From IMG/VR virus record IMGVR_UViG_3300045988_155859: 48,404 bases of DNA; one strand, given 5' to 3'. This stretch comes from a virus. Lineage: Duplodnaviria > Heunggongvirae > Uroviricota > Caudoviricetes. This document shows positions 1-48,404 of this stretch, one piece after another. The position numbers were made by a program, and so were the translations under genes. Each line of letters begins with the position of its first letter. Positions within the stretch are counted from its first letter, which is position 1. The notes beneath the pieces were generated by a model. It worked only from the letters and a program-made list of their open reading frames with translations, made no database searches and was not told the origin of the DNA.

Positions 1-55
1 AATCAATAAGTTATACCATAAACGTACGTTTTCGTTCCATTGGCCCTCAAACCCC
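1..55 (-). mobile_element. Tn3-family (gamma-delta/Tn1000-like) terminal inverted repeat, left copy: 35-bp IR at 21-55 plus 20 bp of element interior (1-20)
   Basis: 21-55 is the exact reverse complement of 48350-48384 (GGGGTTTGAGGGCCAATGGAACGAAAACGTACGTT). It carries the GGGG terminus and TGGAACGAAAAC...ACGTT core that I recall from Tn3-family IRs. GGGG end faces the phage DNA; the interior faces the window edge. Confidence 0.75.
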
Positions 56-1057
56 TAGCTTGAGCTGAGGATTCAGGTTTTCGTCAAAGCTGATAAGTGC
101 TCTGGCGTTTCTGAGCAGATCAAGAAGTAAGGCTGATATCACATTTTCCTGAGTCATTGCTGGCAGATTTAGCGCCGCTTTGGTTTTCCCTGTTGCCTTG
201 TCAAACGCCTTGATTAGTTCCTTCCTGTAGTTCGGTTCCGTTAATAGCCGATTATGCTCTGTTGCCGCGCGGATAATCGTTTTTTCCTGGTACAGTCGTT
301 TAGCCAGATCACGCTCGTACTGTGTTTTTAACACGCTGCTGATAGCGTTAAAGGCTTCAATGTAGGCCAGCTTGATATCTTTCACGCTTGGACCGTCGAT
401 GCTCTCCATGAGCAAGGTAAATCCGTCTTTTGTCATGCGATAGATTGTTATTTCGCGGTCGCTTCCTTCCAGCGGTCGTTGCTCTTTAAAGAAGTGACGC
501 GCCGCAGCCGTGCGAGGAATGCGTAGCGCATCGATGGCCATAACGATGGAATTGTTTGTGGTGCTGAATGCTTGGGCAACATCGGCTGAGGTTGTGAGTG
601 GCTCGTTGTTGCACACTTTAATGTAAAACATCGGTTTGGCGTTGAGCGTATCGACAACCTCACGAGCATTGTTTGGCGAGACGGTTACGGTCGCGGCCGT
701 TTGCGCGTTCTGGCTGAAATAGCAGTCTTCCAGCCGTTCGAATACATCCCACGCCTGATCGGTTTCGAGCATTTTGGCGTGACGTGCAGCCCCGCGTTCT
801 GTCCAGAGAATGAGGGAGCGGGCATTTTTACCAACTAACCCGATTGTTTCAGGTCTGTTCTTGAACTCGCGTAATTCGTTTTTTTCAATTTTAAAGTAAT
901 GCTTTCCGGCTATGAATCGCGTCGTGTTGTTCAGAAAGTTATCAGAAATGTTTTTGATTTTTGTTCCGTATAACTGCGCCAGAAGTTCAGTTGTAATAAC
1001 GGGGATCTGGTTATGCAAGATAGGCTGTAGGGTGTTAACGGTCGGAAGCGTTTTCAT
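47..1057 (-). CDS. Phage antirepressor (ORF6N-like N-terminal region, Ant/KilA-C-like C-terminal region); 3' end replaced by transposon IR sequence
   Basis: 336-aa ORF with RBS GGGAGGTG before the ATG and ATGA overlap with the upstream small ORF. The last two codons and TGA stop (47-55) lie inside the inverted repeat, so the native C-terminus is missing. Confidence 0.65.
   Translation of the reverse strand: MKTLPTVNTLQPILHNQIPVITTELLAQLYGTKIKNISDNFLNNTTRFIAGKHYFKIEKNELREFKNRPETIGLVGKNARSLILWTERGAARHAKMLETDQAWDVFERLEDCYFSQNAQTAATVTVSPNNAREVVDTLNAKPMFYIKVCNNEPLTTSADVAQAFSTTNNSIVMAIDALRIPRTAAARHFFKEQRPLEGSDREITIYRMTKDGFTLLMESIDGPSVKDIKLAYIEAFNAISSVLKTQYERDLAKRLYQEKTIIRAATEHNRLLTEPNYRKELIKAFDKATGKTKAALNLPAMTQENVISALLLDLLRNARALISFDENLNPQLKLGV
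56..60. repeat. 5-bp target-site duplication TAGCT (left copy); partner at 48345-48349
   Basis: TAGCT lies immediately outside both IR termini in direct orientation, the 5-bp duplication size expected for Tn3-family insertions. Confidence 0.7.
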
Positions 1058-1245
1058 TTTGCACCTCCCATAACTACTTTGGTTACGAGGGAGATTTTTG
1101 CGTCAGAAACAGCGTTATCGTTGCTGGCGATGCGCATAGCTTCGCGCTCGATGATTTCAGCTAGGCGGAATTTATCGGCGTATGAGGCTTTCTTGAGAAG
1201 GATCTTTACGAGGTTGACGTAATAGTCATGGGGTAAGTTTGTCAT
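1054..1245 (-). CDS. Hypothetical small protein, first gene of the antirepressor operon
   Basis: 63-aa ORF whose stop overlaps the antirepressor ATG (ATGA), suggesting translational coupling. Confidence 0.4.
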   Translation of the reverse strand: MTNLPHDYYVNLVKILLKKASYADKFRLAEIIEREAMRIASNDNAVSDAKISLVTKVVMGGAK

Positions 1246-1410
1246 GGTGATAGTTCCCTTAAAGGTTAAGGATACTCACCACCGTCTGGTTCCAATCATT
1301 GGGTGGTGAGACGTACAGGGTTGGAACTACCGGTCACCATGGAATCCGGCGAGTCTTACGACTCCCCCGCACGCCCCACCATAATTTGGGTGTAGCAGTG
1401 CTTTACGCAT

Positions 1411-1430
1411 AAAAAAACCGCTAACGCGGT
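1411..1430 (-). terminator. Candidate intrinsic terminator (minus strand)
   Basis: Minus-strand hairpin ACCGC-GTTA-GCGGT followed by TTTTTTT; short stem. Confidence 0.35.
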
Positions 1431-1577
1431 ATGCGCCATGATGATTATCGGGGTTCCAATCCCGACCGTAGATTTTGCTACGGCTCGGAAAGTGTCCACC
1501 AATGGCGCATTCATGTCAATACGGCGGGATTTTAACAGAGATAACCACATAGCGTGGGTTTATTGGTAGGCAGAAAC

Positions 1578-1602
1578 AAAAAAACCGCCCTATTGAGGAC
1601 GG
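1578..1602 (-). terminator. Candidate intrinsic terminator (minus strand)
   Basis: Minus-strand hairpin CCGTCC-TCAATA-GGGCGG followed by TTTTTTT. Confidence 0.45.
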
Positions 1603-2001
1603 TTCTTTCGTGCTGATCGGATTCGCGGTCCTTTCAGCATAACGTCGTTGTATAAACAACCACGCAAGCACAAGCAGCAAGTTAATTTTACCCAAAAGGT
1701 AATAATAGTCCACTATTATGCTTCAAAAAATTGTGGTTCTTGTTGTGCCTGCAAACTCACAGATTGTGGGTAGGTTACTGATTTTGTGAAAATAAACGAG
1801 TTTTTTCGTTTAATTTCTTTCCTATTACTAATCTTAAAATAATCGTAAAATACCTGTGGACCTTCCCGCCGATTCGCACCCGGGCACCGACTTTAGGGGA
1901 GGATTCTCCGTTGCCGTACATGCAAGCACAAGCAGCCGTGCTTGCTCTCGCGTTGTTTTCGTCGGTGGGGATGCCGTGAAACGGCCTGTAAGGGCCATAC
2001 A

Positions 2002-2124
2002 ATGAAAAAATACTGTATGTGTATTTTTATCGTTGTTACTGGGGCTTTGTTTACGCCACATGGGGAGGGTTGGAAGATTACTGATAACGCTCTGAATGTG
2101 ACGATAAACATTAGCAGCAAGTAG
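2002..2124 (+). CDS. Candidate small hydrophobic peptide (40 aa)
   Basis: MKKYCMCIFIVVTGALF... hydrophobic N-terminus, with a strong terminator immediately downstream; no recognisable family. Confidence 0.2.
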   Translation: MKKYCMCIFIVVTGALFTPHGEGWKITDNALNVTINISSK

Positions 2125-2129
2125 CGATT

Positions 2130-2153
2130 AGGCCCCTTCGGGGGCCTTTTTTA
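2130..2153 (+). terminator. Intrinsic terminator
   Basis: Perfect hairpin AGGCCCC-TTCG-GGGGCCT followed by TTTTTT. Confidence 0.7.
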
Positions 2154-2373
2154 TGGTTGAATTTAAACGCTGGAGCGCATTAAGCCTTTCAGAACTGCTT
2201 CACGTACCCATTCTGGCCTGGTGGATAGCAGGGCAAATAAGCGACCAGCTTTCAGCCGTTTGAGGTCGGTTAGACGAGTTTTCAGTAACCGTGTATATTG
2301 TTGCTCGGACATAACAAATACCCTTGTTGTGTCGCGACGGCCAACAGTTGGCGCTGGAGGCCGTCACCTTCTC

Positions 2374-2622
2374 TTACTTCTGGTTGTATTGAGCCTTGAG
2401 TAACTCAAAAGATTTTGTCAGCACTTCTTTCAATGACATATCCATTGAGCTGGCGAACGTTTTGTACTCGCGTTTAAATTCAGGGTCGACGTTAAACGCC
2501 ATTTGTGCCCCACCTGATTTGGTTCTGGTTGGCGTTTCAGTCGGGTCGAAAACCTGCGGTTGTTCGATCGATGGCGGTACGCCTTTGCTGTTCTTCTTTG
2601 GTGGTTTTGATGGTCCGGCCAT
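2374..2622 (-). CDS. parG: ParG-like ribbon-helix-helix centromere-binding partition protein
   Basis: 82 aa directly downstream of the ParA-like gene on the same strand. Basic, low-complexity N-terminal tail followed by AFNVDPEFKREYKTFASSMDMSLKEVLTKSFELL, which resembles the RHH region of TP228 ParG as I recall it. Confidence 0.65.
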   Translation of the reverse strand: MAGPSKPPKKNSKGVPPSIEQPQVFDPTETPTRTKSGGAQMAFNVDPEFKREYKTFASSMDMSLKEVLTKSFELLKAQYNQK

Positions 2623-2636
2623 GTGTATCCCCTCTT

Positions 2637-2665
2637 ATATAAATCTATAAAACTATAATTATATA
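2637..2665. repeat. AT-rich TATAAATCTATA-type motif cluster in the parF-parG intergenic region
   Basis: ATATAAATCTATAAAACTATAATTATATA; same motif family as 3341-3444, 7171-7200, 8388-8411, 13563-13600, 14708-14735 and 45995-46025. Confidence 0.6.
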
Positions 2666-3319
2666 TTACGCGGCAGTAGTCAGAGCCTCAAGCTGGTTGA
2701 TAATCCCCTGAATAACGTCGTCTGCCTTTTTGCGTGGCGCAACGTATGAGCATTCAATGAGGCTTAAGCCCTTATCCTGAGCTTTGCTCAGAGCTGGCTT
2801 GTGGGGAATGTACTTATCGACAACAAAGTATGGCGTATTAGCTAGGTACTCTTGGGCTTCAATGTAGTCGGCTTCGTTTTCAGCCGCGCCTGAGAACACC
2901 ATGCAAATTTTCTTGATTGGCACACCCTTTTTAACGATGCCGTGAGCTGTGTTAACGGTGGTTTCTAGGTCATCGGTAGAGAATCTGGTTGGCAAAATAA
3001 CCATATCCAGAAATTCAGAGAGCTTCGGTACTGATTCAGATGCGTAGGCACCGCCATCGACGATAACCAGGTCGTATACTTCTGATTCGATGATTTTCTG
3101 GACTTGTGATGGCGTGCCGCACGGCTGCGCCGCGATTGCAGGTTCGATATTGTTGGCCATTCTGCGTTGTACCCAACGCGTTACCGTTCCGTTAAGCACA
3201 TCCATATCGATCAGGCATACATTCCAGCCGGCCTTTGCATAAGCAACTGCTAAAGCACGGGCAATTGTTGATTTGGTTACGCCGCCTTTTCCGTTGAAAA
3301 TACCTACAGAGATAGTCAT
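2666..3319 (-). CDS. parF: ParF-like small ParA-family partition ATPase
   Basis: Deviant Walker A GKGGVTKST near the N-terminus and a length of about 217 aa. The second ATG (3319) has a GGAG RBS; the ORF track start at 3334 does not. Confidence 0.8.
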   Translation of the reverse strand: MTISVGIFNGKGGVTKSTIARALAVAYAKAGWNVCLIDMDVLNGTVTRWVQRRMANNIEPAIAAQPCGTPSQVQKIIESEVYDLVIVDGGAYASESVPKLSEFLDMVILPTRFSTDDLETTVNTAHGIVKKGVPIKKICMVFSGAAENEADYIEAQEYLANTPYFVVDKYIPHKPALSKAQDKGLSLIECSYVAPRKKADDVIQGIINQLEALTTAA

Positions 3320-3340
3320 TTGTCGAGACTCCATGTGTTT

Positions 3341-3444
3341 GGTTATATAATTCTATAAATCTATATTTATAGAACGAGGTAAGCATAACCAACTTTTTGG
3401 CGGATGAAAAGCGTTTTATATAATTATATAAATCTATAATCATG
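3341..3444. repeat. AT-rich iterated motif cluster upstream of parF (candidate centromere/operator)
   Basis: Two blocks, TATATAATTCTATAAATCTATATTTATAGA and TTTTATATAATTATATAAATCTATAATCA, immediately upstream of the parF start. Confidence 0.55.
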
Positions 3445-3469
3445 TAAGCGGGCGTTAGCCCGCTTTCAG

Positions 3470-3844
3470 TCAGAGGTCAGCTATCGTTGATATCAGTTGA
3501 TTTGCTAGCTGTCGCTGTTTACGTGAGAGGGTGAGAGCAGCTTCTGAGCGGTCGCTAAGAGGGGTGTTTTCATCAAGAATCATGAGGCATACAGAAATAA
3601 TAGCCCTGTTATATGCCATCAATGGCTGGCACAGCTTCGATATCGCTGGCACATCGTATTGTAAGGCCGTTTTGAGGCAGACTTTTTGTTCTGATGCCAG
3701 ATGAAGGATAGATTCTATCCAGTCGATATCTTTCTCATTATCAATGATTTGGCATAACATACACTCAATCGCTATGTTCAACGCTTGGATTTCGATTCCA
3801 GCAGTGATCAGAGTTTCGTTTTTATTGGCTGTATGTAATTCCAT
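3470..3844 (-). CDS. Hypothetical protein
   Basis: 124-aa ORF between the partition cassette and cI; operator-like palindrome in its upstream region. Confidence 0.45.
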   Translation of the reverse strand: MELHTANKNETLITAGIEIQALNIAIECMLCQIIDNEKDIDWIESILHLASEQKVCLKTALQYDVPAISKLCQPLMAYNRAIISVCLMILDENTPLSDRSEAALTLSRKQRQLANQLISTIADL

Positions 3845-3879
3845 GCGTAGCCTCTTTTATACTTTTACATGTTGTCAAA

Positions 3880-3894
3880 ACCACAAAATGTGGT
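3880..3894. promoter_or_regulatory. Operator-like palindrome ACCACAAAATGTGGT
   Basis: Perfect ACCACA-N3-TGTGGT dyad between the cI stop and the next minus-strand gene. Confidence 0.55.
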
Positions 3895-3936
3895 TTTTTT
3901 GAGCGTAGAAATGCACGGCTTTCGCCGTGCTGTGTA

Positions 3937-4593
3937 TCATAACCAGTTGACAACACTAACTACGCGGCCAAGAACTTTATAACGCTTAAATTCCTCGTTA
4001 TTCAGATGCTTAGTGTTCATTTCAGCATCCCTTTCGGTTGACAGCATAACAGCATTGTCACCCGGTATGACTCTACAGTGCCTCAAAACAACCAGGCCAT
4101 TTCTGTCTTCAAGGGCATAGATCCCCTCATGAATCTCTGTATCGTCTGTATTAATCAGGACTTGGGAGCCTGGGGATATTGTTGGTGACATTAACTCATC
4201 GTTGCTCTGGAGAACTGACAGAGACGATGGGTTGATGTTCTTGCTTCGTAGAATCTCCTGTTCTATCGCCAGCACTGGCTTTTCTCCGGCGTGCGATGCT
4301 ATGTCATTTTTTATAGCTACAAGCCCAGGAATAACAGGAGCGTTAGTATTCTGGGGTGGGAACGGGTTATCTGTTAAGCACGCGATATAAGGCGCTGATG
4401 CTTTCAGGGCGTGCGCGATTTTCTTGATGGCAGGTATAGATGGTTGTCTTAATCCGGCCTCATAGTTCTGCAAGGTGCTTAAGCCTATTCCAGTGACTTG
4501 CTGGAGATCTCCGGCAGTCATGCCGGATTGTTTCCGTAGAGTCTGAATGCGCAGACCTATTTCTTTCTTGATGTTCTCGTCGTTGCTTTTCAT
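3937..4593 (-). CDS. cI: CI-like repressor (N-terminal HTH, C-terminal LexA/S24-like domain)
   Basis: 218 aa: N-terminal HTH region (GMTAGDLQQVTGIGLSTLQNYEAG), linker, then a C-terminal domain with conserved Ser and Lys candidates. Divergent from the Cro-like gene across an operator-rich intergenic region. Confidence 0.8.
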   Translation of the reverse strand: MKSNDENIKKEIGLRIQTLRKQSGMTAGDLQQVTGIGLSTLQNYEAGLRQPSIPAIKKIAHALKASAPYIACLTDNPFPPQNTNAPVIPGLVAIKNDIASHAGEKPVLAIEQEILRSKNINPSSLSVLQSNDELMSPTISPGSQVLINTDDTEIHEGIYALEDRNGLVVLRHCRVIPGDNAVMLSTERDAEMNTKHLNNEEFKRYKVLGRVVSVVNWL

Positions 4594-4630
4594 GTCTCAT
4601 CAATCGTGAATGGTGGGTTATTTATACATT

Positions 4631-4645
4631 ACCACATTTAGTGGT
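4631..4645. promoter_or_regulatory. Operator ACCACATTTAGTGGT
   Basis: ACCAC-N5-GTGGT dyad in the cI-cro intergenic region. Confidence 0.6.
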
Positions 4646-4712
4646 TTTCACATGGTAAGACGAGAGGTGGACCACAAATAGAAGGTTATTTTTTGTTTCG
4701 CCCATTGAAAAA

Positions 4713-4727
4713 CTCACGATATGTGGT
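4713..4727. promoter_or_regulatory. Weaker operator-like site CTCACGATATGTGGT
   Basis: Right half-site TGTGGT conserved, left half degenerate. Confidence 0.4.
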
Positions 4728-4734
4728 TTTAATA

Positions 4735-4749
4735 CCACATATCGTGGTT
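4735..4749. promoter_or_regulatory. Operator ACCACATATCGTGGT
   Basis: ACCAC-N5-GTGGT dyad just upstream of the Cro-like gene RBS. Confidence 0.6.
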
Positions 4750-4767
4750 TTAACTGGAGTTCGTTAA

Positions 4768-5262
4768 ATGACCTTTCAGGAGTGGGTTGACGAAAATGGA
4801 GGCCAAATTGGTGTTGCCAGAAAGTTTGGCTTTACGTCATCACTGATTGGTGCCTGGTATCGCTTCGAGAGATTCCCTCGTGCGGATAACCTGACGCTGC
4901 TGGTGGCGTATTCGGAAGGCCGGATTAACGTCCAGCAATGGGCGGCAGATTTTGCCGAACGTCAGCGCCAGCGTAGCGATGGCACATCGGTTCGGCAGAA
5001 CAAGATCAAAGGGAATCTCCCTGTTAACTGCTTATCAAGGCTGAAAGCGGTTTTCTCTGAGCTGGGGATGCCTGCGGAGCGTTGCAATCTACGCGGTCCG
5101 CGATTCATTGCTCGCTGGAAACACTCACATGTAACCGTTTCAGAGGTTCGTGATGCGATTACCGTGCTGGAGCTTAAGAATAAAGATTCCAGCGATATCG
5201 AGCTGATTCATAAGGAGATTAGCAACGCCCGGCGTTCAGCACTTGGGAGGCTTGAGGAATGA
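4768..5262 (+). CDS. Cro-like or other early HTH regulator (164 aa)
   Basis: First rightward gene opposite cI, with GGAG RBS. N-terminal QIGVARKFGFTSSLIGAWYRFERFP resembles Cro/YdaS-type HTH; longer than a canonical Cro. Confidence 0.5.
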   Translation: MTFQEWVDENGGQIGVARKFGFTSSLIGAWYRFERFPRADNLTLLVAYSEGRINVQQWAADFAERQRQRSDGTSVRQNKIKGNLPVNCLSRLKAVFSELGMPAERCNLRGPRFIARWKHSHVTVSEVRDAITVLELKNKDSSDIELIHKEISNARRSALGRLEE

Positions 5263-5774
5263 TGATTCTGGCCTTCTTTGGTGATAATCACCAGATTCAA
5301 TCGCAGGTGGTGCACTACCTTGATCAAACGATTAAAGGATTTGTTATCGATCATATTGATAACGATAGCAAACGTCTATCTGTAGAGCAGAAAATTGGAG
5401 GTGTGCAGCGACTGGTTGCCAGCCGTAACAGACGTGACACCGTAACAGTCGTTACGGGGATTACGGAGGTCATGGAGTACCAGATGTTGCTGCATCGTGG
5501 AGCTGTTTTCTGCGTTCTTCCTGGTATTCTGCCAGCAATTCTTGCTCGTGGTTTTGTCCCTATTGATGAGTCGTTCTTATATGTAACCCCAAGCCGTTCC
5601 CTTCTGGATACGGAGGCGAAGCGTCGCATTTATATGATGCCGGACGAGGCATTTTCTGAATGTTACCGCCGTGAAATGAGGTTGGGTAAACGAGAAGTGT
5701 CTGTTGTTCGTGATGGCAGGTTTTTAAGAAGCCGCACGGTGAAAAGCACCAGAAATGACGGGGGCCATCAATGA
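5259..5774 (+). CDS. Hypothetical protein
   Basis: 171-aa ORF overlapping the neighbouring stop/start codons in the early-right operon. Confidence 0.4.
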   Translation: MMILAFFGDNHQIQSQVVHYLDQTIKGFVIDHIDNDSKRLSVEQKIGGVQRLVASRNRRDTVTVVTGITEVMEYQMLLHRGAVFCVLPGILPAILARGFVPIDESFLYVTPSRSLLDTEAKRRIYMMPDEAFSECYRREMRLGKREVSVVRDGRFLRSRTVKSTRNDGGHQ

Positions 5775-6004
5775 GTAGTTATGTTCGCGGTGCTGCGATG
5801 CATTGCCAGAATCCCCAATTCTGGCGCTTTCTGGTCAGTAAAACAGGGAAGAACGTTTCAAACAGTTCTGAGGCCTCTGTGATTCTGCGTGAGTTTTGCG
5901 GGATCTCATCCCGTAAAGAGCTGGCAAAGAACTACGCGGCCAGAAGCATGTATGTCCAGTTAATCAACGAGTTCAACCTCTTTATCAATGGTAAGGGGCG
6001 CTGA
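5771..6004 (+). CDS. Hypothetical protein
   Basis: 77-aa ORF, overlapping stop/start codons. Confidence 0.35.
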   Translation: MSSYVRGAAMHCQNPQFWRFLVSKTGKNVSNSSEASVILREFCGISSRKELAKNYAARSMYVQLINEFNLFINGKGR

Positions 6005-6408
6005 TGAACGGACGTACACCAACGAAGAAAGAGAAACTTTATATACAAGCGGTGCTCACTCACGTGGGTTGCATAGCTTGCATTATTGATGGCCGTGAAA
6101 TTGAGAATCCAGAGCTGTGGACGGAGCTACATCACGATCCTGATTACGGCAGCGTTGATGAGAATTGCCACTTCCATAGCTTTGGGTTGTGCGCACCACA
6201 TCATCGCGGTGTTGTGCCTGGTGGTGGGCGTGTGCCTCCGCATATTGCCGTTCGTCACCCTCCCCTGAGTAATTGTGCTCGCTTTGTTGAGCGTTATGGC
6301 ACAGATGAATTTTTGTGTGCGCAGACGTGGGAGCTGTTGCCGCAGTCAGTTAAAGACGAAATTGGGTTTGATCTTAGTCTTGGTGAAGTACCAGGGGATA
6401 CCAAATGA
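6004..6408 (+). CDS. Cys/His-rich protein, possibly a zinc-binding nuclease-like nin-region protein
   Basis: CIAC...CHFH...CAPHHRG pattern; family not confidently recognised. Confidence 0.3.
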   Translation: MNGRTPTKKEKLYIQAVLTHVGCIACIIDGREIENPELWTELHHDPDYGSVDENCHFHSFGLCAPHHRGVVPGGGRVPPHIAVRHPPLSNCARFVERYGTDEFLCAQTWELLPQSVKDEIGFDLSLGEVPGDTK

Positions 6409-6737
6409 GATATACCGGCTTTCGCAAACCAGCGACAAGGAAAAGCAAATACGGCAATAAAAAAACGGTTGTCGATGATATCGCTTTTGATAGCAAAAAA
6501 GAGGCTGATTACTACTGCGAACTGAAGCTACTGAGAAAAGCTGGCCGCGTTGTGACGTTTCTTATGCAGGTGCCTTTTCATCTGCCAGGTGGTGTCGTTT
6601 ATAAACTTGATTTCATGGTGTTTTATGACGATGGGACGATTGATTGTGTCGACACTAAAGGTGTGCGAACAGACGTCTACATCATGAAGAAAAAGCAGGT
6701 AGAGGCGCTTTATCCCGTCACGATACGGGAGATCTGA
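6405..6737 (+). CDS. DUF1064-like phage protein
   Basis: N-terminal KYGNKKTVVDDIAFDSKKEADYYCEL matches my recollection of the DUF1064 family. Confidence 0.45.
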   Translation: MRYTGFRKPATRKSKYGNKKTVVDDIAFDSKKEADYYCELKLLRKAGRVVTFLMQVPFHLPGGVVYKLDFMVFYDDGTIDCVDTKGVRTDVYIMKKKQVEALYPVTIREI

Positions 6738-6740
6738 ACA

Positions 6741-7118
6741 GTGAGACGCGATCTGGATAGCTTGTTTGAGCTATGGGCGCTGTGGGTGCGCAATGGCTGC
6801 AACGCCCGTAGCGGTTTCGCGTCGATGTTAGAAATGATGATGGTTACGCGCTGCCAGTTTACCGGAGGGGGCGGCGCACCAAATGACTCACTGGAAACCA
6901 GTATAGAGGGAGCGGTGACGGCCCTCACGGTAGTTGATGAGACTGCGGCGCTGGTTGTCCGAATTGAATACGGGGCGTGGGAGATTCGGGGCCTCGACAT
7001 AAATGCACCGCATATTGATAAAGCCCACGCCCTTTCTCTTAGCCTCAGACAGTATCGCCGGAAGCTGGCAAAAGCCAGGGCGTATGTTGTCGACTATTTG
7101 AAAAAGCGAAGAGAGTAA
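6741..7118 (+). CDS. Possible Q-like antiterminator or late-gene regulator
   Basis: GTG-start 125-aa ORF at the end of the early-right operon, immediately upstream of a repeated promoter/leader cassette (the syntenic position of Q in lambdoid phages); sequence similarity itself is weak. Confidence 0.3.
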   Translation: MRRDLDSLFELWALWVRNGCNARSGFASMLEMMMVTRCQFTGGGGAPNDSLETSIEGAVTALTVVDETAALVVRIEYGAWEIRGLDINAPHIDKAHALSLSLRQYRRKLAKARAYVVDYLKKRRE

Positions 7119-7170
7119 AAGTGTCATTTTGAGCTGTTTTGATGGTGTGTAGACATCGGGAACATCGAAA

Positions 7171-7287
7171 ATCTATAAATATATAATTATAGATTTATAT
7201 AAAAAGTGCTTTACAGGTGGGAAAAAATTTCCTAAGGTTATACCCGAAACCGAGCGATACCCGCCCTGGTTAAACCGGAGAAATCTG
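7171..7287 (+). promoter_or_regulatory. Repeated promoter/5'-leader cassette, copy A
   Basis: ATATAATTATAGATTTATATAAAAAG-GCTTTACAGGTGGGAAAAAATTTCCTAAGGTTATACCCGAAACCGAGCGATACCCGCCCTGGTTAAACCGGAG then ATG; near-identical to 14708-14818 and 45995-46110. Contains TTTACA (candidate -35) and GGAG RBS. Confidence 0.5.
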
Positions 7288-8355
7288 ATGAATAAACAAG
7301 TAATTATTTCTGACTGGATCAACAACCCTAACAGCCTGTTAAGCACTGATACTGGCTACCTATTACGCCATGTTAATGGTCGTATGGTCAAAAGCGATGA
7401 GCACGAAACCTTTTTCTTTGTTGAAGACGATGGGCGTATCTATGAGGATGGTTACTCTTATGAAGCCCAAACTGGTTGTATCCCTGCGGAGCTGGTGGAT
7501 GTAACAGAAGATCTGCGCAAAGCATGGCTTGAACAGCAGCAGCGCGGAGATGATTACGTAAACACCTATCAGGAACGCCAGAACGCGCGTCTTGCCCGAT
7601 ATATTGCTCGTGCAGAAAAAGCCAGAAAAGAAGGTGCGGTAGCGCATAAGCGAGCGCATGACCTGTTGGATGTGATCCCGTTAGGCCAGCCGATTTTAGT
7701 TGACCATTATAGCGCGAAAGGCCATCGCCGCCGTTTGTCTAAAGCTGATGCGTTATTCAGAAAAGCGTTTGTTGAATGCGAAAGTAAAGCATCACACTAC
7801 GAGAGCAAAGCCGCAGGTGTTGGTCGTAATGGAATTTCGTCTGATGATCCTGATGCGCTATTTAAGTTGCTTCGTAAGCTGCAAGGCTGCATGAAGTCAC
7901 ACGTCAAAATGAAGGCCGCAAATAAGGCCATTCGCAAATACAAAAAAGACCAAATACAGCAGCTTTCTGCATTAATCGATCTCAGGTTTACAGAAAGCGA
8001 AGCCAAAGAGTTACTGGCCGGAGATTTCTGTGGGCGCATCGGATTCCCTTCATACGCACTGAGCAACAATAACGCCGAAATCAAACGACTACAGAGCCGT
8101 ATTAAGGAGCTTGAATCGGTCAAGTCTGTAACAGGAGCACAGCGCGAAGAATACGACGGCTTTTCTATGGAGATAGATCCAGAGGATAACCGCATCCTGT
8201 TTTATTTCCCTGGCAAACCAGAGGCAAACATTCGTTCGCTGCTTAAATCACGCGCCTTTAAGTGGAGTCCAACCCGTAATGCATGGGTTCGCAAGATTAC
8301 TCCAAACGCCCTGGCTGATGCCCGATATCTGAAAGAATCGCTATTGAAAGCCTGA
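7288..8355 (+). CDS. DUF3560-like protein
   Basis: 355 aa with GQPILVDHYSAKGHRRR motif, which I associate with DUF3560; first gene downstream of cassette copy A. Confidence 0.45.
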   Translation: MNKQVIISDWINNPNSLLSTDTGYLLRHVNGRMVKSDEHETFFFVEDDGRIYEDGYSYEAQTGCIPAELVDVTEDLRKAWLEQQQRGDDYVNTYQERQNARLARYIARAEKARKEGAVAHKRAHDLLDVIPLGQPILVDHYSAKGHRRRLSKADALFRKAFVECESKASHYESKAAGVGRNGISSDDPDALFKLLRKLQGCMKSHVKMKAANKAIRKYKKDQIQQLSALIDLRFTESEAKELLAGDFCGRIGFPSYALSNNNAEIKRLQSRIKELESVKSVTGAQREEYDGFSMEIDPEDNRILFYFPGKPEANIRSLLKSRAFKWSPTRNAWVRKITPNALADARYLKESLLKA

Positions 8356-8387
8356 CAGTAAGCCTACGGCGGGATGTCTCCCGCCGT

Positions 8388-8411
8388 ATATAGAATTATA
8401 TATTTATATAA
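8388..8411. repeat. AT-rich motif cluster (ATAGAATTATATATTTATATAAATG)
   Basis: Same TATA-rich motif family, upstream of the 8412 ORF. Confidence 0.45.
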
Positions 8412-8714
8412 ATGTATAAGGACGCCTCGACAATGAAACGCAAAATTATTAACCCCCAAGATGTGATTAATTTCCTGACCGATCACCCATGTTCAAAAGT
8501 GGACGTAATCGCGGAGCACATTGGTGTGTCGCAGAACTCTATGCGTTGCAGACTGAGAAGCATGGTTGCCGAAGGACAGATAACAACCAGGAAAATAAAT
8601 GGTTGCCTGTACTACTCCGCTAAACCGGAATTGCCATTTGGCATGAATCCTAACTCCATGTTGTTTAACACCTTATTAGCCAAAGTTAAGCCGTTGAGAG
8701 GGGCTGTGGCATGA
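8412..8714 (+). CDS. Putative winged-helix DNA-binding protein
   Basis: 100-aa ORF with VDVIAEHIGVSQNSMRCRLRSMVAEGQI helix-turn-helix-like segment; true start may be the internal Met at 8433. Confidence 0.4.
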   Translation: MYKDASTMKRKIINPQDVINFLTDHPCSKVDVIAEHIGVSQNSMRCRLRSMVAEGQITTRKINGCLYYSAKPELPFGMNPNSMLFNTLLAKVKPLRGAVA

Positions 8715-9076
8715 GCATCAAAACACATACCGGAATAATCATTACCAATGATGGTGAGAAAAAAGTGAAGTTGCGCGAGACGCCGACAACCTGGTGTGTT
8801 GGTCCGAAAGAAACATATCGCAAGGAAGATGGCCGTCGTTGTGGGGCACCACTTTCCCGCCGTCGCCTCCTTTTGAGCACGATAAAACCTATCGGGCAGG
8901 TTGAGCAACCAACGACTCCGGTAACGAAGATTTCAGACAAGAGTCTGGCAAACCTGATCGCCGATGCGGACAAGGTGCTGGAGCGGAACACCCCAGTAGC
9001 CGATGAGGAATGGTGGCAGGATTTCCGAGCCGCAATGCTAGAGCTTCAGGAACGTCGTCGGGAGGAGTTGAAGTGA
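8711..9076 (+). CDS. Hypothetical protein
   Basis: 121-aa ORF with stop/start overlaps on both sides. Confidence 0.4.
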   Translation: MSIKTHTGIIITNDGEKKVKLRETPTTWCVGPKETYRKEDGRRCGAPLSRRRLLLSTIKPIGQVEQPTTPVTKISDKSLANLIADADKVLERNTPVADEEWWQDFRAAMLELQERRREELK

Positions 9077-9081
9077 GCAAG

Positions 9082-9702
9082 ATGAAAGAGCGCGGCATGA
9101 TTTTTAATGATGCGATGGTCAGGGCCATCCTCGAAGGCAGGAAGACGCAGACTCGTCGACCTGTAAAAAATGTCAGGGCCGATAACTGCCTGGTTATCCG
9201 TAAACCGACAAAGAAACGCAATGGTGTCTATACCCACGTTATGGATGCACCGGAACATGGTTTATGCCCGTTCGGTAACGTTGGTGATCGCATATGGGTC
9301 CGTGAAACATTCAACGCTTTTTGGCTGGATAACGATGTCATTCAGGAAATCAAAGATGGTGTCTCTCTGGCTTCTGAACTGTGTGATTACAAGGCTGATT
9401 ACTCAGATAGTAGCAAGCCAGCTGAGGGCTGGACCCCGTCGATTCACATGCCGCGCTGGGCTTCACGTATTTTGCTGGAAATTACCGACGTGCGTGTGGA
9501 ACGGCTGCATGACATGAGCGAGGCAGATGCTAAAGCGGAAGGCGCATCTCCGGCGACGTACAAGATTACACCGCCGGAAGCTGTTTATCGCGTTGGCTTT
9601 GGTGATATCTGGCGCGGTATTTACGGGCAAGAGAACTGGCTATCTAACCCGTGGGTATGGGTAATTGAGTTTAAACGTATTCAGGGGGCAACCAGTGAGT
9701 AA
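9082..9702 (+). CDS. ASCH/PUA-like domain protein (putative)
   Basis: MIFNDAMVRAILEGRKTQTRR N-terminal motif; start moved to the ATG at 9082, which has a GGAGGAG RBS. Confidence 0.4.
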   Translation: MKERGMIFNDAMVRAILEGRKTQTRRPVKNVRADNCLVIRKPTKKRNGVYTHVMDAPEHGLCPFGNVGDRIWVRETFNAFWLDNDVIQEIKDGVSLASELCDYKADYSDSSKPAEGWTPSIHMPRWASRILLEITDVRVERLHDMSEADAKAEGASPATYKITPPEAVYRVGFGDIWRGIYGQENWLSNPWVWVIEFKRIQGATSE

Positions 9703-9952
9703 TTCCGCACGGCTACAGCTTGGTTTTTCACCGCTATCAAAAACCATCGTGTTGGCCAAAATGCGCGATTTAGGTGACGGAACAAAACGCCGTGTAGGCA
9801 ATGATCGCGGTTGTGATGTAACCAACGAGGCCGCACAACTCGTTTGGCATCTTGTCATGGCAGAAGGCGGTGAAATCAATTGGGAGCTGGATGATGGTTC
9901 TCGCATGGTGTTAAGGGCAGAAAAGCAGGGGGCAAACGATGAAAAACCGTAA
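9695..9952 (+). CDS. Hypothetical protein
   Basis: In-frame GTG at 9695 with AGGGGG RBS and GTGA overlap of the upstream stop. Confidence 0.35.
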   Translation: MSNSARLQLGFSPLSKTIVLAKMRDLGDGTKRRVGNDRGCDVTNEAAQLVWHLVMAEGGEINWELDDGSRMVLRAEKQGANDEKP

Positions 9953-10130
9953 AGCAAAGATGCTTATTTCCCGTGTATACAGACTTTGCTACCCCAGCCA
10001 GTGGTTGAGAGTTAGCAATCGCCGTGTGGTGTTGTTTTCATTTTCTGGAATTGCCAGAGAGGGAGTCAAAGATAAGCGCAGCGCGGCGCAAAACCGCTGG
10101 AAAAACCACTTGCGTACTAAAGGAGAGTGA
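9939..10130 (+). CDS. Hypothetical small basic protein
   Basis: 63-aa ORF ending in the conserved junction GTGATATGG shared by downstream genes. Confidence 0.3.
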   Translation: MKNRKAKMLISRVYRLCYPSQWLRVSNRRVVLFSFSGIAREGVKDKRSAAQNRWKNHLRTKGE

Positions 10131-10131
10131 T

Positions 10132-10341
10132 ATGGCTGTTGCCGCAAGTTACACCATGCATCTCTACTGTGATTGTCGTCAGTGTACAAATGGTAAATAT
10201 CAGTCGCCAGACTTCGGTGAGTATATCGGTACGTCATGGGCAGGCTGTGCAAAAGAGGCGCGCAAGGATGGCTGGCGAATAAGCAAAGACAAAACGCGTG
10301 CTTTTGCGCCCGGGCATAAAGTTTTGAGGATTAATAAATGA
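10132..10341 (+). CDS. Hypothetical Cys-rich small protein
   Basis: Start at the internal Met with AAGGAGAG RBS; MAVAASYTMHLYCDCRQC... Confidence 0.4.
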   Translation: MAVAASYTMHLYCDCRQCTNGKYQSPDFGEYIGTSWAGCAKEARKDGWRISKDKTRAFAPGHKVLRINK

Positions 10342-10787
10342 CCACTATTACCAAAGAACGTGCGGAGATTAAATCATTCATCACAGGCTTCCTGAGCGAC
10401 CCGGCGCACGATAACCAATCTTCAAGCAGTCTGCTTGCCAATGTGTTTCGTATCGCACTGGCATCGTTGGAAGCAGAGCCAGTCGCGTGGCGATATCGCT
10501 ACGTGAAAAAAGGCGTTACGGACTCTCAGGGGGAGCCGTGGGTTGGTGACTGGAAATATGTACCGACAAAAGAGGATTGCAACGACAGGCCGAGCTATGA
10601 AATTCAGGCGTTATTCACTCCCCCGCCTGTGCCACTGATACCAGAAGGATTGATTAAAGCAGTGCGCTTCTATGAACAGGTTAAGCGTGAAAATCCGCCA
10701 GTCGAAACCGGAGCATGGAAAGACGCTGTTGACTGGGTTCTCGAAGAGGCTTGTCAGGCTGTAAACATTGGCATCAAAGGAGGGTGA
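10338..10787 (+). CDS. Hypothetical protein, member of the IALASLEAE paralogue family
   Basis: Contains FRIALASLEAEPVAW; related motifs in the 11080 and 11495 ORFs. Confidence 0.45.
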   Translation: MTTITKERAEIKSFITGFLSDPAHDNQSSSSLLANVFRIALASLEAEPVAWRYRYVKKGVTDSQGEPWVGDWKYVPTKEDCNDRPSYEIQALFTPPPVPLIPEGLIKAVRFYEQVKRENPPVETGAWKDAVDWVLEEACQAVNIGIKGG

Positions 10788-10788
10788 T

Positions 10789-11076
10789 ATGGCAACTTTG
10801 CAGGAATTAATCGACCTGACGCCAGAACAGGAAAAAGCGTGGAATCGCCTTGTAAAGGCTGTAAAGGATTTCAGGGCAGCCGGAGGAAAGTTTTATAGCG
10901 TCCTGGACACGCTGAGCGCATACAACGGCGAGCACGTTGCCAGCATTGATAACGATAAGGGCTACCACACTGCAAGCGTCTATATGCCTAGCATTGATGC
11001 GCCAGGGCTAACCAGTTGGGCTGATGATTGGCACGGCATCACGCTGAAAGATGGGGTTGAAGTGGATGAGGACTAA
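10789..11076 (+). CDS. Hypothetical protein
   Basis: Start at the Met following GGAGGGTGATATGG; 95 aa. Confidence 0.4.
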   Translation: MATLQELIDLTPEQEKAWNRLVKAVKDFRAAGGKFYSVLDTLSAYNGEHVASIDNDKGYHTASVYMPSIDAPGLTSWADDWHGITLKDGVEVDED

Positions 11077-11079
11077 CAC

Positions 11080-11493
11080 ATGACTACTTTTACCGACAAA
11101 GAACTGATTAAAGAAATCAAAGAGCGCATAGGCAGCCTGGACGTCCGAGACAATATTGAGCGTCGGGCTTATGAAATTGCTCTGGCATCGCTGGAAGCAG
11201 AGGCAGTTATGTTCTGTATATCAGGACAAAATGTAGATTCAGAAGAACATGTATCAACCAGCAAAGCGGTTGTTGATGCCTGGGTTGAAGAATGGAATCA
11301 GGTTGACGGAAGTCCTGGCGAACCACTGTACAAAACTATGCCACTCTACTATCACGCTGCCTTGCCAGCGCCGGTAGTGCCGGATGAAATGTATTGGCAG
11401 GATGCGCCAGTTGAAGGCAGCAGCAAAGCGGCTGCATACGCTACAGGCTGGAATGCCTGCCGCGCCGCCATGCTTCAGGGGAAAGGGAAGTGA
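11080..11493 (+). CDS. Hypothetical protein, IALASLEAE paralogue
   Basis: Contains AYEIALASLEAEAV. Confidence 0.45.
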   Translation: MTTFTDKELIKEIKERIGSLDVRDNIERRAYEIALASLEAEAVMFCISGQNVDSEEHVSTSKAVVDAWVEEWNQVDGSPGEPLYKTMPLYYHAALPAPVVPDEMYWQDAPVEGSSKAAAYATGWNACRAAMLQGKGK

Positions 11494-11494
11494 T

Positions 11495-11770
11495 ATGGCT
11501 ACTTTTACCAAAGAGCAATTGATTGCCCATATTCGTGAACGTAAGGAAGCGCGCCAGAGAATGTTGGATACGGTAACTATTAACCCCGGATTTCGTGAAT
11601 ATCTTGAAAGAGAGCTTGCTACAGATGAAATTGCACTGGCATCCCTGGCATCTGCACCTGTTGCATGGCTAGTTGGAGGGCGTTTGTTCACAACTGAGAT
11701 AGCTGCGGGGATGTACGCTAGTGAGGTGAGGAAAGCAGTTAAGCCGCTATTCTTTTCTGCACTACTGTGA
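11495..11770 (+). CDS. Hypothetical protein, IALASLEAE paralogue
   Basis: Start at MATFTKEQ after GGGAAGTGATATGG; contains EIALASLASAPVAW. Confidence 0.4.
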   Translation: MATFTKEQLIAHIRERKEARQRMLDTVTINPGFREYLERELATDEIALASLASAPVAWLVGGRLFTTEIAAGMYASEVRKAVKPLFFSALL

Positions 11771-11914
11771 GTATTGTTTTTTTATTGATCGATTAACCAC
11801 ATTTTGAAGGTTTTTTTATGGGGAAACCTTGTTTTAGGTGGTAACTGGGTGTAGTGTTTCATTTAACGTAGTAAAACTGCGTTAAGCGATTACCGCGTAA
11901 TTTGTTGCTTTATG

Positions 11915-11947
11915 AAGCCCTGCCTTTTTCGGCGGGGCTTTTTTTTT
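11915..11947 (+). terminator. Intrinsic terminator immediately upstream of the lysis cassette
   Basis: GAAGCCCTGCC-TTTTTC-GGCGGGGCTT hairpin followed by a run of 9 T; the holin ATG is 14 nt downstream. Confidence 0.7.
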
Positions 11948-11960
11948 AACGAGGATTTCA

Positions 11961-12356
11961 ATGTCAGCAGAACCAATTTCCGGTACGGCCGTTGCTGCTG
12001 GTGGCCTGATGGGTGCCAGCGTTTTTGGTATTGCAACTGGTATTGATTACGGCGTTGTATTCGGGGCATTTGCTGGCGCTGTTTTCTATGTTGCTACAGC
12101 GGTGAATATTAGCCGTCTCAAGCTGATTGGCTATTTCTTTACATCGTTCATTGTTGGAGTGATTGGAGCGCCGTTAGTTGGCTCATTTCTTGCCAAATGG
12201 ACCAGCTACAACGATCGACCTCTTGATGCGCTTGGTGCGGTTATTGTGGCTGCATTGACAATTAAAATCCTCACGTTCGTAAACAGCCAGGATCTCGGTA
12301 GCATCTTTGGAATACTTTCCCGCTTACGTGGAGGGGGTTCAAATGGTAAGCAGTGA
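11961..12356 (+). CDS. Holin-like membrane protein
   Basis: 131 aa with several hydrophobic segments; first gene of a cassette that continues with the endolysin and spanins. Confidence 0.5.
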   Translation: MSAEPISGTAVAAGGLMGASVFGIATGIDYGVVFGAFAGAVFYVATAVNISRLKLIGYFFTSFIVGVIGAPLVGSFLAKWTSYNDRPLDALGAVIVAALTIKILTFVNSQDLGSIFGILSRLRGGGSNGKQ

Positions 12357-12639
12357 CCCGTCAGCACTGATTAATGCGGTGCTTTGCACAGTAATAGTAA
12401 TGGCGCTGATGCTTTATCGACGGAAAGACTCCAGGCATCGTCCATTTGTTTCCTTTCTGGCTTATATCTACGTCATTGTATACGCCAATGTTCCCTTCCG
12501 TTATGTGTTCGGTCTTTATCAAGAATCCCACTGGCTGGTGGTTATTGGAAATCTGATTATCTGCATCGTTGTTCTGTATTTCAGGGGCAATCTGGCGCGG
12601 ATAGTTGACGCATTAGGATTTAATCATGACCAAAGATGA
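12343..12639 (+). CDS. Second small membrane protein (holin or antiholin-like)
   Basis: Start at the internal Met with GGAGGGGG RBS; hydrophobic segments; sits between the holin and the endolysin. Confidence 0.45.
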   Translation: MVSSDPSALINAVLCTVIVMALMLYRRKDSRHRPFVSFLAYIYVIVYANVPFRYVFGLYQESHWLVVIGNLIICIVVLYFRGNLARIVDALGFNHDQR

Positions 12640-13168
12640 GATTTTTAACAGCATTCTTGGAAAAGAGGGCGGCTATGTGGATCACCCTGACGACAAGGGA
12701 GGCCCAACAAAGTGGGGCATTACTCAGAACACTGCCCGTGCTCATGGATACCGTGGCGATATGCGCGATTTAACCCGCGAACAGGCACTAGAAATCCTTG
12801 AGGCTGATTACTGGTACGGACCACGCTTTGATCAGGTGGCCGCATTATCCTCTGATATTGCCGCAGAGCTGTGTGATACCGGTGTGAATATGGGGCCAAC
12901 AGTGGCGTCCAAAATGCTTCAACGCTGGCTGAATGTGTTCAATCTGCGTGGGAAGCTGTATCCCGATTTGGATGCAGATGGACGAATCGGTCCACGTACC
13001 ATTAATGCGCTGCGTGCTTATCTTGGGAATCGGGGAAAAGACGGCGAACGGGTGATGCTGACGTCGCTGAACTGTACGCAGGGCGAACGCTATCTGGAGT
13101 TGGCGGAGAAGCGCGAGGCGAATGAGTCGTTTGTCTACGGCTGGATGAAAGAGCGAGTGGTGGTATGA
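12626..13168 (+). CDS. Endolysin, GH108-type muramidase with peptidoglycan-binding domain
   Basis: N-terminal EGGYVDHPDDKGGPTKWGIT motif characteristic of GH108 lysozymes. Confidence 0.8.
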   Translation: MTKDEIFNSILGKEGGYVDHPDDKGGPTKWGITQNTARAHGYRGDMRDLTREQALEILEADYWYGPRFDQVAALSSDIAAELCDTGVNMGPTVASKMLQRWLNVFNLRGKLYPDLDADGRIGPRTINALRAYLGNRGKDGERVMLTSLNCTQGERYLELAEKREANESFVYGWMKERVVV

Positions 13169-13443
13169 CTGGTTTGAAGGCCGTTTTGTCATTTATTGGC
13201 ACAATTATATTGGTTGCATTCGGCGCGTTTGGTTTTGGTCGTATGAAGGGGCGAGAAAAGGCCGAAGATGAAGCTGAAAAGCAGCGCATTAATGAGAATG
13301 CAGCCGCCGTAAAAGCCACTGCGGAGCGGCGTATAGAAGTGACAAAAGAGGCGGGGAATGTACAGCAGAGTGTTAACCATATGGCTGATGACGATGTTGA
13401 TCGCGAGCTGCGGGAGTCGTGGAAGCGTCCCGGTGGTGGTTGA
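13165..13443 (+). CDS. Rz-like inner-membrane spanin
   Basis: 92 aa with an N-terminal transmembrane segment then a charged, coiled-coil-like region; directly after the endolysin. Confidence 0.6.
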   Translation: MTGLKAVLSFIGTIILVAFGAFGFGRMKGREKAEDEAEKQRINENAAAVKATAERRIEVTKEAGNVQQSVNHMADDDVDRELRESWKRPGGG

Positions 13444-13567
13444 TACCGCCTGTGATTGGGTAAAGCCCATCTACCTGACTGATCACGACATCGATGTTAT
13501 GGACCGCCAGACAAAGAAAGATATTCTGGCTCATAACAGGGCATGGGAAATCAACTGCCGAAAGTAA
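13358..13567 (+). CDS. Rz1-like outer-membrane lipoprotein spanin, overlapping Rz in another frame
   Basis: Lipoprotein-type signal with lipobox-like LIASC; starts inside the Rz gene and extends beyond it. Confidence 0.55.
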   Translation: MYSRVLTIWLMTMLIASCGSRGSVPVVVDTACDWVKPIYLTDHDIDVMDRQTKKDILAHNRAWEINCRK

Positions 13568-13600
13568 TATATATTTCTATAATTATATAAATATATAGTT
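13563..13600. repeat. AT-rich motif cluster (TATATATTTCTATAATTATATAAATATATAG)
   Basis: Same TATA-rich motif family, downstream of the lysis cassette. Confidence 0.45.
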
Positions 13601-13736
13601 ACAACATTCTATGCGCTTTTCTCATGGGCGCACGCATCAACCATGTTTGTCTGATATGCCGCCGCGCCCAAAAATCCTGAATTTATTGGCTGGGATTTTC
13701 GTGCGCGGCGCCACACCAGACAAACAAATCAAATAT

Positions 13737-13812
13737 GGCCCCTTAGCTTAGTGGTTAGAGCAGGCGACTCATAATCGCACGGTCATCGGTTCAAATCCGG
13801 TAGGGGCCACCA
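13737..13812 (+). tRNA. tRNA with anticodon CAU (Met, or Ile if lysidine-modified)
   Basis: 76 nt folding by hand into a cloverleaf: 7-bp acceptor stem (GGCCCCT/AGGGGCC), D-arm GCTT...GAGC, anticodon loop CTCATAA, T-loop TTCAAAT, encoded CCA end. Confidence 0.8.
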
Positions 13813-14119
13813 ATTCACCCTCACACATAAAGATAAGCGCGGTGGAGTTACTTCTTCGTGCTCATCTTTATGCGTGCCTGGTGCGCATTTCGGGCGAACG
13901 TGGGGCTAAGTTACAGGCAGGGCCTGTTATCCGCAAAGGGGTAAAAGCTGGAGCGGCACGGAACTGTAGCCGTGTTACCAAAACAGCGCTGTCGGGCGAT
14001 ATCCGGCACACAACAGGCAAGGGCATTAATCAGTCTGGTTAGTGCCCTTTTCGTTGTGTCTGCTGTAGAGCTGGTCAGCGTTATGACTGCCGGAGATAAG
14101 CGCCGGAGGCACAACTAAC

Positions 14120-14707
14120 ATGGAGGCAATTGCATTGTTTAATCTGATTTATGCAGATCCCCCCTGGGAATACAAAGATAAGTGTAAGGATGGGAATCGT
14201 GGAGCTGGTTTTAAGTATCCAACGATGAAAGCTGAGGATATTGCTCGTATTCCTGTCTGGCAGCTTGCTAATCCTGAATCGTGTTTGTTGGCCATGTGGT
14301 GGGTTCCGACTCAGCCAGAAGAAGCGTTGCTGGTGGTGAAAGCATGGGGATTCAGGCTTATGACCATGAAGGGCTTCACATGGAACAAATGTGGTAGCCG
14401 ACAACCAGATAAGCTGGTGATGGGGATGGGGCATATGACTCGTGCAAACAGTGAAGATTGCTTGTTTGCGGTAAAAGGCAAATTGCCGACCCGCCTTGAT
14501 GCGGGGATCATTCAGTCGTTTACATCGCCTCGTCTGGAGCATTCTCGGAAGCCTGATGTGGTTCGTGACAAGCTGGTAAGGCTGTTAGGTGATGTTCCTC
14601 GTATTGAGCTGTTTGCTCGCGGTGATTTACCTGATGGTTGGCATGGCTGGGGCAACCAGTGCAATGGAGGTATCCAGTTGCATGATGCTCTCTGGCAAGT
14701 GGCATAG
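14120..14707 (+). CDS. MT-A70-family DNA N6-adenine methyltransferase
   Basis: IYADPPWEY (DPPW catalytic motif) near the N-terminus; 195 aa. Confidence 0.8.
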   Translation: MEAIALFNLIYADPPWEYKDKCKDGNRGAGFKYPTMKAEDIARIPVWQLANPESCLLAMWWVPTQPEEALLVVKAWGFRLMTMKGFTWNKCGSRQPDKLVMGMGHMTRANSEDCLFAVKGKLPTRLDAGIIQSFTSPRLEHSRKPDVVRDKLVRLLGDVPRIELFARGDLPDGWHGWGNQCNGGIQLHDALWQVA

Positions 14708-14818
14708 AATTATATAATTATAGATTTATATAAAAAGCGCTTTACAGGTGGGAAAAAATTTCCTAAGGTTATACCCGAAACCGAGCGATACCCGCCCTGG
14801 TTAAACCGGAGAAATCTG
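14708..14818 (+). promoter_or_regulatory. Repeated promoter/5'-leader cassette, copy B
   Basis: Near-identical to copies A and C; begins directly after the methyltransferase stop and ends at the 14819 ATG. Confidence 0.5.
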
Positions 14819-15088
14819 ATGAAAGTACAAGACCGTGAAGTAGTAAAAAACCTCCTGCAATACCTGACCTCAAAAAACCTGACGGGCAGCGTTGAGTTCC
14901 GTGAAGCGTTAAAACATTTCAACGTCACTACGGTTTATCGTTGGGAAAACAAACATTCTGAAAGACCGTATGTGGTGGATGTTTTTGCGCCTGATATTGA
15001 GTGCGGTTTTGAGCGTCATTCGTTCAAGGAGAAACATTCTGCTGATTTTTTTTGTGAGGTTGTATGTGCGGCAGGAGATGATGAGTGA
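14819..15088 (+). CDS. Hypothetical protein
   Basis: 89-aa ORF directly downstream of cassette copy B. Confidence 0.4.
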   Translation: MKVQDREVVKNLLQYLTSKNLTGSVEFREALKHFNVTTVYRWENKHSERPYVVDVFAPDIECGFERHSFKEKHSADFFCEVVCAAGDDE

Positions 15089-15285
15089 TGCGTATTTCCT
15101 TCAAACGTGCGACTGAGCAGCAACGCAAAGAGTTCCTGGCTGATGATGTAGCGGCCGTTTATGACCTCATGAAAGAGGTTGTGGAATCAGGGAACTACAC
15201 GGCGGCAAAGATGCTTAAACTGCAATTCTTGCTGGGCGACCTGAAATACAAATCCGAAGTTGTCGCCGGACGACGCGAGCATTAA
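15085..15285 (+). CDS. Hypothetical protein
   Basis: 66-aa ORF overlapping the upstream stop codon. Confidence 0.35.
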   Translation: MMRISFKRATEQQRKEFLADDVAAVYDLMKEVVESGNYTAAKMLKLQFLLGDLKYKSEVVAGRREH

Positions 15286-15308
15286 ACCGTAACGATAACG
15301 AACAACGA

Positions 15309-15334
15309 GCCTCGGCAATTGCCGGGGCTTTTTT
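15309..15334 (+). terminator. Intrinsic terminator
   Basis: GCCTCGGC-AATT-GCCGGGGC hairpin followed by TTTTTT. Confidence 0.6.
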
Positions 15335-15359
15335 ACATCCAGACAAAGGAGAACATGGG

Positions 15360-15659
15360 ATGCCTTCGACAAGCACCAAAAAAGAAATGGCGGTTAGTGA
15401 TGTGCTTTACGCGCTTTCGACTATATGTGACGGAGCAATGATGAGGATGAAAGTCCTCCGTGAAGCATACGGAAAAAGTCACGATGAGGCAGCTAAAGAA
15501 TGCCTGAATGAGATTGTGGACTTCATTGATAACCATCGTTCAGTTATATCGCGTCAACCGACAGAGTCGTCCATCACGATTAGCGCACCGGTTATCAATA
15601 TATCAGTAACTGCGGCGTGTAAATCAGCAGCGGAAGATGATCGTGCTTATGCCGAGTGA
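15360..15659 (+). CDS. Hypothetical protein
   Basis: 99-aa ORF. Confidence 0.4.
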   Translation: MPSTSTKKEMAVSDVLYALSTICDGAMMRMKVLREAYGKSHDEAAKECLNEIVDFIDNHRSVISRQPTESSITISAPVINISVTAACKSAAEDDRAYAE

Positions 15660-15849
15660 TTTGTTCTGGTTTCCGCTTCCAATAAGAGATTTGTTGGTAT
15701 TTCTGGCTGGCGCTTACGTCTGGAGAAAAGCGAAAGATACCTCGTTATCTTTGAGGTTTGTCTTAGCTATATCGGTAGGAACCGCGCTGGGTACGGCGTA
15801 TCTCTTGATATTACTGGAGGTATTCATTGAAAAATGGATAGTTTCATGA
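15637..15849 (+). CDS. Small membrane protein
   Basis: 70 aa with two hydrophobic segments. Confidence 0.35.
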   Translation: MIVLMPSDLFWFPLPIRDLLVFLAGAYVWRKAKDTSLSLRFVLAISVGTALGTAYLLILLEVFIEKWIVS

Positions 15850-15998
15850 ATGGTCTTGGCATTTTTCTGATGGTTGTGGCTGTGTGTTTTTGTATCTCGC
15901 TGGTGGTTATTGCTGGTGTCCTGTGGCGCATCTTAGTGGCGCAGAGAGCTTTTCGGCTTAAGCGGGAGCAAATGCGCCTTGATTTCTATCGAAAGTAA
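15846..15998 (+). CDS. Candidate small membrane protein (50 aa)
   Basis: MNGLGIFLMVVAVCFCISLVVIAGVLW..., overlapping the upstream stop and followed by a terminator; below the ORF-track length cut-off. Confidence 0.25.
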   Translation: MNGLGIFLMVVAVCFCISLVVIAGVLWRILVAQRAFRLKREQMRLDFYRK

Positions 15999-16005
15999 CT
16001 CTTAC

Positions 16006-16034
16006 AGCCTCGCGTGTCGCGGGGCTTTTATTTT
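16006..16034 (+). terminator. Intrinsic terminator
   Basis: AGCCTCGCG-TGT-CGCGGGGCT hairpin followed by TTTTATTTT. Confidence 0.5.
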
Positions 16035-16045
16035 CAGGTGATGTT

Positions 16046-16456
16046 ATGGAAAAGAAAGAAGATAAACCGATTGCCATTGGTGCAGAGTCTGTTCCGTTTA
16101 AGTTTGAATTATCCCAACTGGTAACAATGCGTATCAGTGAAGAGTGGGGAGAAGTTCAAGCCCGTGCTCAGTATGCAAATGGCGAAAACCAGTATTTGAT
16201 TCACTATCAGGCGGCTGATGGTCGTGCTACCACAGAGTGGTTCGGTGAATCGATGTTGATTGCGATGGAAGATGATCGTTATCCAGGCTGCCCTGTTTTT
16301 GCCTGTGTTGATTTGCCAGAAGGCGCGGTACTTGAAGACGACAAAGAAGAATGCTCGTCTGATGGCGAACTTGTCATTACTGGAATCGTTGATGGTAAGC
16401 CGGAATACTCTCGTATTGAGGTAAATAACGGCCGCATCCGTTTGATCCCTGCGTAA
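16046..16456 (+). CDS. Hypothetical protein
   Basis: 136-aa ORF. Confidence 0.45.
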   Translation: MEKKEDKPIAIGAESVPFKFELSQLVTMRISEEWGEVQARAQYANGENQYLIHYQAADGRATTEWFGESMLIAMEDDRYPGCPVFACVDLPEGAVLEDDKEECSSDGELVITGIVDGKPEYSRIEVNNGRIRLIPA

Positions 16457-16690
16457 CGCATTACAGCAGCTCTTGTGCTTACCAGGGGCTGCGATAATGC
16501 GCAAACCAAAGCTGCCTCATTAACTCCAGCTCGCTGTGGAGTTAATGCTGGTGGCTTTTTTATTACTGGAAGGTGGGCGACCGCCGTCAGTTGCGACCTG
16601 ACGACAGTCATTCATACCCACAGGGTGCCGTGGATACAAACCGAGGCCCACTTGCTTGCACAAGCGAGGGGATTTTAGCGGATAAACGGC

Positions 16691-17314
16691 ATGACAAAAC
16701 ATCTTAATGTGGTTTCTTTACCACTTTCTGTGTTGATTGGTTATGAAAAGAACGCTCGCACACACTCCGTGGAGCAGGTAGATCAGATTGTTGCCAGCAT
16801 ACAGGAGTACGGATGGACTAATCCGATCCTGATAGACGAGAACAACGTTGTAATTGCTGGTCATGGTCGAATTGCTGCGGCCACTCAGTTGGGGATGGAT
16901 GATGTTCCCTGCATTGTTCTGGCTGGGCTAACGGAGAATCAGAAGAAGGCATATCGTCTGGCCGACAACCGTATTCCGCTGAATGCTGGTTGGGATGAAG
17001 AGTTGTTAAGCGCGGAGCTTGCAGATCTTGCGGCCGATGATTTTGCTCTGGACTCAATTGGTTTTACTCAGCGCGAACTGGATAACTTATTGAGTGCGGC
17101 GGTCTACGATGACACAGAGGGTATGGATATCCCATTTGAGAAGGATGAGGCCAAATCAGGCGTAAAAGTTCAGTACCTGTCATTTGGAGGTCATAAAATC
17201 CCGGCAACGGATGAGGAAGCGGATCGTTTTGACTGCGCGGTGTCTCGTTATGTTGATGATAATGGTAGCTATATCGGATTTGTATCCGCATTGCTGGCTG
17301 GGGAGGTGTGCTGA
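16691..17314 (+). CDS. ParB/Srx-fold (ParB N-terminal domain) protein, paralogue 1
   Basis: ...NPILIDENNVVIAGHGRIAAA...QKKAYRLADN..., clearly paralogous to the 19981 ORF; no obvious partition-type HTH region. Confidence 0.65.
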   Translation: MTKHLNVVSLPLSVLIGYEKNARTHSVEQVDQIVASIQEYGWTNPILIDENNVVIAGHGRIAAATQLGMDDVPCIVLAGLTENQKKAYRLADNRIPLNAGWDEELLSAELADLAADDFALDSIGFTQRELDNLLSAAVYDDTEGMDIPFEKDEAKSGVKVQYLSFGGHKIPATDEEADRFDCAVSRYVDDNGSYIGFVSALLAGEVC

Positions 17315-18687
17315 TGCTTCACCTGAATTACGACATAACGCACCTACGCGGCGCGGAATATAACCCGCGTTTTATCGGTGAGGATGATCTTGCGAGGCTG
17401 GCGGAAAGCGTCAGGGAGCTGGGGCTTGTGAAGCCATTGATAGTGCGCGGCGATTTGCTGGTGGCGGGACACCAAAGGACGAAGGCGCTACGTAAGTTGG
17501 GAATAACGCGTGCTGCGGTGTATGTGTTGCCCTGTGAAACGACGGTATACGACGAAGTACGGTTTAACCAACTGCATAACGGAACGGATTTTGATAGCGG
17601 AGATGAGCGTTGCAGGGTGTCCGGTCTGGAAGATAAGCATGGTTTTGTTCAGGTATCGGCAAGCCAGATCTCAGGCAATATGCGCGCGAAAATGGCATAT
17701 GTTCGAAAGAACATAGCGGAACTGGTTATCAAGTATGGTCCGTGGGGTGGTTGTGTTGCTACTCAGTCTGGTGAGGTTATTCACTGTGCTCAGTATGCAT
17801 TAGCAGCGAAAATGACGCGCACACCGCTAACGGTGTTTGTGATCCCTGATGTTGAGAAGGAAAAATACCAAAGTTATCTGAATAAAACTTATGGTGTATT
17901 TGAGTATTCTCATCTGGAGAAAACAACATACATCCAGACGTATGCGCAGCTTATGCGGTTGCGTAATGGTGGCAGCCTGAAATCAAACCTGTATGAGTCG
18001 TTGATCCTCCCGATCATTGCCAAGACGCCAAGAGGAATTGATTTTGGTTCGGGGCAGGGAGACTACGCGCGAATGCTCAGGGCAAAGGGATATAACCTGC
18101 ATGATCTCGAGCTTTTCCGCCGTAAGGGCGCTGGAAACACTCTGGATAGGACCGCAACAAACCGGATGATTGATACGCTGGTGGACGACTTAAAAACGCG
18201 AGGGCGTTACGACTACGTGATTTGCGATAGCGTTTTGAACTCGGTCGATAGTGTCGAGGCTGAATGGTCTGTTCTGACGGTTCTGAAAGGCCTGTGTAAA
18301 GCTGGTGGGTCAATATTCTTTTCTGGTCGTAGCCGTGGAGAGCTGGAAACAGTCCTGAAGCAAACACAAGCGGCGAGTTCCAAAAGCCGGCTTTATTTTA
18401 TTGATCATAACGGTTTTACCGCGTTGTACCGGAAGGGGCACTGGTTTTACCAGAAGTTTCACTCTGATGATGAAGTGAAGCAGTTGTGTCGTGTACATGG
18501 TTTCAGGATTAAGCGGTCAATATTCAACTGTAAGAGCTGGTATTTGCACGTTATTAACGATGATTCTCTTCGCTGGGAGAGTCTGGAGAAAGCTGTTCGT
18601 TTTGAGTTTGAGTTGCCGTTGCCTGGTGGTTCAACAATCGGACGATCTGATGATGTGCTGGCGGCTTTCCGGCCGTTGATTAAGTAG
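17308..18687 (+). CDS. ParB/Srx-like N-terminal domain fused to a class I SAM-dependent methyltransferase domain
   Basis: N-terminal ...LIVRGDLLVAGHQRTKALRKLG...; C-terminal GIDFGSGQGDYARML (motif I) and YDYVICDSVLNSV; no DPPY/NPPY motif seen. Confidence 0.6.
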   Translation: MLMLHLNYDITHLRGAEYNPRFIGEDDLARLAESVRELGLVKPLIVRGDLLVAGHQRTKALRKLGITRAAVYVLPCETTVYDEVRFNQLHNGTDFDSGDERCRVSGLEDKHGFVQVSASQISGNMRAKMAYVRKNIAELVIKYGPWGGCVATQSGEVIHCAQYALAAKMTRTPLTVFVIPDVEKEKYQSYLNKTYGVFEYSHLEKTTYIQTYAQLMRLRNGGSLKSNLYESLILPIIAKTPRGIDFGSGQGDYARMLRAKGYNLHDLELFRRKGAGNTLDRTATNRMIDTLVDDLKTRGRYDYVICDSVLNSVDSVEAEWSVLTVLKGLCKAGGSIFFSGRSRGELETVLKQTQAASSKSRLYFIDHNGFTALYRKGHWFYQKFHSDDEVKQLCRVHGFRIKRSIFNCKSWYLHVINDDSLRWESLEKAVRFEFELPLPGGSTIGRSDDVLAAFRPLIK

Positions 18688-18703
18688 TGTGTAGGAGGCG
18701 CTG

Positions 18704-19423
18704 GTGGCTGACAGAATTGAGATAAAGATGGATTTTTCTTCTCAGGATATTCAACGACAACTCCAGCGCCTTGAAGAACGTGAATTGCCATTCGCAATGG
18801 CGCTTGCGGCAACCAGAACGGCAAAGGCTTCTCAGGCTGCGATTAAGAATGAAATTAATCGGGTATTTGACAGGCCCACGCCGTGGATTCAGAACTCTAC
18901 TTACGTTTTGGCCGCAAAGAAGAGTGATCCTACAGCCATTGTGTATGCTCGTGAATGGGGAGGAACGCCAGCCCCTGTAACGTTGACTCCGCAAATCGAA
19001 GGTGGCCAACGACAGTACAAACGCTCAGAAGGGGCGCTAAGGGCTGGTGGATATTTGCCTAACGGCTGGCAGCTTGCTCCTGGTCCCGGCGCAAAGCTGG
19101 ACAAATACGGGAATATTTCGCGGGGGCAATTACAGCAGGTCTTATCTGGCCTAAGAGTTCAGCGAGATGCGCATCAAAATCGCCGTCAGGGCAAGCCTAC
19201 GGAGTTTTTTGTTGTTCGACCTGGTACAAGTAACCCGCTTCAACCAGGCGTCTGGCAGCGCGTTGGGCGGCGTCCTACGTTGATCCTTACGTTTATCCAG
19301 CAACCTAACTATTCGCAGCGTCTTGATTGGCATGGCGTGGCGCTACGTGCTGGTGAGGATGCGTTTGCTGATGAAGTCACAAAGGCTATTGATGACATTC
19401 TTTCTAAGACGTTCTCTCGTTAA
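18704..19423 (+). CDS. Hypothetical protein
   Basis: GTG start with GTAGGAGG RBS; 239 aa. Confidence 0.45.
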   Translation: MADRIEIKMDFSSQDIQRQLQRLEERELPFAMALAATRTAKASQAAIKNEINRVFDRPTPWIQNSTYVLAAKKSDPTAIVYAREWGGTPAPVTLTPQIEGGQRQYKRSEGALRAGGYLPNGWQLAPGPGAKLDKYGNISRGQLQQVLSGLRVQRDAHQNRRQGKPTEFFVVRPGTSNPLQPGVWQRVGRRPTLILTFIQQPNYSQRLDWHGVALRAGEDAFADEVTKAIDDILSKTFSR

Positions 19424-19614
19424 TCATCGTGTGGTTGATGGTGTTGTTATGCAGGGTGTATTCACTGTGTTCTGTAGCGTCGCTCGCTGGCTGTCTGTGG
19501 GTGAGCACGAGCATCGTTTCATCGTCCGGCAGAATTGGGTCCTTCTGGCCAAAAGCGTTGGATGCGGGTCATTCGAACCCCGATGTTCGGCTAGCTAAAC
19601 GTGAAAAAAGTTAG

Positions 19615-19980
19615 GTTAAAAGTTGCGGTAAAAGAAATTTACTCATCTCATTGAAAAATATCGGGAAAACGTGATTTTTTGCTGTATTTGTGCTGGTAAA
19701 AAGAAAGTAGAAAATTTTCTTTTAGATCATCAAGATACGCGCAGATCTTTAACCAATGTGATGTTGTTCTGATAAAAATCGTTATAAATCATGCAAATAC
19801 ATCCAATCTTTTAACCAAAACACCATCGCAAGATCCTTTTTACTTATAAAAACTTAATAAAATCAGATAATTATGCTGGTTTGTGTGATTTTTTATGAGT
19901 AAAAAGATCGTCATTTTTCTCTTTTAGTATCAATAAGTTAAACAGTTTTCTTTAACCTGTTGTGTTATGGTGGTTAAAAA
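19615..19980. promoter_or_regulatory. AT-rich non-coding region with iterated AGATC and GTGATTTTTT motifs (candidate late promoter and/or packaging-site region)
   Basis: 366 bp without a convincing ORF; four GATC sites within 185 bp (19725, 19744, 19832, 19906), each as AGATC; GTGATTTTTT occurs twice; CTTTAACC three times. Confidence 0.4.
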
Positions 19981-20571
19981 ATGACTCTAAAAATCGAATA
20001 TTTACCAGTCGGTAAGCTGCTCAGATATGCCAAAAATTCACGGACTCATTCAGATGAGCAAGTTGAACAGTTGGTGAACAGTATCCGTGAGTTCGGTTTC
20101 ACTAATCCTGTGCTGATCGATGAAAAGAATGAACTGATTGCGGGGCATGGTCGGCTTGCAGCAGCCGAAATTCTGGAAATGGATAAAGTTCCGGCGATTC
20201 GGTTGAGTAACCTTTCTGAAAAACAGAAGAAGGCTTACAGGATTGCAGATAACAAGCTGGCCTTAAATGCTGGCTGGGATATGCAGCTTCTGGCCGAAGA
20301 AGTCAAAGAGTTAATGGATGATGATTTTGATATTGATCTGCTTGGGTTTAATGATGCAGAGCTTGACGAAATGTTAAGCGATGAACAGCCGCAGGAAGAA
20401 GACGATAATTCTTCCCCTGTTGTTCAAATTAAGTACCTGGCTATTGATAAAGAACGTATTCCCGCGACGGATATGGAAATTGCATTGTTGCTGGATGTTT
20501 ATCGTCAGTACCACGACGCGCATGAAACGCATGAGGGATTTGTTCAGTATCTTGCTAATGGTTGCAAGTAA
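19981..20571 (+). CDS. ParB/Srx-fold protein, paralogue 2, immediately upstream of the terminase genes
   Basis: ...NPVLIDEKNELIAGHGRLAAA...QKKAYRIADN..., paralogous to 16691-17314. Confidence 0.65.
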   Translation: MTLKIEYLPVGKLLRYAKNSRTHSDEQVEQLVNSIREFGFTNPVLIDEKNELIAGHGRLAAAEILEMDKVPAIRLSNLSEKQKKAYRIADNKLALNAGWDMQLLAEEVKELMDDDFDIDLLGFNDAELDEMLSDEQPQEEDDNSSPVVQIKYLAIDKERIPATDMEIALLLDVYRQYHDAHETHEGFVQYLANGCK

Positions 20572-21122
20572 TGGCCATCGTCAGTAAGTCAGAGTTTGCC
20601 CGCCGGAAAGGTATTTCTCCGGCAATGGTTACGAAGCTCTGTCGTTCCGGTCGCATTCCAGTGCTGAAAAGCGGCAAGCTGGATTTTGATAAAGCCAGTG
20701 CGGCTTATGAAGCGAGCCGACAGGTTGGTCGTGAGGTATCTGCTGAAAATGGAAAAAGAGGGCATGGGATATCTTCGGAACAACCAGAGTTACCCGCTGA
20801 TGATGCCGGATTAGCTGGTGGTACTTCCGGTGTTGCGGTGCAATTCAACAAGGCTAAGACCGCAGAAAAAATTTATCAGGCAAAGCTGAAACGCCTTGAA
20901 TTTGAAGAAAAGGAAGGCTCTCTCATCGCTAAAGATGCGGTCAGGGATGATGCATTTCTGGCAGCTAATGAATTGCGTAGCCGCTTATTTAGTATTGCTC
21001 CAAGAGCAGCTCCCCGTTGTGAAGGCAAAACAGCCAGGGAGATCGAGCGCATTATTGAAGACGAGATTAATTTTGCGCTTCAGGCGCTCCAGGAATCCCG
21101 ATTTATTAAGCAGGAAGAATAA
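20571..21122 (+). CDS. Terminase small subunit (lambda Nu1-like)
   Basis: N-terminal HTH-like SKSEFARRKGISPAMVTKLCRSGRIPV; directly upstream of the large subunit; ATG at 20571 preferred over the upstream TTG. Confidence 0.7.
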   Translation: MAIVSKSEFARRKGISPAMVTKLCRSGRIPVLKSGKLDFDKASAAYEASRQVGREVSAENGKRGHGISSEQPELPADDAGLAGGTSGVAVQFNKAKTAEKIYQAKLKRLEFEEKEGSLIAKDAVRDDAFLAANELRSRLFSIAPRAAPRCEGKTAREIERIIEDEINFALQALQESRFIKQEE

Positions 21123-21127
21123 ACCTC

Positions 21128-22984
21128 ATGGGCGAAACAGTATGGAGCACCGCTTTTTTCCGTGCGCTTCGCCCTAAATCACGGCTAACTGTTTCCGAAT
21201 GGGCTGATAAGTATCGTCATGTAGCGCCGGGAACGTCTCCAGAGCCAGGGCCGTGGCGTACAAGCCGAGTGCCATATTTGCGTGAACCAATGGATGTTAT
21301 TGGTGACGCTGATACAGAAACAGTAGTGATGCAATGTAGCTCGCAAATTGGTAAATCCGAATTACAGCTAAATGTTATGGGTTACTTTGCAGATCAGGAG
21401 CCATCTCCTCAGTTGATGATTTATCCAACGGTAGAGGCGGCTGAGGCTTTTTCAAAAGAGCGTATTGATCCGACGTTCAAATATTCCCCTGGTTTGAAAC
21501 ACAAGCTGCATGAAGGGAAAGAGGGGCGCGGTGCAGCCAAAAAGTCCAGCACGACTATACGTATGAAGCATTACGCTGGTGGATATATAGCACTTGTTGG
21601 TGCTAATTCCCCAGCAGGTCTTGCATCCAGGCCAATTCGAATACTGTTAGCTGATGAGATTGATCGTTACGGTGTGACGCAGGAGGGCGACCCACTAAAA
21701 CTAGGTATTCAGCGTACTACCAACTTTCATAATCGTAAGAAAGTTTTTGTTTCTACTCCTGTTTTGGAGGAAACAAGCAAAATCCACAAGTGGTTTAAGC
21801 TCTCCGATCAGCGTTACTACCATGTTCCTTGCCCATGTTGTGGCACCATGCAGGTGATGAAATGGTCGCAAGTCAGATGGGATAAGAGCGATTCAGGTGA
21901 GGCGTTACCGGAAACGGCCAGATATGAGTGCTGTGAGTGCGGCGGGATTATGCGCGGATCTGGTAAACCAGACGTTGATTGGTTGGCGAAGGGGGTATGG
22001 ATAGCTGAACATACTGGAGTTAAAGGTATTGTTGGTTTTCATATTAACAGTCTTTACTCCCCGTGGGTTGCATTGTCAGAGCTGGTTGAAGAATTTACGG
22101 AAGCAACCAGAAACCGCGATAAAAATGGATTAATGGAGTTTATTAACCTTAAGCTGGGTGAGCCATGGAAAGAGGATGCTAAAGACGATATCGATCCTGA
22201 ATACTTGTTGCAACGCAGAATAAGGTTTGAAGAGTTTTTACCAGATGATGTTTTATTGTTAAGTGCTGGTGTTGACGTACAGGACACGTATTTAGTTTGT
22301 GAATTGGTCGGTTGGGGAAAAGGTAAGGAGTCATGGGGGATAGAATATAAAATATTCCCAGGTGATCCCGCACAAGATGTTGTCTGGAAACAACTTGATG
22401 AATACTTACTCCGTAGCTGGTCATTCCGTGACGGTCGAAAATTACAGATTTCTTCCGTTTGTATTGACTCTGGTGGGCATTTTACGACAGAGGTATATCG
22501 CTTTACTAAGCCGAGAGAATCAAGGCGAATATACTCTATCAGGGGGCGTGGTGGGGTAGGTTTACCATTTATAGGAAAGCCAAGTAATAATAACCGTGTG
22601 GGTGCTATGTTGTTTAATTTGGGGGTTGATGATGGTAAAGGGACCATCATGGCAAGAATTAAACTACATGATCCTGGTCCTGGTTATATGCATTTCCCAT
22701 TAGATTCTGACAGAGGATATGATACCGAATACTTTAAAGGATTATTATCAGAGAAAAAAATATTTGAATATAAAAATGGGCAGACAAAAGAAAAGTGGGT
22801 GAAAGTCTACGAGCGTAACGAGCCTCTTGATTGCCGTAACTATGCAACTGCCGCGATGGAAATTCTGAACCCTAATTTTAACTGGCTTGCCGAACAGGAA
22901 ATGCGAGGTAATGTGTATGTGCAGAACTCGTCAGGTATACGTAGAAGACGCCGTAGAGTTATAAGTAAAGGCGTAACCATATAG
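21128..22984 (+). CDS. Terminase large subunit (lambda gpA-like)
   Basis: 618 aa; N-terminal VSEWADKYRHV...PGPWRTSRVPYLREPMD pattern as in gpA-type terminases; ATPase and nuclease-length regions. Confidence 0.85.
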   Translation: MGETVWSTAFFRALRPKSRLTVSEWADKYRHVAPGTSPEPGPWRTSRVPYLREPMDVIGDADTETVVMQCSSQIGKSELQLNVMGYFADQEPSPQLMIYPTVEAAEAFSKERIDPTFKYSPGLKHKLHEGKEGRGAAKKSSTTIRMKHYAGGYIALVGANSPAGLASRPIRILLADEIDRYGVTQEGDPLKLGIQRTTNFHNRKKVFVSTPVLEETSKIHKWFKLSDQRYYHVPCPCCGTMQVMKWSQVRWDKSDSGEALPETARYECCECGGIMRGSGKPDVDWLAKGVWIAEHTGVKGIVGFHINSLYSPWVALSELVEEFTEATRNRDKNGLMEFINLKLGEPWKEDAKDDIDPEYLLQRRIRFEEFLPDDVLLLSAGVDVQDTYLVCELVGWGKGKESWGIEYKIFPGDPAQDVVWKQLDEYLLRSWSFRDGRKLQISSVCIDSGGHFTTEVYRFTKPRESRRIYSIRGRGGVGLPFIGKPSNNNRVGAMLFNLGVDDGKGTIMARIKLHDPGPGYMHFPLDSDRGYDTEYFKGLLSEKKIFEYKNGQTKEKWVKVYERNEPLDCRNYATAAMEILNPNFNWLAEQEMRGNVYVQNSSGIRRRRRRVISKGVTI

Positions 22985-22995
22985 AGGAAATATAA

Positions 22996-23235
22996 ATGAA
23001 CAATGAAGCATTTTCTCTGACTGAAGCCAGAGAGATGTTATCTGTCTGGCGGGAAGCATATCGCGCTATTGCTATTGGCGGTCAGTCATATAAATTTGGT
23101 ACGCGGCAGTTAACTCGTGCGGATTTATCAGAAGTCAGAAAAGAGATGGATTACTGGCGTAATGAAGTAGAAAGATTATCAGCAGGTGTACGCCGAGGCC
23201 CACGAATTAAACGAGTGGTGATAAGAGATTTATGA
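22996..23235 (+). CDS. Head-tail joining protein (lambda gpW-like)
   Basis: 79-aa ORF between TerL and portal, the position and size of gpW. Confidence 0.5.
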   Translation: MNNEAFSLTEAREMLSVWREAYRAIAIGGQSYKFGTRQLTRADLSEVRKEMDYWRNEVERLSAGVRRGPRIKRVVIRDL

Positions 23236-24806
23236 ATATTCTTGATCGAGTTATTGCGCCGTTTTCACCTCAGAGGGCATTAAATCGAGCTTTGGCAAGA
23301 AAACGGTTAGAAGCACTTGAAGGTATTAATAACCTTGGATATTCACGTCATGGTGCAAGCACTCATAAAAAATCATTAAGGGGTTGGTTTAGTAAAGCTG
23401 GTTCTCCTGATGATGATATTGTTAAAAATATAGATAAATTGCGTGAGCGTTCTCGTGATCTCTTCATGGGAAACCCGCTATCTGTTGGCGCAATAAAAAC
23501 TATCAGGACAAACGTTGTTGGTTCCGGTTTAAAACTAAATGCGAACATTGATGCCGATTTCTTGGGGATGACGCAGGAAGAAGCGCGAGCATGGGAAAAG
23601 CATGTTGAGCGTGAGTTTAGATTATGGGCTGATTCTCCAAATTGTGATGCATCAAGAATGTGTACTTTTGGACAATTGCAATCATTGGTCCAAATATCTG
23701 CGTTAACATCTGGCGATATATTTGCTGCGCTACCAGTTATTAAGCGTAAGGGTGTTATATATGATTTGTGCGTCTATTTAATTGAAGGTGATCGTGTTTG
23801 CAATCCAGAGGATCGTTTTATACCAAATCTTTACGGTGGCGTAGAGGTTGGTGAATTTAGCGAGCCTGTGGCGTACTGGGTTGCAAAACATCACCCAGCC
23901 GGGACTTCTGGTTTTGTAACCCGCAAGTGGGAACGTATTCCCGCATATGGGAGTAAAACAGGAAGAAGAAATATTCTGCATGTCATGCAGGATTTTGAAA
24001 GGCCTGGGCAACGCCGTGGCGTTCCTGTCCTTGCTCCTGTAATTGAAGCATTGAAGCAGTTAGGACGATACACCGATGCTGAATTGGTTGCTGCGGTTGT
24101 GTCAGGGATGTTTACTGTCTTTATTAAAACAGACGCTCCTGATGGGCCAGTCGGTGAATCGGGTGTCCCTCAGTACGAGCAGATCGATAACCATGATAAT
24201 AACACCCAAGAAATGGGGAATGGCTCCATAGTAAGTTTGGGTGAAGGTGAGTCGATAGATACAGCAAATCCCGGGCGACCAAATACGGCATTTGATGGTT
24301 TTGTTGTCGCCATATGCCGTCAAATTGGGGCTGCTTTAGAACTCCCTTACGAACTCTTGGTAAAGCATTTTACAGCAAGTTATAGCGCAAGCAGGGCCGC
24401 ATTACTTGAAGCCTGGAAAATGTTCCGTATGCGACGTGACTGGATGGTTCAGTCATTTTGCCAACCGATCTATGAGGAATGGTTGGCCGAAGCCGTTGCT
24501 AAAGGTCGTGTTATTGCCCCTGGTTTTTTTTATGGGCCTGAATATCGCGCTGCATGGAGTGGCGCTCAATGGTATGGCCCATCACAAGGCCAATTAGATC
24601 CCCTTAAAGAAGTCAAAGCTGCAAAACTGCGTGTTGAGGAAACATTCTCTACCCGTGAAAAAGAAGCGGCTGAAATGTCAGGTCTTAACTGGGAAGAAAC
24701 CGCACAAATCTGTGGCAGAGAAGAGAATGCTCGCCGTGAGTTGGGGCTTATTACACCTCCTGTTTCTGAGGTAAATGAACAAAATATGGAGACTGATGAT
24801 GCCTAA
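23232..24806 (+). CDS. Portal protein (lambda gpB-like)
   Basis: 524 aa, in the position between gpW-like and protease. Confidence 0.85.
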   Translation: MNILDRVIAPFSPQRALNRALARKRLEALEGINNLGYSRHGASTHKKSLRGWFSKAGSPDDDIVKNIDKLRERSRDLFMGNPLSVGAIKTIRTNVVGSGLKLNANIDADFLGMTQEEARAWEKHVEREFRLWADSPNCDASRMCTFGQLQSLVQISALTSGDIFAALPVIKRKGVIYDLCVYLIEGDRVCNPEDRFIPNLYGGVEVGEFSEPVAYWVAKHHPAGTSGFVTRKWERIPAYGSKTGRRNILHVMQDFERPGQRRGVPVLAPVIEALKQLGRYTDAELVAAVVSGMFTVFIKTDAPDGPVGESGVPQYEQIDNHDNNTQEMGNGSIVSLGEGESIDTANPGRPNTAFDGFVVAICRQIGAALELPYELLVKHFTASYSASRAALLEAWKMFRMRRDWMVQSFCQPIYEEWLAEAVAKGRVIAPGFFYGPEYRAAWSGAQWYGPSQGQLDPLKEVKAAKLRVEETFSTREKEAAEMSGLNWEETAQICGREENARRELGLITPPVSEVNEQNMETDDA

Positions 24807-25863
24807 TTGGTGGGAAATAAAAAATAGCACGGGTGAAGATGACTCTCCGGCTGAACTTTTAATTTACGGGTATATTGGTGAATTTGATGAGGTTTCTTCT
24901 TCTGACATAGTTAATAAATTAAAGGATATTTCATCAAATACTATCAACGTAAAAATTAATAGTTATGGTGGTTCTGTTTTTACTGCTCAAGCTATTCTTT
25001 CATCATTAAAGCGTCATAAGGCGAATATTACGGTTTATATCGACGGGATTGCTGCATCGGCTGCAACTATTATTGCAATGGCGGGTGATAAAATTATTAT
25101 CCCATCTAATGCTATGATGATGATCCATAATCCGTGGATATTTGCTGCTGGCGATGCGGATGAATTGCGTGATATTGCTGAGATGATGGATAAGATACGC
25201 AATAGTATTTTATCTGCATATAAGGAGAAAACAGGGCTTTCTGAGGATAAATTAATTGAACTAATGGATCAGGAAACATGGCTAAATGCAGAAGAGGCTG
25301 TAGAGCTTGGATTTGCTGACGAAGTTGAAAAACCAATACGCTTATCCGCTTCTATAAAGGAAGGGATGCTTTCGCTTAATGGAATAACTTTTGAAGCATC
25401 AAGGTTTTCAAAATTACCTGATTCACTCGCAAAGTTGCCGCAAAATAAAAATGAGTTATCTACTGAATCAAATGAACAAAATGAGGACGATATTGTGACT
25501 CTTGATGAATTAAAAAATAAATATCCAGAATTATACAATCAGGTTTTTAATGCTGGTAAAGACGAGGGCGTTAAATCAGAACGCGAGCGCATTGAAACAA
25601 TCGAGAATAGCGTGATTCCTGGTCATGACGACCTGGTTAAGAATGCAAAATTCAAAACAGGAGTTTCTGCGGCTGAACTTGCTTTGGAAATTATGAATGC
25701 AGAGCGAGCGCGTAACAAAAACTTTCTTAATCAACGGCAAGAAGACGCAAGTGAGGTGAATGATTCAGTTGATGTTAATCAACCAGAAAACAACGGCAAC
25801 AAACAGGCTGAAGCAGTAAAAAATGTTATTGGGTCAGTATTTAAAAACCGCGATAAAAATTAA
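24775..25863 (+). CDS. Prohead protease (ClpP/S49-like) with C-terminal scaffold-like region
   Basis: YGYIGEF...INSYGGSVFTAQAI...GIAASAATIIAMAGDK serine-protease-type core, followed by a charged low-complexity C-terminus; true start may be the ATG pair near 24796. Confidence 0.75.
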   Translation: MNKIWRLMMPNWWEIKNSTGEDDSPAELLIYGYIGEFDEVSSSDIVNKLKDISSNTINVKINSYGGSVFTAQAILSSLKRHKANITVYIDGIAASAATIIAMAGDKIIIPSNAMMMIHNPWIFAAGDADELRDIAEMMDKIRNSILSAYKEKTGLSEDKLIELMDQETWLNAEEAVELGFADEVEKPIRLSASIKEGMLSLNGITFEASRFSKLPDSLAKLPQNKNELSTESNEQNEDDIVTLDELKNKYPELYNQVFNAGKDEGVKSERERIETIENSVIPGHDDLVKNAKFKTGVSAAELALEIMNAERARNKNFLNQRQEDASEVNDSVDVNQPENNGNKQAEAVKNVIGSVFKNRDKN

Positions 25864-25872
25864 GGTGAGTTT

Positions 25873-26256
25873 ATGCGAGAGTCTTTTTCATTTGAACCAG
25901 ATAATCTGATTATTTCTGGTGGTATGCCAGCAATTCCGACAAGTATTAAACTTGCCAGCGGTAAAGTAAAACGGGGTGAGTTACTTGCTTTTGTCAGTAT
26001 TGATCAGACAACAAATGTTGTCACTGTGGCGCCAATAAATCTCTCTGGTGAAGGGGAGGCAAAAGAACCGTATTGTATCGCTCAACACAATATTGATGCG
26101 ACTGATTCAGCGCAAGTCGGAACAGCATGGCTGACCGGAATGTTCAATGCACATGCGGTTATCCTTCCTGAATCAGCAAAAGTTGCCGATGTATATCTGG
26201 CTTGCCGGAAGGTTGGAATATTCCTTAATACCGCACAACAAAATCCATCTGCATAA
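25873..26256 (+). CDS. Head decoration protein (gpD-like)
   Basis: 127-aa ORF immediately upstream of the major capsid gene. Confidence 0.5.
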   Translation: MRESFSFEPDNLIISGGMPAIPTSIKLASGKVKRGELLAFVSIDQTTNVVTVAPINLSGEGEAKEPYCIAQHNIDATDSAQVGTAWLTGMFNAHAVILPESAKVADVYLACRKVGIFLNTAQQNPSA

Positions 26257-26276
26257 TATAAAGAGGTCGTATTTTT

Positions 26277-27320
26277 ATGCCGAATATTGATATTTTTGAA
26301 CGACGTACGATGCTTGAGCCTGTTATTCAGAATTTCAAGGCTCGTCGTTTTCTTCTTCGTACCTTTTTTCCTGGTGTTCAGACCTTTAATACAAAGAAAG
26401 TTGATCTGGATTTTGTTCGCGGTGGCCGTACTATGGCTCCGTTTGTTGGTAAAGGTTTTGGCTCAAAAACCGTTGAGCGACGCGGCTTTGTAACGAGAAC
26501 TCTGGAGCCACCACTTGTTGCACCTGATTTGGTAACAACAGCCGAGCTGCTTTTAAACAGGCTTCCGGGTGAGAATATTTACAACGCAAAATCGCCAGCA
26601 GAACGAGCCGCCGAGCAATTAGGTAAAGATTTGCTTGAGCTTGATGAAATGGTTAACCGCCGTGAAGAATGGATGTGTGCACAAGTCTTGTTTACGGGGC
26701 AGGTTGATATTGTTGGTGAAGGAGTGGATGACACAGTTTATTTTTGGCCTGAAGAGGAAGGAGATAAACCATATCTTGAACTGACAGGTGATGATTTATG
26801 GAGTGCAGCAAAATCAGATCCGTTAGTCAATGTTCGCAACTGGAAACGTCGGGTATCACTAACTTCAGGTTTTACACCTCGTGTTGCCGTAATGGGCGCA
26901 AAAGTTGTTGATGCCTTCGTTAAAAATGAAGCAGTAACTAAATATCTTGATAATCGCCGAAAAGAGCTTGGGTATATTGAGCCTAAAGAGTTAGAAGAAG
27001 GCGTAACTCATTATGGCAATCTTGAAGGTGTCGATTTTTATGGTTACGACGAACTTATTCGCAATGATAAAACAGGAAAACCTGAACCATTAGTACCGGA
27101 AGATAAGATCCTCTTTGGCTCTCCTGGTCGAGGAACGATGCTGTATGGTGCTGTAGAGCTTGTAGATGACGCCGAAAAGACTCTAACGATTGTTGAGTCA
27201 CCACGAGTTCCAGACACTTGGGTAACTCGTAAGCCGGCTGGCCGTTATGTTGCCATGAAGTCATCTCCACTGCCTAATCCTGGTGTGGCTGATGCCTATC
27301 TGGTGGCTAAGGTGGTTTAA
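26277..27320 (+). CDS. Major capsid protein (lambda gpE-like)
   Basis: 347 aa, lambda E-like N-terminal pattern (...FLLRTFFPG...TKKVDLDF...), positioned after protease and decoration genes. Confidence 0.8.
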   Translation: MPNIDIFERRTMLEPVIQNFKARRFLLRTFFPGVQTFNTKKVDLDFVRGGRTMAPFVGKGFGSKTVERRGFVTRTLEPPLVAPDLVTTAELLLNRLPGENIYNAKSPAERAAEQLGKDLLELDEMVNRREEWMCAQVLFTGQVDIVGEGVDDTVYFWPEEEGDKPYLELTGDDLWSAAKSDPLVNVRNWKRRVSLTSGFTPRVAVMGAKVVDAFVKNEAVTKYLDNRRKELGYIEPKELEEGVTHYGNLEGVDFYGYDELIRNDKTGKPEPLVPEDKILFGSPGRGTMLYGAVELVDDAEKTLTIVESPRVPDTWVTRKPAGRYVAMKSSPLPNPGVADAYLVAKVV

Positions 27321-27713
27321 ATGGCCAGACTGATTAAAAACATTGATACGATAAGCCACGGCTCGCTAAAAGCGGGCCGTTTGCTTAATGGGCTAATGGA
27401 TAACTCCAGAATTGCCGAACTGATTGCGTCAGGACATGCTATTGCCACCGAAGAGGATGGTGATTTGGCATCGGCTGGGGGCTATGATGCTGCTAAGTTA
27501 GCTTTTGAGCATGGATACGCATCTGCTGTTAATGATGCTGTGGACGCGGGGTTGATTACGCGAACGGAGGCGGGTAGCTGTGTATTCGAGGTTGAGTTTG
27601 AGGATGATGGCGGCAATGAGGAAATGGTTGCTGATGATTCATCTGAATCTGTAGCTACTTCTGATACCAGTAATGCGAAAAAATCAACGCAAAAAAAAGG
27701 TAATAAGAAGTAA
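27321..27713 (+). CDS. Hypothetical head-associated protein
   Basis: 130 aa with an acidic, low-complexity C-terminus. Confidence 0.35.
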   Translation: MARLIKNIDTISHGSLKAGRLLNGLMDNSRIAELIASGHAIATEEDGDLASAGGYDAAKLAFEHGYASAVNDAVDAGLITRTEAGSCVFEVEFEDDGGNEEMVADDSSESVATSDTSNAKKSTQKKGNKK

Positions 27714-28057
27714 TGAACTCCTTCAAAGAGGTTATAGCGCAAGATATTTCTGCAATATTCCTCAATGAAAAAGAGTTTGCCGATACATATAACATAGACG
27801 GCAAGGATATCCTTGCCGTTATTGATACAGACCTTATTCATGAGCGGAATAAACGCTCATATGCTGAGTTTGCAGAGGGAATAAATCAGGGGCAAATAAT
27901 ATTATTTGTTTCAAGAAAAGATTTTCCTGTTCTCCCTGTCAAAGACCAGTCAATGAAAATCAACGGTAAAAATTATATTGTTGATGAAGTATCAGATAAT
28001 GTTGGTGTATTGGAAATAACTCTCACTGTTAATACTAACAGAGGAATGCCGATTTGA
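27713..28057 (+). CDS. Putative head completion / head-tail joining protein
   Basis: 114-aa ORF in the connector region; assignment by position only. Confidence 0.3.
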   Translation: MNSFKEVIAQDISAIFLNEKEFADTYNIDGKDILAVIDTDLIHERNKRSYAEFAEGINQGQIILFVSRKDFPVLPVKDQSMKINGKNYIVDEVSDNVGVLEITLTVNTNRGMPI

Positions 28058-28539
28058 TTAATCTTTTGATAGATGCAATAAAAAATCGGTTGGAACATGA
28101 GGTTTTCCATGATTTATTAGTGCAGGGGCCTCCTTATGATGAAACAGACAGCGATATTAAATTGTTTGTTCCAACAATATTTAAAGGGTACTTGCCTCCT
28201 AAATCACAACCATCTCCAGATAAACCGCCAGAATTTCCTCATGTGATTATCAGGCCCACGGAAGGAGGAATGCAGCCTGAAACGGATGAAGTTAAGGTTA
28301 AGTTTCTTCTAGGTGGTTTTTGTGAGGACCATACTGGATATGAATGGGTAATGGCTCTTCTTGAAAGGATGATGTTTCATTTTCAGGAGAAGCCTTTACT
28401 TGAAGAGAAATTTCTCTTTCAGGGTGATATCAGATGGCGAATGTTTGATGATCAACCATATCCATATTGGATAACGGAAGCAACTGGAACGTGGCTAGTA
28501 TTAAAGCCTCAGAATATTCAGTCTCAGGAGTTTATCTAA
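28054..28539 (+). CDS. Putative neck or tail completion protein
   Basis: TTG start overlapping the upstream stop; 161 aa; assignment by position. Confidence 0.3.
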   Translation: MINLLIDAIKNRLEHEVFHDLLVQGPPYDETDSDIKLFVPTIFKGYLPPKSQPSPDKPPEFPHVIIRPTEGGMQPETDEVKVKFLLGGFCEDHTGYEWVMALLERMMFHFQEKPLLEEKFLFQGDIRWRMFDDQPYPYWITEATGTWLVLKPQNIQSQEFI

Positions 28540-28830
28540 ATGGCTAATAAGAAAAGTAGTAAAGAAGATATAGAAAAGAAGGAAGATGTTGCTCAAACAT
28601 TTGTATATATAGGGCCAACAATCCCTCAACTCTCAATTTTGAAGCATAAACTATTTAAGAATGGCTTATCTCCAGAGTGTGAAAAATTAATATCACATAT
28701 TCCTGGTGCAAAGTGTTTGTTTGTGGCAACCAGTGATTTTTCAGATGCAGAAAAAAGACTTTCTGATAAAACCAGTGTCGAGTATGTAATGTACTCTAGA
28801 GTTTCTTCTTCTATCATGGAGATTAAATAA
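28540..28830 (+). CDS. Hypothetical protein
   Basis: 96-aa ORF immediately upstream of the sheath gene. Confidence 0.35.
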   Translation: MANKKSSKEDIEKKEDVAQTFVYIGPTIPQLSILKHKLFKNGLSPECEKLISHIPGAKCLFVATSDFSDAEKRLSDKTSVEYVMYSRVSSSIMEIK

Positions 28831-30293
28831 TGGGATATCGCCACGGTATTTATATATCTGAGCTGGCTACATCTATAACTCCTCCAGTACAAGTTAGTGC
28901 TGGGTTGATTGTCGCATTTGGTACAACTCCTGTTAATCAGTTAGAAGATCCAGCCTCAGCGGTAAATAAACCTATCATTGCTTATACATACGCAGAGGCC
29001 GTATCTAAAATAGGATATAGCACAAACTTCGAGAAATATACTTTAAGCGAAGTAATTAAAGTCGCATTTGGAATATATGGTGTTGCGCCAGTTGTATTTA
29101 TCAATGTGCTTGATCCAGCAAAGCATAAGAAAGACGTAACTGATGAGGTAGTAAAACTTTCTGGCGGGAAAGGTACGCTCTCTAACGATGGTGTCTTATA
29201 TAAATCTGTTGTTGTGAAAAAAGCAGATGGTGATTCTCCAGGGTTAACGGTTGATACAGATTATGTACTGGCGCTGGATGATAATGGCTATACGGTCATT
29301 ACCGCTATTAGCGGAGGAAAAATTACTGAAAAAGACGCCACTCTTAAGGTTAGTTATACGCATCTTGATCCCGGGGCTGTAACTAAAAACGATATTATTG
29401 GTGGTGTGGATTCCAACACTAAAGCGAATACGGGGCTTGAGTTACTGTCGGATGTTTATCCCCGCTTCAAACTAGTTCCAGGACAAGTGATTGCGCCTGG
29501 ATTTAGTTCTGATAGTGAAGTTGGCCAGCTAATGGCGGCTAAAGCTGCGCTGATTAGTGAATTGTTCAAAGCAGAAGCTATCACCGATGCGCCGACTGAT
29601 AAATCTACTATCAGTGATTATTCTGCTGTTCCTGAATGGAAGCAGAACAATAATCATATGGCAGCTAACCAGACAGTGTGCTGGCCGATGGTGAAACTTG
29701 GTGACAATATTTACCATCACTCAACCCATTTAGCGGCAGCAACATGCTTGCTGGATAGTCAGTATGGTGATATTCCATCACGTTCTCCGTCAAATATAAA
29801 ACTACAGATGGACGGTGCTGTACGTAAAGATGGCAGTGAGGTATGGCTTAACATTAGCCAGGCAAACTACTTAAATGGACAGGGGATTGTAACAAGCCTT
29901 AATTTTGATGGTTGGAAATCATGGGGAAACCGTAATGCTATTTATCCAACATCTACAGACCCCAAAGACGCATTTCGTGTTTGCCGACGTATGTTTAACT
30001 GGGTGGGTAATACGTTAATTCTTTCGCATTGGTCAAAAATAGACAATCCTGCAAACCGTCGATTAATTGAATCGATTGTTACTAGTGCGAATATTTGGCT
30101 TAACGGCCTCACTGGTAATCAGGATATTGCAGGTGGTGTTGTTACCTTTGATCAGTCTGAAAACACGATTACGTCATTGATGGACGGGATTGTTAAATTC
30201 CATGTGAAAATGACACCATTCTCACCTGCCAGAGATATAGAGTTCGTCATGGAATATAATCCTGATTATCTGCTGAACTTGTTTTCTGAATAA
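28830..30293 (+). CDS. Contractile tail sheath protein (P2 FI-like)
   Basis: 487 aa; N-terminal GYRHGIYISE and C-terminal GWKSWGNR... resemble the P2 FI sheath pattern; followed by tube and chaperone genes. Confidence 0.8.
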   Translation: MGYRHGIYISELATSITPPVQVSAGLIVAFGTTPVNQLEDPASAVNKPIIAYTYAEAVSKIGYSTNFEKYTLSEVIKVAFGIYGVAPVVFINVLDPAKHKKDVTDEVVKLSGGKGTLSNDGVLYKSVVVKKADGDSPGLTVDTDYVLALDDNGYTVITAISGGKITEKDATLKVSYTHLDPGAVTKNDIIGGVDSNTKANTGLELLSDVYPRFKLVPGQVIAPGFSSDSEVGQLMAAKAALISELFKAEAITDAPTDKSTISDYSAVPEWKQNNNHMAANQTVCWPMVKLGDNIYHHSTHLAAATCLLDSQYGDIPSRSPSNIKLQMDGAVRKDGSEVWLNISQANYLNGQGIVTSLNFDGWKSWGNRNAIYPTSTDPKDAFRVCRRMFNWVGNTLILSHWSKIDNPANRRLIESIVTSANIWLNGLTGNQDIAGGVVTFDQSENTITSLMDGIVKFHVKMTPFSPARDIEFVMEYNPDYLLNLFSE

Positions 30294-30309
30294 ATAATAG
30301 GAGGTTGCT

Positions 30310-30831
30310 TTGAGCAATCAAATTCCTGAGAGACTTATTAACTTTACAGTATACGGTGAAGGAAACCGTATTATCGGTGTTGCTGACGCAAAGCTGCCAT
30401 CAATTGAGATGATGACAGAAACTGTTAGTGGTGCAGGTATCGCTGGAGAGCTTGAGAGCGGAACGCTGGGGCATTTCAAACCAATGACTGTCTCTCTTAA
30501 ATGGCGAACTCTGACCTCTGCTGGTACAAAATTATTTCTATCCTCATCGCATCAGGTAGATTTTCGCGGTAGCCAGCAGGTTTATGATGCAGGAACAGGA
30601 AAATATAAAACGGTTCCTATTCGGGCTTCAATGAAGCTAAACCCTAAAAAACTGGATTTAGGTTCGCTACAGGTGGCAAAGGCTACTGATTCAGAGAATG
30701 AATTTGAAGTTCTCTATATCAAATTATTTATTGATGGAAAAGAAGTCCTGGAAATTGATAAGTTGAACTTTATTTGTATCTTTGATGGTGAAGATATATT
30801 AAAAAGCGTTCGTGATGATTTAGGTTTATAA
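30310..30831 (+). CDS. Tail tube protein (P2 FII-like)
   Basis: TTG start with TAGGAGG RBS; 173 aa; sits between sheath and chaperone. Confidence 0.75.
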   Translation: MSNQIPERLINFTVYGEGNRIIGVADAKLPSIEMMTETVSGAGIAGELESGTLGHFKPMTVSLKWRTLTSAGTKLFLSSSHQVDFRGSQQVYDAGTGKYKTVPIRASMKLNPKKLDLGSLQVAKATDSENEFEVLYIKLFIDGKEVLEIDKLNFICIFDGEDILKSVRDDLGL

Positions 30832-30840
30832 GGTGACAAA

Positions 30841-31122
30841 ATGGAAACCGTTAAATTAAGTAAAGAATATCGTTTTGAAGACTTTGAGCCGGTGACTGAA
30901 CTCAACCTTGATTTAGACAACCTAAAAGGCAGTGATATTTTAGAGGTATCTGACTTACTGCAATCTCAAGGGCATGTTTCAGTTCAAACATCACTTGATA
31001 ATAAAGTCCATGCAGCCTTGGCTGCTCGCTGTATTGGTCGTCCAATAGAGTATCTGAATGGATTACCAGCGAAAGACTTTGTTAAAGTTTGTCAAAAGGT
31101 ACAGAATTTTTTGCTCTCGTAG
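30841..31122 (+). CDS. Tail assembly chaperone (P2 gpE-like)
   Basis: 93-aa ORF ending just after a T-TTT-TTG slippery heptamer. Confidence 0.6.
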   Translation: METVKLSKEYRFEDFEPVTELNLDLDNLKGSDILEVSDLLQSQGHVSVQTSLDNKVHAALAARCIGRPIEYLNGLPAKDFVKVCQKVQNFLLS

Positions 31123-31271
31123 GTTTTGATGAGCAAAAACCTATTGATAAGCAAATAATGAGGGCCGCGAGTTCTCTATCTCAATCATCTCAATCAACAC
31201 CTATATCCTACTGGCTTTCGCTTCGGTTGAGGCGAATCGTCGCATGGATTGACGTGTTTAATGAGGATTAA
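30841..31271 (+). CDS. Tail assembly chaperone, -1 frameshift extension product (E+E'-like)
   Basis: A -1 shift at TTTTTTG (31107-31113) continues into the 31089-31271 frame (FFALVGFDEQK...), ending 6 nt before the tape measure start. Confidence 0.5.
31107..31113 (+). other. Programmed -1 ribosomal frameshift heptamer T-TTT-TTG
   Basis: Slippery sequence 3 codons before the zero-frame stop of the chaperone gene. Confidence 0.55.
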
Positions 31272-31276
31272 TACTA

Positions 31277-34069
31277 ATGGCCAGCAATAAGAACTTTAAG
31301 CTGGCTTTTGAAATTGGCGGCAAAGTTGCCGCCTCTCTCCCCAAAAGTTTTACTACAGCTAATCAGGCTGTTGCTAAATTAAATGCAGAGCTTGCTGGAT
31401 TAACGAAAGAACATGGGGAAATTCAAAAGCTACAATCTGTAAAAGTAAAGGTTGGACAGACTGCCCTCGAATATCATAAAGCTGCCGCTCGCGTTGAAGA
31501 GTTACAGAAGCAAATAAAAAACACGGCCAATCCAACCAGAGCGATGCTTCGTGACTTTGAGAAGGCAAAAACACATTCATCAAATTTACGAGCATCACTA
31601 CGTTCTCAGCGTGAAGAACTGGCCGCTTTAAAGTCTGCCTATCAGGGAGCTGATACATCTGCCAGAGCTTTGGCCTCAAGAGAGAAAGAGCTTAAAGCCA
31701 GCATTGATCGTAATCGTGAGGCTCAGGCCCGTAGCGTTGAGCAGGTTAACCGCTACAGAACGGCTTTGGCTTTAGCCAGAGCAAATGTTCAGCAAGTGAA
31801 AAAACAGCAGGAGGAACTTAACCGGGCATTAGAAAAACAACGTATTGATAAAATTAACAGCTATAAAAATGCGTTGGCTGAAGCACGGAAAAATGTTCTT
31901 GCAGTAAAACGTGCTCAGGAGGAGTTAAACCGCGCGTTGGAAAGGCAGCGTGAATTGAAGCGAGAGCATCTTGGTGAGGCAAAGAGTCAACTTGTAAGGT
32001 CAGGATTACAAACTGGTGCTGTAGCGGCTGGTGCATTTGCTGCTGCTAACAATGCAGCAAATTTCAATCGTGAAAACAAAATGATTGGTCTTACGGCAGA
32101 TATGAAGCCGGAAGAAGTTCAGGCGATGGGGCAGGCGATGCTTGTTACCGGAACGGCTACCAACCAGTTTGCATCTGATATTCAGGCCGCTCAGGGTTTT
32201 CTCGTCGCTGCTGGGCAGGATTATAAAGAGGCTCAGGCGAATCTACTAACTATTGGGCGAACAGCTACAGCTACTGGCTCTGATATCCTCGATGTCTCGA
32301 AAGCATCATTTACATTAAGTGACTCATTGAAGATTGATCCATCTCAAATGAAGTCTGCAATGGGGATTCTGGTTCAGGCAGGGAAAGAGGGGAACTTTGA
32401 ATTTAAAGATATGGCCAAAAATCTTCCTGTGCTTGGTGCTCAGTTCCAGGCATTAAAAATGGGAGGTAAAGAAGCAGCCGCGACGATGGGTGCAGCTTTG
32501 CAGATAGCTCGCAAGGGGGCTGCAACTTCGGATGAGGCTGCTAATAATATGAACAACTTTTTGGCAAAAATACTTTCCCCTGAAACACTAAAAAAAGCAA
32601 AGAAAAATTTCGGTGTAGATTTATATAAAATTGTTACAACAGCGCAGAAAAAAGGGAAGAATCCATTCGAAGCTGCAATGCATTCTGTCATGAAAATGAC
32701 TAAGAACGGAGATCAGAAGTTACTTGGTGAACTATTTGGCGATATGCAGGTTCAGAACTTTGTTCGTCCGATGATTCAAAACTGGAAGGAATACCAGAGA
32801 ATCAAAGCAACATCTCTTGGAGCTGGAAGTGCTGTTATTGACCGCGATTTTGCCAACATAACGAAAGATAATGCGGAGCGATTGAAACAATTACGTATTC
32901 AGGCTAGCAATGCATCATTAAGTTTTGGTCAGGCCTTGCAACCTGCTTTGAATGCCGCGCTTAGTGTTTTGGTTCCGCTGATTACAAAAATTAGTGAATT
33001 TGTAGCTAACAACCCCAATTTTGTGTCTCAGATAGTGATGGCGGCAGGTGCGTTTCTAACCATGAAAAGTGTGGTTATAGCGTGTAGGGTAGCTATGCTG
33101 GCTTTATCTGTAGCGACAAAGCTAACACCCTTCGGGTGGATTCAGATGGCTATATCTGCGCTGGTTGCCGCAGGAATATTGCTCTATCAGAATTGGGATA
33201 AGATCAGAGATTATGCTGTCAGAGTTTGGCCTTCTGTTAAGGAATATACAGTTAAATCATTTGAGGCTATAAAAAACTTTATCTTAAACTTTGACCTCAA
33301 TGGATGGATTATATCTATGTTTGGTAAAGCATGGGATTATCTTTCCAACATAAACTGGAGTTCGGCAGGAGTAAGAATTTACAGTACATTAATTAGTGCT
33401 TTTAAATGGATGTCTCCGCTTCCGTTCTTAATTAAAGCATTTAAAATTACAACAAATTACCTTTCTGGCATTAACTGGAGCGAAACAGGAAAGAAAATCA
33501 TAGATACACTGGTATCTGTTTTTATGCGTTTTTCACCAGTTGGACTCTTTATAAGAGCATTCCAATCTGTAACGACTTATTTATCTGGAATAAACTGGAG
33601 TGAGTCAGGCGCAAAAATAATTGAGACGTTAATCACTGGGATAAAATCAAAAGCAAATGCTTTAATTAATGAAGTGAAAGGCGTTTTTTCTTCTGTACGT
33701 GAGTATTTACCGTTCTCTGACGCGAAAAAAGGTCCATTCTCACAGCTAACAAAGTCAGGTGGTGCAATAATGACTACTCTGGCATCAGGTGTTAGCAGGA
33801 ATAACAGCTTACAGAATGCAATAGCAAGCAAGTTCGGGCAATCAAATTTATCACCTCACGGGATATCTGCCGCTGGGACTTCTGGACCTCGCCAGAACGT
33901 TAACGCTGTGACTGGTGGAATAACCTATTCACCTGTAATCAATCTTCCGGCTGGTTCACCAAAGGAAACTGAGGCGGCAGCTAAAAGAGCATTAGATGCG
34001 GGATATTCTGATTTTGAGAAGAAATTGAGTGCTCATATGTTCCAACAACGGAGATTAAGTTTTGGATGA
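31277..34069 (+). CDS. Tail tape measure protein
   Basis: 930 aa; coiled-coil-rich N-terminal third with repeated QEELNRALE segments, central hydrophobic stretch, position after the chaperone pair. Confidence 0.85.
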   Translation: MASNKNFKLAFEIGGKVAASLPKSFTTANQAVAKLNAELAGLTKEHGEIQKLQSVKVKVGQTALEYHKAAARVEELQKQIKNTANPTRAMLRDFEKAKTHSSNLRASLRSQREELAALKSAYQGADTSARALASREKELKASIDRNREAQARSVEQVNRYRTALALARANVQQVKKQQEELNRALEKQRIDKINSYKNALAEARKNVLAVKRAQEELNRALERQRELKREHLGEAKSQLVRSGLQTGAVAAGAFAAANNAANFNRENKMIGLTADMKPEEVQAMGQAMLVTGTATNQFASDIQAAQGFLVAAGQDYKEAQANLLTIGRTATATGSDILDVSKASFTLSDSLKIDPSQMKSAMGILVQAGKEGNFEFKDMAKNLPVLGAQFQALKMGGKEAAATMGAALQIARKGAATSDEAANNMNNFLAKILSPETLKKAKKNFGVDLYKIVTTAQKKGKNPFEAAMHSVMKMTKNGDQKLLGELFGDMQVQNFVRPMIQNWKEYQRIKATSLGAGSAVIDRDFANITKDNAERLKQLRIQASNASLSFGQALQPALNAALSVLVPLITKISEFVANNPNFVSQIVMAAGAFLTMKSVVIACRVAMLALSVATKLTPFGWIQMAISALVAAGILLYQNWDKIRDYAVRVWPSVKEYTVKSFEAIKNFILNFDLNGWIISMFGKAWDYLSNINWSSAGVRIYSTLISAFKWMSPLPFLIKAFKITTNYLSGINWSETGKKIIDTLVSVFMRFSPVGLFIRAFQSVTTYLSGINWSESGAKIIETLITGIKSKANALINEVKGVFSSVREYLPFSDAKKGPFSQLTKSGGAIMTTLASGVSRNNSLQNAIASKFGQSNLSPHGISAAGTSGPRQNVNAVTGGITYSPVINLPAGSPKETEAAAKRALDAGYSDFEKKLSAHMFQQRRLSFG

Positions 34070-34280
34070 TTATAGAACGGTTCAAGGGGACTCATGGGAT
34101 AGTATCGCTTTAAAGTTGTATGGTAATGAGTACCTGTCTTATCTTCTTATTGATGCTAATACTGAGCACCGCTTTACGGTGCTTTTTTCTGCGGGAATTA
34201 TTCTTAAAGTTCCTGATGCTCCGGTTATGCCAATATCAGTAAACAATTTTCCTCCGTGGAGACGCAATAGTGTTACGTAA
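34062..34280 (+). CDS. Tail protein X-like (LysM-like small protein)
   Basis: YRTVQGDSWDSIALKLYGNE pattern typical of P2 gpX-family proteins. Confidence 0.6.
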   Translation: MDDYRTVQGDSWDSIALKLYGNEYLSYLLIDANTEHRFTVLFSAGIILKVPDAPVMPISVNNFPPWRRNSVT

Positions 34281-35271
34281 AACGCTTTTTGATGTTATAT
34301 ATCAGAATGTAAATATTACCGCTCATATGTCACCTGATGTTTTGTCAATGTCTTATACAGATAATGAAGATGGTCAGGTCGATGATATTTCTATTATATT
34401 AAAAAATGATGATGGGAAATGGTCTGGAGACTGGACACCTAAAAAGGGTGATTTTATTGATTTGAGCTTTAAGCCTATAAATCAAATCGTCCTTGAGTGC
34501 GGGAAATTCCAGGTAGATGGCATAACTTGCTCTGGACCACCTTCTGTGGTTGAGGTAACTGCTGTTTCTGTTCCTGTTTCATCAGGCATTAGACGTGATT
34601 TAAAAAGTAATGCATGGGAAAAAACAACTCTTAAAGATATAGCAACTTCTATAGCTAAATTAGCTAACCTTGAACTGTTGTTTCTTATTGATGGTGATAG
34701 TAATCCATATTATGCGCGTGAAGATCAAATGGAGGAAAGCGATTTAAAATTTCTCCATCGACTTTGCCAGGATGAAGGGTTGTCGTTAAAGGTCACTGAT
34801 AGCCAATTAATAATATTTGCTCAAGAGATGTTTGAGCAAAAAGATCCTATCGCTACGCTTACGTTAGGTATTGATGAGATAATCAGATATAGCTTTAGCA
34901 CACAATCTACAGATTTGTATAAAAGTTGCACGTGCAAATATCGCGTACCTAAAAAAAGAAAGTCGCTTTCGTATACTTGGGTAGATCCATCCGTAGAAGA
35001 AGGGTCGAATCTTAAGATAAGAAAACTGGTAGCTAATTTAGATGAAGCAAAACGTAAGGCAAAGGCTGCTTTGCGGCTTAAAAATAGATATCAAAATACC
35101 GGATCTTTAGTATTGGTTGGAGACACCAGATTGGTAGCTGGTGTAACTATAAATCTGGAGGGATTCGGTTCATTTTCTGGAAAATATCTTATATCGAAAG
35201 CTGTGCATTCAATTGGGACTAGTGGTTATACCACCTCGATTGATGTCCGAAGAGTAATTAATGGGTATTAA
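34270..35271 (+). CDS. Tail/baseplate hub protein (P2 gpD-like)
   Basis: GTG start; 333 aa; position between X and the spike gene. Confidence 0.5.
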   Translation: MLRKTLFDVIYQNVNITAHMSPDVLSMSYTDNEDGQVDDISIILKNDDGKWSGDWTPKKGDFIDLSFKPINQIVLECGKFQVDGITCSGPPSVVEVTAVSVPVSSGIRRDLKSNAWEKTTLKDIATSIAKLANLELLFLIDGDSNPYYAREDQMEESDLKFLHRLCQDEGLSLKVTDSQLIIFAQEMFEQKDPIATLTLGIDEIIRYSFSTQSTDLYKSCTCKYRVPKKRKSLSYTWVDPSVEEGSNLKIRKLVANLDEAKRKAKAALRLKNRYQNTGSLVLVGDTRLVAGVTINLEGFGSFSGKYLISKAVHSIGTSGYTTSIDVRRVINGY

Positions 35272-35273
35272 TT

Positions 35274-35894
35274 ATGAATGATTTAGAAACATTATTACGT
35301 CAGACTATAAGAGTTGGCGTTGTTTCTGATATTGATGATGGTGATGTTACAGCAAGAGTTACTTTCGATGATCAGGATAACGTCACTTCGGCAAAGTTAT
35401 CAGTTATTGTGAAAAATACAGATAAGAATGCTGATTACTGGATGCCAGATATTGGTGAGCAAGTTTTGTGTATCTTTCATCCCGCGGGGCCGCAACAAGG
35501 TTTTATTCTTGGTAGTTTTTATGATGAAACACAGAAGCCGCCATCTAATACTGTTAATAAACGCGTCATTAGATTTAATAACGGAACTCGTATTGAGATA
35601 GACAGAGAATCTAATTTACTCCTTGTTGATGCTGTCGGAGATGTAACCATTAAGGCTACAGGAACCGTAACTATTGATGCTCCAGAAACCATCATTACCG
35701 GAAATGCTACAGTTGAAGGATTACTAACCTTCAAAGGTGGAATGAAAGGATCTTCTGCTGGAGGTGTTGCAGCTACAATTTCTGGGAATGTTAAGGTTGT
35801 TGGTGGTGATATAGATGTTGATGGGATTAAATCTAAAGGCCACCATCACACAGCTCAGGGGGAATACGCTCCGACAACGGAGGCTCAGGCATGA
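35274..35894 (+). CDS. Baseplate central spike protein (gpV-like)
   Basis: 206 aa with an N-terminal OB-fold-like region, a repetitive beta-rich middle (VDAVGDVTIKATGTVTIDAPE...) and C-terminal GHHHTAQG. Confidence 0.65.
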   Translation: MNDLETLLRQTIRVGVVSDIDDGDVTARVTFDDQDNVTSAKLSVIVKNTDKNADYWMPDIGEQVLCIFHPAGPQQGFILGSFYDETQKPPSNTVNKRVIRFNNGTRIEIDRESNLLLVDAVGDVTIKATGTVTIDAPETIITGNATVEGLLTFKGGMKGSSAGGVAATISGNVKVVGGDIDVDGIKSKGHHHTAQGEYAPTTEAQA

Positions 35895-36358
35895 TTGTGG
35901 GTATGCTTGGTACAATGCCTTTTGTTGCCTCATCAATAGTGGTGAATACGTTCAACAATTTTAAAAGGACGTCAAAGCGTCGTGTAGCGCGCCATGATGT
36001 TATTGGGCTTAAACCTGTTCTGGAGGATATAGGTCCAGATCTGGATGAAGTTAGTTTTAATATGCGGTTGGATACAACACTTGGCATTGTTCCATTGGCT
36101 GCGCTTTCATTACTTAGGACAATGCAATCAATTCAGGAAGTAAATCCTGTTGTAATTGGTATTCAGTATTTTGGTAATTTTATAATTACAGATATAGAGG
36201 AATCATGGACTTATTTCGGTCCAACTGGGAATCCACGAGTGATTATCGTCGGCATTAAATTACAGGAAGTCGGACAGACCTCTCTGAAAGAAGCATTAGT
36301 TGATATTGCTGGCAATATAGAGTCAAAAACTAGAAGTGCGTTAGGTAAATTATTATGA
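35891..36358 (+). CDS. Putative baseplate/tail component
   Basis: 155-aa ORF between the spike and gpW-like genes; no confident family. Confidence 0.35.
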   Translation: MIVGMLGTMPFVASSIVVNTFNNFKRTSKRRVARHDVIGLKPVLEDIGPDLDEVSFNMRLDTTLGIVPLAALSLLRTMQSIQEVNPVVIGIQYFGNFIITDIEESWTYFGPTGNPRVIIVGIKLQEVGQTSLKEALVDIAGNIESKTRSALGKLL

Positions 36359-36675
36359 ATAATACGTTTACCATATCATCACCTTCTTACTCGATTGATT
36401 GGTCGCCCAAAACAGTTGTAGAAGAAGTTTTGCAAAATGTCTCTACTATTATTAATACTCAAATTGGCACTGTACCATATGCCAGAAAATTAGGAATTAA
36501 TTCAAGTCTTGTTGATAGCCCTAGTCCAATTTTTATTGCTACAGCAACACGAGAAATAATTCAAAAAATTAGTGAGTTTGAGCCTAGAGCGATTATCCAT
36601 TCTGTTACTTTTGAAAGAACGGACGTTTCTGATGGTTTTATTATGCCAAAACTTGTGATAGGAGTTAGAGAATGA
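36355..36675 (+). CDS. Baseplate wedge protein (gpW / gp25-like)
   Basis: 106 aa; size, position before gpJ, and ...GTVPYARKLGINSSLVDSP... pattern. Confidence 0.65.
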   Translation: MNNTFTISSPSYSIDWSPKTVVEEVLQNVSTIINTQIGTVPYARKLGINSSLVDSPSPIFIATATREIIQKISEFEPRAIIHSVTFERTDVSDGFIMPKLVIGVRE

Positions 36676-37796
36676 CGTTGCCGCGTGGTGGTTTGCCAGA
36701 TATTACTTTCGCAGATTCTAACCCGACTGATATAACAACTCGTTCAATCAGGGCTTTTGAGAGTATAACAGGTGAAACATTAGCACCTGCTGATCCACGT
36801 AGATTATTCATCTTATCATTGTGTGAGATTATTATACAGCAAAGAAAAGCTATCGATTTTTCTGCAAAACAAAACCTTCTTACATATGGTGAAGGTGAAT
36901 ATCTCGACCATATAGGCTATCTGACGGATACGCCTAGGCTGGAAGCTCAATCTGCCTTGACTACATTTGAGTTTAATCTGTCAACAAAATTATCGGGGAT
37001 ATATACAATACCTGCTGGCACTCAAGTTTCAACTGGAAATGGTGTTATTTTCCAAACAGATATTTTGTTGGAAATACCTGCTGGGAAAACAGTTGGTACA
37101 GTCTCAGGATATGCTGTTATACCTGGTTTATCTGGGAATGGCTTTTTACCAGGGCAAATAAATGAGTTGGTGACTCCGTTGCCGTATGTTTCCAGAGTAA
37201 GGAATGTAACAACATCTAATTCTGGTGCTGATACGGAGTCAGATGATAATTATGCTGAAAGAATAAAACTGTCGCCGGAAAAACTGTCTACAGCAGGGCC
37301 GGAGGATTCTTATAAATATTGGACAAGAACAGCCAATCAGAATATAAAAGATGTGAATGTATATACACCATCGCCCGGAATTGTAGAAATCCGTTCTTTG
37401 TTAGAGAACGGAGATATACCTTCTGATGAACTATTAGAGCAGATAAATAGCGTTCTCTCTGCAACTAATATTCGACCATTCACAGATAAAGTTCTTGTTA
37501 AGAAACCAGAGAGCATTGAATACGATATAATAATTAAATACTGGATTAACTCATCGGACAAAAACAGAACAACTTTAATTCAAAGTGAGGTTGAGAAAGC
37601 TATTGATGAGTATAAACAATGGCAACGTTCGGTTATGGGAAGAGATATAAATCCAGATGAAATTATTCAACGTTTAAAAAATGCTGGGGCTAAAAGATTA
37701 GAAATATCAAGTCCTGTTTTTAATGTGGTTGGAGAGACACAGGTCGCCAGAGAGAGAAATATAAATTGCCAGTATGCGGGGTTAGAGGATGGCTGA
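36672..37796 (+). CDS. Baseplate protein J-like
   Basis: 374 aa following the gpW-like gene with overlapping stop/start. Confidence 0.75.
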   Translation: MTLPRGGLPDITFADSNPTDITTRSIRAFESITGETLAPADPRRLFILSLCEIIIQQRKAIDFSAKQNLLTYGEGEYLDHIGYLTDTPRLEAQSALTTFEFNLSTKLSGIYTIPAGTQVSTGNGVIFQTDILLEIPAGKTVGTVSGYAVIPGLSGNGFLPGQINELVTPLPYVSRVRNVTTSNSGADTESDDNYAERIKLSPEKLSTAGPEDSYKYWTRTANQNIKDVNVYTPSPGIVEIRSLLENGDIPSDELLEQINSVLSATNIRPFTDKVLVKKPESIEYDIIIKYWINSSDKNRTTLIQSEVEKAIDEYKQWQRSVMGRDINPDEIIQRLKNAGAKRLEISSPVFNVVGETQVARERNINCQYAGLEDG

Positions 37797-38370
37797 TATC
37801 TTTAATGTTAGCTTGTTGGATGTTTTACCTCCTAACTTAGCTAGCGATCCCAACGTGATAGCTATGTCGAAAGCTATTGATGATGAACTACAAGCAATTA
37901 ACAATTTAATATATAAGACAGAAATATATAGCGTTGTTGATAACCTGGACTCAGTTGTTCTCGATCATTTAGCTTGGCAATGGAATGCTGATACATGGAG
38001 GGATAGTTGGCCTGTATCGTTAAAGCGTTCTGTTTTTAAATCAATAATACGAACAAAGCGAATAAAGGGTACAAGGGCAGCGGTTGAAGATGTAGTAAAT
38101 AGCTTGGGTGGAGAGGTAAACATAACAGAATGGTTTGAAACATCACCACCTGGCGAACCATATACAGCCTCAATTGTTGCTTCGATTAACTCTTTTGATG
38201 GTGCTGTTCCTTCGAAAGAGATGTTGGAGGATACGTTAAGAAGTATCAAGAGTGCAAAGTCGGCAAGAACACTATTTACATTTTCGCAAGCAACCAATGT
38301 TTCAGGTGGTGTTGGTATTGTCGGTGCTTTCCAGCCTGTGTCTTATGTACGATTAATTGGTGAGTGCTAA
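37789..38370 (+). CDS. Tail protein I-like
   Basis: 193 aa between J and the tail fibre. Confidence 0.6.
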   Translation: MADIFNVSLLDVLPPNLASDPNVIAMSKAIDDELQAINNLIYKTEIYSVVDNLDSVVLDHLAWQWNADTWRDSWPVSLKRSVFKSIIRTKRIKGTRAAVEDVVNSLGGEVNITEWFETSPPGEPYTASIVASINSFDGAVPSKEMLEDTLRSIKSAKSARTLFTFSQATNVSGGVGIVGAFQPVSYVRLIGEC

Positions 38371-38400
38371 TTTGCGATTTGTTAATCCAAGGAATTAAGC

Positions 38401-41247
38401 GTGAGTAAATTATTATTTACGATGACTGACGCCGGGCGTAAGGCGCTGGTTAATGCCAACAAGACTGGAACAAATAAAGTTGAGATCGTTTCTGTTGGTT
38501 TAGGTAGTAGATATTATGCCACATCAACCACACAAACAAAAATAACAGATGAAATAAAGCGACTTACCACAATAGGAGGCAAAGTCGTTTCTCCTGATAC
38601 CATTCATGTAACTGCGAAGGATGATAGTAAAGATGAGTATGTTGTCCATACAATAGGTTTGTATACAAATAAAGGAACATTGTTTGCTGTATACTCGCAA
38701 GAACAAGTAATAATAAATAAAGCATCTTCTACAATTGCTTTAATATCAAGTGATATAGCAATTAAAAATCTTGATACTAAAAACATTACATTTGGTGATG
38801 TTGAGTTTATTAACCCTCCCGCAACCGAAACTGTTGTTGGAGTAGCAAGATTTGCTAATGAACAAGAAATTGATGCAGGTACAGATGATTCCCTGGCTGT
38901 TTCAGCAAAGCGGCTTAAGCAAGCTATTGTAAAACATGAGCAATCACGTAATCATCCTGATGCAACTTTAACATCAAAAGGCATTGTTCAACTCAGTAAT
39001 GCCACCAATAGCACGTCTGAAAAGCTCGCAGCGACGCCTAAGGCTGTTAAGGCTGCATATGACCTGGCTAACGCTAAATACACCGCACAGGACGCTACCA
39101 CGGCGCGAAAAGGGATTGTTCAGCTCAGTAGTGCCACTAACAGTACGTCTGAAACGCAGGCGGCAACGCCAAAAGCGGTCAAGGCAGCAAATGACAACGC
39201 AAATTCACGTCTGGCGAAAAATCAGAACGGTGCAGATATCCAGGATAAATCAGCTTTTCTGGACAATGTTGGCGTTACCAGCCTGACGTTTATGAAAAAC
39301 AATGGCGAAATGCCGCTTGATGCTGATCTGAATACGTTTGGTCCTGTTAAGGCTTATTCAGGTATCTGGTCTAAAGCAACATCCACCAACGCAACACTGG
39401 AGAAAAATTTCCCGGAAGATAATGCTGTCGGTGTGCTTGAGGTTTTTGCTGCCGGCAATTTTGCAGGTACGCAACGCTTTACCACGAGAGACGGCAATGT
39501 ATACATGCGTAAACTCGCCAATAAGTGGAATGGCACTGATGGTCCGTGGGGCGTATGGCGTCACACTCAATCTGCTACCCGCCCTTTGAGTACGACTATA
39601 GACCTGAATACGCTTGGAGCCGCCGAGCATCTTGGTTTATGGCGTAACAGTAGCTCAGCTATAGCTTCATATGAACGCAATTATCCAGAGGAAGGCGGCT
39701 TTGCTCAGGGGATGCTTGAGATCCTCGAAGGCGGAAATTATGGAAGAACGCAACGTTATACCACTCGCCGTGGAAATATGTATGTCCGCTGTCTTGCGGC
39801 AAGCTGGGATGCATCAAATCCGCAGTGGGAACCGTGGTTAAGAGTCGGTCATCAGTCAGAGAGTCGTTATTACGACGGTGATTTGAATGATGTAACCTCA
39901 CCAGGTATTTACAGCGTTACAGGTAAAGCGACCAACGGTCCAATACTGGACGGAAACGGCGTGACAGTCCTCGGTATTCTGGAGGTGTTGAGGCGCTTTG
40001 ATGGTGTTAATGTATGGCAGCGTTATACAACTGCCGGAACAGGTACAACCCTTAAAGGCCGCACCTTTGAGCGCGTCTTTACCGGCAGCTCATGGAGCGA
40101 ATGGCGGGAAGTCTACACCTCGTATTCACTTCCCCTGAATCTGGGTATCGGCGGTGCTGTGGCAAAGCTCACCAGCCTGGACTGGCAGACCTACGATTTT
40201 GTGCCGGGCAGTCTGATAACCGTTCGGCTTGATAACATGACCAATATTCCCGACGGTATGGACTGGGGCGTCATTGATGGCAACCTGATAAACATCTCAG
40301 TCGGTCCGAGTGATGATTCTGGTTCGGGACGCTCAATGCATGTATGGCGCAGCACTGTAAGTAAAGCCAACTACCGCTTTTTTATGGTTCGCATTTCAGG
40401 AAATCCGGGAAGCCGCACGATCACGACAAGACGTGTGCCAATTATCGACGAAGCTCAGACATGGATGGCGAAACAGACATTCAGCGGTGGTCTTTCAGGC
40501 GAACTATCCGGCAATGCTGCTACAGCAACAAAGCTGAAAACGGCAAGGACAATTAACGGCGTAAAATTTGACGGCTCGGCAAATATTGAAGCGTTTCCGC
40601 CAGGTGTTCCGCTGCCGTGGCCATCAGATACGCCACCTGCAGGTTATGCAATCATGCTGGGGCAGACGTTTGATAAGGCAGCATATCCGAAACTGGCTAT
40701 TGCCTATCCTTCTGGTGTTATTCCAGATATGCGCGGCTGGACAATCAAGGGCAAACCCGCCAGTGGTCGGGCCGTATTGTCTCAGGAACAGGATGGCATT
40801 AAATCGCACACCCACAGTGCCAGCGCATCCAATACGGATTTGGGTACGAAAACCACATCGTCGTTTGATTACGGTACTAAATCAACGAATAACACAGGTG
40901 CACATACCCATAATGTATCTGGTACTGCAAATAGTGCTGGCGCACATACTCATACCGTTCCATTAAGGAGACCAAACAGTGGCGGTATGAATTTCGACTG
41001 GCTGGATGGTTCATCAAGTGGCACGGTGGTGGGGAATGGAACTGTGCCTTCTTCTGGCGCACATACCCACTCAGTATCAGGTACCGCTACAAGTGCTGGG
41101 GCACATGCACACACTGTTGGTATTGGCGCTCATACGCACTCTGTTGCGATTGGTTCACATGGACACACCATCACCGTTAACGCTGCTGGTAACGCGGAAA
41201 ACACCGTTAAAAACATCGCATTTAATTATATTGTGAGGCTTGCATAA
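38401..41247 (+). CDS. Tail fibre protein
   Basis: GTG start; 948 aa; tandem KGIVQLS(N/S)ATNSTSE...[10 protein letters not shown] repeats; C-terminal His-rich GAHTHxV repeats; followed by the assembly chaperone. Confidence 0.8.
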
Positions 41248-41864
41248 TGGCATTCAGAATGAGTGAACAATCACGTACCGTAAAAATTTATAACCTGCTG
41301 GCCGGAACTAATGAGTTTATTGGTGAAGGTGACGCATATATTCCACCTCATACAGGGCTGCCAGCTAATTCTACAGATATCGCCCCACCGGAAATTCCTG
41401 CTGGCTTTGTGGCAGTTTTTAACAGTGAAAATGAATCGTGGAATATTGTTGAAGACCATCGTGGTAAAACGGTCTATGACGTGGCGTCGGGGGACGCATT
41501 GTTTATTTCTGAACTCGGACCGCTACCAGAGAATGTCACCTGGTTGTCGCCAGCAGGGGAGTATCAGAAGTGGGACGGCGTATCCTGGGTGAATGATGAG
41601 GAAGCAGAAAAACTGTTTCGGATACGGGAAGCGGAAGAGAAAAAGGCAAGGTTGATCCAGGAAGCAACAGATAACATCGCAATTCTGCAGGATGCAGTTA
41701 ATCTTGAAATAGCAACAAACGAGGAAAATTCACAACTGGATTCCTGGAGAAAATACAGAGTATTAGTGAGTAGAATTGACACCAGTACAGCTCCGGATAT
41801 CGTATGGCCAGAGCTGATGAATCAGGGTTATGTTCGGGAGGACGAGCAGATAACTTCAGACTGA
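41247..41864 (+). CDS. Tail fibre assembly chaperone (Tfa-like)
   Basis: 205 aa with the C-terminal ...[24 protein letters not shown] motif typical of Tfa proteins. Confidence 0.7.
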
Positions 41865-42391
41865 AATTTAGTGATGAATGTTGAATCATCAGGAATATCA
41901 TGCAATACCAATGCATGAGCACCTATTGTGACATTGTTTCCTATACGCACTTTGCCACCAAGAATGGTGGCATTACAACCAATGGTCACATTATGCCCTA
42001 TAACAATATCCATATCATTAAATTCCCCGCGAAGTCCAATAGTTACTCCGGGCTTAATTGAACAATTTTCACCGATTGTTACTTTGTGACCGATAACAAC
42101 ACTGTTGAGATAAGAAATATCAAAGCCTTTCCCTATATTTACAGTTAAAGGGACTGTTACATTATATTTATCAAGAATGAAACGTTCTATTTTTCCCGCA
42201 ATCTTCCGACAGTATCCGCCTTTATCAAAAAGGTATTTGGCTATGCGCCACCAAAATAAATAACGAACCCTTCTATGTTTTATTGCGCGAACAATTGCCT
42301 TTTGCCAGGAGAAAGGACGCTCGCTACCGATTACTTCATAGTGAATACAGTCTTTAAGTTCATTAATATTCATATCTTTATTATTCAGCAT
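41828..42391 (-). CDS. Hexapeptide-repeat acyltransferase (left-handed beta-helix family), candidate lysogenic-conversion gene
   Basis: Repeated [LIV]-G-x-x-x-x hexads ([23 protein letters not shown]...[34 protein letters not shown]); convergent with Tfa and overlapping its 3' end by 37 bp. Confidence 0.7.
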
Positions 42392-42806
42392 AAGATAATC
42401 ATGTGACCAATTATTGTAATAATTTTAATGGTATGTTTCTACTGGCTATCCAGCGTGTCTGATATCCAGTAACAAATCGTCAACACGGGTGCAATCAAAT
42501 AGTGAGTGTTAAGACTGACCACTTATTACCAGGTATGAGTGGCCAGCATTAAATCAGAACAGCCCTTTAACTGAACTGGCCGCGCTGTTAAGGGATGATG
42601 TCACCTTATCTTTGAAGCCGGACAGCATATTGCTGAACGATGAGTTTACCGCAGGTTTCTGGCTGGGAATCATTGACTGGAGTTAGGCCAGTAGTATGAT
42701 GCTCGCAAAACGAGATCCAATTTAGATCCTTTTACTGGTGGATTATCGTTCGATCAGTGAGAGACTTCGTGCATGACCGAAAGTGTTGTGGTAGAGTTCT
42801 CTTAAA

Positions 42807-42821
42807 ACCACGTAACGTGGT
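42807..42821. promoter_or_regulatory. Operator-like palindrome ACCACGTAACGTGGT upstream of repA
   Basis: Same ACCAC-N5-GTGGT dyad as the sites in the cI-cro region. Confidence 0.45.
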
Positions 42822-42861
42822 TATGATTGTGGGTGTCTGGTTGGAAAGTGACCAGATATGG

Positions 42862-42975
42862 AAACAAAAAGCCCGCAGATAAATCTGCGGGCTTCTTGCG
42901 ACATCCACGGAAAACCAACAACAACAATCCATGGGCGCCTCGACAACTCCCATTATACGTTGGTTTTCCGTGGAC
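42862..42975 (-). ncRNA. Candidate CopA-like antisense RNA over the repA leader
   Basis: Minus-strand terminator hairpin (11-bp stem AGCCCGCAGAT/ATCTGCGGGCT, 42870-42893) followed on the minus strand by a T-run; a 13-bp long-range inverted repeat (42904-42916 with 42962-42974) in the leader. Boundaries approximate; no promoter identified. Confidence 0.35.
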
Positions 42976-42989
42976 GCAAGAGCGAACAT

Positions 42990-43838
42990 ATGGATAGACC
43001 AATGCCGTCTCTACGTTCAGCTTACGTTTGTAATTTGTCGCCGGAGTTCCAGCCTCCAAAGCACCATACGCACAAGCTGCCGCTGGTGTTATCTGATGCT
43101 TTACAGCGCATTAATGGGCGTGATCTTACGTGTGAGGTTGCGTTCTACGTTAATCAACCGTCAGAGCGGAAGCGCCGGATAAACGAGCATCGTCGTCGGG
43201 CGATTAATGCTGTGATCGCTGCGATTTTGCACCATGTAAACATCATTTCTAAGCGGGTTCTGGCTAGTGCTGAGGCGTTGGCTGATTTTTGCGGCCTGTC
43301 TACCGTATCCGAAGCTGGGAACAAGTCTATAACGCGCTGTACAAGGGCGTTGTCGCAACTGAAAGCGTTAGGTTTTATTGATTATGAACGTCGCTGGGAT
43401 CGGGTGAATAAACAGTATTGGCCAGCGAAAATAGAGATTCGTGATCAACTGCTGGAAACCGTTGGTATTACTGAACAAGCATGGAGACGTGCGGTTAGCC
43501 AGAAACTTAATTACTTCAATGCGAAGAATAGCGAACGGCTTAAAAAAGCGATAACGGAGGCTGATTATAAGCGTATTGTTATTCAGGAGCAGATGGAGAA
43601 TGTATGGCGTCAGAGGAAGACGGCCAGAGAGATAAAGGCAAAACAGAAAGCAGCGGAGAGAGCTGCGCGTCTTGTTCGGGAAAAGGGAGAGGCCGAACTT
43701 CGTCATCAAATCACCAGAGAGGTTAGTCAGGAATTTGCTGATGGCATGTATCCTGGTGCTGACCTTGCATATTTACGATCCCTCGTTGAGCAGCGTTATA
43801 ACAGGTTAAGAAAGACCTGGAAATCACTCCAACATTAA
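42990..43838 (+). CDS. repA: Replication initiator RepA (IncFII RepA1-like)
   Basis: ...RRAINAVIAAILHHVNI...CGLSTVSEAGNKSITRCTRALSQLKALGFIDYE... parallels R100 RepA1 as I recall it. Start set at the Met where the similarity begins; the frame is open upstream to 42858. Confidence 0.75.
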   Translation: MDRPMPSLRSAYVCNLSPEFQPPKHHTHKLPLVLSDALQRINGRDLTCEVAFYVNQPSERKRRINEHRRRAINAVIAAILHHVNIISKRVLASAEALADFCGLSTVSEAGNKSITRCTRALSQLKALGFIDYERRWDRVNKQYWPAKIEIRDQLLETVGITEQAWRRAVSQKLNYFNAKNSERLKKAITEADYKRIVIQEQMENVWRQRKTAREIKAKQKAAERAARLVREKGEAELRHQITREVSQEFADGMYPGADLAYLRSLVEQRYNRLRKTWKSLQH

Positions 43839-43979
43839 CCCACCTGAATGATGAATCCGGTTTTACCGGAGGATTATCTACGTCGCAATAAAATATCTGT
43901 TCAAAAAACAATCTAAATTAATTTTCTCTAAACCTGAACACAGCAAAAATATCGCCTTTACAGGCATCGGCTAATAAAG

Positions 43980-43988
43980 TTATCCACA
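43980..43988 (+). promoter_or_regulatory. DnaA box TTATCCACA in the candidate origin region
   Basis: Perfect consensus 9-mer about 140 bp downstream of repA, in AT-rich DNA. Confidence 0.55.
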
Positions 43989-44481
43989 GTTCTGATATAT
44001 ATATGCAAATGGTTTTTTATAATAGATGCACTAAACAAATAAATGCAAAATCACTTTCTTTTATTAAGACTTTCTTTATTTAACTTACGCAGGCTTTGCC
44101 TGTGAATATGTTCGCCCTTGCAGCGAGCTAAAGCTCGCGCCGGTTCGAGTCGCTACGCTCAAATATACCTCCTCCGGCACTTGCCGGAGGCATGGAGCAG
44201 CCTGATCATCCTTTTCGAAACGGCACGTTTCGAACTATACAAAATCAATTTATATAAGGCCGAAATAAGGCCTACGGCCGGGCTTTGCAGGAGGAAGGGG
44301 CGAGCCTTATCAATAAACGTCGATAAATACGCACACAGTAGCCATCAGAACGCGATAAAATGTAAGAAACATCATTTCCTATTAGACATAGAAAACTTGT
44401 CTTATACGCAATGTAGTAAATTTCTATTGCCACATAGGAAAAGATTTCCTACCATCGTAGATATAATAAATGGAGATGGTT

Positions 44482-44769
44482 ATGGATAAAGATACTGTTT
44501 TAAAAATGTTGAATCCGGCTTGTTTAAAAAAAGCGGATGAATGGGAATCTCCTACATGTGGAGAAGTTCGGGCAGTCATTGGCCTGACCGGAATGAGCGG
44601 CTCGCAGTTAGCCAAAAAACTAGGCTTAAAAGATAGTCGCAATGTTCGCAACTGGCAGATGTTAAAGGAGTCCACATCCAGATCCAGCATTCCGTATGCA
44701 GCCTGGGCGCTGCTGTGTTACTTCGCTGGGTTAGGGTTAATCTTCATTGATAACAAAACAGATGTTTGA
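44482..44769 (+). CDS. Putative HTH DNA-binding protein with a hydrophobic C-terminus
   Basis: ...VRAVIGLTGMSGSQLAKKLGLKDSRNVRNWQ...; start at the third ATG, which has a GGAG RBS. Confidence 0.4.
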   Translation: MDKDTVLKMLNPACLKKADEWESPTCGEVRAVIGLTGMSGSQLAKKLGLKDSRNVRNWQMLKESTSRSSIPYAAWALLCYFAGLGLIFIDNKTDV

Positions 44770-44792
44770 AACATGCAAATATGAGGTTTGTT

Positions 44793-45056
44793 ATGGAACT
44801 TGTACGCAAAACACGCAAAGAGTTCTTGGACCTGTATCGCATGGGAGCTTTCACTTGTGTTGTGGCTACCCAGGACGAAGTGACAAAAAGCTGGCGGCTT
44901 TTTGCTCTCAATAAAAAAGGGATTGCCGTTTTCATTGAAAAAGCCCGTGGTGGTATCCGCGAATGGGCGGGATTGAATTATGTGGCTGATTTTTGCGCAG
45001 CTATGGGGATTCGTCGCTGGGAAGTCCATATGCCAGGAGTAAAGTCACAAAAATAG
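44793..45056 (+). CDS. Hypothetical protein
   Basis: ATG with GAGG RBS; 87 aa. Confidence 0.35.
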   Translation: MELVRKTRKEFLDLYRMGAFTCVVATQDEVTKSWRLFALNKKGIAVFIEKARGGIREWAGLNYVADFCAAMGIRRWEVHMPGVKSQK

Positions 45057-45300
45057 GGCTTTCGCGTCGAAAATGAGGCGAAACTGAAAACGAGATTTCA
45101 TTAACAAATAAGCAACATAAAAAACGGTGGAAAACGCCCAGGAAAACATGATCTTTTGAGCGGATTTTTTAGATCCGACAATGAACGGTGATCCGGTGGT
45201 GCCGATAACGTCCATTATGTTAAATAGCCCCGTTTTTCTTGAAATTATAACTCACAGGTTATATAGTTAGTGATATAAACTACAGGTTATAGGATTGAGC

Positions 45301-45648
45301 ATGTGGACGGTACTTTTTAGCCAGCGATTTGACGACTGGCTAAATGAGCAAGAAGACGCTCTTCAGGAAAAGGTTTTGGCTGATTTGAAAAAGCTACAGG
45401 TTTACGGACCTGAGTTACCCAGGCCATATGCCGATACCGTAAAAGGTTCTCGGTACAAAAATATGAAAGAGCTTCGCGTTCAGTTTTCTGGCCGTCCGAT
45501 AAGAGCCTTTTATGCGTTCGATCCGATTCGCCGGGCCATCGTTCTTTGTGCAGGAGACAAAAGTAACGATAAGCGGTTTTATGAAAAACTGGTGCGTATA
45601 GCTGAGGATGAGTTTGCAGCACATCTGAACACACTGGAGAGCAAGTAA
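45301..45648 (+). CDS. RelE/ParE-superfamily toxin (HigB-like)
   Basis: ...DTVKGSRYKNMKELRVQFSGRPIRAFYAFDPIRRAIVLCAGDKSNDKRFYE... typical of this toxin family; stop overlaps the antitoxin start. Confidence 0.75.
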   Translation: MWTVLFSQRFDDWLNEQEDALQEKVLADLKKLQVYGPELPRPYADTVKGSRYKNMKELRVQFSGRPIRAFYAFDPIRRAIVLCAGDKSNDKRFYEKLVRIAEDEFAAHLNTLESK

Positions 45649-45947
45649 TGAGAACATTAGATGAGGCGATTGCCAGCCGTTCACCTGAAAGCCAGGCGCG
45701 AATTAAAGAAATGGCAGATGAGATGATTCTTGAGGTCGGCTTGCAGATGATGCGTGAAGAACTCCAGTTATCACAAAAACAGGTTGCTGAGGCGATGGGT
45801 ATAAGCCAGCCAGCAGTAACAAAGCTGGAGCAGCGCGGAAATGATTTAAAGCTGGCGACATTAAAGCGTTACGTTGAAGCTATGGGAGGCAAATTAAGCC
45901 TGGATGTTGAGCTTCCCACAGGAAAACGAATAGCGTTTAACATCTGA
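45648..45947 (+). CDS. HTH (XRE-type) antitoxin, HigA-like
   Basis: ...LQLSQKQVAEAMGISQPAVTKLEQ... HTH; ATGA overlap with the toxin gene. Confidence 0.75.
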   Translation: MRTLDEAIASRSPESQARIKEMADEMILEVGLQMMREELQLSQKQVAEAMGISQPAVTKLEQRGNDLKLATLKRYVEAMGGKLSLDVELPTGKRIAFNI

Positions 45948-45962
45948 TCAGAACGAATGATA

Positions 45963-45988
45963 AGCCCCTGTTGCAAAGGGGCTTTTTT
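45963..45988 (+). terminator. Intrinsic terminator
   Basis: AGCCCCT-GTTGCAA-AGGGGCT hairpin followed by TTTTTT. Confidence 0.7.
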
Positions 45989-45994
45989 GCGCTC

Positions 45995-46110
45995 ATAGAA
46001 TTATATAATTATAGATTTATATAAAAAGTGCTTTACAGGTGGGAAAAAATTTCCTAAGGTTATACCCGAAACCGAGCGATACCCGCCCTGGTTAAACCGG
46101 AGATAACCCG
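45995..46110 (+). promoter_or_regulatory. Repeated promoter/5'-leader cassette, copy C
   Basis: Near-identical to copies A and B over about 100 bp; differs only in the last 10 nt before the ATG. Confidence 0.5.
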
Positions 46111-46491
46111 ATGAGCATGATTAAAATCCGCAAAAACGCTTTCCTTAAAATTCAAACTATCCTGGCTGGTTCTGTTGGCGTGATTTGCCGTTCTTCTTCA
46201 AGCCGCATCGATGACGGCTACGATGATGAGTATCGTTTGTCCTCGTGCGATGAGGCTTTAACCTGGCTGAAGGAGAATCAGGAACGTGCCCAGGTATATC
46301 TGGAAACAGAGAACGGCAATCAGATGCTCCGTATTAGCGGTCGTTATGGATTTGAAACCACATTCATGGCCTATTTTAATCAGGCTTACTTTGACAAGGA
46401 GTTGGCCTGGTACACTGATCGCATGAGCAAAAGCGAGCCAGCCCCGATTACACCGCCGAACGATAAACCATTTTTATTCCTCGTTAAGTAA
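46111..46491 (+). CDS. Hypothetical protein
   Basis: 126-aa ORF directly downstream of cassette copy C. Confidence 0.45.
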   Translation: MSMIKIRKNAFLKIQTILAGSVGVICRSSSSRIDDGYDDEYRLSSCDEALTWLKENQERAQVYLETENGNQMLRISGRYGFETTFMAYFNQAYFDKELAWYTDRMSKSEPAPITPPNDKPFLFLVK

Positions 46492-46594
46492 ACACAATGC
46501 GCAAAGTGTCAAAATGACACTTTGCGAGTGTTAATATAGGGGGCGTTTGAAGATAGATAACTTATTGTGGGGCAAGCCGATAACTTACATTGGG

Positions 46595-47020
46595 TTAGCT
46601 TGAATAGGTAGTTGGTATTTTGAGCATATGGCCAATCTCTTCGAGATGCTTAGATGGATTCTCCCCAGTCTTACCTTCATGTATTGACGCTATATAGTTC
46701 AAATTTTGAGCTGCCCCAAGAATCTCGGTGGCTGATGGAACAAGACGAAAGCCGATATGTAACTTTTTGATATAGAAAGGTAAAGTGGAATATTTCGCCA
46801 TTAACTGTGCTGCGGAATCTTTTAGATCATGAATGATTTCTGGCTTTAAGTTCGAGCCAGGATTCACTATTTTTGCTTGGTTACACAATAACAGATTGGA
46901 TATTTTCCCTAGCTGTTCCCTGAATGAAATGTAAGGCTCAATAGCTCCTTTGACGATGAGTTGGCCTAGAACAAAAACACTTACACCAGTGACCACGGTG
47001 ACAAAAGCAGATGAACTCAT
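46595..47020 (-). CDS. Hypothetical membrane-anchored protein
   Basis: 141 aa with an N-terminal hydrophobic segment (AFVTVVTGVSVFVLGQLIV); lone minus-strand gene. Confidence 0.45.
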   Translation of the reverse strand: MSSSAFVTVVTGVSVFVLGQLIVKGAIEPYISFREQLGKISNLLLCNQAKIVNPGSNLKPEIIHDLKDSAAQLMAKYSTLPFYIKKLHIGFRLVPSATEILGAAQNLNYIASIHEGKTGENPSKHLEEIGHMLKIPTTYSS

Positions 47021-47121
47021 TTTTTACCTAAAGCCTAAAGATTGGATTGTTAATACATCTTATTTTGTCGTGAGTGGCTATGTCTAATTTATTGAATATC
47101 TAGGGAAAGGTAGAGGATGTA

Positions 47122-47382
47122 ATGACGGGTTACGAATTGAAATTATGGCGTCGTGGGATGAACTGGACGCAGGAGCGAGCCGCCGAAGAGTTTGGGATAT
47201 CGTTGGCTACATATAAGCGATATGAGAAGGGTGAGCCGCCGAGGGTCATTGAGATGGCCATTCGCGTTCTGTCGTTTGACGATATGGTTAAGGATCTTTC
47301 ACACCTTGATAAAGATGTGATTCTGTTAAGGCTGCAAACCCTTGTATGGGAAAAGGTTAAAGTGTCGTCAGAATTGGAATAA
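47122..47382 (+). CDS. HTH (XRE-type) DNA-binding protein
   Basis: ...WTQERAAEEFGISLATYKRYEKG...; divergent from the 46595-47020 gene. Confidence 0.5.
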   Translation: MTGYELKLWRRGMNWTQERAAEEFGISLATYKRYEKGEPPRVIEMAIRVLSFDDMVKDLSHLDKDVILLRLQTLVWEKVKVSSELE

Positions 47383-47442
47383 GGGATCAAATGATCCTTT
47401 ACGGATCGTTTTATGGTGGTGTAATGTAAGCGCCAGAAAGAC

Positions 47443-47467
47443 AAAAACCGCCTTGCCGGGCGGTTTT
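47443..47467. terminator. Candidate bidirectional intrinsic terminator
   Basis: AAAACCGCC-TTGCCG-GGCGGTTTT: GC stem flanked by A-run and T-run. Confidence 0.5.
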
Positions 47468-48004
47468 CAGTCTGAAATTTAAATCTTGCTTGGTAGGCTG
47501 GATTTAAAAAGACACCTCTTGATTGGGGCGGCTTTCTTGCGTCTAAAGATAATCAAATCTTTTTGCGCCTGCAACCCCTTTTTTACTGGTGCCCATTTCA
47601 GACTCACGCTCGCGTCGTTGTCTTTGCCACTTCGTTGGGTTCGGTGTTTTTGGGCGAAGTGGCGCGCGGGTATGCGTACAAGGGGAAAGTGTGCTGACGC
47701 AAGCCAGGAACAGCGATCTAAACTAAGTCGAGTCTGAGAAAGGCAGGAGTGCGACAACTCGCCTGTGCTCTATGAGCAGAAGAAGGTATATCAGACGACC
47801 AATGGCATGATTGTGGGCCACAGGGCGCACACGGCGGCGAAGCATTGGAAACAATGTGGAGCTATCTGGTGGCATGAGTTCCGGTACTCGATCTCGAGCT
47901 TTTTTTGATGCTTTTGAGAAGGGGCCGGAACTCCGGTAAAGGGCACCCTGTATGGGGGGAGGGGGGGGTGTGTCTGAAGGGTGGTTATCGGTTATGGTGG
48001 AATT

Positions 48005-48193
48005 ATGATGCGTAGAAAAGCGAGTTTGCTGCAAGCTATTGGGTCCATTATTTCTTTGTTTCCGGCAGTTGATCATTTTCGTCATATGGCGACGCGTTCC
48101 AGTATGGGCTTGGCGCGTGATGCTGACGCTATTCGAAAGGATTTTCAGAAAGTCTCTGGCGTTGATAAGAGAGAAAAGAGTAAGGGGCCGTAG
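48005..48193 (+). CDS. Candidate small ORF
   Basis: 62-aa ORF from the ATG at 48005, convergent with the displaced antirepressor 3' end and sharing the hairpin at 48183-48201; weak support. Confidence 0.2.
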   Translation: MMRRKASLLQAIGSIISLFPAVDHFRHMATRSSMGLARDADAIRKDFQKVSGVDKREKSKGP

Positions 48194-48203
48194 CCCCTTG
48201 TAG

Positions 48204-48349
48204 TTATGGTCTGCTTTTCTGTGCCAGCTTATCAGCACATGTTTTTATCAGATCCTGTAGTGTCTTGGCTGGCAGGTTTGCATCCAGTACGCTGAGTATG
48301 CTGTTGTGATCAGCTTGGTCGACTACTTTGCCTGTCGGTGGTAGTAGCT
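48204..48349 (-). pseudogene. Displaced 3' fragment of the antirepressor gene (about 46 codons)
   Basis: Deleting the element and one TAGCT copy joins 48349 to 61 and extends the antirepressor frame by ...LPPTGKVVDQADHNSILSVLDANLPAKTLQDLIKTCADKLAQKSRP to a TAA at 48204-48206, followed by a hairpin at 48183-48201. Confidence 0.6.
48345..48349. repeat. 5-bp target-site duplication TAGCT (right copy)
   Basis: Identical pentamer to 56-60, abutting the GGGG terminus of the right IR. Confidence 0.7.
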
Positions 48350-48404
48350 GGGGTTTGAGGGCCAATGGAACGAAAACGTACGTTAAGGAGATAATTCGTT
48401 GTTT
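48350..48404 (+). mobile_element. Tn3-family (gamma-delta/Tn1000-like) terminal inverted repeat, right copy: 35-bp IR at 48350-48384 plus 20 bp of element interior
   Basis: GGGGTTTGAGGGCCAATGGAACGAAAACGTACGTT followed by AAGG, close to the Tn3 IR as I recall it (GGGGTCTGACGCTCAGTGGAACGAAAACTCACGTTAAG). Perfect inverted copy of 21-55. Confidence 0.75.

Follow-up and report, generated by a model that had tools for sequence, protein, structure and literature searches.

The question raised by this locus is whether the antirepressor-like gene at one end of a 48,404-nt stretch of Caudoviricetes DNA (henceforth the window, i.e., the whole stretch that was analysed) ends at its native stop codon or was cut by an insertion, and what such a cut would mean for the phage. 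The gene occupies positions 47-1057 on the minus strand and encodes 336 aa, comprising 334 native residues and a terminal Gly-Val from an inverted repeat. An earlier note on this DNA had assigned the last two codons and the stop codon of the open reading frame (ORF) to the inverted repeat, and position-by-position reading confirmed this assignment. The last native codon (L334, CTA) lies at 58-56, within the left copy of a TAGCT target-site duplication (56-60), and is followed by G335 (GGG, 55-53), V336 (GTT, 52-50), and TGA (49-47), all of which derive from the inverted repeat.

The right copy of TAGCT was located at the far end of the window (48345-48349). As the earlier note had claimed, removal of the element together with one TAGCT, i.e., joining of position 48349 to position 61, restored an in-frame continuation of 46 codons (48344 down to 48207; LPPTGKVVDQADHNSILSVLDANLPAKTLQDLIKTCADKLAQKSRP) ending in a TAA at 48206-48204, and thus an ORF of 380 aa. 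This orphaned 3′ end (48204-48344 including the TAA, minus strand) is without any start codon. The hairpin described behind the restored stop codon was also present, starting 4 nt downstream of it (48182-48199, minus strand); it consists of AAGGGGC-TACG-GCCCCTT with a GC-rich stem of 7 bp, is followed by a T-rich run, and resembles a terminator at the native end of the operon that is now separated from its gene by the transposon. It overlaps the stop codon of a convergent 62-aa ORF (48005-48193, plus strand). The same convergent ORF is contained in the annotation of plasmid pMB9698_3.

An open frame of 46 codons has a probability of about 0.1 by chance and is not significant alone. The case for an insertion was regarded as decisive because the repaired gene showed 0 differences over 1,143 nt to the intact gene of pMB9698_3 (NZ_CP103471.1), and because the empty site is contiguous in relatives. 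In the uninterrupted pMB9698_3, TAGCT is present as a single copy (21961-21965), at which both ends of the window converge. The repaired junction was contiguous in at least 56 plasmids of about 48 kb with identities of up to 99.9% (hosts: E. coli, E. albertii, and E. fergusonii), as well as in three Yersinia phages (vB_YpM_39, 41, and 44), where the 380-aa coding sequence is annotated. A 238-aa “Rha family” annotation in pMB9698_3 was considered as a disrupted version of the gene and rejected, as it reflects a different start call while the 380-aa frame is intact. The insertion junction itself was absent from 72,556 PLSDB plasmids and 5,426 complete RefSeq E. coli genomes, and no member of the family in PLSDB carried an interruption in the antirepressor-like gene. 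The restored extension is identical to that of the intact alleles, so the claim that the gene was cut by the insertion and that its native 3′ end survives beyond the element holds, and the conclusion that the insertion removed the native C-terminus of the antirepressor-like gene is supported.

The inserted element was identified as Tn1000 (gamma-delta). The end distal to tnpA (1-55) and the end proximal to tnpA (48350-48404) each matched Tn1000 of the F plasmid in 55 of 55 positions (12927-12981 and 7001-7055 of the F region compared, respectively). Both ends contain a perfect 35-bp terminal inverted repeat starting with GGGG (GGGGTTTGAGGGCCAATGGAACGAAAACGTACG...; 21-55 and 48350-48384), which occurs only these two times in the window, with 0 occurrences expected by chance. 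In the F plasmid (NC_002483), the two matching Tn1000 ends are located on the same strand and in the right relative orientation at a spacing of exactly 5,981 bp; tnpA, tnpR, and a 698-aa ORF lie between them. Of tnpA, no more than the final 22 nt fall within the window, with the stop codon at 48385-48383 (minus strand); in the F-plasmid copy, the tnpA coding sequence ends at 7034 in the same F-region numbering. Transcription of tnpA points toward the orphaned gene fragment, and a fusion to this fragment is impossible.

Only 55 bp of each transposon end are contained in the window, probably the k-mer overlap left where a contig built from short reads with k = 55 runs into a repeat; in the real molecule, the first and last positions of the window would consequently be connected through about 5.9 kb of absent transposon. 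Given these ends, we infer a simple insertion with the interior of the element lying outside the window. The transposase and the resolvase were read in L004, a metagenome scaffold with the same truncation of the gene (1002-aa DDE_Tnp_Tn3 protein and 183-aa resolvase).

In total, the exact 336-aa product ending in Gly-Val was found on 11 human gut metagenome contigs, with the allele originating from ERR2227917 and ERR2227918 (PRJEB24041), SAMEA104445637, and SAMEA4545544. The allele-bearing contigs differed from the window by 0-1 mismatches, which points to one strain lineage, possibly from related hosts. In L004, the truncated gene is followed by a complete Tn1000 of 5,981 bp (tnpA, tnpR, and the 698-aa ORF) with 99.88% identity to the F copy. 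The scaffold then exits Tn1000 not into the orphaned 3′ end but into IncF leading-region DNA with another flanking pentamer. This far junction is either a mis-join over the repeat or a cointegrate junction. In both cases it shows that the same community contains an F-like plasmid with Tn1000, which is the obvious donor. An apparent 12-nt indel between L004 and the window was rejected, as it corresponds to a run of N in the scaffold.

Without the transposon ends, the backbone of the window (56-48349) is a complete circular permutation of the 47.7-kb plasmid pMB9698_3. It carries plasmid genes (RepA, ParA, and a RelE/ParE-type toxin-antitoxin pair) together with virion genes (terminase, portal, head protease, sheath and tube, tape measure, baseplate, and tail fibres), and the host element is a circular myovirus-type phage-plasmid. 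The label is apt since relatives are known both as plasmids and as isolated virions. An assignment to the group of phage-plasmid pSLy3 was rejected because pSLy3 belongs to the SSU5 supergroup, whose size is roughly 100 kb; a literature search returned no paper describing this 48-kb phage-plasmid family. The replicon measured 48,289 bp before the insertion and 54,275 bp with Tn1000, an increase of 12.4% that places it about 2 kb above the largest relative (family range 46.1-52.1 kb).

The repaired protein comprises an ORF6N domain at residues 12-96 (PF10543, 75.4 bits at a cutoff of 27.8), a Phage_pRha domain at residues 155-239, and a C-terminal region (residues ~240-380) without Pfam family. 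It matched phrog_8244, which has no assigned function, over profile positions 1-383 of 383 (E = 3.5e-253), the last 46 positions of which are missing from the 336-aa product, and its N-terminal part matched many PHROG anti-repressor families. Residues 1-150 were 71% identical over 153 aa to AnrP of Gifsy-1 (STM2616, 187 aa), and residues 6-116 were about 90% identical to Ant of Stx phages (e.g., phi24B). Expression of AnrP in Gifsy-1 raises transcription of the antQ operon (PMC4825925), and a knock-out of ant in phi24B lowered late-gene expression after norfloxacin induction to 27-56% of the wild type (PMC3064807).

The gene is preceded by a control module on the same strand. An IsrK-type sRNA was identified at the start of the operon (1411-1484; Rfam RF01394, 70.2 bits at a gathering threshold of 50) with a terminator-like hairpin at 1430-1417, and a C4-type antisense RNA in the operon leader (1299-1386; Rfam RF01695, 84.3 bits at a gathering threshold of 45). 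A 63-aa ORF without Pfam family follows (1054-1245), and its stop codon overlaps the start codon of the antirepressor-like gene (ATGA, 1054-1057), an arrangement suggestive of translational coupling. Coupling of the same kind was demonstrated experimentally for orf45-anrP of Gifsy-1 (PMC4825925). The tandem of IsrK and C4 RNAs also lies ahead of anrP (Gifsy-1) and of ant (phi24B), and the leaders of the window, Gifsy-1, and phi24B align up to the start codon. On the basis of the homology to AnrP and Ant and of the conserved IsrK/C4 leader with its coupled small ORF, the antirepressor label appears reasonable and well supported.

The presumed target of the antirepressor is a candidate CI/LexA-like repressor of 218 aa with an HTH_3 domain (3937-4593, minus strand). 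Its match to Peptidase_S24 was below threshold (18.4 bits vs 23.3). When it was aligned by MAFFT with lambda CI and a provisional LexA sequence, an Ala-Gly fell on the cleavage site of both and a Ser also aligned, but the catalytic Lys did not. The repressor may be inducible by self-cleavage. No LexA box (CTGT-N8-ACAG) was found near the operon; the motif matched once in the whole window (28026), no more than chance would give.

Comparison with homologues, as suggested in the earlier note, showed that, in the 120 clusters of nearest homologues (376-422 aa), not one stops where the truncated ORF stops. The tail was kept in 120 of 120 clusters, all of which end at the same residue, and length differences among them were confined to the N-terminal part. 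The reconstructed extension was conserved also in distant relatives: at identities of 24-55%, the match extends to within about 4 residues of their C-termini, with F324, L328, P330, P336, L363, and L374 as invariant positions. When the C-terminal region alone was searched exhaustively against 1.84 billion representatives, only 7 were retrieved, and this module is, judged by its sequence matches, nearly private to this family. By inserting after L334, the transposon splits a block of the module (SFDENLNPQLKL before the cut and LPPTGKVVD behind it), and the invariant P336, L363, and L374 are lost, while the first ~95 residues of the module are kept in the truncated form. Since the tail is conserved in all near clusters and down to about 25% identity, there is good evidence from conservation that it is functional. 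AlphaFold2 models of the full protein (35-sequence alignment) and of the C-terminal module alone (7 sequences) both contained a beta-hairpin that extends up to the cut and two helices behind it; with pLDDT values below 50, to which residues 222-380 were confined, these elements are to be read as low-confidence predictions. A PDB search with a profile of the C-terminal module and with the full protein returned no related structure, and a literature search for modular Ant proteins with a repressor-binding domain yielded nothing usable.

The best explanation, in which we place high confidence, is a simple Tn1000 insertion truncating the gene, with a hypomorphic antirepressor as the likeliest effect. 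One copy of Tn1000 (5,981 bp), most likely donated by a co-resident F-like plasmid, would have entered the antirepressor-like gene at codon 335, duplicating TAGCT. The event appears to be recent because neither the orphaned fragment nor the gene as a whole exhibits sequence decay. Since the insertion, the gene encodes residues 1-334 plus Gly-Val, and the codons for the last 46 residues lie across the element together with the stop codon and the terminator. As the operon is cut off from its terminator, transcription would now continue into the transposon. Upstream, the control module (IsrK-like RNA, C4-like RNA, and coupled 63-aa ORF) was left untouched, so the 336-aa product is expected to be made under normal conditions and under the same control, keeping the AnrP/Ant-like ORF6N domain and the Rha domain. 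Loss of about one third of the conserved C-terminal module would then leave a destabilised or partly inactive protein, most likely a hypomorph and not guaranteed to be a null. Residual antirepressor activity is quite possible, given that short stand-alone homologues (187-225 aa) are active; destabilisation or a lost interaction is equally possible, given that a conserved module was cut internally.

The earlier note had suggested impaired induction and stabilised lysogeny as the consequence. Weaker induction with stabilised lysogeny is plausible and could go either way, and the simple reading as stabilised lysogeny is weakened by the CI/LexA-like nature of the repressor and by a genome that is 12.4% larger. 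This enlargement may hamper packaging regardless of Ant, and any effect on induction would add to a packaging effect that is possibly the larger of the two.

How much of this depends on the missing tail is the point at which the main rival explanation departs. The truncation could be neutral for antirepression if the activity resided in the intact N-terminal ORF6N domain, and any phenotype would then arise from the 6-kb increase or from the cargo. We consider this a tenable, though less probable, account. AnrP of Gifsy-1 is active when expressed (PMC4825925) although it has only 187 aa, corresponding to residues 1-150 here, and Ant of phi24B (225 aa) joins the same N-terminal domain to an unrelated C-terminal domain; furthermore, the N-terminal domain is variable and mosaic (66% mean identity compared to 96-99% in the rest), as would be expected of a specificity determinant. 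These observations are opposed by a tail that is conserved down to about 25% identity and was never missing in the 120 clusters or in ~60 plasmids, and by the consideration that a cut inside a conserved module would often destabilise the whole protein. Impaired antirepression was rated somewhat above neutrality.

The other two alternatives concern the insertion itself. The window could represent one half of a cointegrate formed through Tn1000 by the phage-plasmid and a conjugative F-like plasmid, with two directly repeated copies of the transposon, each lying between donor DNA and target DNA. The order in L004, i.e., the 336-aa ant, TAGCT, Tn1000, GGTAT, and the IncF leading region with a DUF1380 gene, is that of a cointegrate junction, and short-read contigs cannot separate a cointegrate from a simple insertion. 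L004 is, however, a metagenome scaffold with N gaps, in which the 6-kb repeat is likely to have caused a mis-join, and the element encodes an intact resolvase; gamma-delta resolvase resolves cointegrates efficiently. As the window contains both target junctions with matching duplications, as in a resolved insertion, a cointegrate was regarded as very unlikely. Even less credible is that no insertion took place, with the transposon ends being an assembly artefact, the 336-aa ORF a natural short allele, and the far-end fragment a coincidence. The 55 bp per transposon end do resemble a k-mer overlap, but the empty site has the duplicated 5 bp only once, repair of the gene yields a sequence 100% identical to one that exists naturally, and no homologue ends at residues 334-336. 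Moreover, the 11 contigs that encode the exact product ending in Gly-Val stem from independent assemblies, and some of them reach further into the transposon; this explanation is effectively refuted.

The simple insertion of Tn1000 is a well-known kind of event, and what is new is the insertion site. For annotation, it follows that the 336-aa ORF is to be labelled a disrupted gene, with the ends of the contig joined through the 6-kb Tn1000. The natural truncation allele offers a ready-made probe of the uncharacterised C-terminal module. As a by-product, the immunity module of the family was described, consisting of the IsrK/C4 leader, the coupled small ORF, and a three-module protein (ORF6N-Rha-X). 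If the truncation or the enlargement makes an active phage-plasmid a stable plasmid, the allele would illustrate a route by which phages have been proposed to become plasmids. A further-reaching scenario is speculative and in our judgement unlikely: the phage-plasmid would be (partly) locked in the plasmid state by a crippled antirepressor and an oversized genome, in one gut lineage, and possibly coupled to F via Tn1000 cointegrates. If true, coupling to an F-like plasmid by cointegrates would let a non-mobilisable phage-plasmid spread by conjugation.

Compared to Tn1000 of F, the element agrees in both 55-bp ends, in the 35-bp inverted repeat starting from GGGG, and in the 5-bp duplication; the element itself does not differ, and the insertion site alone is new. 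For the immunity module, the immI region of P1 and P7 provides a parallel on a plasmid prophage, with c4 RNA, icd, and ant1/2 in this order. The logic is the same as here, i.e., a processed antisense RNA of the C4 family followed by a coupled small ORF and an antirepressor, with the likeness drawn at the level of layout; P1 was absent among the best 40 tblastn matches. The isrK-orf45-anrP operon of Gifsy-1 (Hershko-Shalev et al. 2016, PMC4825925) shares the IsrK-type and C4-type leader. In contrast to Gifsy-1, the frame of orf45 closes after 8 codons here and a different ORF of 63 aa lies between the leader and ant; AnrP has 187 aa, whereas the protein of the phage-plasmid has 380 aa and an extra Rha domain and C-terminal module; and Gifsy-1 is an integrated lambdoid prophage, whereas the element here is a plasmid prophage. 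The ant-roi region of the Stx phage vB_EcoP_24B (phi24B; Fogg et al. 2011, PMC3064807) has the same order of ORF6N followed by Rha. No BLASTP similarity was detected between Roi of phi24B and the Rha region of the protein described here. In phi24B, ant and roi are two genes, and the 225-aa Ant carries a P22-type C-terminal domain, whereas in the phage-plasmid family ORF6N and Rha are fused in one protein that ends in a different C-terminal module.

When the window was compared with its closest relative, the plasmid pMB9698_3 (NZ_CP103471.1), a single divergent segment was found at 9082-11773, consisting of patches at 94-97% identity and about 1.4 kb without a match. Elsewhere, the genomes were 99.2-99.97% identical, and the segment is a variable accessory region. 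The phage-plasmid also encodes a tRNA-Met (anticodon CAT; 13737-13812, +). Two neighbouring G runs, GGGGGG A GGGGGGGG, were located at 47953-47970, about 35 nt upstream of a small convergent ORF (48005..48193, +), and are possibly a slippage-prone tract. An ORF pair at 45295-45947 (+), predicted to encode a toxin of the RelE/ParE family and an HTH antitoxin, has annotated counterparts in pMB9698_3 and also matched "HigB2" of a Yersinia phage; this toxin-antitoxin pair is likely a second plasmid-maintenance module.

Past the far end of Tn1000, the metagenome scaffold COST17-1_SAMEA4545544 (L004) continued into leading-region DNA of an IncF plasmid with a DUF1380 gene (8261-9438 of the scaffold), and the pentamer flanking this end of the transposon was GGTAT, not TAGCT. 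Two readings fit this junction: the scaffold was mis-joined at the repeat, or it captures a Tn1000 cointegrate that links the phage-plasmid to an F-like plasmid.

A strong Rfam match to ryfA RNA (141.8 bits; gathering score 80) was detected at 1856-2152 (+), next to the immunity leader with its IsrK RNA and C4 antisense RNA. The match encloses a small hydrophobic ORF (MKKYCMCIFIVVTGALF...; within 1942-2124). In Salmonella, RyfA codes for the small toxin TimP, and the ryfA-like locus on this plasmid prophage could serve as an addiction module.

Within the antirepressor-like protein Ant (47-1057, -), the ORF6N domain (residues 1-100) was the variable, mosaic portion across the phage-plasmid family, with a mean identity of 66% vs. 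96-99% for the remainder of the protein. The N-terminal domains differed by family member and were close to the corresponding domains of Ant from Stx phages or from Gifsy-1. From this pattern of similarities, phage-plasmids and lambdoid prophages appear to have swapped a module for immunity specificity.

The region between leader and ant was compared with the sequence L009 (1367-1504). The ant gene starts immediately after the IsrK/C4 leader in both Gifsy-1 and phi24B. In the phage-plasmid family, this slot is filled by a 63-aa ORF of no known family (window 1054-1245, -), behind which ant is coupled. The frame of Gifsy-1 orf45 is closed after 8 codons in the window. The resulting order of leader, 63-aa ORF, and ant resembles the c4-icd-ant arrangement of P1.

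Follow-up and report, generated by a model that had tools for sequence, protein, structure and literature searches.

A P1 immI-type antirepressor leader and a timP/timR-type locus probably adjoin in a phage-plasmid of Escherichia coli

What is carried by the stretch of about 1 kb upstream of the antirepressor operon in a viral DNA of 48,404 nucleotides (IMG/VR record IMGVR_UViG_3300045988_155859; the whole of this DNA is called the window below)? An earlier reading of the letters without database searches, referred to here as the sequence-only reading, described positions 1246-2220 as lacking convincing ORFs and listed two tandem minus-strand terminators, an inverted repeat, a direct repeat and a 40-codon hydrophobic ORF followed by a plus-strand terminator. 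Small antisense RNAs control the antirepressors of P1 and P22, and a regulatory-RNA locus for the antirepressor was proposed on that analogy. All of the listed features were found to exist, at or very near where they had been placed. Two adjoining, independent RNA control modules, each of a kind already described, very probably occupy positions 1246-2220 of what is a ~48-kb E. coli phage-plasmid. Judged from its sequence, module 1, on the minus strand at about 1519-1243, is a P1 immI-type leader ahead of the antirepressor operon. Module 2 (1572-2152) is assigned as a putative timP/timR (ryfA) type I toxin-antitoxin locus, apparently unrelated to the antirepressor.

For both modules the analysis demonstrates family membership, architecture, complementarities and the co-variation of these complementarities. 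Full-length Rfam matches above the gathering threshold were obtained for ryfA, C4 and isrK in the window and also in 11/11 related loci. Terminator-like sites numbered seven within 1000-2700, against 1.6 +/- 1.6 in shuffled sequences. Rfam matches below threshold to RNAI, Phe leader, PhrS and Atu_C8 were set aside as chance matches. The two-module locus does not imply a new mechanism.

The C4 antisense RNA and the antirepressor leader

The following features were assigned to module 1:

1491-1519, minus strand: candidate promoter of the isrK-C4-ORF63-ant operon, inferred by reading the sequence
1411-1484, minus strand: IsrK-type RNA (Rfam RF01394, 70.2 bits against a gathering threshold of 50)
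1299-1386, minus strand: C4 antisense RNA of the P1 c4 / P4 CI type (Rfam RF01695, 84.3 bits against a gathering threshold of 45)
1289-1295, minus strand: box a2, RNA UUGGAAC, just 3' of C4 and complementary to the C4 junction GUUCCAA
1275-1283, minus strand: downstream arm of a 9-nt inverted repeat, RNA GGUGGUGAG (exact repeat and folds)
1243-1250, minus strand: box b2, RNA UCACCAUG; it spans the AUG of the leader ORF, and the C4 loop CAUGGUGA is complementary to it
1054-1245, minus strand: 63-codon leader ORF in the position of P1 icd (ORF list; phrog_7886, of unknown function, 2.3e-47)
47-1057, minus strand: antirepressor gene (336 aa, ORF6N and Rha), the regulated output of module 1 (Pfam ORF6N 3e-21, Phage_pRha 1.1e-12)

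The C4 match was full length (model positions 1-87 of 87), and C4 was found in 11/11 related loci with scores of 70.8-85.3 bits. The RNA folds with -44.3 kcal/mol (z = -3.92) into a 17-bp closing stem, two hairpins and a 3' tail, CCCAA. In RNAs of the C4 type, RNase P cuts a stable product of ~77 nt out of the operon transcript; what can be seen here that bears on such excision is a closing stem like that of tRNA and the CCCAA tail at the 3' end. Box b' lies in the loop of hairpin 2 (1334-1342) and box a' in a single-stranded junction (1321-1327); the folds of C4 and IsrK alike put the boxes in loops or single strands. Box a' pairs with a2, which sits in a 10-nt direct repeat (1288-1297 / 1452-1461), and box b' pairs with b2 over the AUG.

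Both pairings were followed across three alleles. The b2 alleles UCACCAUG / UCAUCAUGA / CACAAUGAC face the C4 loops CAUGGUGA / UCAUGAUGA / GUCAUUGUG, with both partners changed, and the a2 alleles UUGGAAC / UUGGCGU / UUAGCCU co-vary with the C4 boxes GUUCCAA / ACGCCAA / AGGCUAA. The co-variation is three-way across the alleles of related plasmids, as the C4 boxes change together with both target copies, the one in IsrK and the one in the leader. There are few alleles, and outside the boxes they are close relatives, so that the co-variation stems from only a handful of events, in part the recombination of whole cassettes. A cross-allele matrix of C4 against leader, based on G-U-tolerant runs, failed to separate cognate from non-cognate alleles because chance runs dominate, and heteroimmunity is therefore something we infer from the box-level co-variation only.

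The start-codon region of the leader ORF is conserved and co-varies with the C4 loop. Overlap of the leader stop codon with the start of ant (ATGA, 1057-1054) implies that the two are translationally coupled. The leader ORF was matched by neither Pfam nor NCBIfam and showed no similarity to P1 Icd, and the antirepressor matched several PHROG anti-repressor families. The 9-nt inverted repeat pointed out earlier is exact (1275-1283 / 1302-1310). For its downstream arm two partners are possible, the 3' strand of the C4 stem at 1302-1310 and the region of b2 and the start codon. Leader folds around it were no better than those of shuffled sequences (z about -1). By our own estimate about two such repeats are expected by chance in 1.1 kb, so that the repeat matters for its location only, one arm being the 3' strand of the C4 closing stem. 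No firm role is assigned to it, and any regulatory role would be conjectural.

The IsrK-type RNA and its promoter

The candidate promoter of the operon consists of a -35 hexamer TTGACA (1519-1514), a spacer of 17 nt and a -10 hexamer GACACT (1496-1491), with a predicted start at G1484. It is nearly invariant across alleles with differing flanks. Owing to its weak -10 hexamer it was missed by the promoter scan. The RNA expected to start here carries box a1 in a hairpin loop (1453-1459) and box b1 in a single strand (1436-1444), and ends at an intrinsic terminator (1430-1411). The first of the two previously noted minus-strand terminators is thereby recovered: the consensus scan found a stem at 1430-1417 followed by a T-run, coinciding with the 3' end of the Rfam isrK match. 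The score, the two hairpins with the intrinsic terminator and the position upstream of C4, ORF63 and ant all place the element in the isrK family. The family c4-a1b1 (Rfam RF03163), described as 'a1, b1 targets of C4', gave 38.2 bits at 1445-1497 against a gathering threshold of 46.7. Owing to this sub-threshold score the element was filed under isrK, though it bears the a1 and b1 boxes.

From these features the following mechanism is proposed. Transcription from the promoter near 1519-1491 would yield IsrK and would mostly halt at the terminator. Read-through would run into C4, which by homology with P1 c4 would be excised as a stable tRNA-like RNA of ~80-90 nt. C4 would then act in trans on its own operon, a' pairing with a2 just downstream and b' with b2 over the leader start codon, and this pairing would block translation of the leader ORF and hence the coupled translation of the antirepressor. 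In P1, the action of c4 also brings premature termination of transcription. The P1 c4/icd/ant mechanism was reportedly worked out by Citron and Schuster in 1990 and 1992 and by Heinrich et al. in 1994 and 1995. Transcript ends, C4 processing and repression in the phage-plasmid element are predicted from characterised homologues, of which c4 has been summarised (PMC12197685).

With second copies of both target boxes, IsrK could act as an anti-antisense or activator RNA by competing for C4, consistent with the results for IsrK of Gifsy-1. Alternatively, IsrK could be only a cis-acting folding or processing element of the C4 precursor, following the 'a1/b1' idea from P1, and no independent trans-activating sRNA. 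P1 has a1/b1 without an isrK-type terminator (RF03163 match), and the window region also matches RF03163 weakly. However, a free RNA of ~75 nt is expected from the window element, given its score above the isrK threshold and its canonical terminator and U-run, and the short IsrK of Gifsy-1 activates antirepressor translation in trans (PMC4825925). A purely cis-acting element is therefore considered unlikely, while still the strongest of the alternatives weighed here. Hfq binding and trans-activation of antirepressor translation by IsrK are known from Gifsy-1 only (PMC4825925).

The predicted ryfA/timP mRNA and its putative toxin ORF

The following features were assigned to module 2:

1856-2152, plus strand: putative ryfA/timP mRNA, 297 nt (Rfam RF00126, 141.8 bits against a gathering threshold of 80)
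1885-1891, plus strand: pseudoknot arm SL1 (CACCGAC), pairing with 1961-1967
1919-1936, plus strand: TimR-binding site in stem-loop 2 of the 5'UTR, ryfA nt 64-81; second copy of the direct repeat
1961-1967, plus strand: pseudoknot arm SL3 (GUCGGUG), pairing with 1885-1891
2002-2124, plus strand: TimP-like hydrophobic toxin ORF, 40 aa, MKKYCMCIFIVVTGALFTPHGEGWKITDNALNVTINISSK, with its AUG at ryfA nt 147, as in K-12
2130-2152, plus strand: intrinsic terminator of ryfA/timP (scan; 3' end of the Rfam ryfA match)
1572-1678, minus strand: TimR-like antitoxin sRNA, ~105 nt (body homologous to K-12 TimR; terminator 1602-1578 and U-run)
1685-1712, minus strand: candidate TimR promoter (TGGACT, 16 nt, TAAAAT, start at about G1678; promoter scan)

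The ryfA match spans model positions 1-296 of 296 and was present in 11/11 related loci. For comparison, the RF00126 scores were 314.9 for K-12 and 235.5 for pGDT4. Within the predicted mRNA lie the TimR-binding site, the pseudoknot arms, a sequestered SD, the toxin ORF and the terminator. blastn of module 2 against E. coli genomes did not reach the chromosomal ryfA, which is too diverged, and the homology is therefore drawn from the covariance model together with the architecture. A pseudoknot between SL1 and SL3 has been described and is required for translation (PMC11228461). All 7/7 pairs of this pseudoknot were retained in 7/7 sequences, and three of the pairs are compensatory, with both sides changed (CGCUGGC/GCCAGUG in K-12 and CACCGGA/UCCGGUG in pGDT4). 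The Rfam ryfA model does not include the pseudoknot, whose conservation is therefore an independent test.

The product of the 40-codon ORF aligned end to end with the NCBIfam model NF040796, toxic_TimP (1-40 of 40, E = 7e-5), with a score of 23 bits against a cutoff of 45. Its identity was 40% to K-12 TimP and 51% to pGDT4 TimP. By its sequence it is a probable divergent homologue of TimP. The ORF is conserved, and the window alleles, K-12 and pGDT4 all retain its start, frame, length (39-41 codons) and AUG position (nt 146-150); an in-frame deletion of 3 nt, one codon, in one allele indicates coding constraint. That the region lacks convincing ORFs is thus true of long ORFs only, because the 40-codon ORF, present at 2002-2124, appears to be a real gene. 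The plus-strand terminator behind it was recovered by the scan (2130-2147 and a T-run).

The ryfA homologue might instead be a non-coding, trans-acting sRNA modulating host stress and virulence, with the 40-codon ORF incidental. A literature on oxidative and osmotic stress and virulence in UPEC and APEC (PMC8205139 and PMC13188913) speaks for a RyfA sRNA, as does the TimP score under the NCBIfam cutoff. The kept start, frame, length and position of the ORF and the clean deletion of 3 nt in one allele argue against it, as do the elements of translation control (pseudoknot, sequestered SD and TimR site), which are all conserved with co-variation. An sRNA role and a toxin role can, moreover, coexist, and a purely non-coding ryfA with an incidental ORF was judged improbable.

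The TimR-like RNA and its pairing

The toxin-antitoxin assignment of module 2 was supported by the RNA on the opposite strand. The second of the earlier minus-strand terminators (1578-1602) was absent from the simple scan, yet in the fold of the minus strand from 1682 to 1572 (z = -4.78 for the RNA as a whole) a U-run follows a hairpin of 16 bp. This terminator is nearly invariant in relatives. There is no Rfam model for TimR, and the annotated K-12 timR gave no Rfam match. The hexamers of the candidate TimR promoter are conserved in alleles with diverged surroundings, and its geometry is that of K-12 timR.

The 5' end of the TimR-like RNA, GCUGCUUGUGCUUGCGUG (1678-1661), is complementary to the 5'UTR of ryfA. 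The direct repeat of 15 nt (1664-1678 / 1922-1936) is exact and lengthens to 18 nt (1661-1678 / 1919-1936), where the one difference becomes a G-U pair in the RNA duplex. This corresponds to 15 Watson-Crick or 18 G-U-tolerant pairs with ryfA nt 64-81; the longest Watson-Crick run in 1000 shuffles had a mean of 7.3 and a maximum of 12. In K-12, TimR nt 1-19 pairs with ryfA nt 64-82. Compensatory changes were observed in both pairing partners across three alleles. The folding energy of the duplex between the long RNAs was no better than for shuffles; without constraints, folding a duplex of 130 x 300 nt tells nothing, and counts of contiguous complementarity were used instead. The 18-nt pairing, the terminator, the positions as in K-12, the compensatory alleles and the homologous body together mark this RNA as a TimR-type partner of ryfA.

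Following the published mechanism of TimP and TimR (PMC7667032, PMC11228461), the ryfA mRNA would encode a 40-aa membrane-toxin homologue whose translation needs the SL1-SL3 pseudoknot, and the divergent TimR-like sRNA would bind stem-loop 2 via its 5' end and prevent translation. Toxicity in the phage-plasmid element, like the addiction role considered below, would carry over from characterised homologues. The plasmid pair should be insulated from the chromosomal host pair, because its pairing sequence differs from that of the chromosomal E. coli pair; with differences from K-12 at the central 8-9 positions, no cross-talk with the host is expected.

A role in plasmid maintenance by post-segregational killing is suggested because timPR adjoins the partition genes, and it is from this gene context that an addiction role may be proposed. 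Tentatively, and with some doubt, timPR could be a maintenance (post-segregational killing) or anti-superinfection module that was acquired by the phage-plasmid lineage and re-addressed by a swapped pairing sequence. If this were true, host TimR could not neutralise the plasmid toxin, nor plasmid TimR the host toxin. A first biological role would be assigned to the timPR family, and the pairing-site alleles and the moved target site of pGDT4 would reflect selection for orthogonality among co-resident copies. The family is found here on a phage-plasmid with what appears to be a private pairing code of its own, which opens its function to assays of plasmid stability or phage exclusion.

The boundary between the modules

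The two modules meet at the following site:

1561-1569, no strand: module boundary (blastn pieces and annotations of relatives)

In some relatives an insertion of ~680 bp with an HTH regulator gene lies between window positions 1561 and 1569, and in blastn the identity to relatives switches at this boundary. A protein-coding gene in homologues was the outcome that the sequence-only reading held to speak against regulatory RNA. Formally this HTH gene is such a case, but it falls between the modules and refutes nothing. The terminators are not the tandem pair of one transcript: they are separated by a candidate promoter, and each closes a separate small RNA.

That the entire ~1-kb interval is a single structured leader or sRNA locus for the antirepressor, with two tandem terminators attenuating one transcript, is hardly credible: both terminators are indeed on the antirepressor strand upstream of the operon, and C4 and IsrK do govern such operons, but a conserved promoter-like element lies between the terminators with IsrK beginning just downstream of it, the upstream terminator closes an sRNA that pairs with ryfA through its 5' end and has a body homologous to that of K-12 TimR, the 680-bp gene insertion and a recombination breakpoint in relatives fall exactly between the halves, and ryfA/timPR occurs alone in chromosomes and other plasmids with no antirepressor nearby.

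With two separate modules, a regulatory-RNA locus for the antirepressor is borne out for 1243-1519 (C4, isrK and the co-varying boxes), about 250 nt of the interval, and not for the other two thirds (about 1572-2152), which belong to timP/timR. The latter locus accounts for three of the features noted earlier, namely the minus-strand terminator at 1578-1602, the direct repeat of 15 nt, and the hydrophobic ORF together with the plus-strand terminator behind it.

Relation to known systems

The immI region of P1 and P7 has the same order as module 1, with a promoter, an a1/b1-bearing RNA, C4, a2/b2, a small leader ORF and the antirepressor on one strand. Common to both are also the C4 fold with two target-recognition boxes, the position of b2 over the start of the leader ORF, and differences in the boxes of the alleles that are matched in the targets, which are the basis of P1/P7 heteroimmunity. 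In the Rfam scan the order was c4-a1b1, C4 and icd for P1, and isrK followed by C4 for ST64B. In contrast to P1 and P7, the leader here is a 63-aa ORF (phrog_7886) unrelated to Icd, an ORF6N/Rha protein takes the place of Ant1/2 as antirepressor, and the element bearing a1/b1 belongs to the isrK type and has a terminator of its own. The DNA similarity between P1 and the window is confined to about 60 nt.

The isrK-orf45-anrP locus of Gifsy-1 in Salmonella likewise has, on one transcript, an IsrK with a leaky terminator followed by a C4-like region and an antirepressor; its IsrK is complementary to the downstream region, and there is translational coupling to the antirepressor (PMC4825925). In Gifsy-1 the segment after isrK is read as a 45-codon ORF whose stop overlaps anrP (PMC4825925), whereas a separate 63-codon ORF after C4 would carry the coupling here. 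The element described here also differs in being an extrachromosomal phage-plasmid. The isrK-C4 segment of the window was matched by 167 phage records. The same isrK cassette was seen in prophages of the Stx, ST64B, phiV10 and mEp460 types.

The analogy with P1 holds, as a same-strand, processed, trans-acting regulator of the c4 type is predicted; that with P22 sar does not. Both systems have a small RNA that curbs antirepressor translation, but sar is an opposite-strand cis-antisense RNA across the ant RBS, whereas the regulator here lies upstream on the same strand and would act in trans. No plus-strand promoter-like or terminator-like site was found in 1246-1300.

Module 2 shares with the enterobacterial timP/timR loci the full-length ryfA fold, the position of the toxin ORF, the SL1-SL3 pseudoknot and a divergent TimR with its 5' end pairing to SL2 (nt 64-81), a homologous body and a terminator. 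It differs from K-12 timPR in being plasmid-borne next to parA and not between sseA and sseB, and in an intergenic spacer of ~176 nt, without IS128 RNA, compared with 400 nt.

Distribution and annotation

The interval is carried by ~60 sequenced E. coli phage-plasmids of ~48 kb and by three Yersinia phages. The reference strain E. coli ATCC 25922 has a 48.5-kb plasmid with a related locus. The records inspected carry no annotation there for any of the four RNA genes or for the toxin ORF. No paper was found in the literature that ties ryfA or timPR to phage-plasmids, and none on this ~48-kb plasmid family. The locus offers a clean natural case of heteroimmunity alleles built as modules, in which the antisense boxes co-vary three ways. 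For some relatives, part of the C4 gene has been translated as an 'ash family protein', an annotation that is probably spurious.

Identification and distribution of the RNA elements

The whole window was searched against Rfam at gathering thresholds, and three full-length matches were found inside the interval 1246-2220. On one side of this interval is an operon and on the other a partition locus, both on the minus strand. In the operon, the stop codon of the leader ORF overlaps the start codon of the antirepressor.

Features of the interval and its neighbours (window positions, strand)
1057-47, minus: antirepressor, 336 aa, ORF6N/Rha (domain and PHROG matches)
1245-1054, minus: leader ORF, 63 codons (ORF list)
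1386-1299, minus: C4 antisense RNA (RF01695), 84.3 bits, gathering threshold 45
1484-1411, minus: isrK (RF01394), 70.2 bits, gathering threshold 50
G1484, minus: predicted IsrK start; the RNA has two hairpins and a single-stranded region, and ends in an intrinsic terminator
1519-1491, minus: candidate isrK promoter, -35 TTGACA at 1519-1514 (perfect), 17-nt spacer, -10 GACACT at 1496-1491 (weak)
1856-2152, plus: ryfA (RF00126), 141.8 bits, gathering threshold 80
2622-2374, minus: 82-aa ORF of the partition locus
3334-2666, minus: ParA

Three of the four RNA elements are curated Rfam families; the fourth, a TimR-like sRNA, is a homologue of the TimR described in the literature, and all four correspond to published mechanisms. 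The window is a member of an E. coli plasmid family of about 48 kb, which counts the plasmid carried by strain ATCC 25922 and the three Yersinia phages vB_YpM_39, 41 and 44 among its members, and 60 PLSDB records match it at 90-99.8% identity. The module was found in 72 of 5426 complete E. coli genomes, with 73 of its 74 places on plasmids. All three Rfam families were present in each of the 11 related loci fetched, and neither the RNA genes nor the toxin ORF were annotated at the interval in the inspected records.

The sequence-only reading had proposed a regulatory-RNA locus for the antirepressor. This was borne out for 1243-1519, containing isrK, C4 and their pairing boxes, but not for the remainder, which is a timP/timR toxin-antitoxin locus. 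The features it had listed were all present. A consensus terminator scan, in which 7 terminator-like sites stood between 1000 and 2700 where 1.6 would be expected, recovered the terminators at 1411-1430 and, on the plus strand, at 2130-2147; folding of the minus strand showed a 16-bp hairpin with a U-run at 1578-1602. The 9-nt inverted repeat matched exactly at 1275-1283 and 1302-1310, and the exact 15-nt direct repeat could be extended to 18 nt (1661-1678 and 1919-1936).

Proposed antirepressor control module

C4 begins 24 nt beyond IsrK; its predicted fold (z = -3.92) has a closing stem of 17 bp and two hairpins, with CCCAA as the 3' tail. A leader of 53 nt separates C4 from the AUG of the 63-codon ORF, which showed no similarity to Icd and is not an Icd homologue. 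The same architecture is seen in the P1/P7 immI region; Rfam gives the order RF03163 ('a1, b1 targets of C4'), C4 and icd in a P1 genome, and isrK followed by C4 in phage ST64B. The RF03163 model matched the IsrK region of the window below threshold, at 38.2 bits. At the DNA level, the isrK-C4 segment has recognisable similarity to 167 phage records, where it mostly precedes antirepressor or Rha genes.

Both C4 boxes are exposed, box a (GUUCCAA) in the junction and box b (CAUGGUGA) in the loop of hairpin 2, and each has one complementary copy in IsrK and one in the leader. In IsrK, a hairpin loop holds UUGGAAC and the single-stranded region holds UCAUCAUGG; in the leader, UUGGAAC directly follows C4 and UCACCAUG covers the start codon. 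Box alleles were compared across related plasmids.

Alleles of the C4 boxes and their targets
Allele 1: box a GUUCCAA, targets UUGGAAC; box b CAUGGUGA, leader target UCACCAUG
Allele 2: box a ACGCCAA, targets UUGGCGU; box b UCAUGAUGA, leader target UCAUCAUGA
Allele 3: box a AGGCUAA, targets UUAGCCU; box b GUCAUUGUG, leader target CACAAUGAC

The IsrK copy also tracks each allele, in some cases via G-U pairs, and box a alleles are found combined with different box b alleles. The allele set is clear.

The mechanism adopted for this module is that reportedly described for P1 by Citron and Schuster in 1990 and 1992 and by Heinrich et al. in 1994 and 1995. By analogy with P1, processed C4 would pair with the two leader copies (a2 and b2) and block translation of the leader ORF, which would prevent coupled translation of the antirepressor and promote premature termination. 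In Gifsy-1, antirepressor translation is activated by short IsrK, whose target in trans is the read-through transcript (PMC4825925); IsrK may play a corresponding role here.

The arms of the 9-nt inverted repeat are the 3' strand of the C4 stem and the downstream GGUGGUGAG, which could alternatively pair with the start-codon region. Predicted folds around this repeat were not better than those of shuffles. A second 9-nt inverted repeat, ATGCGCCAT / ATGGCGCAT, connects the b1 region of isrK (1431-1439) with the proposed promoter spacer (1502-1510); it may be a pair of operators or a chance match, about two 9-mers of this kind being expected in 1.1 kb. The annotations of some relatives give the leader ORF 32 additional N-terminal codons (equivalent to about 1054-1340 in the window) and name it 'ash family protein' in locus L002 (1555-1842, minus) and 'hypothetical protein' in L011 (1184-1471, minus). 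The Pfam Phage_ASH match (26 bits) covers only residues 2-39, which correspond to the C4 RNA gene, and the name probably derives from translating a conserved RNA gene.

The antirepressor is shorter in the window (336 aa) than in most relatives (380-391 aa), and its PHROG match ends at position 337 of 383. In other relatives its place is taken by a Rha-family gene or by a truncated ORF6N pseudogene, so the operon varies in its output gene as well. A repressor-like protein of 218 aa with an HTH and a weak S24-peptidase match (CI/LexA-like; 3937-4593, minus), 2.7 kb away, is a plausible target of the antirepressor.

The timP/timR module

In Salmonella, the ryfA family is the mRNA of TimP, a toxic inner-membrane protein of 38 aa, repressed by the divergently encoded sRNA TimR. 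The window reproduces this architecture exactly. A minus-strand RNA from G1678 starts with GCUGCUUGUGCUUGCGUG, complementary to ryfA nt 64-81 (15 Watson-Crick pairs, or 18 with one G-U; mean 7.3 and maximum 12 in 1000 shuffles), and is predicted to run through two hairpins to the terminator at 1602-1578. The annotated K-12 locus has its AUG at nt 147 of ryfA, and nt 64-82 of that RNA are the partner of TimR nt 1-19; the positions in the window are the same. The sRNA body and terminator align with K-12 TimR, and the promoter hexamers are kept in alleles with diverged flanks.

Three pairing alleles, with both partners changed, were found in plasmid relatives (AAGCAGC/GCUGCUU, AAGCGGU/GCCGCUU and AAACAGC/GCUGUUU). 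Neither the window TimR nor K-12 TimR has useful complementarity to the other's mRNA at the binding site, so the plasmid pair should, judging from these sequences, be insulated from the host pair. In the Y. pseudotuberculosis conjugative plasmid pGDT4 (NC_011759.1, 2040-2653; Rfam 235 bits, timP annotated), the divergent TimR-like sRNA has 25-nt complementarity to the SD/start-codon region (ryfA nt 135-159) and not to stem-loop 2 (SL2); therefore the antitoxin target site moved in the pGDT4 lineage. The 400-nt timR-ryfA spacer of K-12 (locus L012, 2516-2724) holds the Rfam IS128 RNA, whereas the 176-nt plasmid spacer, where alleles of the module diverge most, holds nothing comparable.

A pseudoknot between stem-loops SL1 and SL3 of the ryfA 5'UTR is required for timP translation (PMC11228461), and it provides an independent test because the Rfam model lacks it. 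Its arms in the window are CACCGAC (1885-1891) and GUCGGUG (1961-1967); it forms in all seven sequences compared, with three pairs changed on both sides. The ORF at 2002-2124 encodes MKKYCMCIFIVVTGALFTPHGEGWKITDNALNVTINISSK, which aligns end to end with the NCBIfam TimP model at 23 bits, below the cutoff of 45, and is 40% identical to K-12 TimP and 51% to the annotated pGDT4 TimP. An in-frame codon deletion in one allele argues for coding constraint.

A third partial repeat copy, AGCAGCAAGT, occurs at 2113-2122 (counterpart at 1673-1682), where it forms the last codons of the TimP ORF (SSK and stop); the same 10-mer ends the K-12 timP ORF. TimR could also pair there if it started a few nt upstream of 1678.

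From the position beside the partition genes, plasmid addiction is the most economical guess for the role of timPR. No link of ryfA or timPR to phage-plasmids was found in the literature searched. The points considered mildly new are limited to the set of immunity-box alleles and to a timPR copy that is unannotated, divergent and re-addressed and is carried by a phage-plasmid.

Junction of the modules and neighbouring features

Several relatives have an inserted segment of about 680 bp, carrying an HTH regulator gene, between 1561 and 1569. Identity to relatives switches at this junction, being 99.5% to its left and 90.7% to its right in one relative, with the opposite pattern in another, which indicates a recombination mosaic. 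The interval is therefore the junction of two exchangeable cassettes. The insertion (2063-2743 in locus L001, 2063-2742 in L002) is present in about half of the fetched relatives and absent from the window. The inserted XRE-type gene (180-190 aa), transcribed away from the isrK promoter and ending at the TimR terminator, may encode a repressor of the ant-operon promoter.

An ORF of 49 codons (2163-2312, minus), directly downstream of the 82-aa par-operon gene, overlaps the interval end; RefSeq annotates it, as a hypothetical protein, in just a subset of relatives, and its only PHROG match is weak (8e-4). The ParA gene is flanked on both sides (2630-2665 and 3335-3445) by AT-rich iterated motifs, variants of TATAAATCTATA / TTATATAATT, which probably serve the par locus as partition-site or operator repeats. 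A tRNA-Met gene is located at 13737-13812 (plus).

Follow-up and report, generated by a model that had tools for sequence, protein, structure and literature searches.

The closest described counterpart of the locus analysed here is the type Ib ParF-ParG partition system of the E. coli/Salmonella plasmid TP228, in which OF contains eight degenerate ACTC boxes and parH twelve, separated by regular 4-bp AT-rich spacers (Wu et al., PMC3130281). One ParG dimer occupies each box, in flexible orientation, and OF serves as both operator and centromere, with four-box sites retaining approximately half of the centromere activity (PMC3130281). In pSM19035 (inc18, Firmicutes), six parS arrays for the RHH protein omega overlap the copS, delta and omega promoters, with at least four contiguous repeats needed (PMC9499535), and the action of omega depends on how far its sites are filled, partial occupancy giving activation and full occupancy repression (PMC4627068). 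Dispersed centromeres and a reported effect on late gene expression have been ascribed to the Sop system of the linear phage-plasmid N15, as cited in PMC11652158 (Ravin, Rech and Lane 2008, J Bacteriol 190:3538). A phage-plasmid has to combine two ways of life, and crosstalk between the circuits for plasmid maintenance and phage expression is known for very few such elements (P1 and N15). The N15 system is reportedly of type Ia (SopA/SopB), with an HTH ParB protein and inverted-repeat sites rather than an RHH protein with tetramer-box arrays. On the IncP plasmids RK2/RP4, KorB is a partition protein and a global transcriptional regulator with a dozen operators spread over the plasmid; it is an HTH protein of the ParB family whose binding site is a 13-bp palindrome and whose action can extend over a distance, and the system involves neither repeat arrays nor a phage.

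The window (the whole 48,404-bp stretch of DNA analysed in this work) is a circular phage-plasmid, and its par region is 98% identical to Yersinia phages vB_YpM_39/41/44. Its par locus resembles that of TP228 in encoding a small Walker ParA followed by an approximately 80-aa predicted RHH protein with a flexible N-terminal tail, and in carrying degenerate arrays of 4-bp boxes with an 8-bp period, predicted binding sites in the window, that cluster at the parFG promoter. It differs in that the boxes are ATAG/ATAT rather than ACTC, the arrays comprise 3–5 boxes rather than 8 and 12, the arrays lie on either side of the promoter and occupy the whole parF–parG gap as well, and another five are scattered over the genome at promoters elsewhere or at operon junctions, which is not a feature of TP228; in addition, the sequence similarity is weak for ParF (4DZZ, E = 3e-4) and not significant for ParG (E = 0.46). 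The likeness to pSM19035 would lie in an RHH centromere binder that is also a global regulator, with one dimer per repeat and arrays at several promoters, whereas the repeats of pSM19035 are 7-bp heptads (WATCACW) rather than 8-bp units and belong to a Gram-positive plasmid, not a phage, with copy control, partition and toxin-antitoxin operons as targets. As far as the citing account of N15 goes, that element is likewise a phage-plasmid whose partition protein has several sites dispersed through the phage genome. A literature search found no published description of the arrays of the present phage-plasmid family, and these comparisons, made at the level of sequence, support as new here a predicted RHH partition protein of type Ib whose putative regulon is spread over several promoters of an enterobacterial phage-plasmid, for which omega, N15 Sop and KorB are the precedents.

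The element and its predicted type Ib par locus

Among 5426 complete E. coli genomes, 72 harbour the element family, one of them being that of reference strain ATCC 25922, and relatives are known from Salmonella, Citrobacter, Klebsiella, Yersinia and Serratia; an IncFII-type RepA is encoded by close relatives from Citrobacter, Salmonella and E. coli. On the minus strand of the window, the gene for a CI-like repressor is followed by a 124-aa gene, the parF-like gene and the parG-like gene, while a rightward early operon on the other strand leads to the lysis genes (Table 1). Located 3' of the lysis genes are tRNA-Met and an MT-A70 methylase gene, and then genes for ParB_N-like nucleases, terminase and virion proteins. 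Three ParB_N-domain proteins are encoded upstream of the terminase genes (16691–17314, 17314–18687 and 19981–20571), two of them nuclease-like and one fused to a methyltransferase. They were considered as the partition adaptor and rejected, as they are nuclease- or methyltransferase-type phage proteins encoded beside the terminase.

The parF-like product, which starts with MTISV as in the vB_YpM_39 annotation, matched the Pfam CbiA/ParA/MipZ models and the NCBIfam ParA_partition model (E = 4e-22 over residues 5–206, below the equivalog cut-off). It is a deviant Walker-A ParA of the approximately 200–220-aa class without an N-terminal DNA-binding domain, as is characteristic of type Ib. The parG-like gene lies 43 bp downstream. 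Its 82-aa product had no Pfam or NCBIfam match at E ≤ 0.01 and no match in a phmmer search against the PDB. A word-indexed homology search retrieved relatives at ≥80% identity only, and an exhaustive search was needed to recover the distant family, which comprises approximately 50 proteins of similar size. In the AlphaFold model of the 82-aa protein, residues 1–40 form a basic tail without secondary structure (pLDDT 58–67), followed by an extended segment and helices at residues 47–59 and 64–80. The best Foldseek matches of this model were all RHH proteins (PutA, CdbA, AmrZ, CopG, Arc and ParD), with target-normalised TM scores of 0.65–0.87, probabilities of up to 0.97 and E-values that were not significant because the domain is only approximately 43 residues long. 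According to the model, the gene downstream of parF would encode a small RHH protein with a flexible N-terminal tail, again as in type Ib systems. A profile built from 45 family sequences aligned with TP228 ParG (1P94) in register over the strand and the helices, at the E-value given above. As this is not a significant match to the ParG sequence family, the protein is named ParG-like by its architecture, with family membership unproven.

Table 1. Genes, arrays and putative promoter elements of the window.
Feature	Position	Strand	Description
parG-like gene	2374–2622	-	82-aa product, translation
Array A	2633–2668	-	Four boxes, ATAT.AATT, ATAG.TTTT, ATAG.ATTT, ATAT.AAGA; fills the parF–parG gap
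parF-like gene	2666–3319	-	217-aa small Walker-type ParA ATPase, type Ib, without N-terminal HTH
Array B	3345–3372	-	Three to four boxes; between putative parF -10 and RBS
Putative parF promoter	3382–3410	-	-35 TTTTCA (3405–3410), 17-nt spacer, -10 TATGCT (3382–3387)
Array C	3414–3443	-	Three boxes; immediately upstream of the parF -35
124-aa gene	3470–3844	-	Directly upstream of parF; without recognised domain
CI-like repressor gene	3937–4593	-	HTH/S24
Rightward early operon	start 4768	+	DUF3560/primase-like gene, many small genes, then lysis genes
Cassette 1 array	7169–7204	+	Four boxes, ending approximately 5 nt upstream of the -35
Cassette 1 promoter and leader	7210–7287	+	-35 TTTACA (7210–7215), -10 TAAGGT (7233–7238), then SD
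Cassette 1 downstream gene	ATG 7288	+	DUF3560/primase-like
Array D	8386–8419	+	Four boxes; terminator-like hairpin before, RBS of 93-aa gene after
93-aa gene after array D	8433–8714	+	
Lysis genes	11961–13443		Holins, endolysin, Rz
Array E	13561–13604	+	Four to five boxes; after lysis genes, 130 nt upstream of tRNA-Met
tRNA-Met	13737–13812		
Cassette 2	14704–14818	+	Array 14704–14735, -35 14741–14746, -10 14764–14769, leader
Terminase genes	terS 20571, terL 21128		
Cassette 3	45995–46110	+	Array 45995–46026, -35 46032–46037, -10 46055–46060, leader
Cassette 3 downstream gene	46111–46491	+	126-aa, phrog_8090

Arrays of 8-bp units at eight intergenic positions

The original prediction was that one AT-rich dyad motif recurs in seven places, on both sides of the parF-like gene, in three promoter cassettes and at two further sites. 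The motif TATAAATCTATA or its complement occurs exactly six times (plus strand, 2638, 3354 and 3427; minus strand, 7188, 14719 and 46010), and allowing up to one mismatch resulted in 14 matches where 0.34 would be expected (sd 0.62; none of 100 dinucleotide shuffles gave more than 3), so the motif is not one that base composition would predict. It is present at every one of the seven places, at 8388–8418 and 13586–13597 as one-mismatch variants only. One further one-mismatch match, at 32614–32625 inside a 930-aa ORF, is not accompanied by an array. As the interval 3341–3444 contains two separate arrays, there are eight arrays in the seven places, and all eight are intergenic.

The description of the motif as a dyad was not upheld. 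Read in register, the arrays consist of 8-bp units, [A/C/G]TA[T/G] followed by four A/T (WWWW), with 3–5 units per array and boxes that are direct or inverted; an example is the series ATAG.AATT, ATAT.AATT, ATAG.ATTT, ATAT.AAAA, and inverted boxes (CTAT) are occasional. Runs of at least four consecutive units were found at 6 places, compared with 0.00 in 60 first-order Markov simulations, and runs of at least three at 11 places, compared with 0.42. The three cassette arrays are part of one 127-nt repeat and the number of independent arrays is therefore approximately six rather than eight; over these six, identity at lag 8 was 0.68, compared with 0.415 ± 0.037 in same-array shuffles, none of 1000 of which reached 0.68. 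Degenerate 4-bp boxes in either orientation with 4-bp spacers, and hence an 8-bp period, correspond to the TP228 type, with box and spacer indistinguishable in the window's own arrays because every position there is A/T.

Two other identities for the arrays were considered and rejected. Iterons do not agree with the 8-bp units, the IncFII-type RepA and the occurrence of arrays in plasmids with other replicons. CI operators do not agree with a CI/early intergenic region that is without arrays and has a different palindrome with 14-bp arms, nor with plasmids that are without CI and keep the arrays. The inverted repeat in the CI/early-operon intergenic region, with perfect 14-bp arms at 4714–4747 (TCACGATATGTGGT...ACCACATATCGTGG), is likely a CI operator or a bidirectional terminator with no relation to the arrays.

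Placement of the arrays at putative promoters

Read along the minus strand, the leader of parF contains array C, TTTTCA, 17 nt, TATGCT, array B and GGAGTCTCGACAAATG. Repeats A–C would thereby flank the putative parF promoter and the parF–parG gap, a layout that agrees with type Ib. Outside the par operon, a 127-nt promoter cassette is present in three copies (7174, 14705 and 45996) that are identical from array to start codon in a three-copy alignment, in the order array, AAAAAG(T/C)G, CTTTACA, 17-nt spacer, TAAGGT, leader of approximately 50 nt, GGAGA and ATG. The -35 elements of all three cassettes are abutted by an array, as would be expected of a global regulator with sites at promoters beyond its own operon. 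Cassette 2 precedes an 89-aa gene at 14819 that opens the block leading to the terminase and virion genes, and no other recognisable promoter lies closer on the upstream side of the ParB_N-like nuclease, terminase and virion genes. No recognisable promoter or -35 element was found downstream of arrays D and E, which may be roadblocks, extra centromeres or promoters of their own. A strict consensus promoter scan called neither the cassette promoters nor the parF promoter, and its promoter-like matches were not enriched (7 versus 10.1 expected), so the promoter assignments rest on a geometry that is conserved across relatives.

The cassettes contain a second conserved element. Between the -35 and -10 of cassette 1 is the near-palindrome GGGAAA-AAA-TTTCCT (7219–7235), and TGGGAAA-AAA-TTTCCTA is also located at 14750–14766 and 46041–46057. 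The corresponding sequence is TAGGAAA-ATA-TTTCCTA in locus L029 (see below) and TAGGAC-TAAAA-GTCCTA (TAGGAC-N5-GTCCTA) in other groups, whatever the type of ParG box. A fourth putative promoter (44427–44455; TTGCCA at 44427–44432 and TACCAT at 44450–44455) contains TAGGAAA-AGA-TTTCCTA at 44435–44451 and has no array. It is followed by an HTH-like gene at 44470–44769 (95–99 aa, phrog_8351, with a weak repressor match), whose product is a candidate autoregulated binder of the palindrome. The spacer palindrome is a putative second operator that is independent of the arrays and could be the main control; given its conservation regardless of box type and the array-less fourth promoter, the ParG-like protein would be at most a co-regulator of the cassettes.

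The cassette leaders also contain a stem-loop (7248–7271, 14779–14802 and approximately 46070–46093). Among 14 leaders from five groups, four of the seven predicted pairs show compensatory changes (AACC/GGTT, GGCC/GGCC and GACC/GGTC), with two broken cells, and a search of Rfam gave no family match for the stem-loop, which may have a part in stability, translation or antitermination.

Conservation of the layout with exchange of the unit sequence

Related loci were gathered using the ParF alignment as a handle; the ParG alignments had no conserved stretch. The set includes the Serratia phage-plasmids CP083756.1 (P2-like tail) and NZ_CP074139.1 (lambda-like tail), the conjugative MOBC plasmid NZ_CP037908.1 (L008), contigs from Pectobacterium, Erwinia, Shimwellia and Pantoea, and IMG/VR contigs. 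Every related locus has a ParA gene followed by a gene for a 77–85-aa ParG-like protein, with arrays ahead of the parF -35 element and in the stretch from the -10 to the RBS, and in L008, L009, L011-15, L029, L037 and L038 the parF–parG gap also holds an array of the local unit type. A -35 and a -10 (TAxxxT) that are 17 nt apart are present at the corresponding positions of every relative, with TTTACA-17-TAAGCT at parF in L009 and TTTACT-17-TAATCT in L033.

This layout is conserved in approximately six ParF/ParG groups with different unit sequences. The units are of TATA type (ATAG/ATAT + W4) in the window and L029, CTAT/ATAT in L008 and L011-15, TTTAAA type (TTTAAATA or TCTTTAAA) in L009, L010 and L033, GATATC type (GATATAAATATATC) in L031, L035 and L036, and ATATAAAT in L034. 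The GC-rich loci have CTATAAAG/CCATAAGG (L037, GC 62%) and TAACGCAT/TGACGCAA (L038, GC 64%), the latter with ACGC-type boxes and 4-bp spacers. In nearly all loci, autocorrelation is highest or close to its highest at lag 8, most clearly so in L037 and L038 (0.46 and 0.52, compared with approximately 0.2–0.3 at other lags). When 10-mers shared between par-proximal DNA and remote clusters were tabulated, the matrix was block-diagonal, with remote arrays matching their own par locus. Orthologous promoters retain the array and exchange the unit type. In L031 and L034-36, the orthologue of the 126-aa gene has an array of the local unit type in front of it, and the distance from that array to the -35 is unchanged. 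In every phage-plasmid group, the cassette arrays are at the same short distance from the -35 and are joined to it by an A-rich linker, and the cassette architecture (array, -35, spacer palindrome, -10 and leader) recurs in all of these groups. A homologue of array E is present in L029. Arrays, 8-bp periodicity and placement were observed across these groups, and the unit sequence covaries with the ParFG module.

The arrays occur in phage-plasmids with myovirus or siphovirus modules, in conjugative MOBC plasmids and in GC-rich viral contigs, and no genes other than parF and parG are shared by all of these contexts. Searching with tblastn for the window's CI, 124-aa, 164-aa, HTH, RepA and cassette gene products gave no match in the conjugative and other plasmid loci, where the ORFs around parFG encode MobC, a thermonuclease, T4CP and unrelated proteins. 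These loci (L008 and L011-15) nonetheless have the full three-array layout, and their remote arrays are upstream of a nuclease gene and of a 113-aa gene. In pTP33 of Y. pestis, the most distant relative examined (ParG-like match over 36 residues), no 8-bp arrays were found upstream of parA. The cassette sequences are common to the window, the 48-kb plasmid of E. coli ATCC 25922 and approximately 65 other PLSDB plasmids; a search of E. coli chromosomes for the cassette promoter without parFG found none, and 211 of 214 places were on plasmids of the same family.

The presumed DNA-reading beta-strands differ across groups (QMAFNV, QLNLYV, AMNFNV, QLLLRL, QLLLQL, LVNFRW and VAMNLR). Within one clade, Arg in the beta-strand (L031/35/36) as opposed to Gln (L034) tracks the presence as opposed to the loss of G/C at the box edge, and GATA is among the commonest 4-mers only where the Arg is present. 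Protein and box do not map onto each other one-to-one: ParG of the L008 type is only approximately 35% identical to that of the window and its boxes are also TATA-like, and the Serratia-type ParG is 44–46% identical, yet its boxes are TAAA. These approximately six natural specificity variants, with matched beta-strands and boxes, provide a data set for the DNA-recognition code of RHH centromere binders and would also be useful for studying partition incompatibility.

Several arrays are joined to similar translation signals. The start context of the 93-aa gene (AAGGACGCCTCGACAATG, 8418–8435) resembles that of parF (3319–3336). An array followed by AAGGAC-N-CTCGACAATG is kept in L009, L010, L029 and L033, and an array followed by GTTGAGACCTCGACAATG in L031 and L034-36. 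The combination of an array and CTCGACAATG recurs before non-homologous genes (L009, L010, L029, L031 and L033-36), which suggests a mobile module of array and RBS or a shared post-transcriptional signal.

The ParG-like protein as candidate reader of all arrays

Because the unit changes in concert at all sites, the par-locus and remote arrays appear to be read by the same fast-evolving, element-encoded factor, and the proposal that a single protein serves both partition and promoter sites is supported. The ParG-like protein, which had been put forward for this role, is the best candidate, since parF and parG are the sole genes shared by all contexts, the 82-aa protein is modelled as RHH and the array design is like that of TP228. 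From sequence and structural model, we infer that the arrays are most likely its binding sites.

In the mechanism that we propose, dimers of the ParG-like protein would occupy neighbouring 4-bp boxes, each box taking a single dimer and successive dimers being 8 bp apart, in arrays of 3–5 boxes. Arrays A–C (approximately 11 boxes) would together form the centromere and autoregulatory operator of parFG, and the five remote arrays (approximately 20 more boxes) would be further binding sites, three abutting the -35 of identical sigma-70-type cassettes and two at operon junctions. The cassettes would place a DUF3560/primase-like gene, the block leading to packaging and virion genes, and a small plasmid-backbone gene under promoters tuned by bound ParG; as TP228 OF and pSM19035 omega suggest by analogy, full occupancy would by default mean repression. 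Through recruitment of ParF, the remote arrays may also increase the capacity of the centromere. Both the transcriptional effect, in sign and in size, and the centromere activity of the remote arrays are points that we infer by analogy, and the link from arrays to phage gene expression is suggested by the fixed placement beside -35 elements together with the same analogy. The outcome would be a single regulon through which the expression of phage and plasmid genes is tied to plasmid segregation and copy state. We regard it as probable that the parFG arrays are centromere and operator and that the remote arrays are ParG sites tuning promoters within one regulon. If so, a widespread family would have a ParG-type RHH protein with an apparent regulon of approximately eight arrays, several of them at phage and backbone promoters, and like arrays are found in conjugative plasmids with resistance genes such as cfr.

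A possible but rather unlikely alternative keeps ParG as the binder of the remote arrays and makes these dispersed centromeres that load ParG-ParF, their promoter-proximal, AT-rich siting being a matter of convenience without meaningful effect on transcription. Four-box arrays keep partial centromere activity in TP228 (PMC3130281), four repeats are enough to activate pSM19035 ParA (PMC9499535), N15 has dispersed centromeres according to the work cited in PMC11652158 (Ravin 2008), and arrays D and E are not beside a recognisable -35. However, a constant short distance from array to -35 and an A-rich linker would be expected for transcription and not for segregation, and the fixed spacing across groups thus argues for a transcriptional role; moreover, the same sites do both jobs in known RHH systems.

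The regulon reading could be taken further, to a ParG that acts as a copy-number-sensing co-repressor of lytic functions. At low copy number, in the plasmid state, ParG would sit on the arrays of the cassette promoters, that of the packaging and virion block among them, and hold the cassettes off together with the palindrome repressor until, during runaway replication after induction, approximately 30 boxes per genome copy titrate ParG and release the promoters. We consider this unlikely; were it true, segregation and the lysis–lysogeny decision would share one protein.

It is very unlikely that another element-encoded protein, either the product of the 124-aa gene or a small HTH protein, binds the arrays while ParG binds elsewhere. 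All phage-plasmid relatives do have a fast-diverging gene of approximately 124–130 aa in this position, with CI on one side and parF on the other, and the lack of a recognised domain in its product fits such a role, but L008 and L011-15 have the three-array layout and remote arrays with no detectable homologue of the 124-aa protein, CI or any other window protein tested. In all contexts, the arrays flank and separate parF and parG, and tetramer boxes repeated every 8 bp are the design of an array-binding RHH protein.

That the arrays have no dedicated protein and are UP elements, curved DNA or sites of host nucleoid proteins (IHF, Fis or H-NS) is scarcely credible: the window arrays are pure A/T, the AAAAAG between array and -35 is presumably akin to a proximal UP subsite and each unit contains TATAAT strings resembling a -10, of which the consensus scan picked out two on the plus strand, but concerted switching of unit type among elements of related hosts counts against composition, host proteins and chance alike, the GC-rich relatives keep the 8-bp period with G/C boxes such as TAACGCAT, the lag-8 signal is gone in shuffled arrays and promoter-like matches are not enriched.

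Other features of the window

Adjoining the par locus, matches to C4 antisense RNA (Rfam, 84 bits; 1299–1386, minus strand) and isrK (Rfam, 70 bits; 1411–1484, minus strand) lie upstream of an ORF6N/Rha-type antirepressor-like gene (47–1057, minus strand), and these elements make up a predicted P1/P7 immI-like, RNA-controlled antirepressor module. Directly downstream of parG on the other strand is a full-length match to ryfA RNA (142 bits; 1856–2152, plus strand), a putative chromosomal-type sRNA/small-toxin locus borne by the phage-plasmid. In-frame direct repeats are present at 33337–33618 (three 42-nt copies with 120-nt spacing, inside the 930-aa ORF) and at 40920–41111 (three 33-nt copies in an ORF of the tail-fibre region).

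Directly upstream of cassette 3 is a HigB-like toxin and HTH antitoxin pair (45301–45947), whose promoter region (approximately 45100–45300) is shared with the conjugative plasmid L008. At 5001–5051, that plasmid (NZ_CP037908.1) also carries a cassette array and -35 that are 100% identical to the window over 47 nt. The end of IS26 adjacent to cfr truncates this fragment, whose neighbours are a higBA module and a diverged parFG with its own arrays, which indicates that regulatory modules have been exchanged between phage-plasmids and resistance plasmids.

Follow-up and report, generated by a model that had tools for sequence, protein, structure and literature searches.

A repeated promoter and leader cassette with candidate regulator sites in a phage-plasmid of the ATCC 25922 plasmid family

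Partition proteins can bind at sites scattered over a replicon, also among non-partition genes, as is known from RK2, with its partition/Kor proteins, and from the phage-plasmid N15, which has dispersed centromeres and four inverted-repeat sites. The boxes recognized by ParG follow one another at 8-bp intervals, some direct and some inverted, and each takes one dimer (PMC3130281). Omega binds arrays of four or more contiguous repeats, which in pSM19035 overlie three promoters (PMC9499535), and partial occupancy by omega leads to activation and full occupancy to repression (PMC4627068). Operators of Aca regulators are inverted repeats over the -35 and -10, and Aca11 is reported to govern two operons with near-identical promoters (PMC12658196; PMC9638941).

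The stretch of DNA analysed in this study (the window, 48,404 nucleotides) is a 48-kb myovirus-type phage-plasmid of the ATCC 25922 plasmid family. It carries, in the same direction, three almost identical copies of a cassette of ~120 bp, and comparison of these copies and their relatives supported the reading of the cassette as a promoter and leader bearing what look like regulator sites. The phage-plasmid that carries it is found in many E. coli, the quality-control strain ATCC 25922 among them. The literature search on this plasmid family and on DUF3560, encoded behind the first copy, found nothing bearing on the cassette.

The three cassettes and their promoter

7168-7290, plus strand: cassette copy A, array to ATG; precedes the DUF3560 gene 7288-8355
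7210-7215, plus strand: -35 hexamer TTTACA of copy A; TTTACA or (C)TTGCA in relatives
7233-7238, plus strand: -10 hexamer TAAGGT of copy A; predicted transcription start ~7245-7247
14704-14821, plus strand: cassette copy B (array 14704-14737; -35 14741-14746; palindrome 14750-14765; -10 14764-14769; hairpin 14779-14802; Shine-Dalgarno 14808-14811); precedes the 89-aa ORF 14819-15088
45995-46113, plus strand: cassette copy C (array 45995-46029; -35 46032-46037; palindrome 46041-46056; -10 46055-46060; hairpin 46070-46093; Shine-Dalgarno 46099-46102); precedes the 126-aa ORF 46111-46491

A repeat finder placed the three cassettes in a single direct-repeat family (7174-7300, 14705-14831 and 45996-46122), and in a MAFFT alignment they were identical without a break between the AT-rich tract and CCGGAGA, save for a single substitution (position 7208, T in copies A and C, C in copy B). 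Over an 83-nt core, copy A was 100% identical to copy C and 98.8% identical to copy B. An earlier note on this DNA had described three near-identical copies, each ending at a start codon, and this description was confirmed, as were the elements that it named (AT-rich tract 7168-7207, TTTACA 7210-7215, GGAAA-AAA-TTTCC 7220-7232, CCGGAG 7275-7280 and ATG 7288); only the beginning of each copy had to be moved, by ~10 bp further upstream. The upstream neighbours were also as it had given them: a 125-aa ORF (6741-7118) for copy A, an MT-A70 methyltransferase (14120-14707) for copy B, and a RelE/HTH toxin-antitoxin pair with a terminator hairpin for copy C. Copy C has one gene downstream, facing a convergent gene. 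The genes that follow the cassettes encode DUF3560 or have no assigned function, and a PDB sequence search with them gave nothing significant, hence no Acr.

Homology among the copies ended 1-3 codons inside each ORF, and the upstream flanks were unrelated. The cassette as a coding sequence was rejected. One plus-strand frame was open in copy A, lacking a start codon, and the cassette was taken as non-coding because 1-nt indels between copies (copy C) and between lineages (Salmonella) break every reading frame. Chance was set aside because 74 complete E. coli genomes in the collections searched carried the cassette, at a median of 3 locations each, and because the palindrome core described below was matched 4 times in the window, where 0.76 matches would be expected. 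The same collections held the cassette in three Yersinia phage isolates, and relatives of the window plasmid had three copies apiece. Cassettes within one genome were 93-100% identical; those of E. coli and Salmonella were ~90% identical, with flanks at 50-74%. We propose that recombination between copies keeps the cassettes of a genome homogeneous.

The cassette promoter was of the sigma-70 type (TTTACA, 17-bp spacer, TAAGGT), with transcription starts predicted at 7245-7247 (A), 14776-14778 (B) and 46067-46069 (C). The spacer was 17-18 bp in all lineages compared, as against the 16-18 bp by which we recognized sigma-70 promoters. Nine variants of the -10 were seen (among them TATGGT, TAGTGT, TATTGT, TAGTAT, TAATAT, TATTCT, TATTAT and TATAAT in relatives), differing at positions 3-5 only; T1, A2 and T6 were invariant in ~30 copies from at least five lineages, and conservation was focused on these bases and on spacer length. 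A generic promoter scan did not list the site because its -10 agrees with the consensus at only 3 of 6 positions; with a -10 this weak and absent from the scan, an activator may therefore be needed. Of the regulator-dependent promoter suggested in the earlier note, the promoter (-35, 17-bp spacer and conserved T1/A2/T6) and likely regulator sites were recovered, and we infer the binders from what follows.

AT-rich arrays and the partition module

7168-7207, unstranded: copy A array, four tandem 8-bp units ATCTATAA ATATATAA TTATAGAT TTATATAA; proposed ribbon-helix-helix (RHH) sites
2374-2622, minus strand: ParG/omega-like protein of 82 aa, with a disordered basic N-tail and a predicted RHH domain; candidate array binder
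2635-2668, unstranded: array between parA and the RHH gene
2666-3319, minus strand: ParA, small Walker-type; RefSeq start 3319, first ATG 3334
3343-3371, unstranded: array in the parA 5' untranslated region
3382-3443, minus strand: parA promoter (array 3413-3443; -35 TTTTCA 3410-3405; 17-bp spacer; -10 TATGCT 3387-3382)
8386-8419, unstranded: array abutting the ribosome site of ORF 8433-8714 on its upstream side
13561-13601, unstranded: array ~135 bp upstream of tRNA-Ile 13737-13809

Directly upstream of its -35, the cassette carries four 8-bp repeats (TTATATAA/TTATAGAT); the AT-rich dyad of the earlier note is in fact a tandem array of such units. Very AT-rich tracts numbered exactly 8 in the window, against 0.4 expected (maximum of 3 in shuffles), and all of them were 8-bp periodic, with a lag-8 identity of 0.68 and 4-5 units per array. 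Three of the eight flank parA and the RHH gene, and five lie elsewhere in the window. The layout of the parA promoter matched that of the cassette: array, -35, 17-bp spacer, -10. That the AT-rich part belongs to an eight-member array family tied to the partition module is an observation beyond those of the earlier note.

The 82-aa protein is a candidate small RHH partition protein. In its AF2 model, two helices predicted with confidence come after a disordered tail, and 18 of 46 members of its family matched Pfam RHH_10; the family profile matched ParG (1p94) weakly over the RHH part, at E 0.77, far below significance. A profile search of genome contigs with the RHH alignment returned a single locus, and RHH diversity was drawn from viral contigs and exact-protein look-ups. 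Arrays around a parA-RHH pair were also present in siphovirus-type phage-plasmids and in conjugative plasmids (two conjugative plasmids examined), which have in common with the window only ParA (45% identical) and the RHH protein (43% identical). About 100 plasmids carry the parA-RHH module.

Across ~14 loci, the type of array unit followed one residue of the predicted beta-strand of the RHH protein. Where this residue was Q (Q40 in the 82-aa protein; AQMAFNV, AQLNLYV, KQLLFRL and similar; 8 loci), units were of the TATA type, with TATA/TAAA ratios of 1.6-2.7; where it was A, P or L (six lineages), units were of the TTAAATAA type, with ratios of at most 0.10. Two lineages had arrays of mixed composition, with ratios of 0.5 (L021) and 1.0 (L023). 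As in type Ib systems with an RHH ParB, whose repeats are 7-8 bp long, the units stood in contiguous runs of at least four, both direct and inverted, with arrays at the par promoter and at other promoters. We propose that the arrays are binding sites of the plasmid's 82-aa RHH partition protein, such protein-site assignments being based on co-occurrence and covariation across roughly 5-9 lineages.

Other array binders were considered. The HTH antitoxin of the toxin-antitoxin pair was rejected, as pCTU2 has arrays and no homologue of the window's pair. The 125-aa protein was a candidate in that Q21 binds 8-bp direct repeats; it was rejected on the conjugative plasmid L008, where arrays occur without a homologue. 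Host nucleoid proteins are unlikely readers because plasmids whose hosts are related can have array units of different types.

The cassette could also be a plain strong constitutive promoter copied by recombination, its AT tract acting as an UP element or bent DNA and its palindrome having no binding protein. AT-rich DNA is common upstream of promoters, TAAAAAGTG just upstream of the -35 is similar to the proximal UP-element consensus, and recombination between copies would preserve their likeness with or without a bound regulator. However, the array unit switches together with the RHH protein among lineages in closely related hosts, and arrays also lie where no promoter can follow, in the parA-RHH gap and against ribosome sites. 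The palindrome, whose arms are conserved and recur at a fourth, otherwise unrelated promoter, points the same way, and we regard a plain promoter as improbable.

The spacer palindrome and its candidate binders

7219-7234, unstranded: palindrome GGGAAAAAATTTCCTA of copy A, inside the 17-bp spacer, right arm overlapping the -10; proposed operator
44427-44455, plus strand: fourth palindrome promoter, without array (-35 TTGCCA; 17-bp spacer with TAGGAAAAGATTTCCTA, 44435-44451; -10 TACCAT)
44482-44769, plus strand: gene of a 95-aa protein with similarity to Aca3 and to the AcrIF24 HTH domain; candidate palindrome binder
6741-7118, plus strand: gene of the 125-aa protein, with a predicted sigma-region-4/Q21-like fold, directly upstream of copy A
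15307-15330, plus strand: strong intrinsic-terminator-like hairpin downstream of copy B
11914-11941, 14019-14049 and 16006-26, plus strand: similar terminator-like hairpins

The GGAAA/TTTCC element had been read as a hairpin; the sequence is there, but it lies in the promoter spacer, as DNA outside the transcript. The earlier note did not mention a further palindrome, at the promoter of the Aca-like gene. It occupied the spacer of the 95-aa gene's promoter in E. coli, in Salmonella, in two Serratia plasmids and in one further lineage (L020), and all four palindromes of a genome had a half-site variant in common, TTCCTA in E. coli and Salmonella and GTCCTA in Serratia. The 95-aa gene is conserved, adjoins repA and lies 1.2-11 kb from the cassettes; lineages without it near repA had no palindromes. 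Its product matched the AcrIF24 HTH domain (E 1.4e-5) and Aca3 (E 0.016), and a Pfam search with it gave no match. The arrangement has the marks of an Aca-type system, namely an Aca-family HTH regulator and an inverted repeat over the -35/-10 that is found also at the regulator's own promoter, with the exception that the 95-aa gene lies outside the cassette operons; Aca11 sets a precedent for control of a second operon. We propose that the palindrome is the operator of this Aca-like HTH repressor. The CI repressor was rejected as binder, as the operators between cI and the early genes are of the form ACCAC-N5-GTGGT, unrelated to the palindrome.

A second binder to be weighed is the 125-aa protein. 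It may be a Q21/AlpA-like antiterminator, for which the cassette (through the palindrome or nearby DNA) would be late promoter and loading site, the protein then riding RNA polymerase through the terminators before the lysis and structural genes. P1 late promoters of the Lpa type, for comparison, combine a -10 with a palindrome near -22. The order of candidate regulator and promoter agreed with the published Q-PR' cassette, strong plus-strand terminator-like hairpins (11914, 14019, 15307 and 16006) separate the cassettes from the lysis and structural genes, and the ~26-kb structural operon is preceded by neither array nor palindrome. In one lineage (L025), an array-type promoter lies downstream of the 125-aa homologue, with an intrinsic terminator ~55 nt further on.

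Several observations run against this. No TAnnnT between the -10 and the ribosome site was conserved across lineages, and the initial transcribed region thus offers no conserved -10-like pause element; in the candidate hexamer A2 is conserved and T6 is not. A terminator directly after the promoter is absent, the hairpins above lying downstream of copies A and B only after at least one gene and none lying behind copy C, where one gene is all that the cassette drives before a convergent gene is reached. The fourth palindrome stands at a plasmid-maintenance gene. The 125-aa homologue (59-60% identity) is retained in two lineages, L025 and L027, that have neither the Aca-like gene nor the palindrome, which points away from the 125-aa protein as palindrome binder. 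A sigma-region-4 fold indicates no more than DNA binding in general, and the protein had no sequence-level match to any Q protein. A Q-type role is, in our judgement, doubtful, although it would be compatible with control of the cassette by the RHH and Aca-like proteins.

The leader and the combined reading

7248-7271, plus strand: hairpin near the leader 5' end of copy A (AACC..GCG-ATACC-CGC..GGTT)
7277-7290, plus strand: Shine-Dalgarno GGAG (7277-7280) and ATG (7288-7290) of copy A, GGAG 7 nt before ATG

From the predicted start, the leader measures ~42 nt, rather than the 60 nt given earlier, and a small two-step hairpin begins 2-4 nt from that start. Single-sequence folds of the E. coli, Salmonella and L024 leaders gave the same structure, of modest stability (-9.9 kcal/mol, z -2.6), and the distance from -10 to hairpin was constant at 9-10 nt across lineages. 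Pairing held in 91 of 91 cells of an alignment of 13 distinct leaders, against 15-46% in slid controls, with one position appearing as GC, CG, AU and GU; the underlying alignment was hand-made, gap-free and fitted to the structure, and thereby leans towards it. An automatic alignment (MAFFT and RNAalifold) mis-registered the inner helix and gave weak support, and was superseded by the hand-made one. The comparison supported a leader hairpin conserved with compensatory changes, and the folding and covariation checks proposed in the earlier note came out in favour of its structured leader.

The leader RNA could itself be the regulatory part, as an attenuator, riboswitch, small-RNA target or protein-binding site. 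The compensatory and wobble changes of the hairpin would suit such a role, as would the near-invariance of AAACCGGAGA after the hairpin in E. coli, Salmonella and Serratia, and RNA binding in addition to DNA binding has been reported for Aca2 (PMC12658196). Against this, the hairpin has neither a U-tract nor an alternative pairing, and the attenuator of the earlier note falls away for lack of a terminator. Its small-RNA target fared no better with the resident C4, isrK and ryfA, whose duplex energies with the leader were no more favourable than those of shuffled leaders. Rfam gave no match in 7100-7400 even at E<=10, and at gathering threshold the whole window yielded only C4, isrK, ryfA and one tRNA, all outside the cassette. 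Loop bases were unconserved except for the first A, which argues against a sequence-specific loop reader, and a Yersinia lineage (L031) retained array, promoter and palindrome with a different leader. We consider a leader-centred mechanism very improbable.

The reading that we favour, with a probability of about 0.55, is that the cassette is a shared start module under the control of the partition RHH protein and the Aca-like repressor, with a hairpin acting at the RNA level. Each cassette would be a complete, portable operon start, and with the same control over all three, three separate operons would be switched together. The 82-aa RHH protein would coat arrays at eight places, its own parA promoter included, so that the level of partition protein would feed into transcription of the three operons; a fully occupied array would repress, a partly occupied one might recruit, and the arrays may double as dispersed centromere sites. 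The 17-bp palindrome fills the spacer and overlaps the -10, and the 95-aa repressor, binding there and at its own promoter, would allow a burst followed by shut-off after DNA entry, as is typical of acr promoters. The hairpin, in the simplest form, would shield the mRNA 5' end.

If this model holds, it would provide the first regulatory map of this family, with co-firing promoters and two small controlling proteins, and would extend omega-type global control to enterobacterial phage-plasmids and the two examined conjugative plasmids. The Aca-type operator would mark the three operons as anti-defence or establishment candidates, and the cassette would amount to a small expression unit, complete in itself, that takes input from two operators independently. 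More tentatively, and as a possibility well short of an even chance, both repressors may form an "entry regulon" of the enterobacterial phage-plasmid superfamily and the pCTU2-type conjugative plasmids examined, with RHH-bound arrays that are also the centromeres, and Aca-like control through the palindrome. DUF3560 and the genes that follow it, the 89-aa ORF and the 126-aa ORF would then be new anti-defence or establishment genes, and the cassette promoters could also be where a Q21-like antiterminator loads before it opens up the lysis and structural genes. One 120-bp module would in that case link segregation of the plasmid, evasion of defence and the lytic switch.

Among known systems, RK2 and N15 use large HTH proteins of the ParB type at single palindromic sites, in contrast to the RHH protein and repeat arrays of the window. 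As in the lambdoid Q/PR' systems (Q21, AlpA), a small protein with a sigma-region-4-like predicted fold is encoded immediately upstream of the promoter, and the promoter stands ahead of late genes behind predicted intrinsic terminators. Unlike these, the window has three copies rather than one, no conserved sigma-dependent pause and no promoter-proximal terminator; the two 8-bp subsites of the Q21 site form a direct repeat, in contrast to the inverted repeat of the palindrome. The likeness to Aca promoters (Aca3, Aca7, Aca11) lies in an inverted repeat in the -35/-10 spacer of a 17-bp-spaced promoter, repeated at the regulator's own promoter. The differences are that the 95-aa candidate regulator is encoded outside the operons that it would control and would act on three extra promoters rather than one, that an RHH array is added upstream, and that no downstream gene matches a solved Acr by sequence.

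On the partition side, the 82-aa protein resembles ParG of TP228 (centromere parH, operator OF) in its predicted disordered N-terminal tail and C-terminal RHH domain, encoded after a small ParA, and in an array at the par promoter, where ParG has its operator array (PMC3130281). ParG boxes are 4-bp boxes with 4-bp AT spacers in mixed orientation (PMC3130281), and the window units likewise have an 8-bp period; however, the window repeats are unrelated to ACTC, and the one cluster upstream of parFG in TP228 contrasts with eight dispersed arrays here. Omega of pSM19035 differs in its 7-bp WATCACW repeats, those of the window being 8 bp and almost pure AT (TTATATAA), in arrays that lie over the core promoter rather than upstream of the -35, and in its host, a Firmicute plasmid as against an enterobacterial phage-plasmid; a PDB sequence search detected no similarity between omega and the 82-aa protein. 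Alike in both are a small partition protein, in the window a predicted RHH protein, whose gene accompanies that of a small ParA, arrays in which four or more short repeats, direct and inverted, are contiguous (PMC9499535), and several arrays per replicon on promoters of different operons, par included (PMC9499535; PMC4627068). Omega couples partition to global transcription control (PMC9499535; PMC4627068), and it is to this coupling that we liken the role proposed for the RHH protein of the window.

A triplicated promoter-leader module

The three near-identical sequences that the earlier note had seen before start codons were recovered by a repeat finder as direct copies at 7174-7300, 14705-14831 and 45996-46122. 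Aligned, they matched as a single identical block running from the AT-rich tract through CCGGAGA, apart from one T/C difference, and the 83-nt core was 98.8-100% identical within the window. Homology stopped a few codons into the three ORFs, which are unrelated and encode a DUF3560 protein and products of 89 and 126 aa. The one open frame of copy A had no start codon and was shifted by 1-nt indels present both in copy C and in Salmonella; the cassette is non-coding. It was present in 74 complete E. coli genomes, at a median of three places per genome and nearly always on plasmids, and Salmonella relatives also carried three copies, at the same positions as in the window. Between E. coli and Salmonella the cassette was ~90% identical, compared with 50-74% for its flanks. 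Copies within a genome were 93-100% identical, with 8-9 substitutions fixed in all three, and these identities and fixed substitutions together indicated both constraint on the cassette and homogenisation of its copies through recombination. It is a real and functional promoter-leader module with two operator types.

Features of copy A
7168-7207, array of four 8-bp units
7210-7215, -35 element TTTACA
7216-7232, spacer of 17 bp
7219-7234, palindrome GGGAAAAAATTTCCTA
7233-7238, -10 element TAAGGT
7239-7247, gap of 9 nt between the -10 and the hairpin
7248-7271, leader hairpin AACC..GCG-ATACC-CGC..GGTT
7277-7280, Shine-Dalgarno GGAG
7288, start codon ATG

Among ~30 copies compared from E. coli, Salmonella, Serratia, Yersinia and metagenomic relatives, the -35 was always TTTACA or (C)TTGCA, the spacer was 17-18 bp throughout, and positions 1, 2 and 6 of the -10 were invariant across its variants (TAAGGT, TATGGT, TAGTGT, TATTGT, TAGTAT, TAATAT, TATTCT, TATTAT and TATAAT). 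This pattern is the signature of a predicted sigma-70 promoter. A generic promoter scan of the window did not list the cassette promoter, the -10 being too weak.

The 48.4-kb window is a myovirus-type phage-plasmid. Nearly identical to it are the 48.5-kb plasmid carried by E. coli ATCC 25922 and the Yersinia phages vB_YpM_39/41/44. The window encodes an IncFII-type RepA, a small ParA and a CI-like repressor, has a P1-like c4/ant immunity region, and carries early, lysis and structural genes in a long rightward operon. Rfam matches that exceeded the gathering score included three RNAs.

1299-1386 (-), C4 antisense RNA
1411-1484 (-), isrK
1856-2152 (+), ryfA

These adjoined an ORF6N/Rha antirepressor-like gene (47-1057, -), and together they resembled a c4/ant immunity region of P1 type, here in a phage-plasmid that is not P1. 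The region for tail fibres and fibre assembly (41247-42391) differed from that of the ATCC 25922 plasmid (L001, 10150-12887), in which the fibre region was flanked by a recombinase-family gene and the assembly genes lay in opposite orientation, a layout typical of an invertible host-range segment. In the tape-measure gene (31277-34069), three copies of a 42-nt motif at a spacing of exactly 120 nt (33337-33618) suggested an internal 40-codon repeat. The array and -35 of the cassette, which make up its first 47-48 nt, recurred at 100% identity in cfr-carrying conjugative plasmids (NZ_CP037908, handled as L003/L008, 1444-1491; two other 27.7-kb E. coli plasmids), with an IS26 copy nearby; together with the RelE/HTH pair, found in the same plasmids at 96% identity, this indicated that phage-plasmid and conjugative plasmid have exchanged DNA recently.

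The spacer palindrome and its candidate repressor

A fourth palindrome lay outside the cassette.

44435-44451, palindrome TAGGAAAAGATTTCCTA, filling the spacer of a TTGCCA-17-TACCAT promoter

This promoter lacked an array and stood upstream of the gene for a 95-aa protein (44482-44769, +) beside repA; this layout was also kept in Salmonella, two Serratia plasmids and the related locus L020. The four palindromes of each genome shared a half-site variant, TTCCTA in E. coli and Salmonella and GTCCTA in Serratia. The 95-aa protein matched the C-terminal HTH domain of AcrIF24 (E 1.4e-5) and Aca3 (E 0.016). Aca proteins are dimeric repressors that target inverted repeats across the -35/-10 of acr promoters, and Aca11 controls two operons with near-identical promoters (PMC12658196, PMC9638941). 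Two more distant phage-plasmid lineages, L025 and L027, had neither the palindromes nor a 95-aa gene near repA, and kept the gene for the 125-aa protein (6741-7118, +, in the window) that had been called Q-like.

CI was rejected as the palindrome binder, its likely operators being a different palindrome, ACCAC-N5-GTGGT, of which several lay in the intergenic stretch that separates the CI-like repressor gene from the early operon (4594-4767; e.g. 4710-4751). Serratia relatives carried other operator sequences in this region. Because the palindrome recurs at the promoter of the 95-aa gene, the protein matches Aca3 and AcrIF24, L025 and L027 lack both the palindromes and a 95-aa gene near repA, and the CI operators are distinct, the Aca-like protein is the best candidate to bind it. 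Such binding would imply burst-then-shut-off control, with the protein repressing the three cassette operons after an initial burst.

A live rival, not exclusive of the main reading, is that the cassette serves as a Q-type loading site. Strong terminator-like hairpins (11914, 14019, 15307 and 16006) between copies A/B and the lysis and structural genes, and a structural operon with no array or palindrome in front, would suit this role, whereas the Q-defining pause element was not conserved, no terminator directly followed the cassette promoter, and the occurrence of the palindrome across lineages did not track the 125-aa gene, which L025 and L027 keep without it. The 125-aa ORF had no match by sequence in Pfam or PDB. 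Downstream of its homologue in L025, one array/-10 promoter had a strong intrinsic terminator ~55 nt beyond it, a PR'-tR'-like arrangement.

The leader hairpin

Folded singly, the leaders from E. coli, Salmonella and L024 (a related lineage) formed the same two-step hairpin, which began at a constant 9-10 nt past the -10, or 2-4 nt from the predicted 5' end, and whose loop was not conserved. Across 13 distinct leaders aligned by hand, the 7 hairpin pairs were standard in 91/91 cells, compared with 15-46% in slid controls. The covariation that the earlier note had proposed to look for was present, as four pairs had changed on both sides and one position occurred as GC, CG, AU and GU; the presence of G-U wobbles favours selection acting on the RNA. 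No Rfam family matched the leader, and the resident small RNAs C4, isrK and ryfA were no more complementary to it than to shuffled leaders, which spoke against the suggested small-RNA target as far as these RNAs are concerned. The 5'-terminal stem-loops of E. coli mRNAs are established as protecting the 5' end, and by analogy such protection is the simplest putative role.

The tandem arrays and their candidate reader

Exactly eight AT tracts (at least 26 of 28 A/T) occurred in the window, where 0.4 were expected and shuffled sequence reached 3 at most. Each was built from 4-5 TTATATAA/TTATAGAT units with an 8-bp period (lag-8 identity 0.68, versus 0.22-0.56 at other lags). The AT-rich tract of the cassette, previously read as a dyad, is one of these eight tandem arrays.

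Arrays outside the cassette
3413-3443, upstream of the parA -35
3343-3371, in the parA leader
2635-2668, between parA and the next gene
8386-8419, against the ribosome site of ORF 8433-8714
13561-13601, upstream of a tRNA gene

The parA promoter had the layout of the cassette (array, TTTTCA, 17 bp, TATGCT). A second repeated start module, in which an array leads directly into GGA(G/T)NCTCGACA(A)ATG, was common to parA (3319-3371, -) and the 93-aa ORF 8433-8714 (8386-8435, +); here the array abutted the ribosome site and not a promoter. This module was kept from E. coli to Serratia and metagenomic relatives (L002, L004, L005, L006, L007, L024, L028 and L029). The tRNA-Ile gene between the lysis genes and the methyltransferase had its array 5' (the two spanning 13561-13809) and a terminator-like hairpin (14019-14049) 3'. 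In L025 (9264-9400) and L027 (8863-8945), arrays abutted a -10 (TATATT or TATAGT) without a palindrome.

The gene after parA (2374-2622, -) encodes an 82-aa predicted ribbon-helix-helix (RHH) protein whose tail is basic and disordered and whose C-terminus is beta-alpha-alpha. In Serratia phage-plasmids, both myovirus- and siphovirus-type, and in the conjugative T4SS plasmids NZ_CP037908 and pCTU2, arrays flanked the parA-RHH pair; these plasmids had only ParA (~45% identical) and the RHH protein (~43%) in common with the window. pCTU2 had arrays and no toxin-antitoxin pair, so that pair no longer confounds the co-occurrence. The repeat unit changed by lineage and tracked one residue of the predicted beta-strand of the RHH protein. 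Eight loci with Q there (AQMAFNV, AQMSFNV, AQLNLYV/I, KQLLFRL, KQLLLRL or KQLLLQL) had TATA-type units (TATA/TAAA ratio 1.6-2.7), six with A, P or L had TTAAATAA-type units (ratio <=0.10), and two loci were intermediate in ratio. The conjugative plasmids L008 (11983-12017, 13750-13795) and L033 (3228-3257, 18639-18678) had further TATA-type arrays within the type IV secretion operon and ahead of a nuclease-like gene, immediately 5' of ribosome sites, which suggested that targets of the RHH protein are spread across these plasmids as well.

Boxes for ParG come at 8-bp intervals, in mixed orientation, and each binds one dimer (PMC3130281); Omega needs at least four contiguous repeats, its arrays overlap three pSM19035 promoters (PMC9499535), and whether it activates or represses depends on occupancy (PMC4627068). 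From co-occurrence, covariation and these published parallels, we infer that the RHH protein would be the reader of the arrays. The module, an arrangement not found described in the literature searched, combines known mechanisms, and the published repeat-array behaviour of the RHH partition proteins ParG and Omega is like that of the arrays in the window.

Follow-up and report, generated by a model that had tools for sequence, protein, structure and literature searches.

Six small genes, gA to gF, follow one another with almost no spacing at the far end of the early operon that runs rightward in an approximately 48 kb E. coli phage-plasmid, and three of them encode related proteins, raising the question of what the sequence repeated at several of the gene junctions does. 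The reading favored here, with a probability of roughly 0.7, is that of a cassette array of 'ea'/exo-xis-type genes in which the repeated joint is a boundary element serving both translation restart and short-homology crossover. The window (the whole stretch of DNA analyzed, 48,404 nt) belongs to a temperate myovirus that is kin of Yersinia phage vB_YpM_39. An earlier sequence-only reading saw a chain of tightly joined small genes in the early region of a temperate phage, and this is borne out by a CI-like repressor gene (3937-4593, minus strand), which marks the temperate element, and by a strong intrinsic terminator that closes the operon (11914-11950, plus strand; an 11-pair stem with 7 G-C pairs, followed by a T run).

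Six genes in a hypervariable slot

The six genes occupy a slot bounded on the left by two conserved genes and on the right by the holin gene, whose start (11961) lies 11 nt downstream of the terminator. The left flank comprises an ASCH-like backbone gene (9082-9702, plus strand; phrog_874, E 3e-86), whose start at 9082 follows from 621-nt PGAP homologues and whose homologues in sister plasmids carry the PGAP name 'ASCH domain-containing protein', and a DUF7446 gene with a GTG start (9695-9952, plus strand; PF24233, E 4e-16; phrog_1578). Among the sister plasmids the flanks are 91-99% identical and the slot holds 3-9 different genes, including truncated fragments, so that conserved flanks enclose variable content among close relatives. 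At least 80% of the segment 9600-12000 was found in none of 5426 complete E. coli genomes, with pieces present in 3210 of them, and the exact six-gene order was not found in these 5426 genomes or in 50,697 phage records. No intergenic promoters or terminators were found between the small genes, and an Rfam scan returned no RNA family within 9939-11960.

The first gene, gA (9939-10130, plus strand), encodes 63 aa with the C-terminus ...RTKGE* and matches phrog_1380 over its full length (E 2.6e-34; pN/pS 0.42); its homologue in vB_YpM_39 sits 5′ of the same joint. The Cys-rich gB protein (10132-10341, plus strand; 69 aa, CxCxxC...C) and the gD protein (10789-11076, plus strand; 95 aa) are likewise full-length members of phrog_926 (E 1.4e-36; pN/pS 0.16) and phrog_2821 (E 7e-66; pN/pS 0.03), respectively. 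The three paralogues are gC (10338-10787, plus strand; 149 aa; phrog_660, E 2.8e-54; pN/pS 0.22), whose 2064 homologues are without exception annotated 'hypothetical', gE (11080-11493, plus strand; 137 aa; phrog_5117, E 1.3e-40; pN/pS 0.05) and gF (11495-11770, plus strand; 91 aa; phrog_5117, E 1.1e-22). All six ORFs are real genes and all are under purifying selection, with pN/pS values of 0.03-0.42 across the six and 0.05-0.33 for the three paralogues. The longer ORFs 10024-10341 and 11384-11770, which are 5′ extensions of gB and gF, were considered as frameshift fusions and nothing supporting this was found; they are judged to be annotators' alternative start calls, as made for 933W L0068 and for P0386 and P0388. 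The 933W L0068 annotation runs over an unannotated gA-like ORF.

The six genes are members of the mosaic 'ea'/exo-xis accessory pool of lambdoid and P22-like phages, a group that includes P22 EaA/Ead and lambda/Stx-phage Ea22 and consists of early genes that can be dispensed with, have a mosaic make-up and are in part duplicated (PMC8614690, PMC10834534). In phage 933W, gB corresponds to residues 25-93 of L0068 (91% identity), gD is the orthologue of L0066 (99%), and the leader of gE matches that of L0065 (88%); in HK620, the hkaE protein has the N-terminal module of the paralogues with the variant IALASLGAEPV, followed by DUF551. The setting differs, as the genes here are the last ones of a phage-plasmid's rightward early operon and stand immediately 5′ of the lysis cassette, whereas the lambdoid set lies between exo and xis in the PL operon. 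None of the six proteins itself has an Ead_Ea22 or DUF551 domain: PF13935 (Ead_Ea22) had no match at E<=0.1 in any of the six proteins, and PF04448 (DUF551) had none in gC, gE or gF.

A location between conserved flanks, hypervariable content and early expression are the features of phage accessory regions (bioRxiv 10.1101/2023.04.06.535777), and the ASCH/DUF7446 and holin flanks enclose content that differs in every relative. Some relatives moreover fuse the N-terminal (N) leader of the paralogues to a dATP/dGTP pyrophosphohydrolase domain, which recalls MazZ, a phage pyrophosphohydrolase described as inhibiting host restriction enzymes (PMC10834534). Both observations would suit a cassette of anti-defense or host-takeover proteins that act as a combinatorial set of inhibitors against variable host immunity, yet this reading is rated rather unlikely. 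No evidence for or against an anti-defense role was found, and the families have no known or predictable counter-defense activity. Scans of the six proteins against Pfam, NCBIfam and PADLOC gave only sub-threshold noise and a PDB sequence search with gC and gE gave nothing below E=0.3, so that no homology to any characterized inhibitor appears in these four resources, and the gA-gF families are absent from the supplements of the two accessory-gene screens searched. Among relatives, experiments exist solely for Ea22 and the exo-xis region, and these act on the decision between lysis and lysogeny and not on defense (PMC7093339, PMC10789677, PMC8614690).

The repeated stop/start joint

The window contains exactly three copies of GTGATATGG (at 10127, 10784 and 11490, plus strand) compared to 0.31 expected, three copies being reached in 0 of 100 shuffles, and the extended 19-mer AAAGGRRRGTGATATGGCW has three matches compared to 0.00 expected. 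All three copies are TGA-T-ATG joints, at gA|gB (10128-10134), gC|gD (10785-10791) and gE|gF (11491-11497), and in their wider form read AAAGGAGAG-TGA-T-ATGGCT (10119-10137, plus strand), AAAGGAGGG-TGA-T-ATGGCA (10776-10794, plus strand) and AAAGGGAAG-TGA-T-ATGGCT (11482-11500, plus strand), with the consensus AAAGGAGRG-TGA-T-ATGGC. The Shine-Dalgarno sequence (AAGGAG/AGGAGG/AGGGAAG) lies 6 nt 5′ of the ATG and occupies the last codons of the upstream gene (K-G-E in the first joint), which is why the unrelated genes gA, gC and gE end in K-G-E, K-G-G and K-G-K. The sequence-only reading had placed the shared arrangement at four consecutive junctions, including a similar one at 10336-10340; the three exact copies stand, but they are the first, third and fifth of five joints and not consecutive. 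The gB|gC joint at the disputed position is an ATGA overlap (ATG 10338-10340, TGA 10339-10341) without GTGATATGG, and gD|gE is joined by TAA-cac-ATG with a 3-nt spacer (11074-11082). Elsewhere in the genome, the only one-base stop/start joint is a dubious TAAcATG at 14116, and the remaining tight joints are all ATGA or TAATG/TGATG overlaps.

The lambda nin region consists of translationally coupled small genes with ATGA overlaps. The array shares with such operons the near-touching stop and start, the Shine-Dalgarno sequence inside the upstream ORF and the absence of intergenic promoters and terminators, and differs in having a 1-nt gap within a fixed 19-mer instead of the 4-nt or 1-nt overlaps found elsewhere in this genome. 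With stop and start within a few nucleotides, the joints have the geometry of coupled pairs and fit termination-reinitiation, and on this geometry the genes may be coupled. A ribosome terminating at the TGA would restart at once, or a new ribosome would bind the exposed Shine-Dalgarno sequence, and by either step the promoter-less chain could be translated from one early transcript. Folding of 101-nt RNA windows at the five joints gave z-scores of -1.2 to +0.9 relative to shuffled controls, and no stable structure hiding the start sites was found there. Independent initiation is therefore equally possible, and upstream translation may be dispensable because the Shine-Dalgarno sites are strong and unstructured. 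Structure-gated coupling was dropped as a candidate on these grounds, the folds being no stronger than in the controls, and an attC-like recombination site was dropped on the same null result.

The joint is not confined to this element. In 80 IMG/VR loci with N-module genes, picked via the gC-type leader, the gene strand has 105 one-base stop/start joints compared to 2 on the opposite strand, with the consensus AAAGGAGAG-TGA-T-ATG or TATAAGGAAAAC-TGA-T-ATG, and in its degenerate form the joint makes 52 pairings between 33 upstream and 30 downstream families. More than 120 viral contigs (a lower bound) contain the exact 17-mer AAAGGAGAGTGATATGG; among the matches listed, 79 of 81 usable sites join ORFs of at least 40 codons, with 43 pairings between 24 upstream and 14 downstream families. 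The end ...GIRIKGE* is common to unrelated proteins upstream of the 17-mer, and the hkaG|hkaF joint of HK620 is of the same kind, carrying ATCAAAGGAGAGTGAGATGG. One short sequence thus stands between many unrelated gene pairs. A literature search for the motif strings returned no match.

Homology with relatives also breaks at the joints. The match to vB_YpM_39 ends at 10136, on joint 1, and restarts at 11768, and a match to 933W (95% identity) begins at 10785, the TGA of joint 3, and ends at 11180. Six sister backbones break at 9685-9699, 10136, 10359, 11064, 11433-11452 and 11768-11773, most of these positions coinciding with a repeated element or a gene end; homology to three sister plasmids (L083, L085 and L087) stops just 5′ of the DUF7446 gene, at 9685-9699, and backbone homology to L001, L084 and L086 resumes at 11768-11773. 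The coincidence of breakpoints and motif may partly reflect selection, because only in-frame joins at gene ends survive.

These observations bear on whether the identical joints are convergent translational signals and nothing more, evolved separately by each gene for tight coupling and with no role in recombination. Most of the conserved bases are indeed translational (the AAGGAG Shine-Dalgarno sequence, the 6-nt spacing, the stop and ATGG), and non-functional positions vary (GAG/GGG/AAG, and T, A or G as spacer in relatives). However, bases not needed for translation are conserved as well, namely ATC/ACT AAA on the upstream side, the tail ...GIRIKGE on unrelated proteins and the GC that follows the ATG, the homology breakpoints fall on the motif, and the joint is not a general optimum, because the rest of the genome uses other joint types. 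Convergence without a recombination role is unlikely.

If the joint is instead a boundary element, as favored here, it would act as a short-homology crossover for the replacement, gain or loss of whole genes, a role suggested by the same 17-25 nt separating many unrelated gene pairs in co-resident prophages. The breakpoints come from comparison of relatives, and the enzymes acting on them would probably be phage Rad52-type recombinases, which work on short, diverged homology (PMC3945230). In the window only a RusA-like resolvase was seen, and no Red-, Erf- or RecT-type recombinase was identified. At 17-25 nt the repeated stretch is rather short for homologous recombination to be efficient, a point against a crossover role.

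Modules and linkers of the three paralogues

The IALASLEAE(P)VAW core that the sequence-only reading saw in three products is indeed shared, and comparison of the proteins indicates homology over a whole N-terminal module and not a low-complexity coincidence. The module spans about 45-60 aa and ends in IALASLEAEPVAW in gC, with the core copies IALASLEAEAVMF in gE and IALASLASAPVAW in gF; pairwise BLASTP gives E values of 6e-5, 4e-6 and 4e-4 at 27-35% identity, and all three proteins match phrogs 660, 5117, 60 and 3323. This first linker lies at 10452-10490 in gC and 11176-11214 in gE (both plus strand, repeat family D1) and, from repeat and protein motif comparison, at 11630-11668 in gF (plus strand). 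A second, Pro-rich linker, ALPAPVVPDE in gE (11365-11387, plus strand), stands out in alignment A3 as a block of conserved columns; vB_YpM_39 and plasmids L083 and L086 have isolated matches to it of 23-25 nt with 92-96% identity.

The paralogues are strings of small modules. The LASLEAEPVAW linker joins a variable two-helix N leader to a variable mini-domain, which the PLY..PAPVVPE linker connects to one of a few C-terminal helices. In gC, the N leader (10338-10493) is followed by a beta mini-domain, a Pro-rich linker and a helical tail ending in IKGG*; gE has an N leader as in 933W L0065 (EaA-like), a mini-domain, the PAPVVP linker and the tail ...GWNACRAAMLQGKGK*. The gF protein consists of an exchangeable N leader and a tail that is constant across the phage-plasmid family, and thus spans the right edge of the slot: its post-linker tail hardly varies among P0387, P0389, P0390 and P0392, two of which have a single substitution each, and four different leaders occur upstream of it. 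Most of the other combinations occur in database relatives, some of them fused to a DUF551, dATP/dGTP pyrophosphohydrolase or Ead/Ea22 domain; P0126 has the gC leader on the gE body, and P0158, P0203 and P0206 combine the gE body with the gC tail. Pieces of gE recur fused to DUF551 or Ead_Ea22 domains, and what gC and gE have in common with proteins that contain PF13935, for instance P0210 and P0152, is confined to the middle and tail modules. The N module is found in 433 clusters at 50% identity and nearly always occupies residues 1-50 of proteins of 48-340 aa; among N-leader representatives, 29 of 145 carry DUF551 and 5 of 145 carry PF04447. Many fragments that end up marked 'incomplete' by PGAP lie at the linkers.

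Exchange probably follows the same logic inside genes as between them, with the linkers shuffling modules of gC, gE and gF. BLAST match ends relative to the 80 related loci pile up at joints and linkers, with 71 ends at 10480-10499 (gC linker 1) and a cluster at 11170-11208 around gE linker 1, positions that are biased because the loci were picked via the gC-type leader. Breakpoints coincide with the repeated sequences at 10136, 10785 and 11768 and at the linkers (10480-10499, 11180 and 11433-11452), all subject to a bias in locus choice. At the edges of the IALASLEAEPVAW linker the same-codon fraction is 0.18-0.46, close to random codon choice by rough estimate rather than computed expectation, and this variation of synonymous sites points to conservation of the motif at least in part at the protein level. 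Excess codon identity is restricted to the core L-A-S-L-E-A (0.56-1.0, from sequence pairs that are not independent of each other).

Three paralogues within 1.4 kb, with repeated starts, linkers and joints, could have arisen by local tandem duplication of an ancestral gene with its joint followed by rapid divergence, and the three N-module copies are the top of the observed range (one copy in 63 loci, two in 20 and three in 2). This origin is very improbable, as the paralogues are mutually only 27-35% identical, whereas the closest relatives of each, 88-100% identical over the shared piece, are module by module proteins of other phages with different partner modules, and the genes after the three joints (gB, gD and gF) are mutually unrelated. 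The array of paralogous proteins described by the sequence-only reading is thus real, but not a product of local duplication, each member being a mosaic with relatives elsewhere. Nor is rapid diversification by point substitution supported, pN/pS being low in the paralogues and in all six genes; diversification is by module shuffling. The chance that the ORFs are not genes and the motif a non-coding repeat, as the absence of Pfam and NCBIfam matches for the six ORFs and the low-confidence structure models might suggest, is negligible given full-length PHROG matches (E 1e-22 to 1e-66), thousands of homologues of conserved length, pN/pS below 0.5 in 6 of 6 and a correctly spaced Shine-Dalgarno site before every start from gA to gF.

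Profile searches and structure prediction, which had been suggested from the sequence, yielded the PHROG matches, nothing in Pfam or NCBIfam for the six proteins, and AF2 models of low confidence (42-sequence alignments; pLDDT 56.4 for gE and 52.0 for gC). The gE model has an N-terminal two-helix hairpin at pLDDT 75-82, with the remainder below 50. Foldseek comparison of the weak gC and gE models with BFVD and PDB was uninformative, the matches being other uncharacterized or DUF551 phage proteins and all PDB matches having E>1. A T4-type capsid-targeting propeptide cleaved at L-x-E was rejected as a role for the N leader by reasoning alone, as L-x-E is missing from the motif and the genes belong to the early set of temperate phages. 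Ea22 proteins are mosaic and tetrameric, with portable domains (PMC10834534), and the modules shared with this oligomeric, lysogeny-modulating family tentatively suggest, by analogy, that the paralogues may be dispensable early proteins in which the constant N leader and C-terminal helix would serve assembly or stability and the variable middle would engage a host or phage target.

Likeness to known systems and meaning

The locus clearly exemplifies a known kind and is no new type of system. Conserved gene-boundary sequences as targets of recombination are described in PMC3233612, which cites Susskind & Botstein 1978 and Clark et al. 2001 (HK620). As in that model, a short sequence spans the stop and start between otherwise unrelated genes and mosaic breakpoints lie on it; different here are the two additional intragenic linkers (LASLEAEPVAW and PAPVVPE) that shuffle protein modules. 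Integron gene cassettes likewise are promoter-less gene arrays exchanged as units at short conserved boundaries. Unlike in integrons, the boundary is a translational signal in which no attC-like imperfect palindrome was seen and whose RNA folds are unremarkable, and exchange is presumably homologous, not site-specific. In those parts of the window that were inspected, nothing pointed to an integron-type integrase. Gene and domain exchange has occurred at both the joint and the IALASLEAE motif, boundary or linker elements that recur throughout the family, and this is the main point that the sequence-only reading missed.

A stronger version, that the joint, LASLEAEPVAW and PLY..PAPVVPE linkers form a dedicated recombination 'grammar' partly kept at the DNA level, is possible but doubtful. 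If true, co-resident prophages and phage-plasmids would combinatorially build new operons and multi-module proteins, giving a homologous-recombination counterpart of integron cassettes at both the gene and the domain level and a diversified library of early proteins engaging host targets.

The findings have practical value for annotation, as in the over-extension of L0068 and the 'incomplete' PGAP fragments at linkers. The locus is a compact and well-resolved case of the rebuilding of accessory genes in temperate phages, in which a translational joint of approximately 19 nt and two short coding linkers mark the exchange of genes and modules between lambdoid prophages and an unrelated phage-plasmid backbone. 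This bears on the old question of whether the mosaic boundaries of phages arise by targeted short-homology recombination or by random joining and selection, for which the joint offers a defined, mutable sequence.

Six small genes in the accessory slot of a phage-plasmid

Listing of open reading frames and reading of 9700-12100 identify six contiguous genes on the + strand: gA (9939-10130, 63 aa), gB (10132-10341, 69 aa), gC (10338-10787, 149 aa), gD (10789-11076, 95 aa), gE (11080-11493, 137 aa) and gF (11495-11770, 91 aa). All six have full-length or nearly full-length PHROG matches (E 1e-22 to 1e-66), and gC and gE have 2064 and 2309 database homologues, respectively, which among the matches listed come mostly from E. 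coli and are named "hypothetical", "DUF551 domain-containing" or "ead/Ea22-like". The pN/pS values against homologous segments of related loci are 0.42 (gA), 0.16 (gB), 0.22 (gC), 0.03 (gD), 0.05 (gE) and 0.33 (gF), from a sample that is very small for some genes (one segment for gF, two for gD). Conservation of the reading frames in relatives, which the sequence-only reading had set as a check, is borne out by the PHROG matches, the more than 2000 homologues each of gC and gE, and pN/pS, and by these comparisons gA-gF are real genes. The proteins belong to no family in Pfam, NCBIfam or PADLOC, and the PDB search gives no relative. The gB protein, which is conserved in Stx phages, has a cysteine pattern, CxCxxC...C (MHLYCDCRQC...GC), that may bind zinc; neither a family nor a structure match was found for this protein.

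The backbone around these genes matches Yersinia phage vB_YpM_39, with vB_YpM_41 and vB_YpM_44 also among the relatives, and circular plasmids of E. coli, the majority 47.7-52 kb in length and the largest ~60 kb. As the matches include circular plasmids as well as phage, and with a ParA-like gene at 2666-3334 (-), the evidence points to a phage-plasmid family. Many of the plasmid relatives (H36-H54) are from human clinical isolates (CSF, blood). A CI-like repressor gene (3937-4593, -) precedes a rightward operon that starts at ~4768, includes a RusA-like resolvase, a primase-like protein and a MarR-like regulator, and ends with an ASCH-like protein (9082-9702), DUF7446 (9695-9952) and gA-gF; the + strand of 8300-12700 has no promoter-like site. 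A strong intrinsic terminator (11914-11950) closely precedes the lysis genes, holin (11961) and lysozyme. Conservation within the plasmid family is ~98% for the 190-nt non-coding stretch from gF to holin (11771-11960), which matches no Rfam family. It contains small hairpins, seen by eye, and ends with the terminator, from which the holin start is only 11 nt away; the stretch resembles a late-gene control region needing antitermination or a late promoter. Directly after the lysis cassette is a tRNA-Met (CAT) gene (13737-13812), and sister elements have tRNA-Met or tRNA-Ile in the same place. Beside the Ant-like anti-repressor gene (47-1057, -), the Rfam models of C4 antisense RNA (84 bits), isrK Hfq-binding RNA (70 bits) and ryfA (142 bits) have clustered matches that pass the gathering score, at 1299-1386 (-), 1411-1484 (-) and 1856-2152 (+), which suggests antisense-RNA control of the anti-repressor, immI-like and of the P1/P7 type.

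A repeated stop-start joint

The 48,404-base window contains three copies of the motif GTGATATGG (10127, 10784 and 11490) against an expectation of 0.31, 0 of 100 shuffles reach three, and the longer conserved block AAAGGRRRGTGATATGGCW (repeat family D2) has three matches versus 0.00 expected. Each GTGATATGG copy consists of a TGA stop, one base and ATG, and when all tight stop/start joints of the window are scanned, these three and a doubtful TAAcATG at 14116 are the only ones with a one-base gap, the others in the genome being ATGA or TAATG/TGATG overlaps. The sequence-only reading had described four consecutive junctions of this kind. The repeated TGA-T-ATG joint stands, but in three copies that are the first (gA|gB), third (gC|gD) and fifth (gE|gF) of the five joints in gA-gF; gB and gC overlap as ATGA, and the gD|gE joint reads TAA-cac-ATG. 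A consensus Shine-Dalgarno site lies 6 nt before the ATG, which itself begins 1 nt past the stop. The joints could thereby permit translation restart or coupling along the promoter-less gene chain. Coupling is plausible, though not required, because RNA folding at the joints (z-scores -1.2 to +0.9) gives no sign that the start sites are hidden. A second repeated joint type, CAGGGGGCAA(C/A)C(A/G)(G/A)TGA, with a GGGGG Shine-Dalgarno site and a start codon within the last codons of the upstream gene, is found at ASCH|DUF7446 (9682-9698) and DUF7446|gA (9926-9942).

The joint also recurs between unrelated genes elsewhere. Across 80 IMG/VR loci chosen via the N-terminal module of the paralogues, the gene strand has 105 joints with a one-base gap between stop and start, and the other strand has 2. 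Almost all of these joints conform to AAAGGAGAG-TGA-T-ATG or TATAAGGAAAAC-TGA-T-ATG, and they connect 33 families upstream with 30 downstream in 52 pairings. A search by the motif alone, which is less biased, finds the exact 17-mer AAAGGAGAGTGATATGG in more than 120 viral contigs. Of 81 usable sites, 79 have an ORF of 40 codons or more on either side; they bring together 24 families upstream and 14 downstream in 43 combinations, and at least eight unrelated upstream proteins have the common tail ...GIRIKGE*.

Modular paralogues and their lambdoid kin

The gC, gE and gF proteins have in common an N-terminal module of 45-60 aa that begins MTT(I/F)TK and finishes IALASLEAEPVAW, IALASLEAEAVMF or IALASLASAPVAW. 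Since pairwise BLASTP (E 6e-5, 4e-6 and 4e-4) and matches to the same four PHROGs (660, 5117, 60 and 3323) connect them, the shared core noted earlier reflects homology and not low complexity. Three DNA repeat families mark gene start, linker and joint. The alignment of gE homologues and the sequences of individual hits give the order variable N leader, LASLEAEPVAW linker, variable mini-domain of ~45 aa, PLY..(A/P)PAPVVPE linker and a C-terminal helix of one of few types (...GWNACRAAMLQGKG(K/E), ...AVDWVLEEACQAVNIGIKG(E/G) or ...IAAEIWNACRAAMLHGKGE). Many module combinations are seen among homologues, including a gE body under a gC leader (P0126), a gC tail on a gE body (P0158, P0203, P0206), a gE body joined to an Ead_Ea22 domain (P0210, P0179) and an added DUF551 domain (P0132, P0139), and the gF tail past the linker is near-identical across the plasmid family with four different leaders attached. 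A profile of the N module finds 433 clusters (50% identity), whose proteins are of 48-340 aa and almost always have the module at residues 1-45/51; of 145 representatives, 29 have DUF551, 5 a dATP/dGTP pyrophosphohydrolase domain and 1 a tail-fibre assembly domain. The last, an unexpected fusion of the leader to Caudo_TAP (E 5e-33; among P0241-P0385), could be an artefact of assembly or gene calling. In the linker, the L-A-S-L-E-A core has excess same-codon use (0.56-1.0) and the edges (0.18-0.46) are, by a rough, uncomputed estimate, about as random codon choice would give, the sequences compared not being independent; the linker is therefore likely to be conserved at both protein and DNA level.

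At the DNA level, 10074-11180 is best matched by the exo-xis region of Stx phages, 933W among them, with ~95% identity. The gB and gD proteins are 91% and 99% identical to 933W L0068 and L0066, and the gE leader shares 88% identity with that of L0065, an "EaA-like" protein ending in a DUF551 domain. In HK620, hkaE combines the same N module with DUF551, and hkaG (Ead/Ea22-like) ends in ...GIRIKGE* and is joined to hkaF via ATCAAAGGAGAGTGAGATGG. This part of the exo-xis region is a variable gene set with full or partial duplications (PMC8614690), and Ea22 proteins are mosaic and tetrameric with portable C-terminal domains, e.g., DUF551 (PMC10834534). Compared with 9939-10341 of the window, the annotated 95-aa L0068 (933W, L002 2987-3274) crosses an unannotated gA-like ORF and a conserved ACTAAAGGAGAGTGATATGGCT joint; PHROG profiles of 62 and 69 positions favour two separate genes there, and the annotation looks like an error in the reference record.

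Mosaic boundaries and their meaning

The mosaic boundaries coincide with the joint and the linkers. Homology to vB_YpM_39, which has the same backbone, extends over 9601-10136, stops in the gA|gB joint and returns at 11768, the gF stop codon, while 933W homology starts at 10785, the TGA of the gC|gD joint, and breaks off at 11180, shortly ahead of the gE linker. The left-flank homology of six sister backbones ends at 9685-9699 (the first copy of the second joint type, CAGGGGGCAAnCnnTGA, where three sister plasmids lose homology to the window), at 10136 or at 10359 (a repeated gene start), and resumes at 11064, 11433-11452 (the C-tail module) or 11768-11773. Match ends against the 80 loci cluster at 10130-10139, 10330-10339, 10480-10499, 10790-10799, 11170-11209 and 11430-11489. 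Plasmid pN32b (L084) has a gE-type gene directly after gB, the product expected of recombination between repeated gene starts. No E. coli genome among 5426 complete ones and no phage record among 50,697 contains 80% or more of the region, yet pieces of it are in 3210 E. coli genomes, and several truncated fragments are flagged by PGAP in sister slots. The vB_YpM_39 slot (L001, 4134-4649) encodes, directly after the same joint, a 171-aa protein unrelated to anything in the window.

On the proposed reading, the joint and the linkers would act as short-homology crossover sites. It fits the boundary-sequence model, for which PMC3233612 cites Susskind & Botstein (1978) and Clark et al. (2001), and it agrees with the capacity of Rad52-like recombinases of phages to work on short and diverged homology (PMC3945230).

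For the proteins themselves, AlphaFold2 models of gE and gC are of low confidence (pLDDT 56 and 52), the sole moderately confident element being an N-terminal two-helix hairpin in gE (pLDDT 75-82); the predicted order is hairpin, beta strands and C-terminal helix or helices, and fold searches with these models give no informative match. The literature search found no study of the gA-gF families. Ea22 and the exo-xis region modulate the lysis-lysogeny choice (PMC7093339; PMC10789677; PMC8614690), and by this analogy a dispensable, modulatory role is tentatively favoured, in which the constant leader and C helix might give assembly and the variable middle might engage a target. An anti-defence role is neither supported nor excluded.

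Taken together, the repetition is real and non-random and the feature is of a known kind, the locus presenting "ea" accessory genes of lambdoid phages in a new arrangement at a phage-plasmid hotspot. With its conserved Shine-Dalgarno-stop-start boundary element and coding linkers, it is an unusually clean illustration of the linker model of phage mosaicism.
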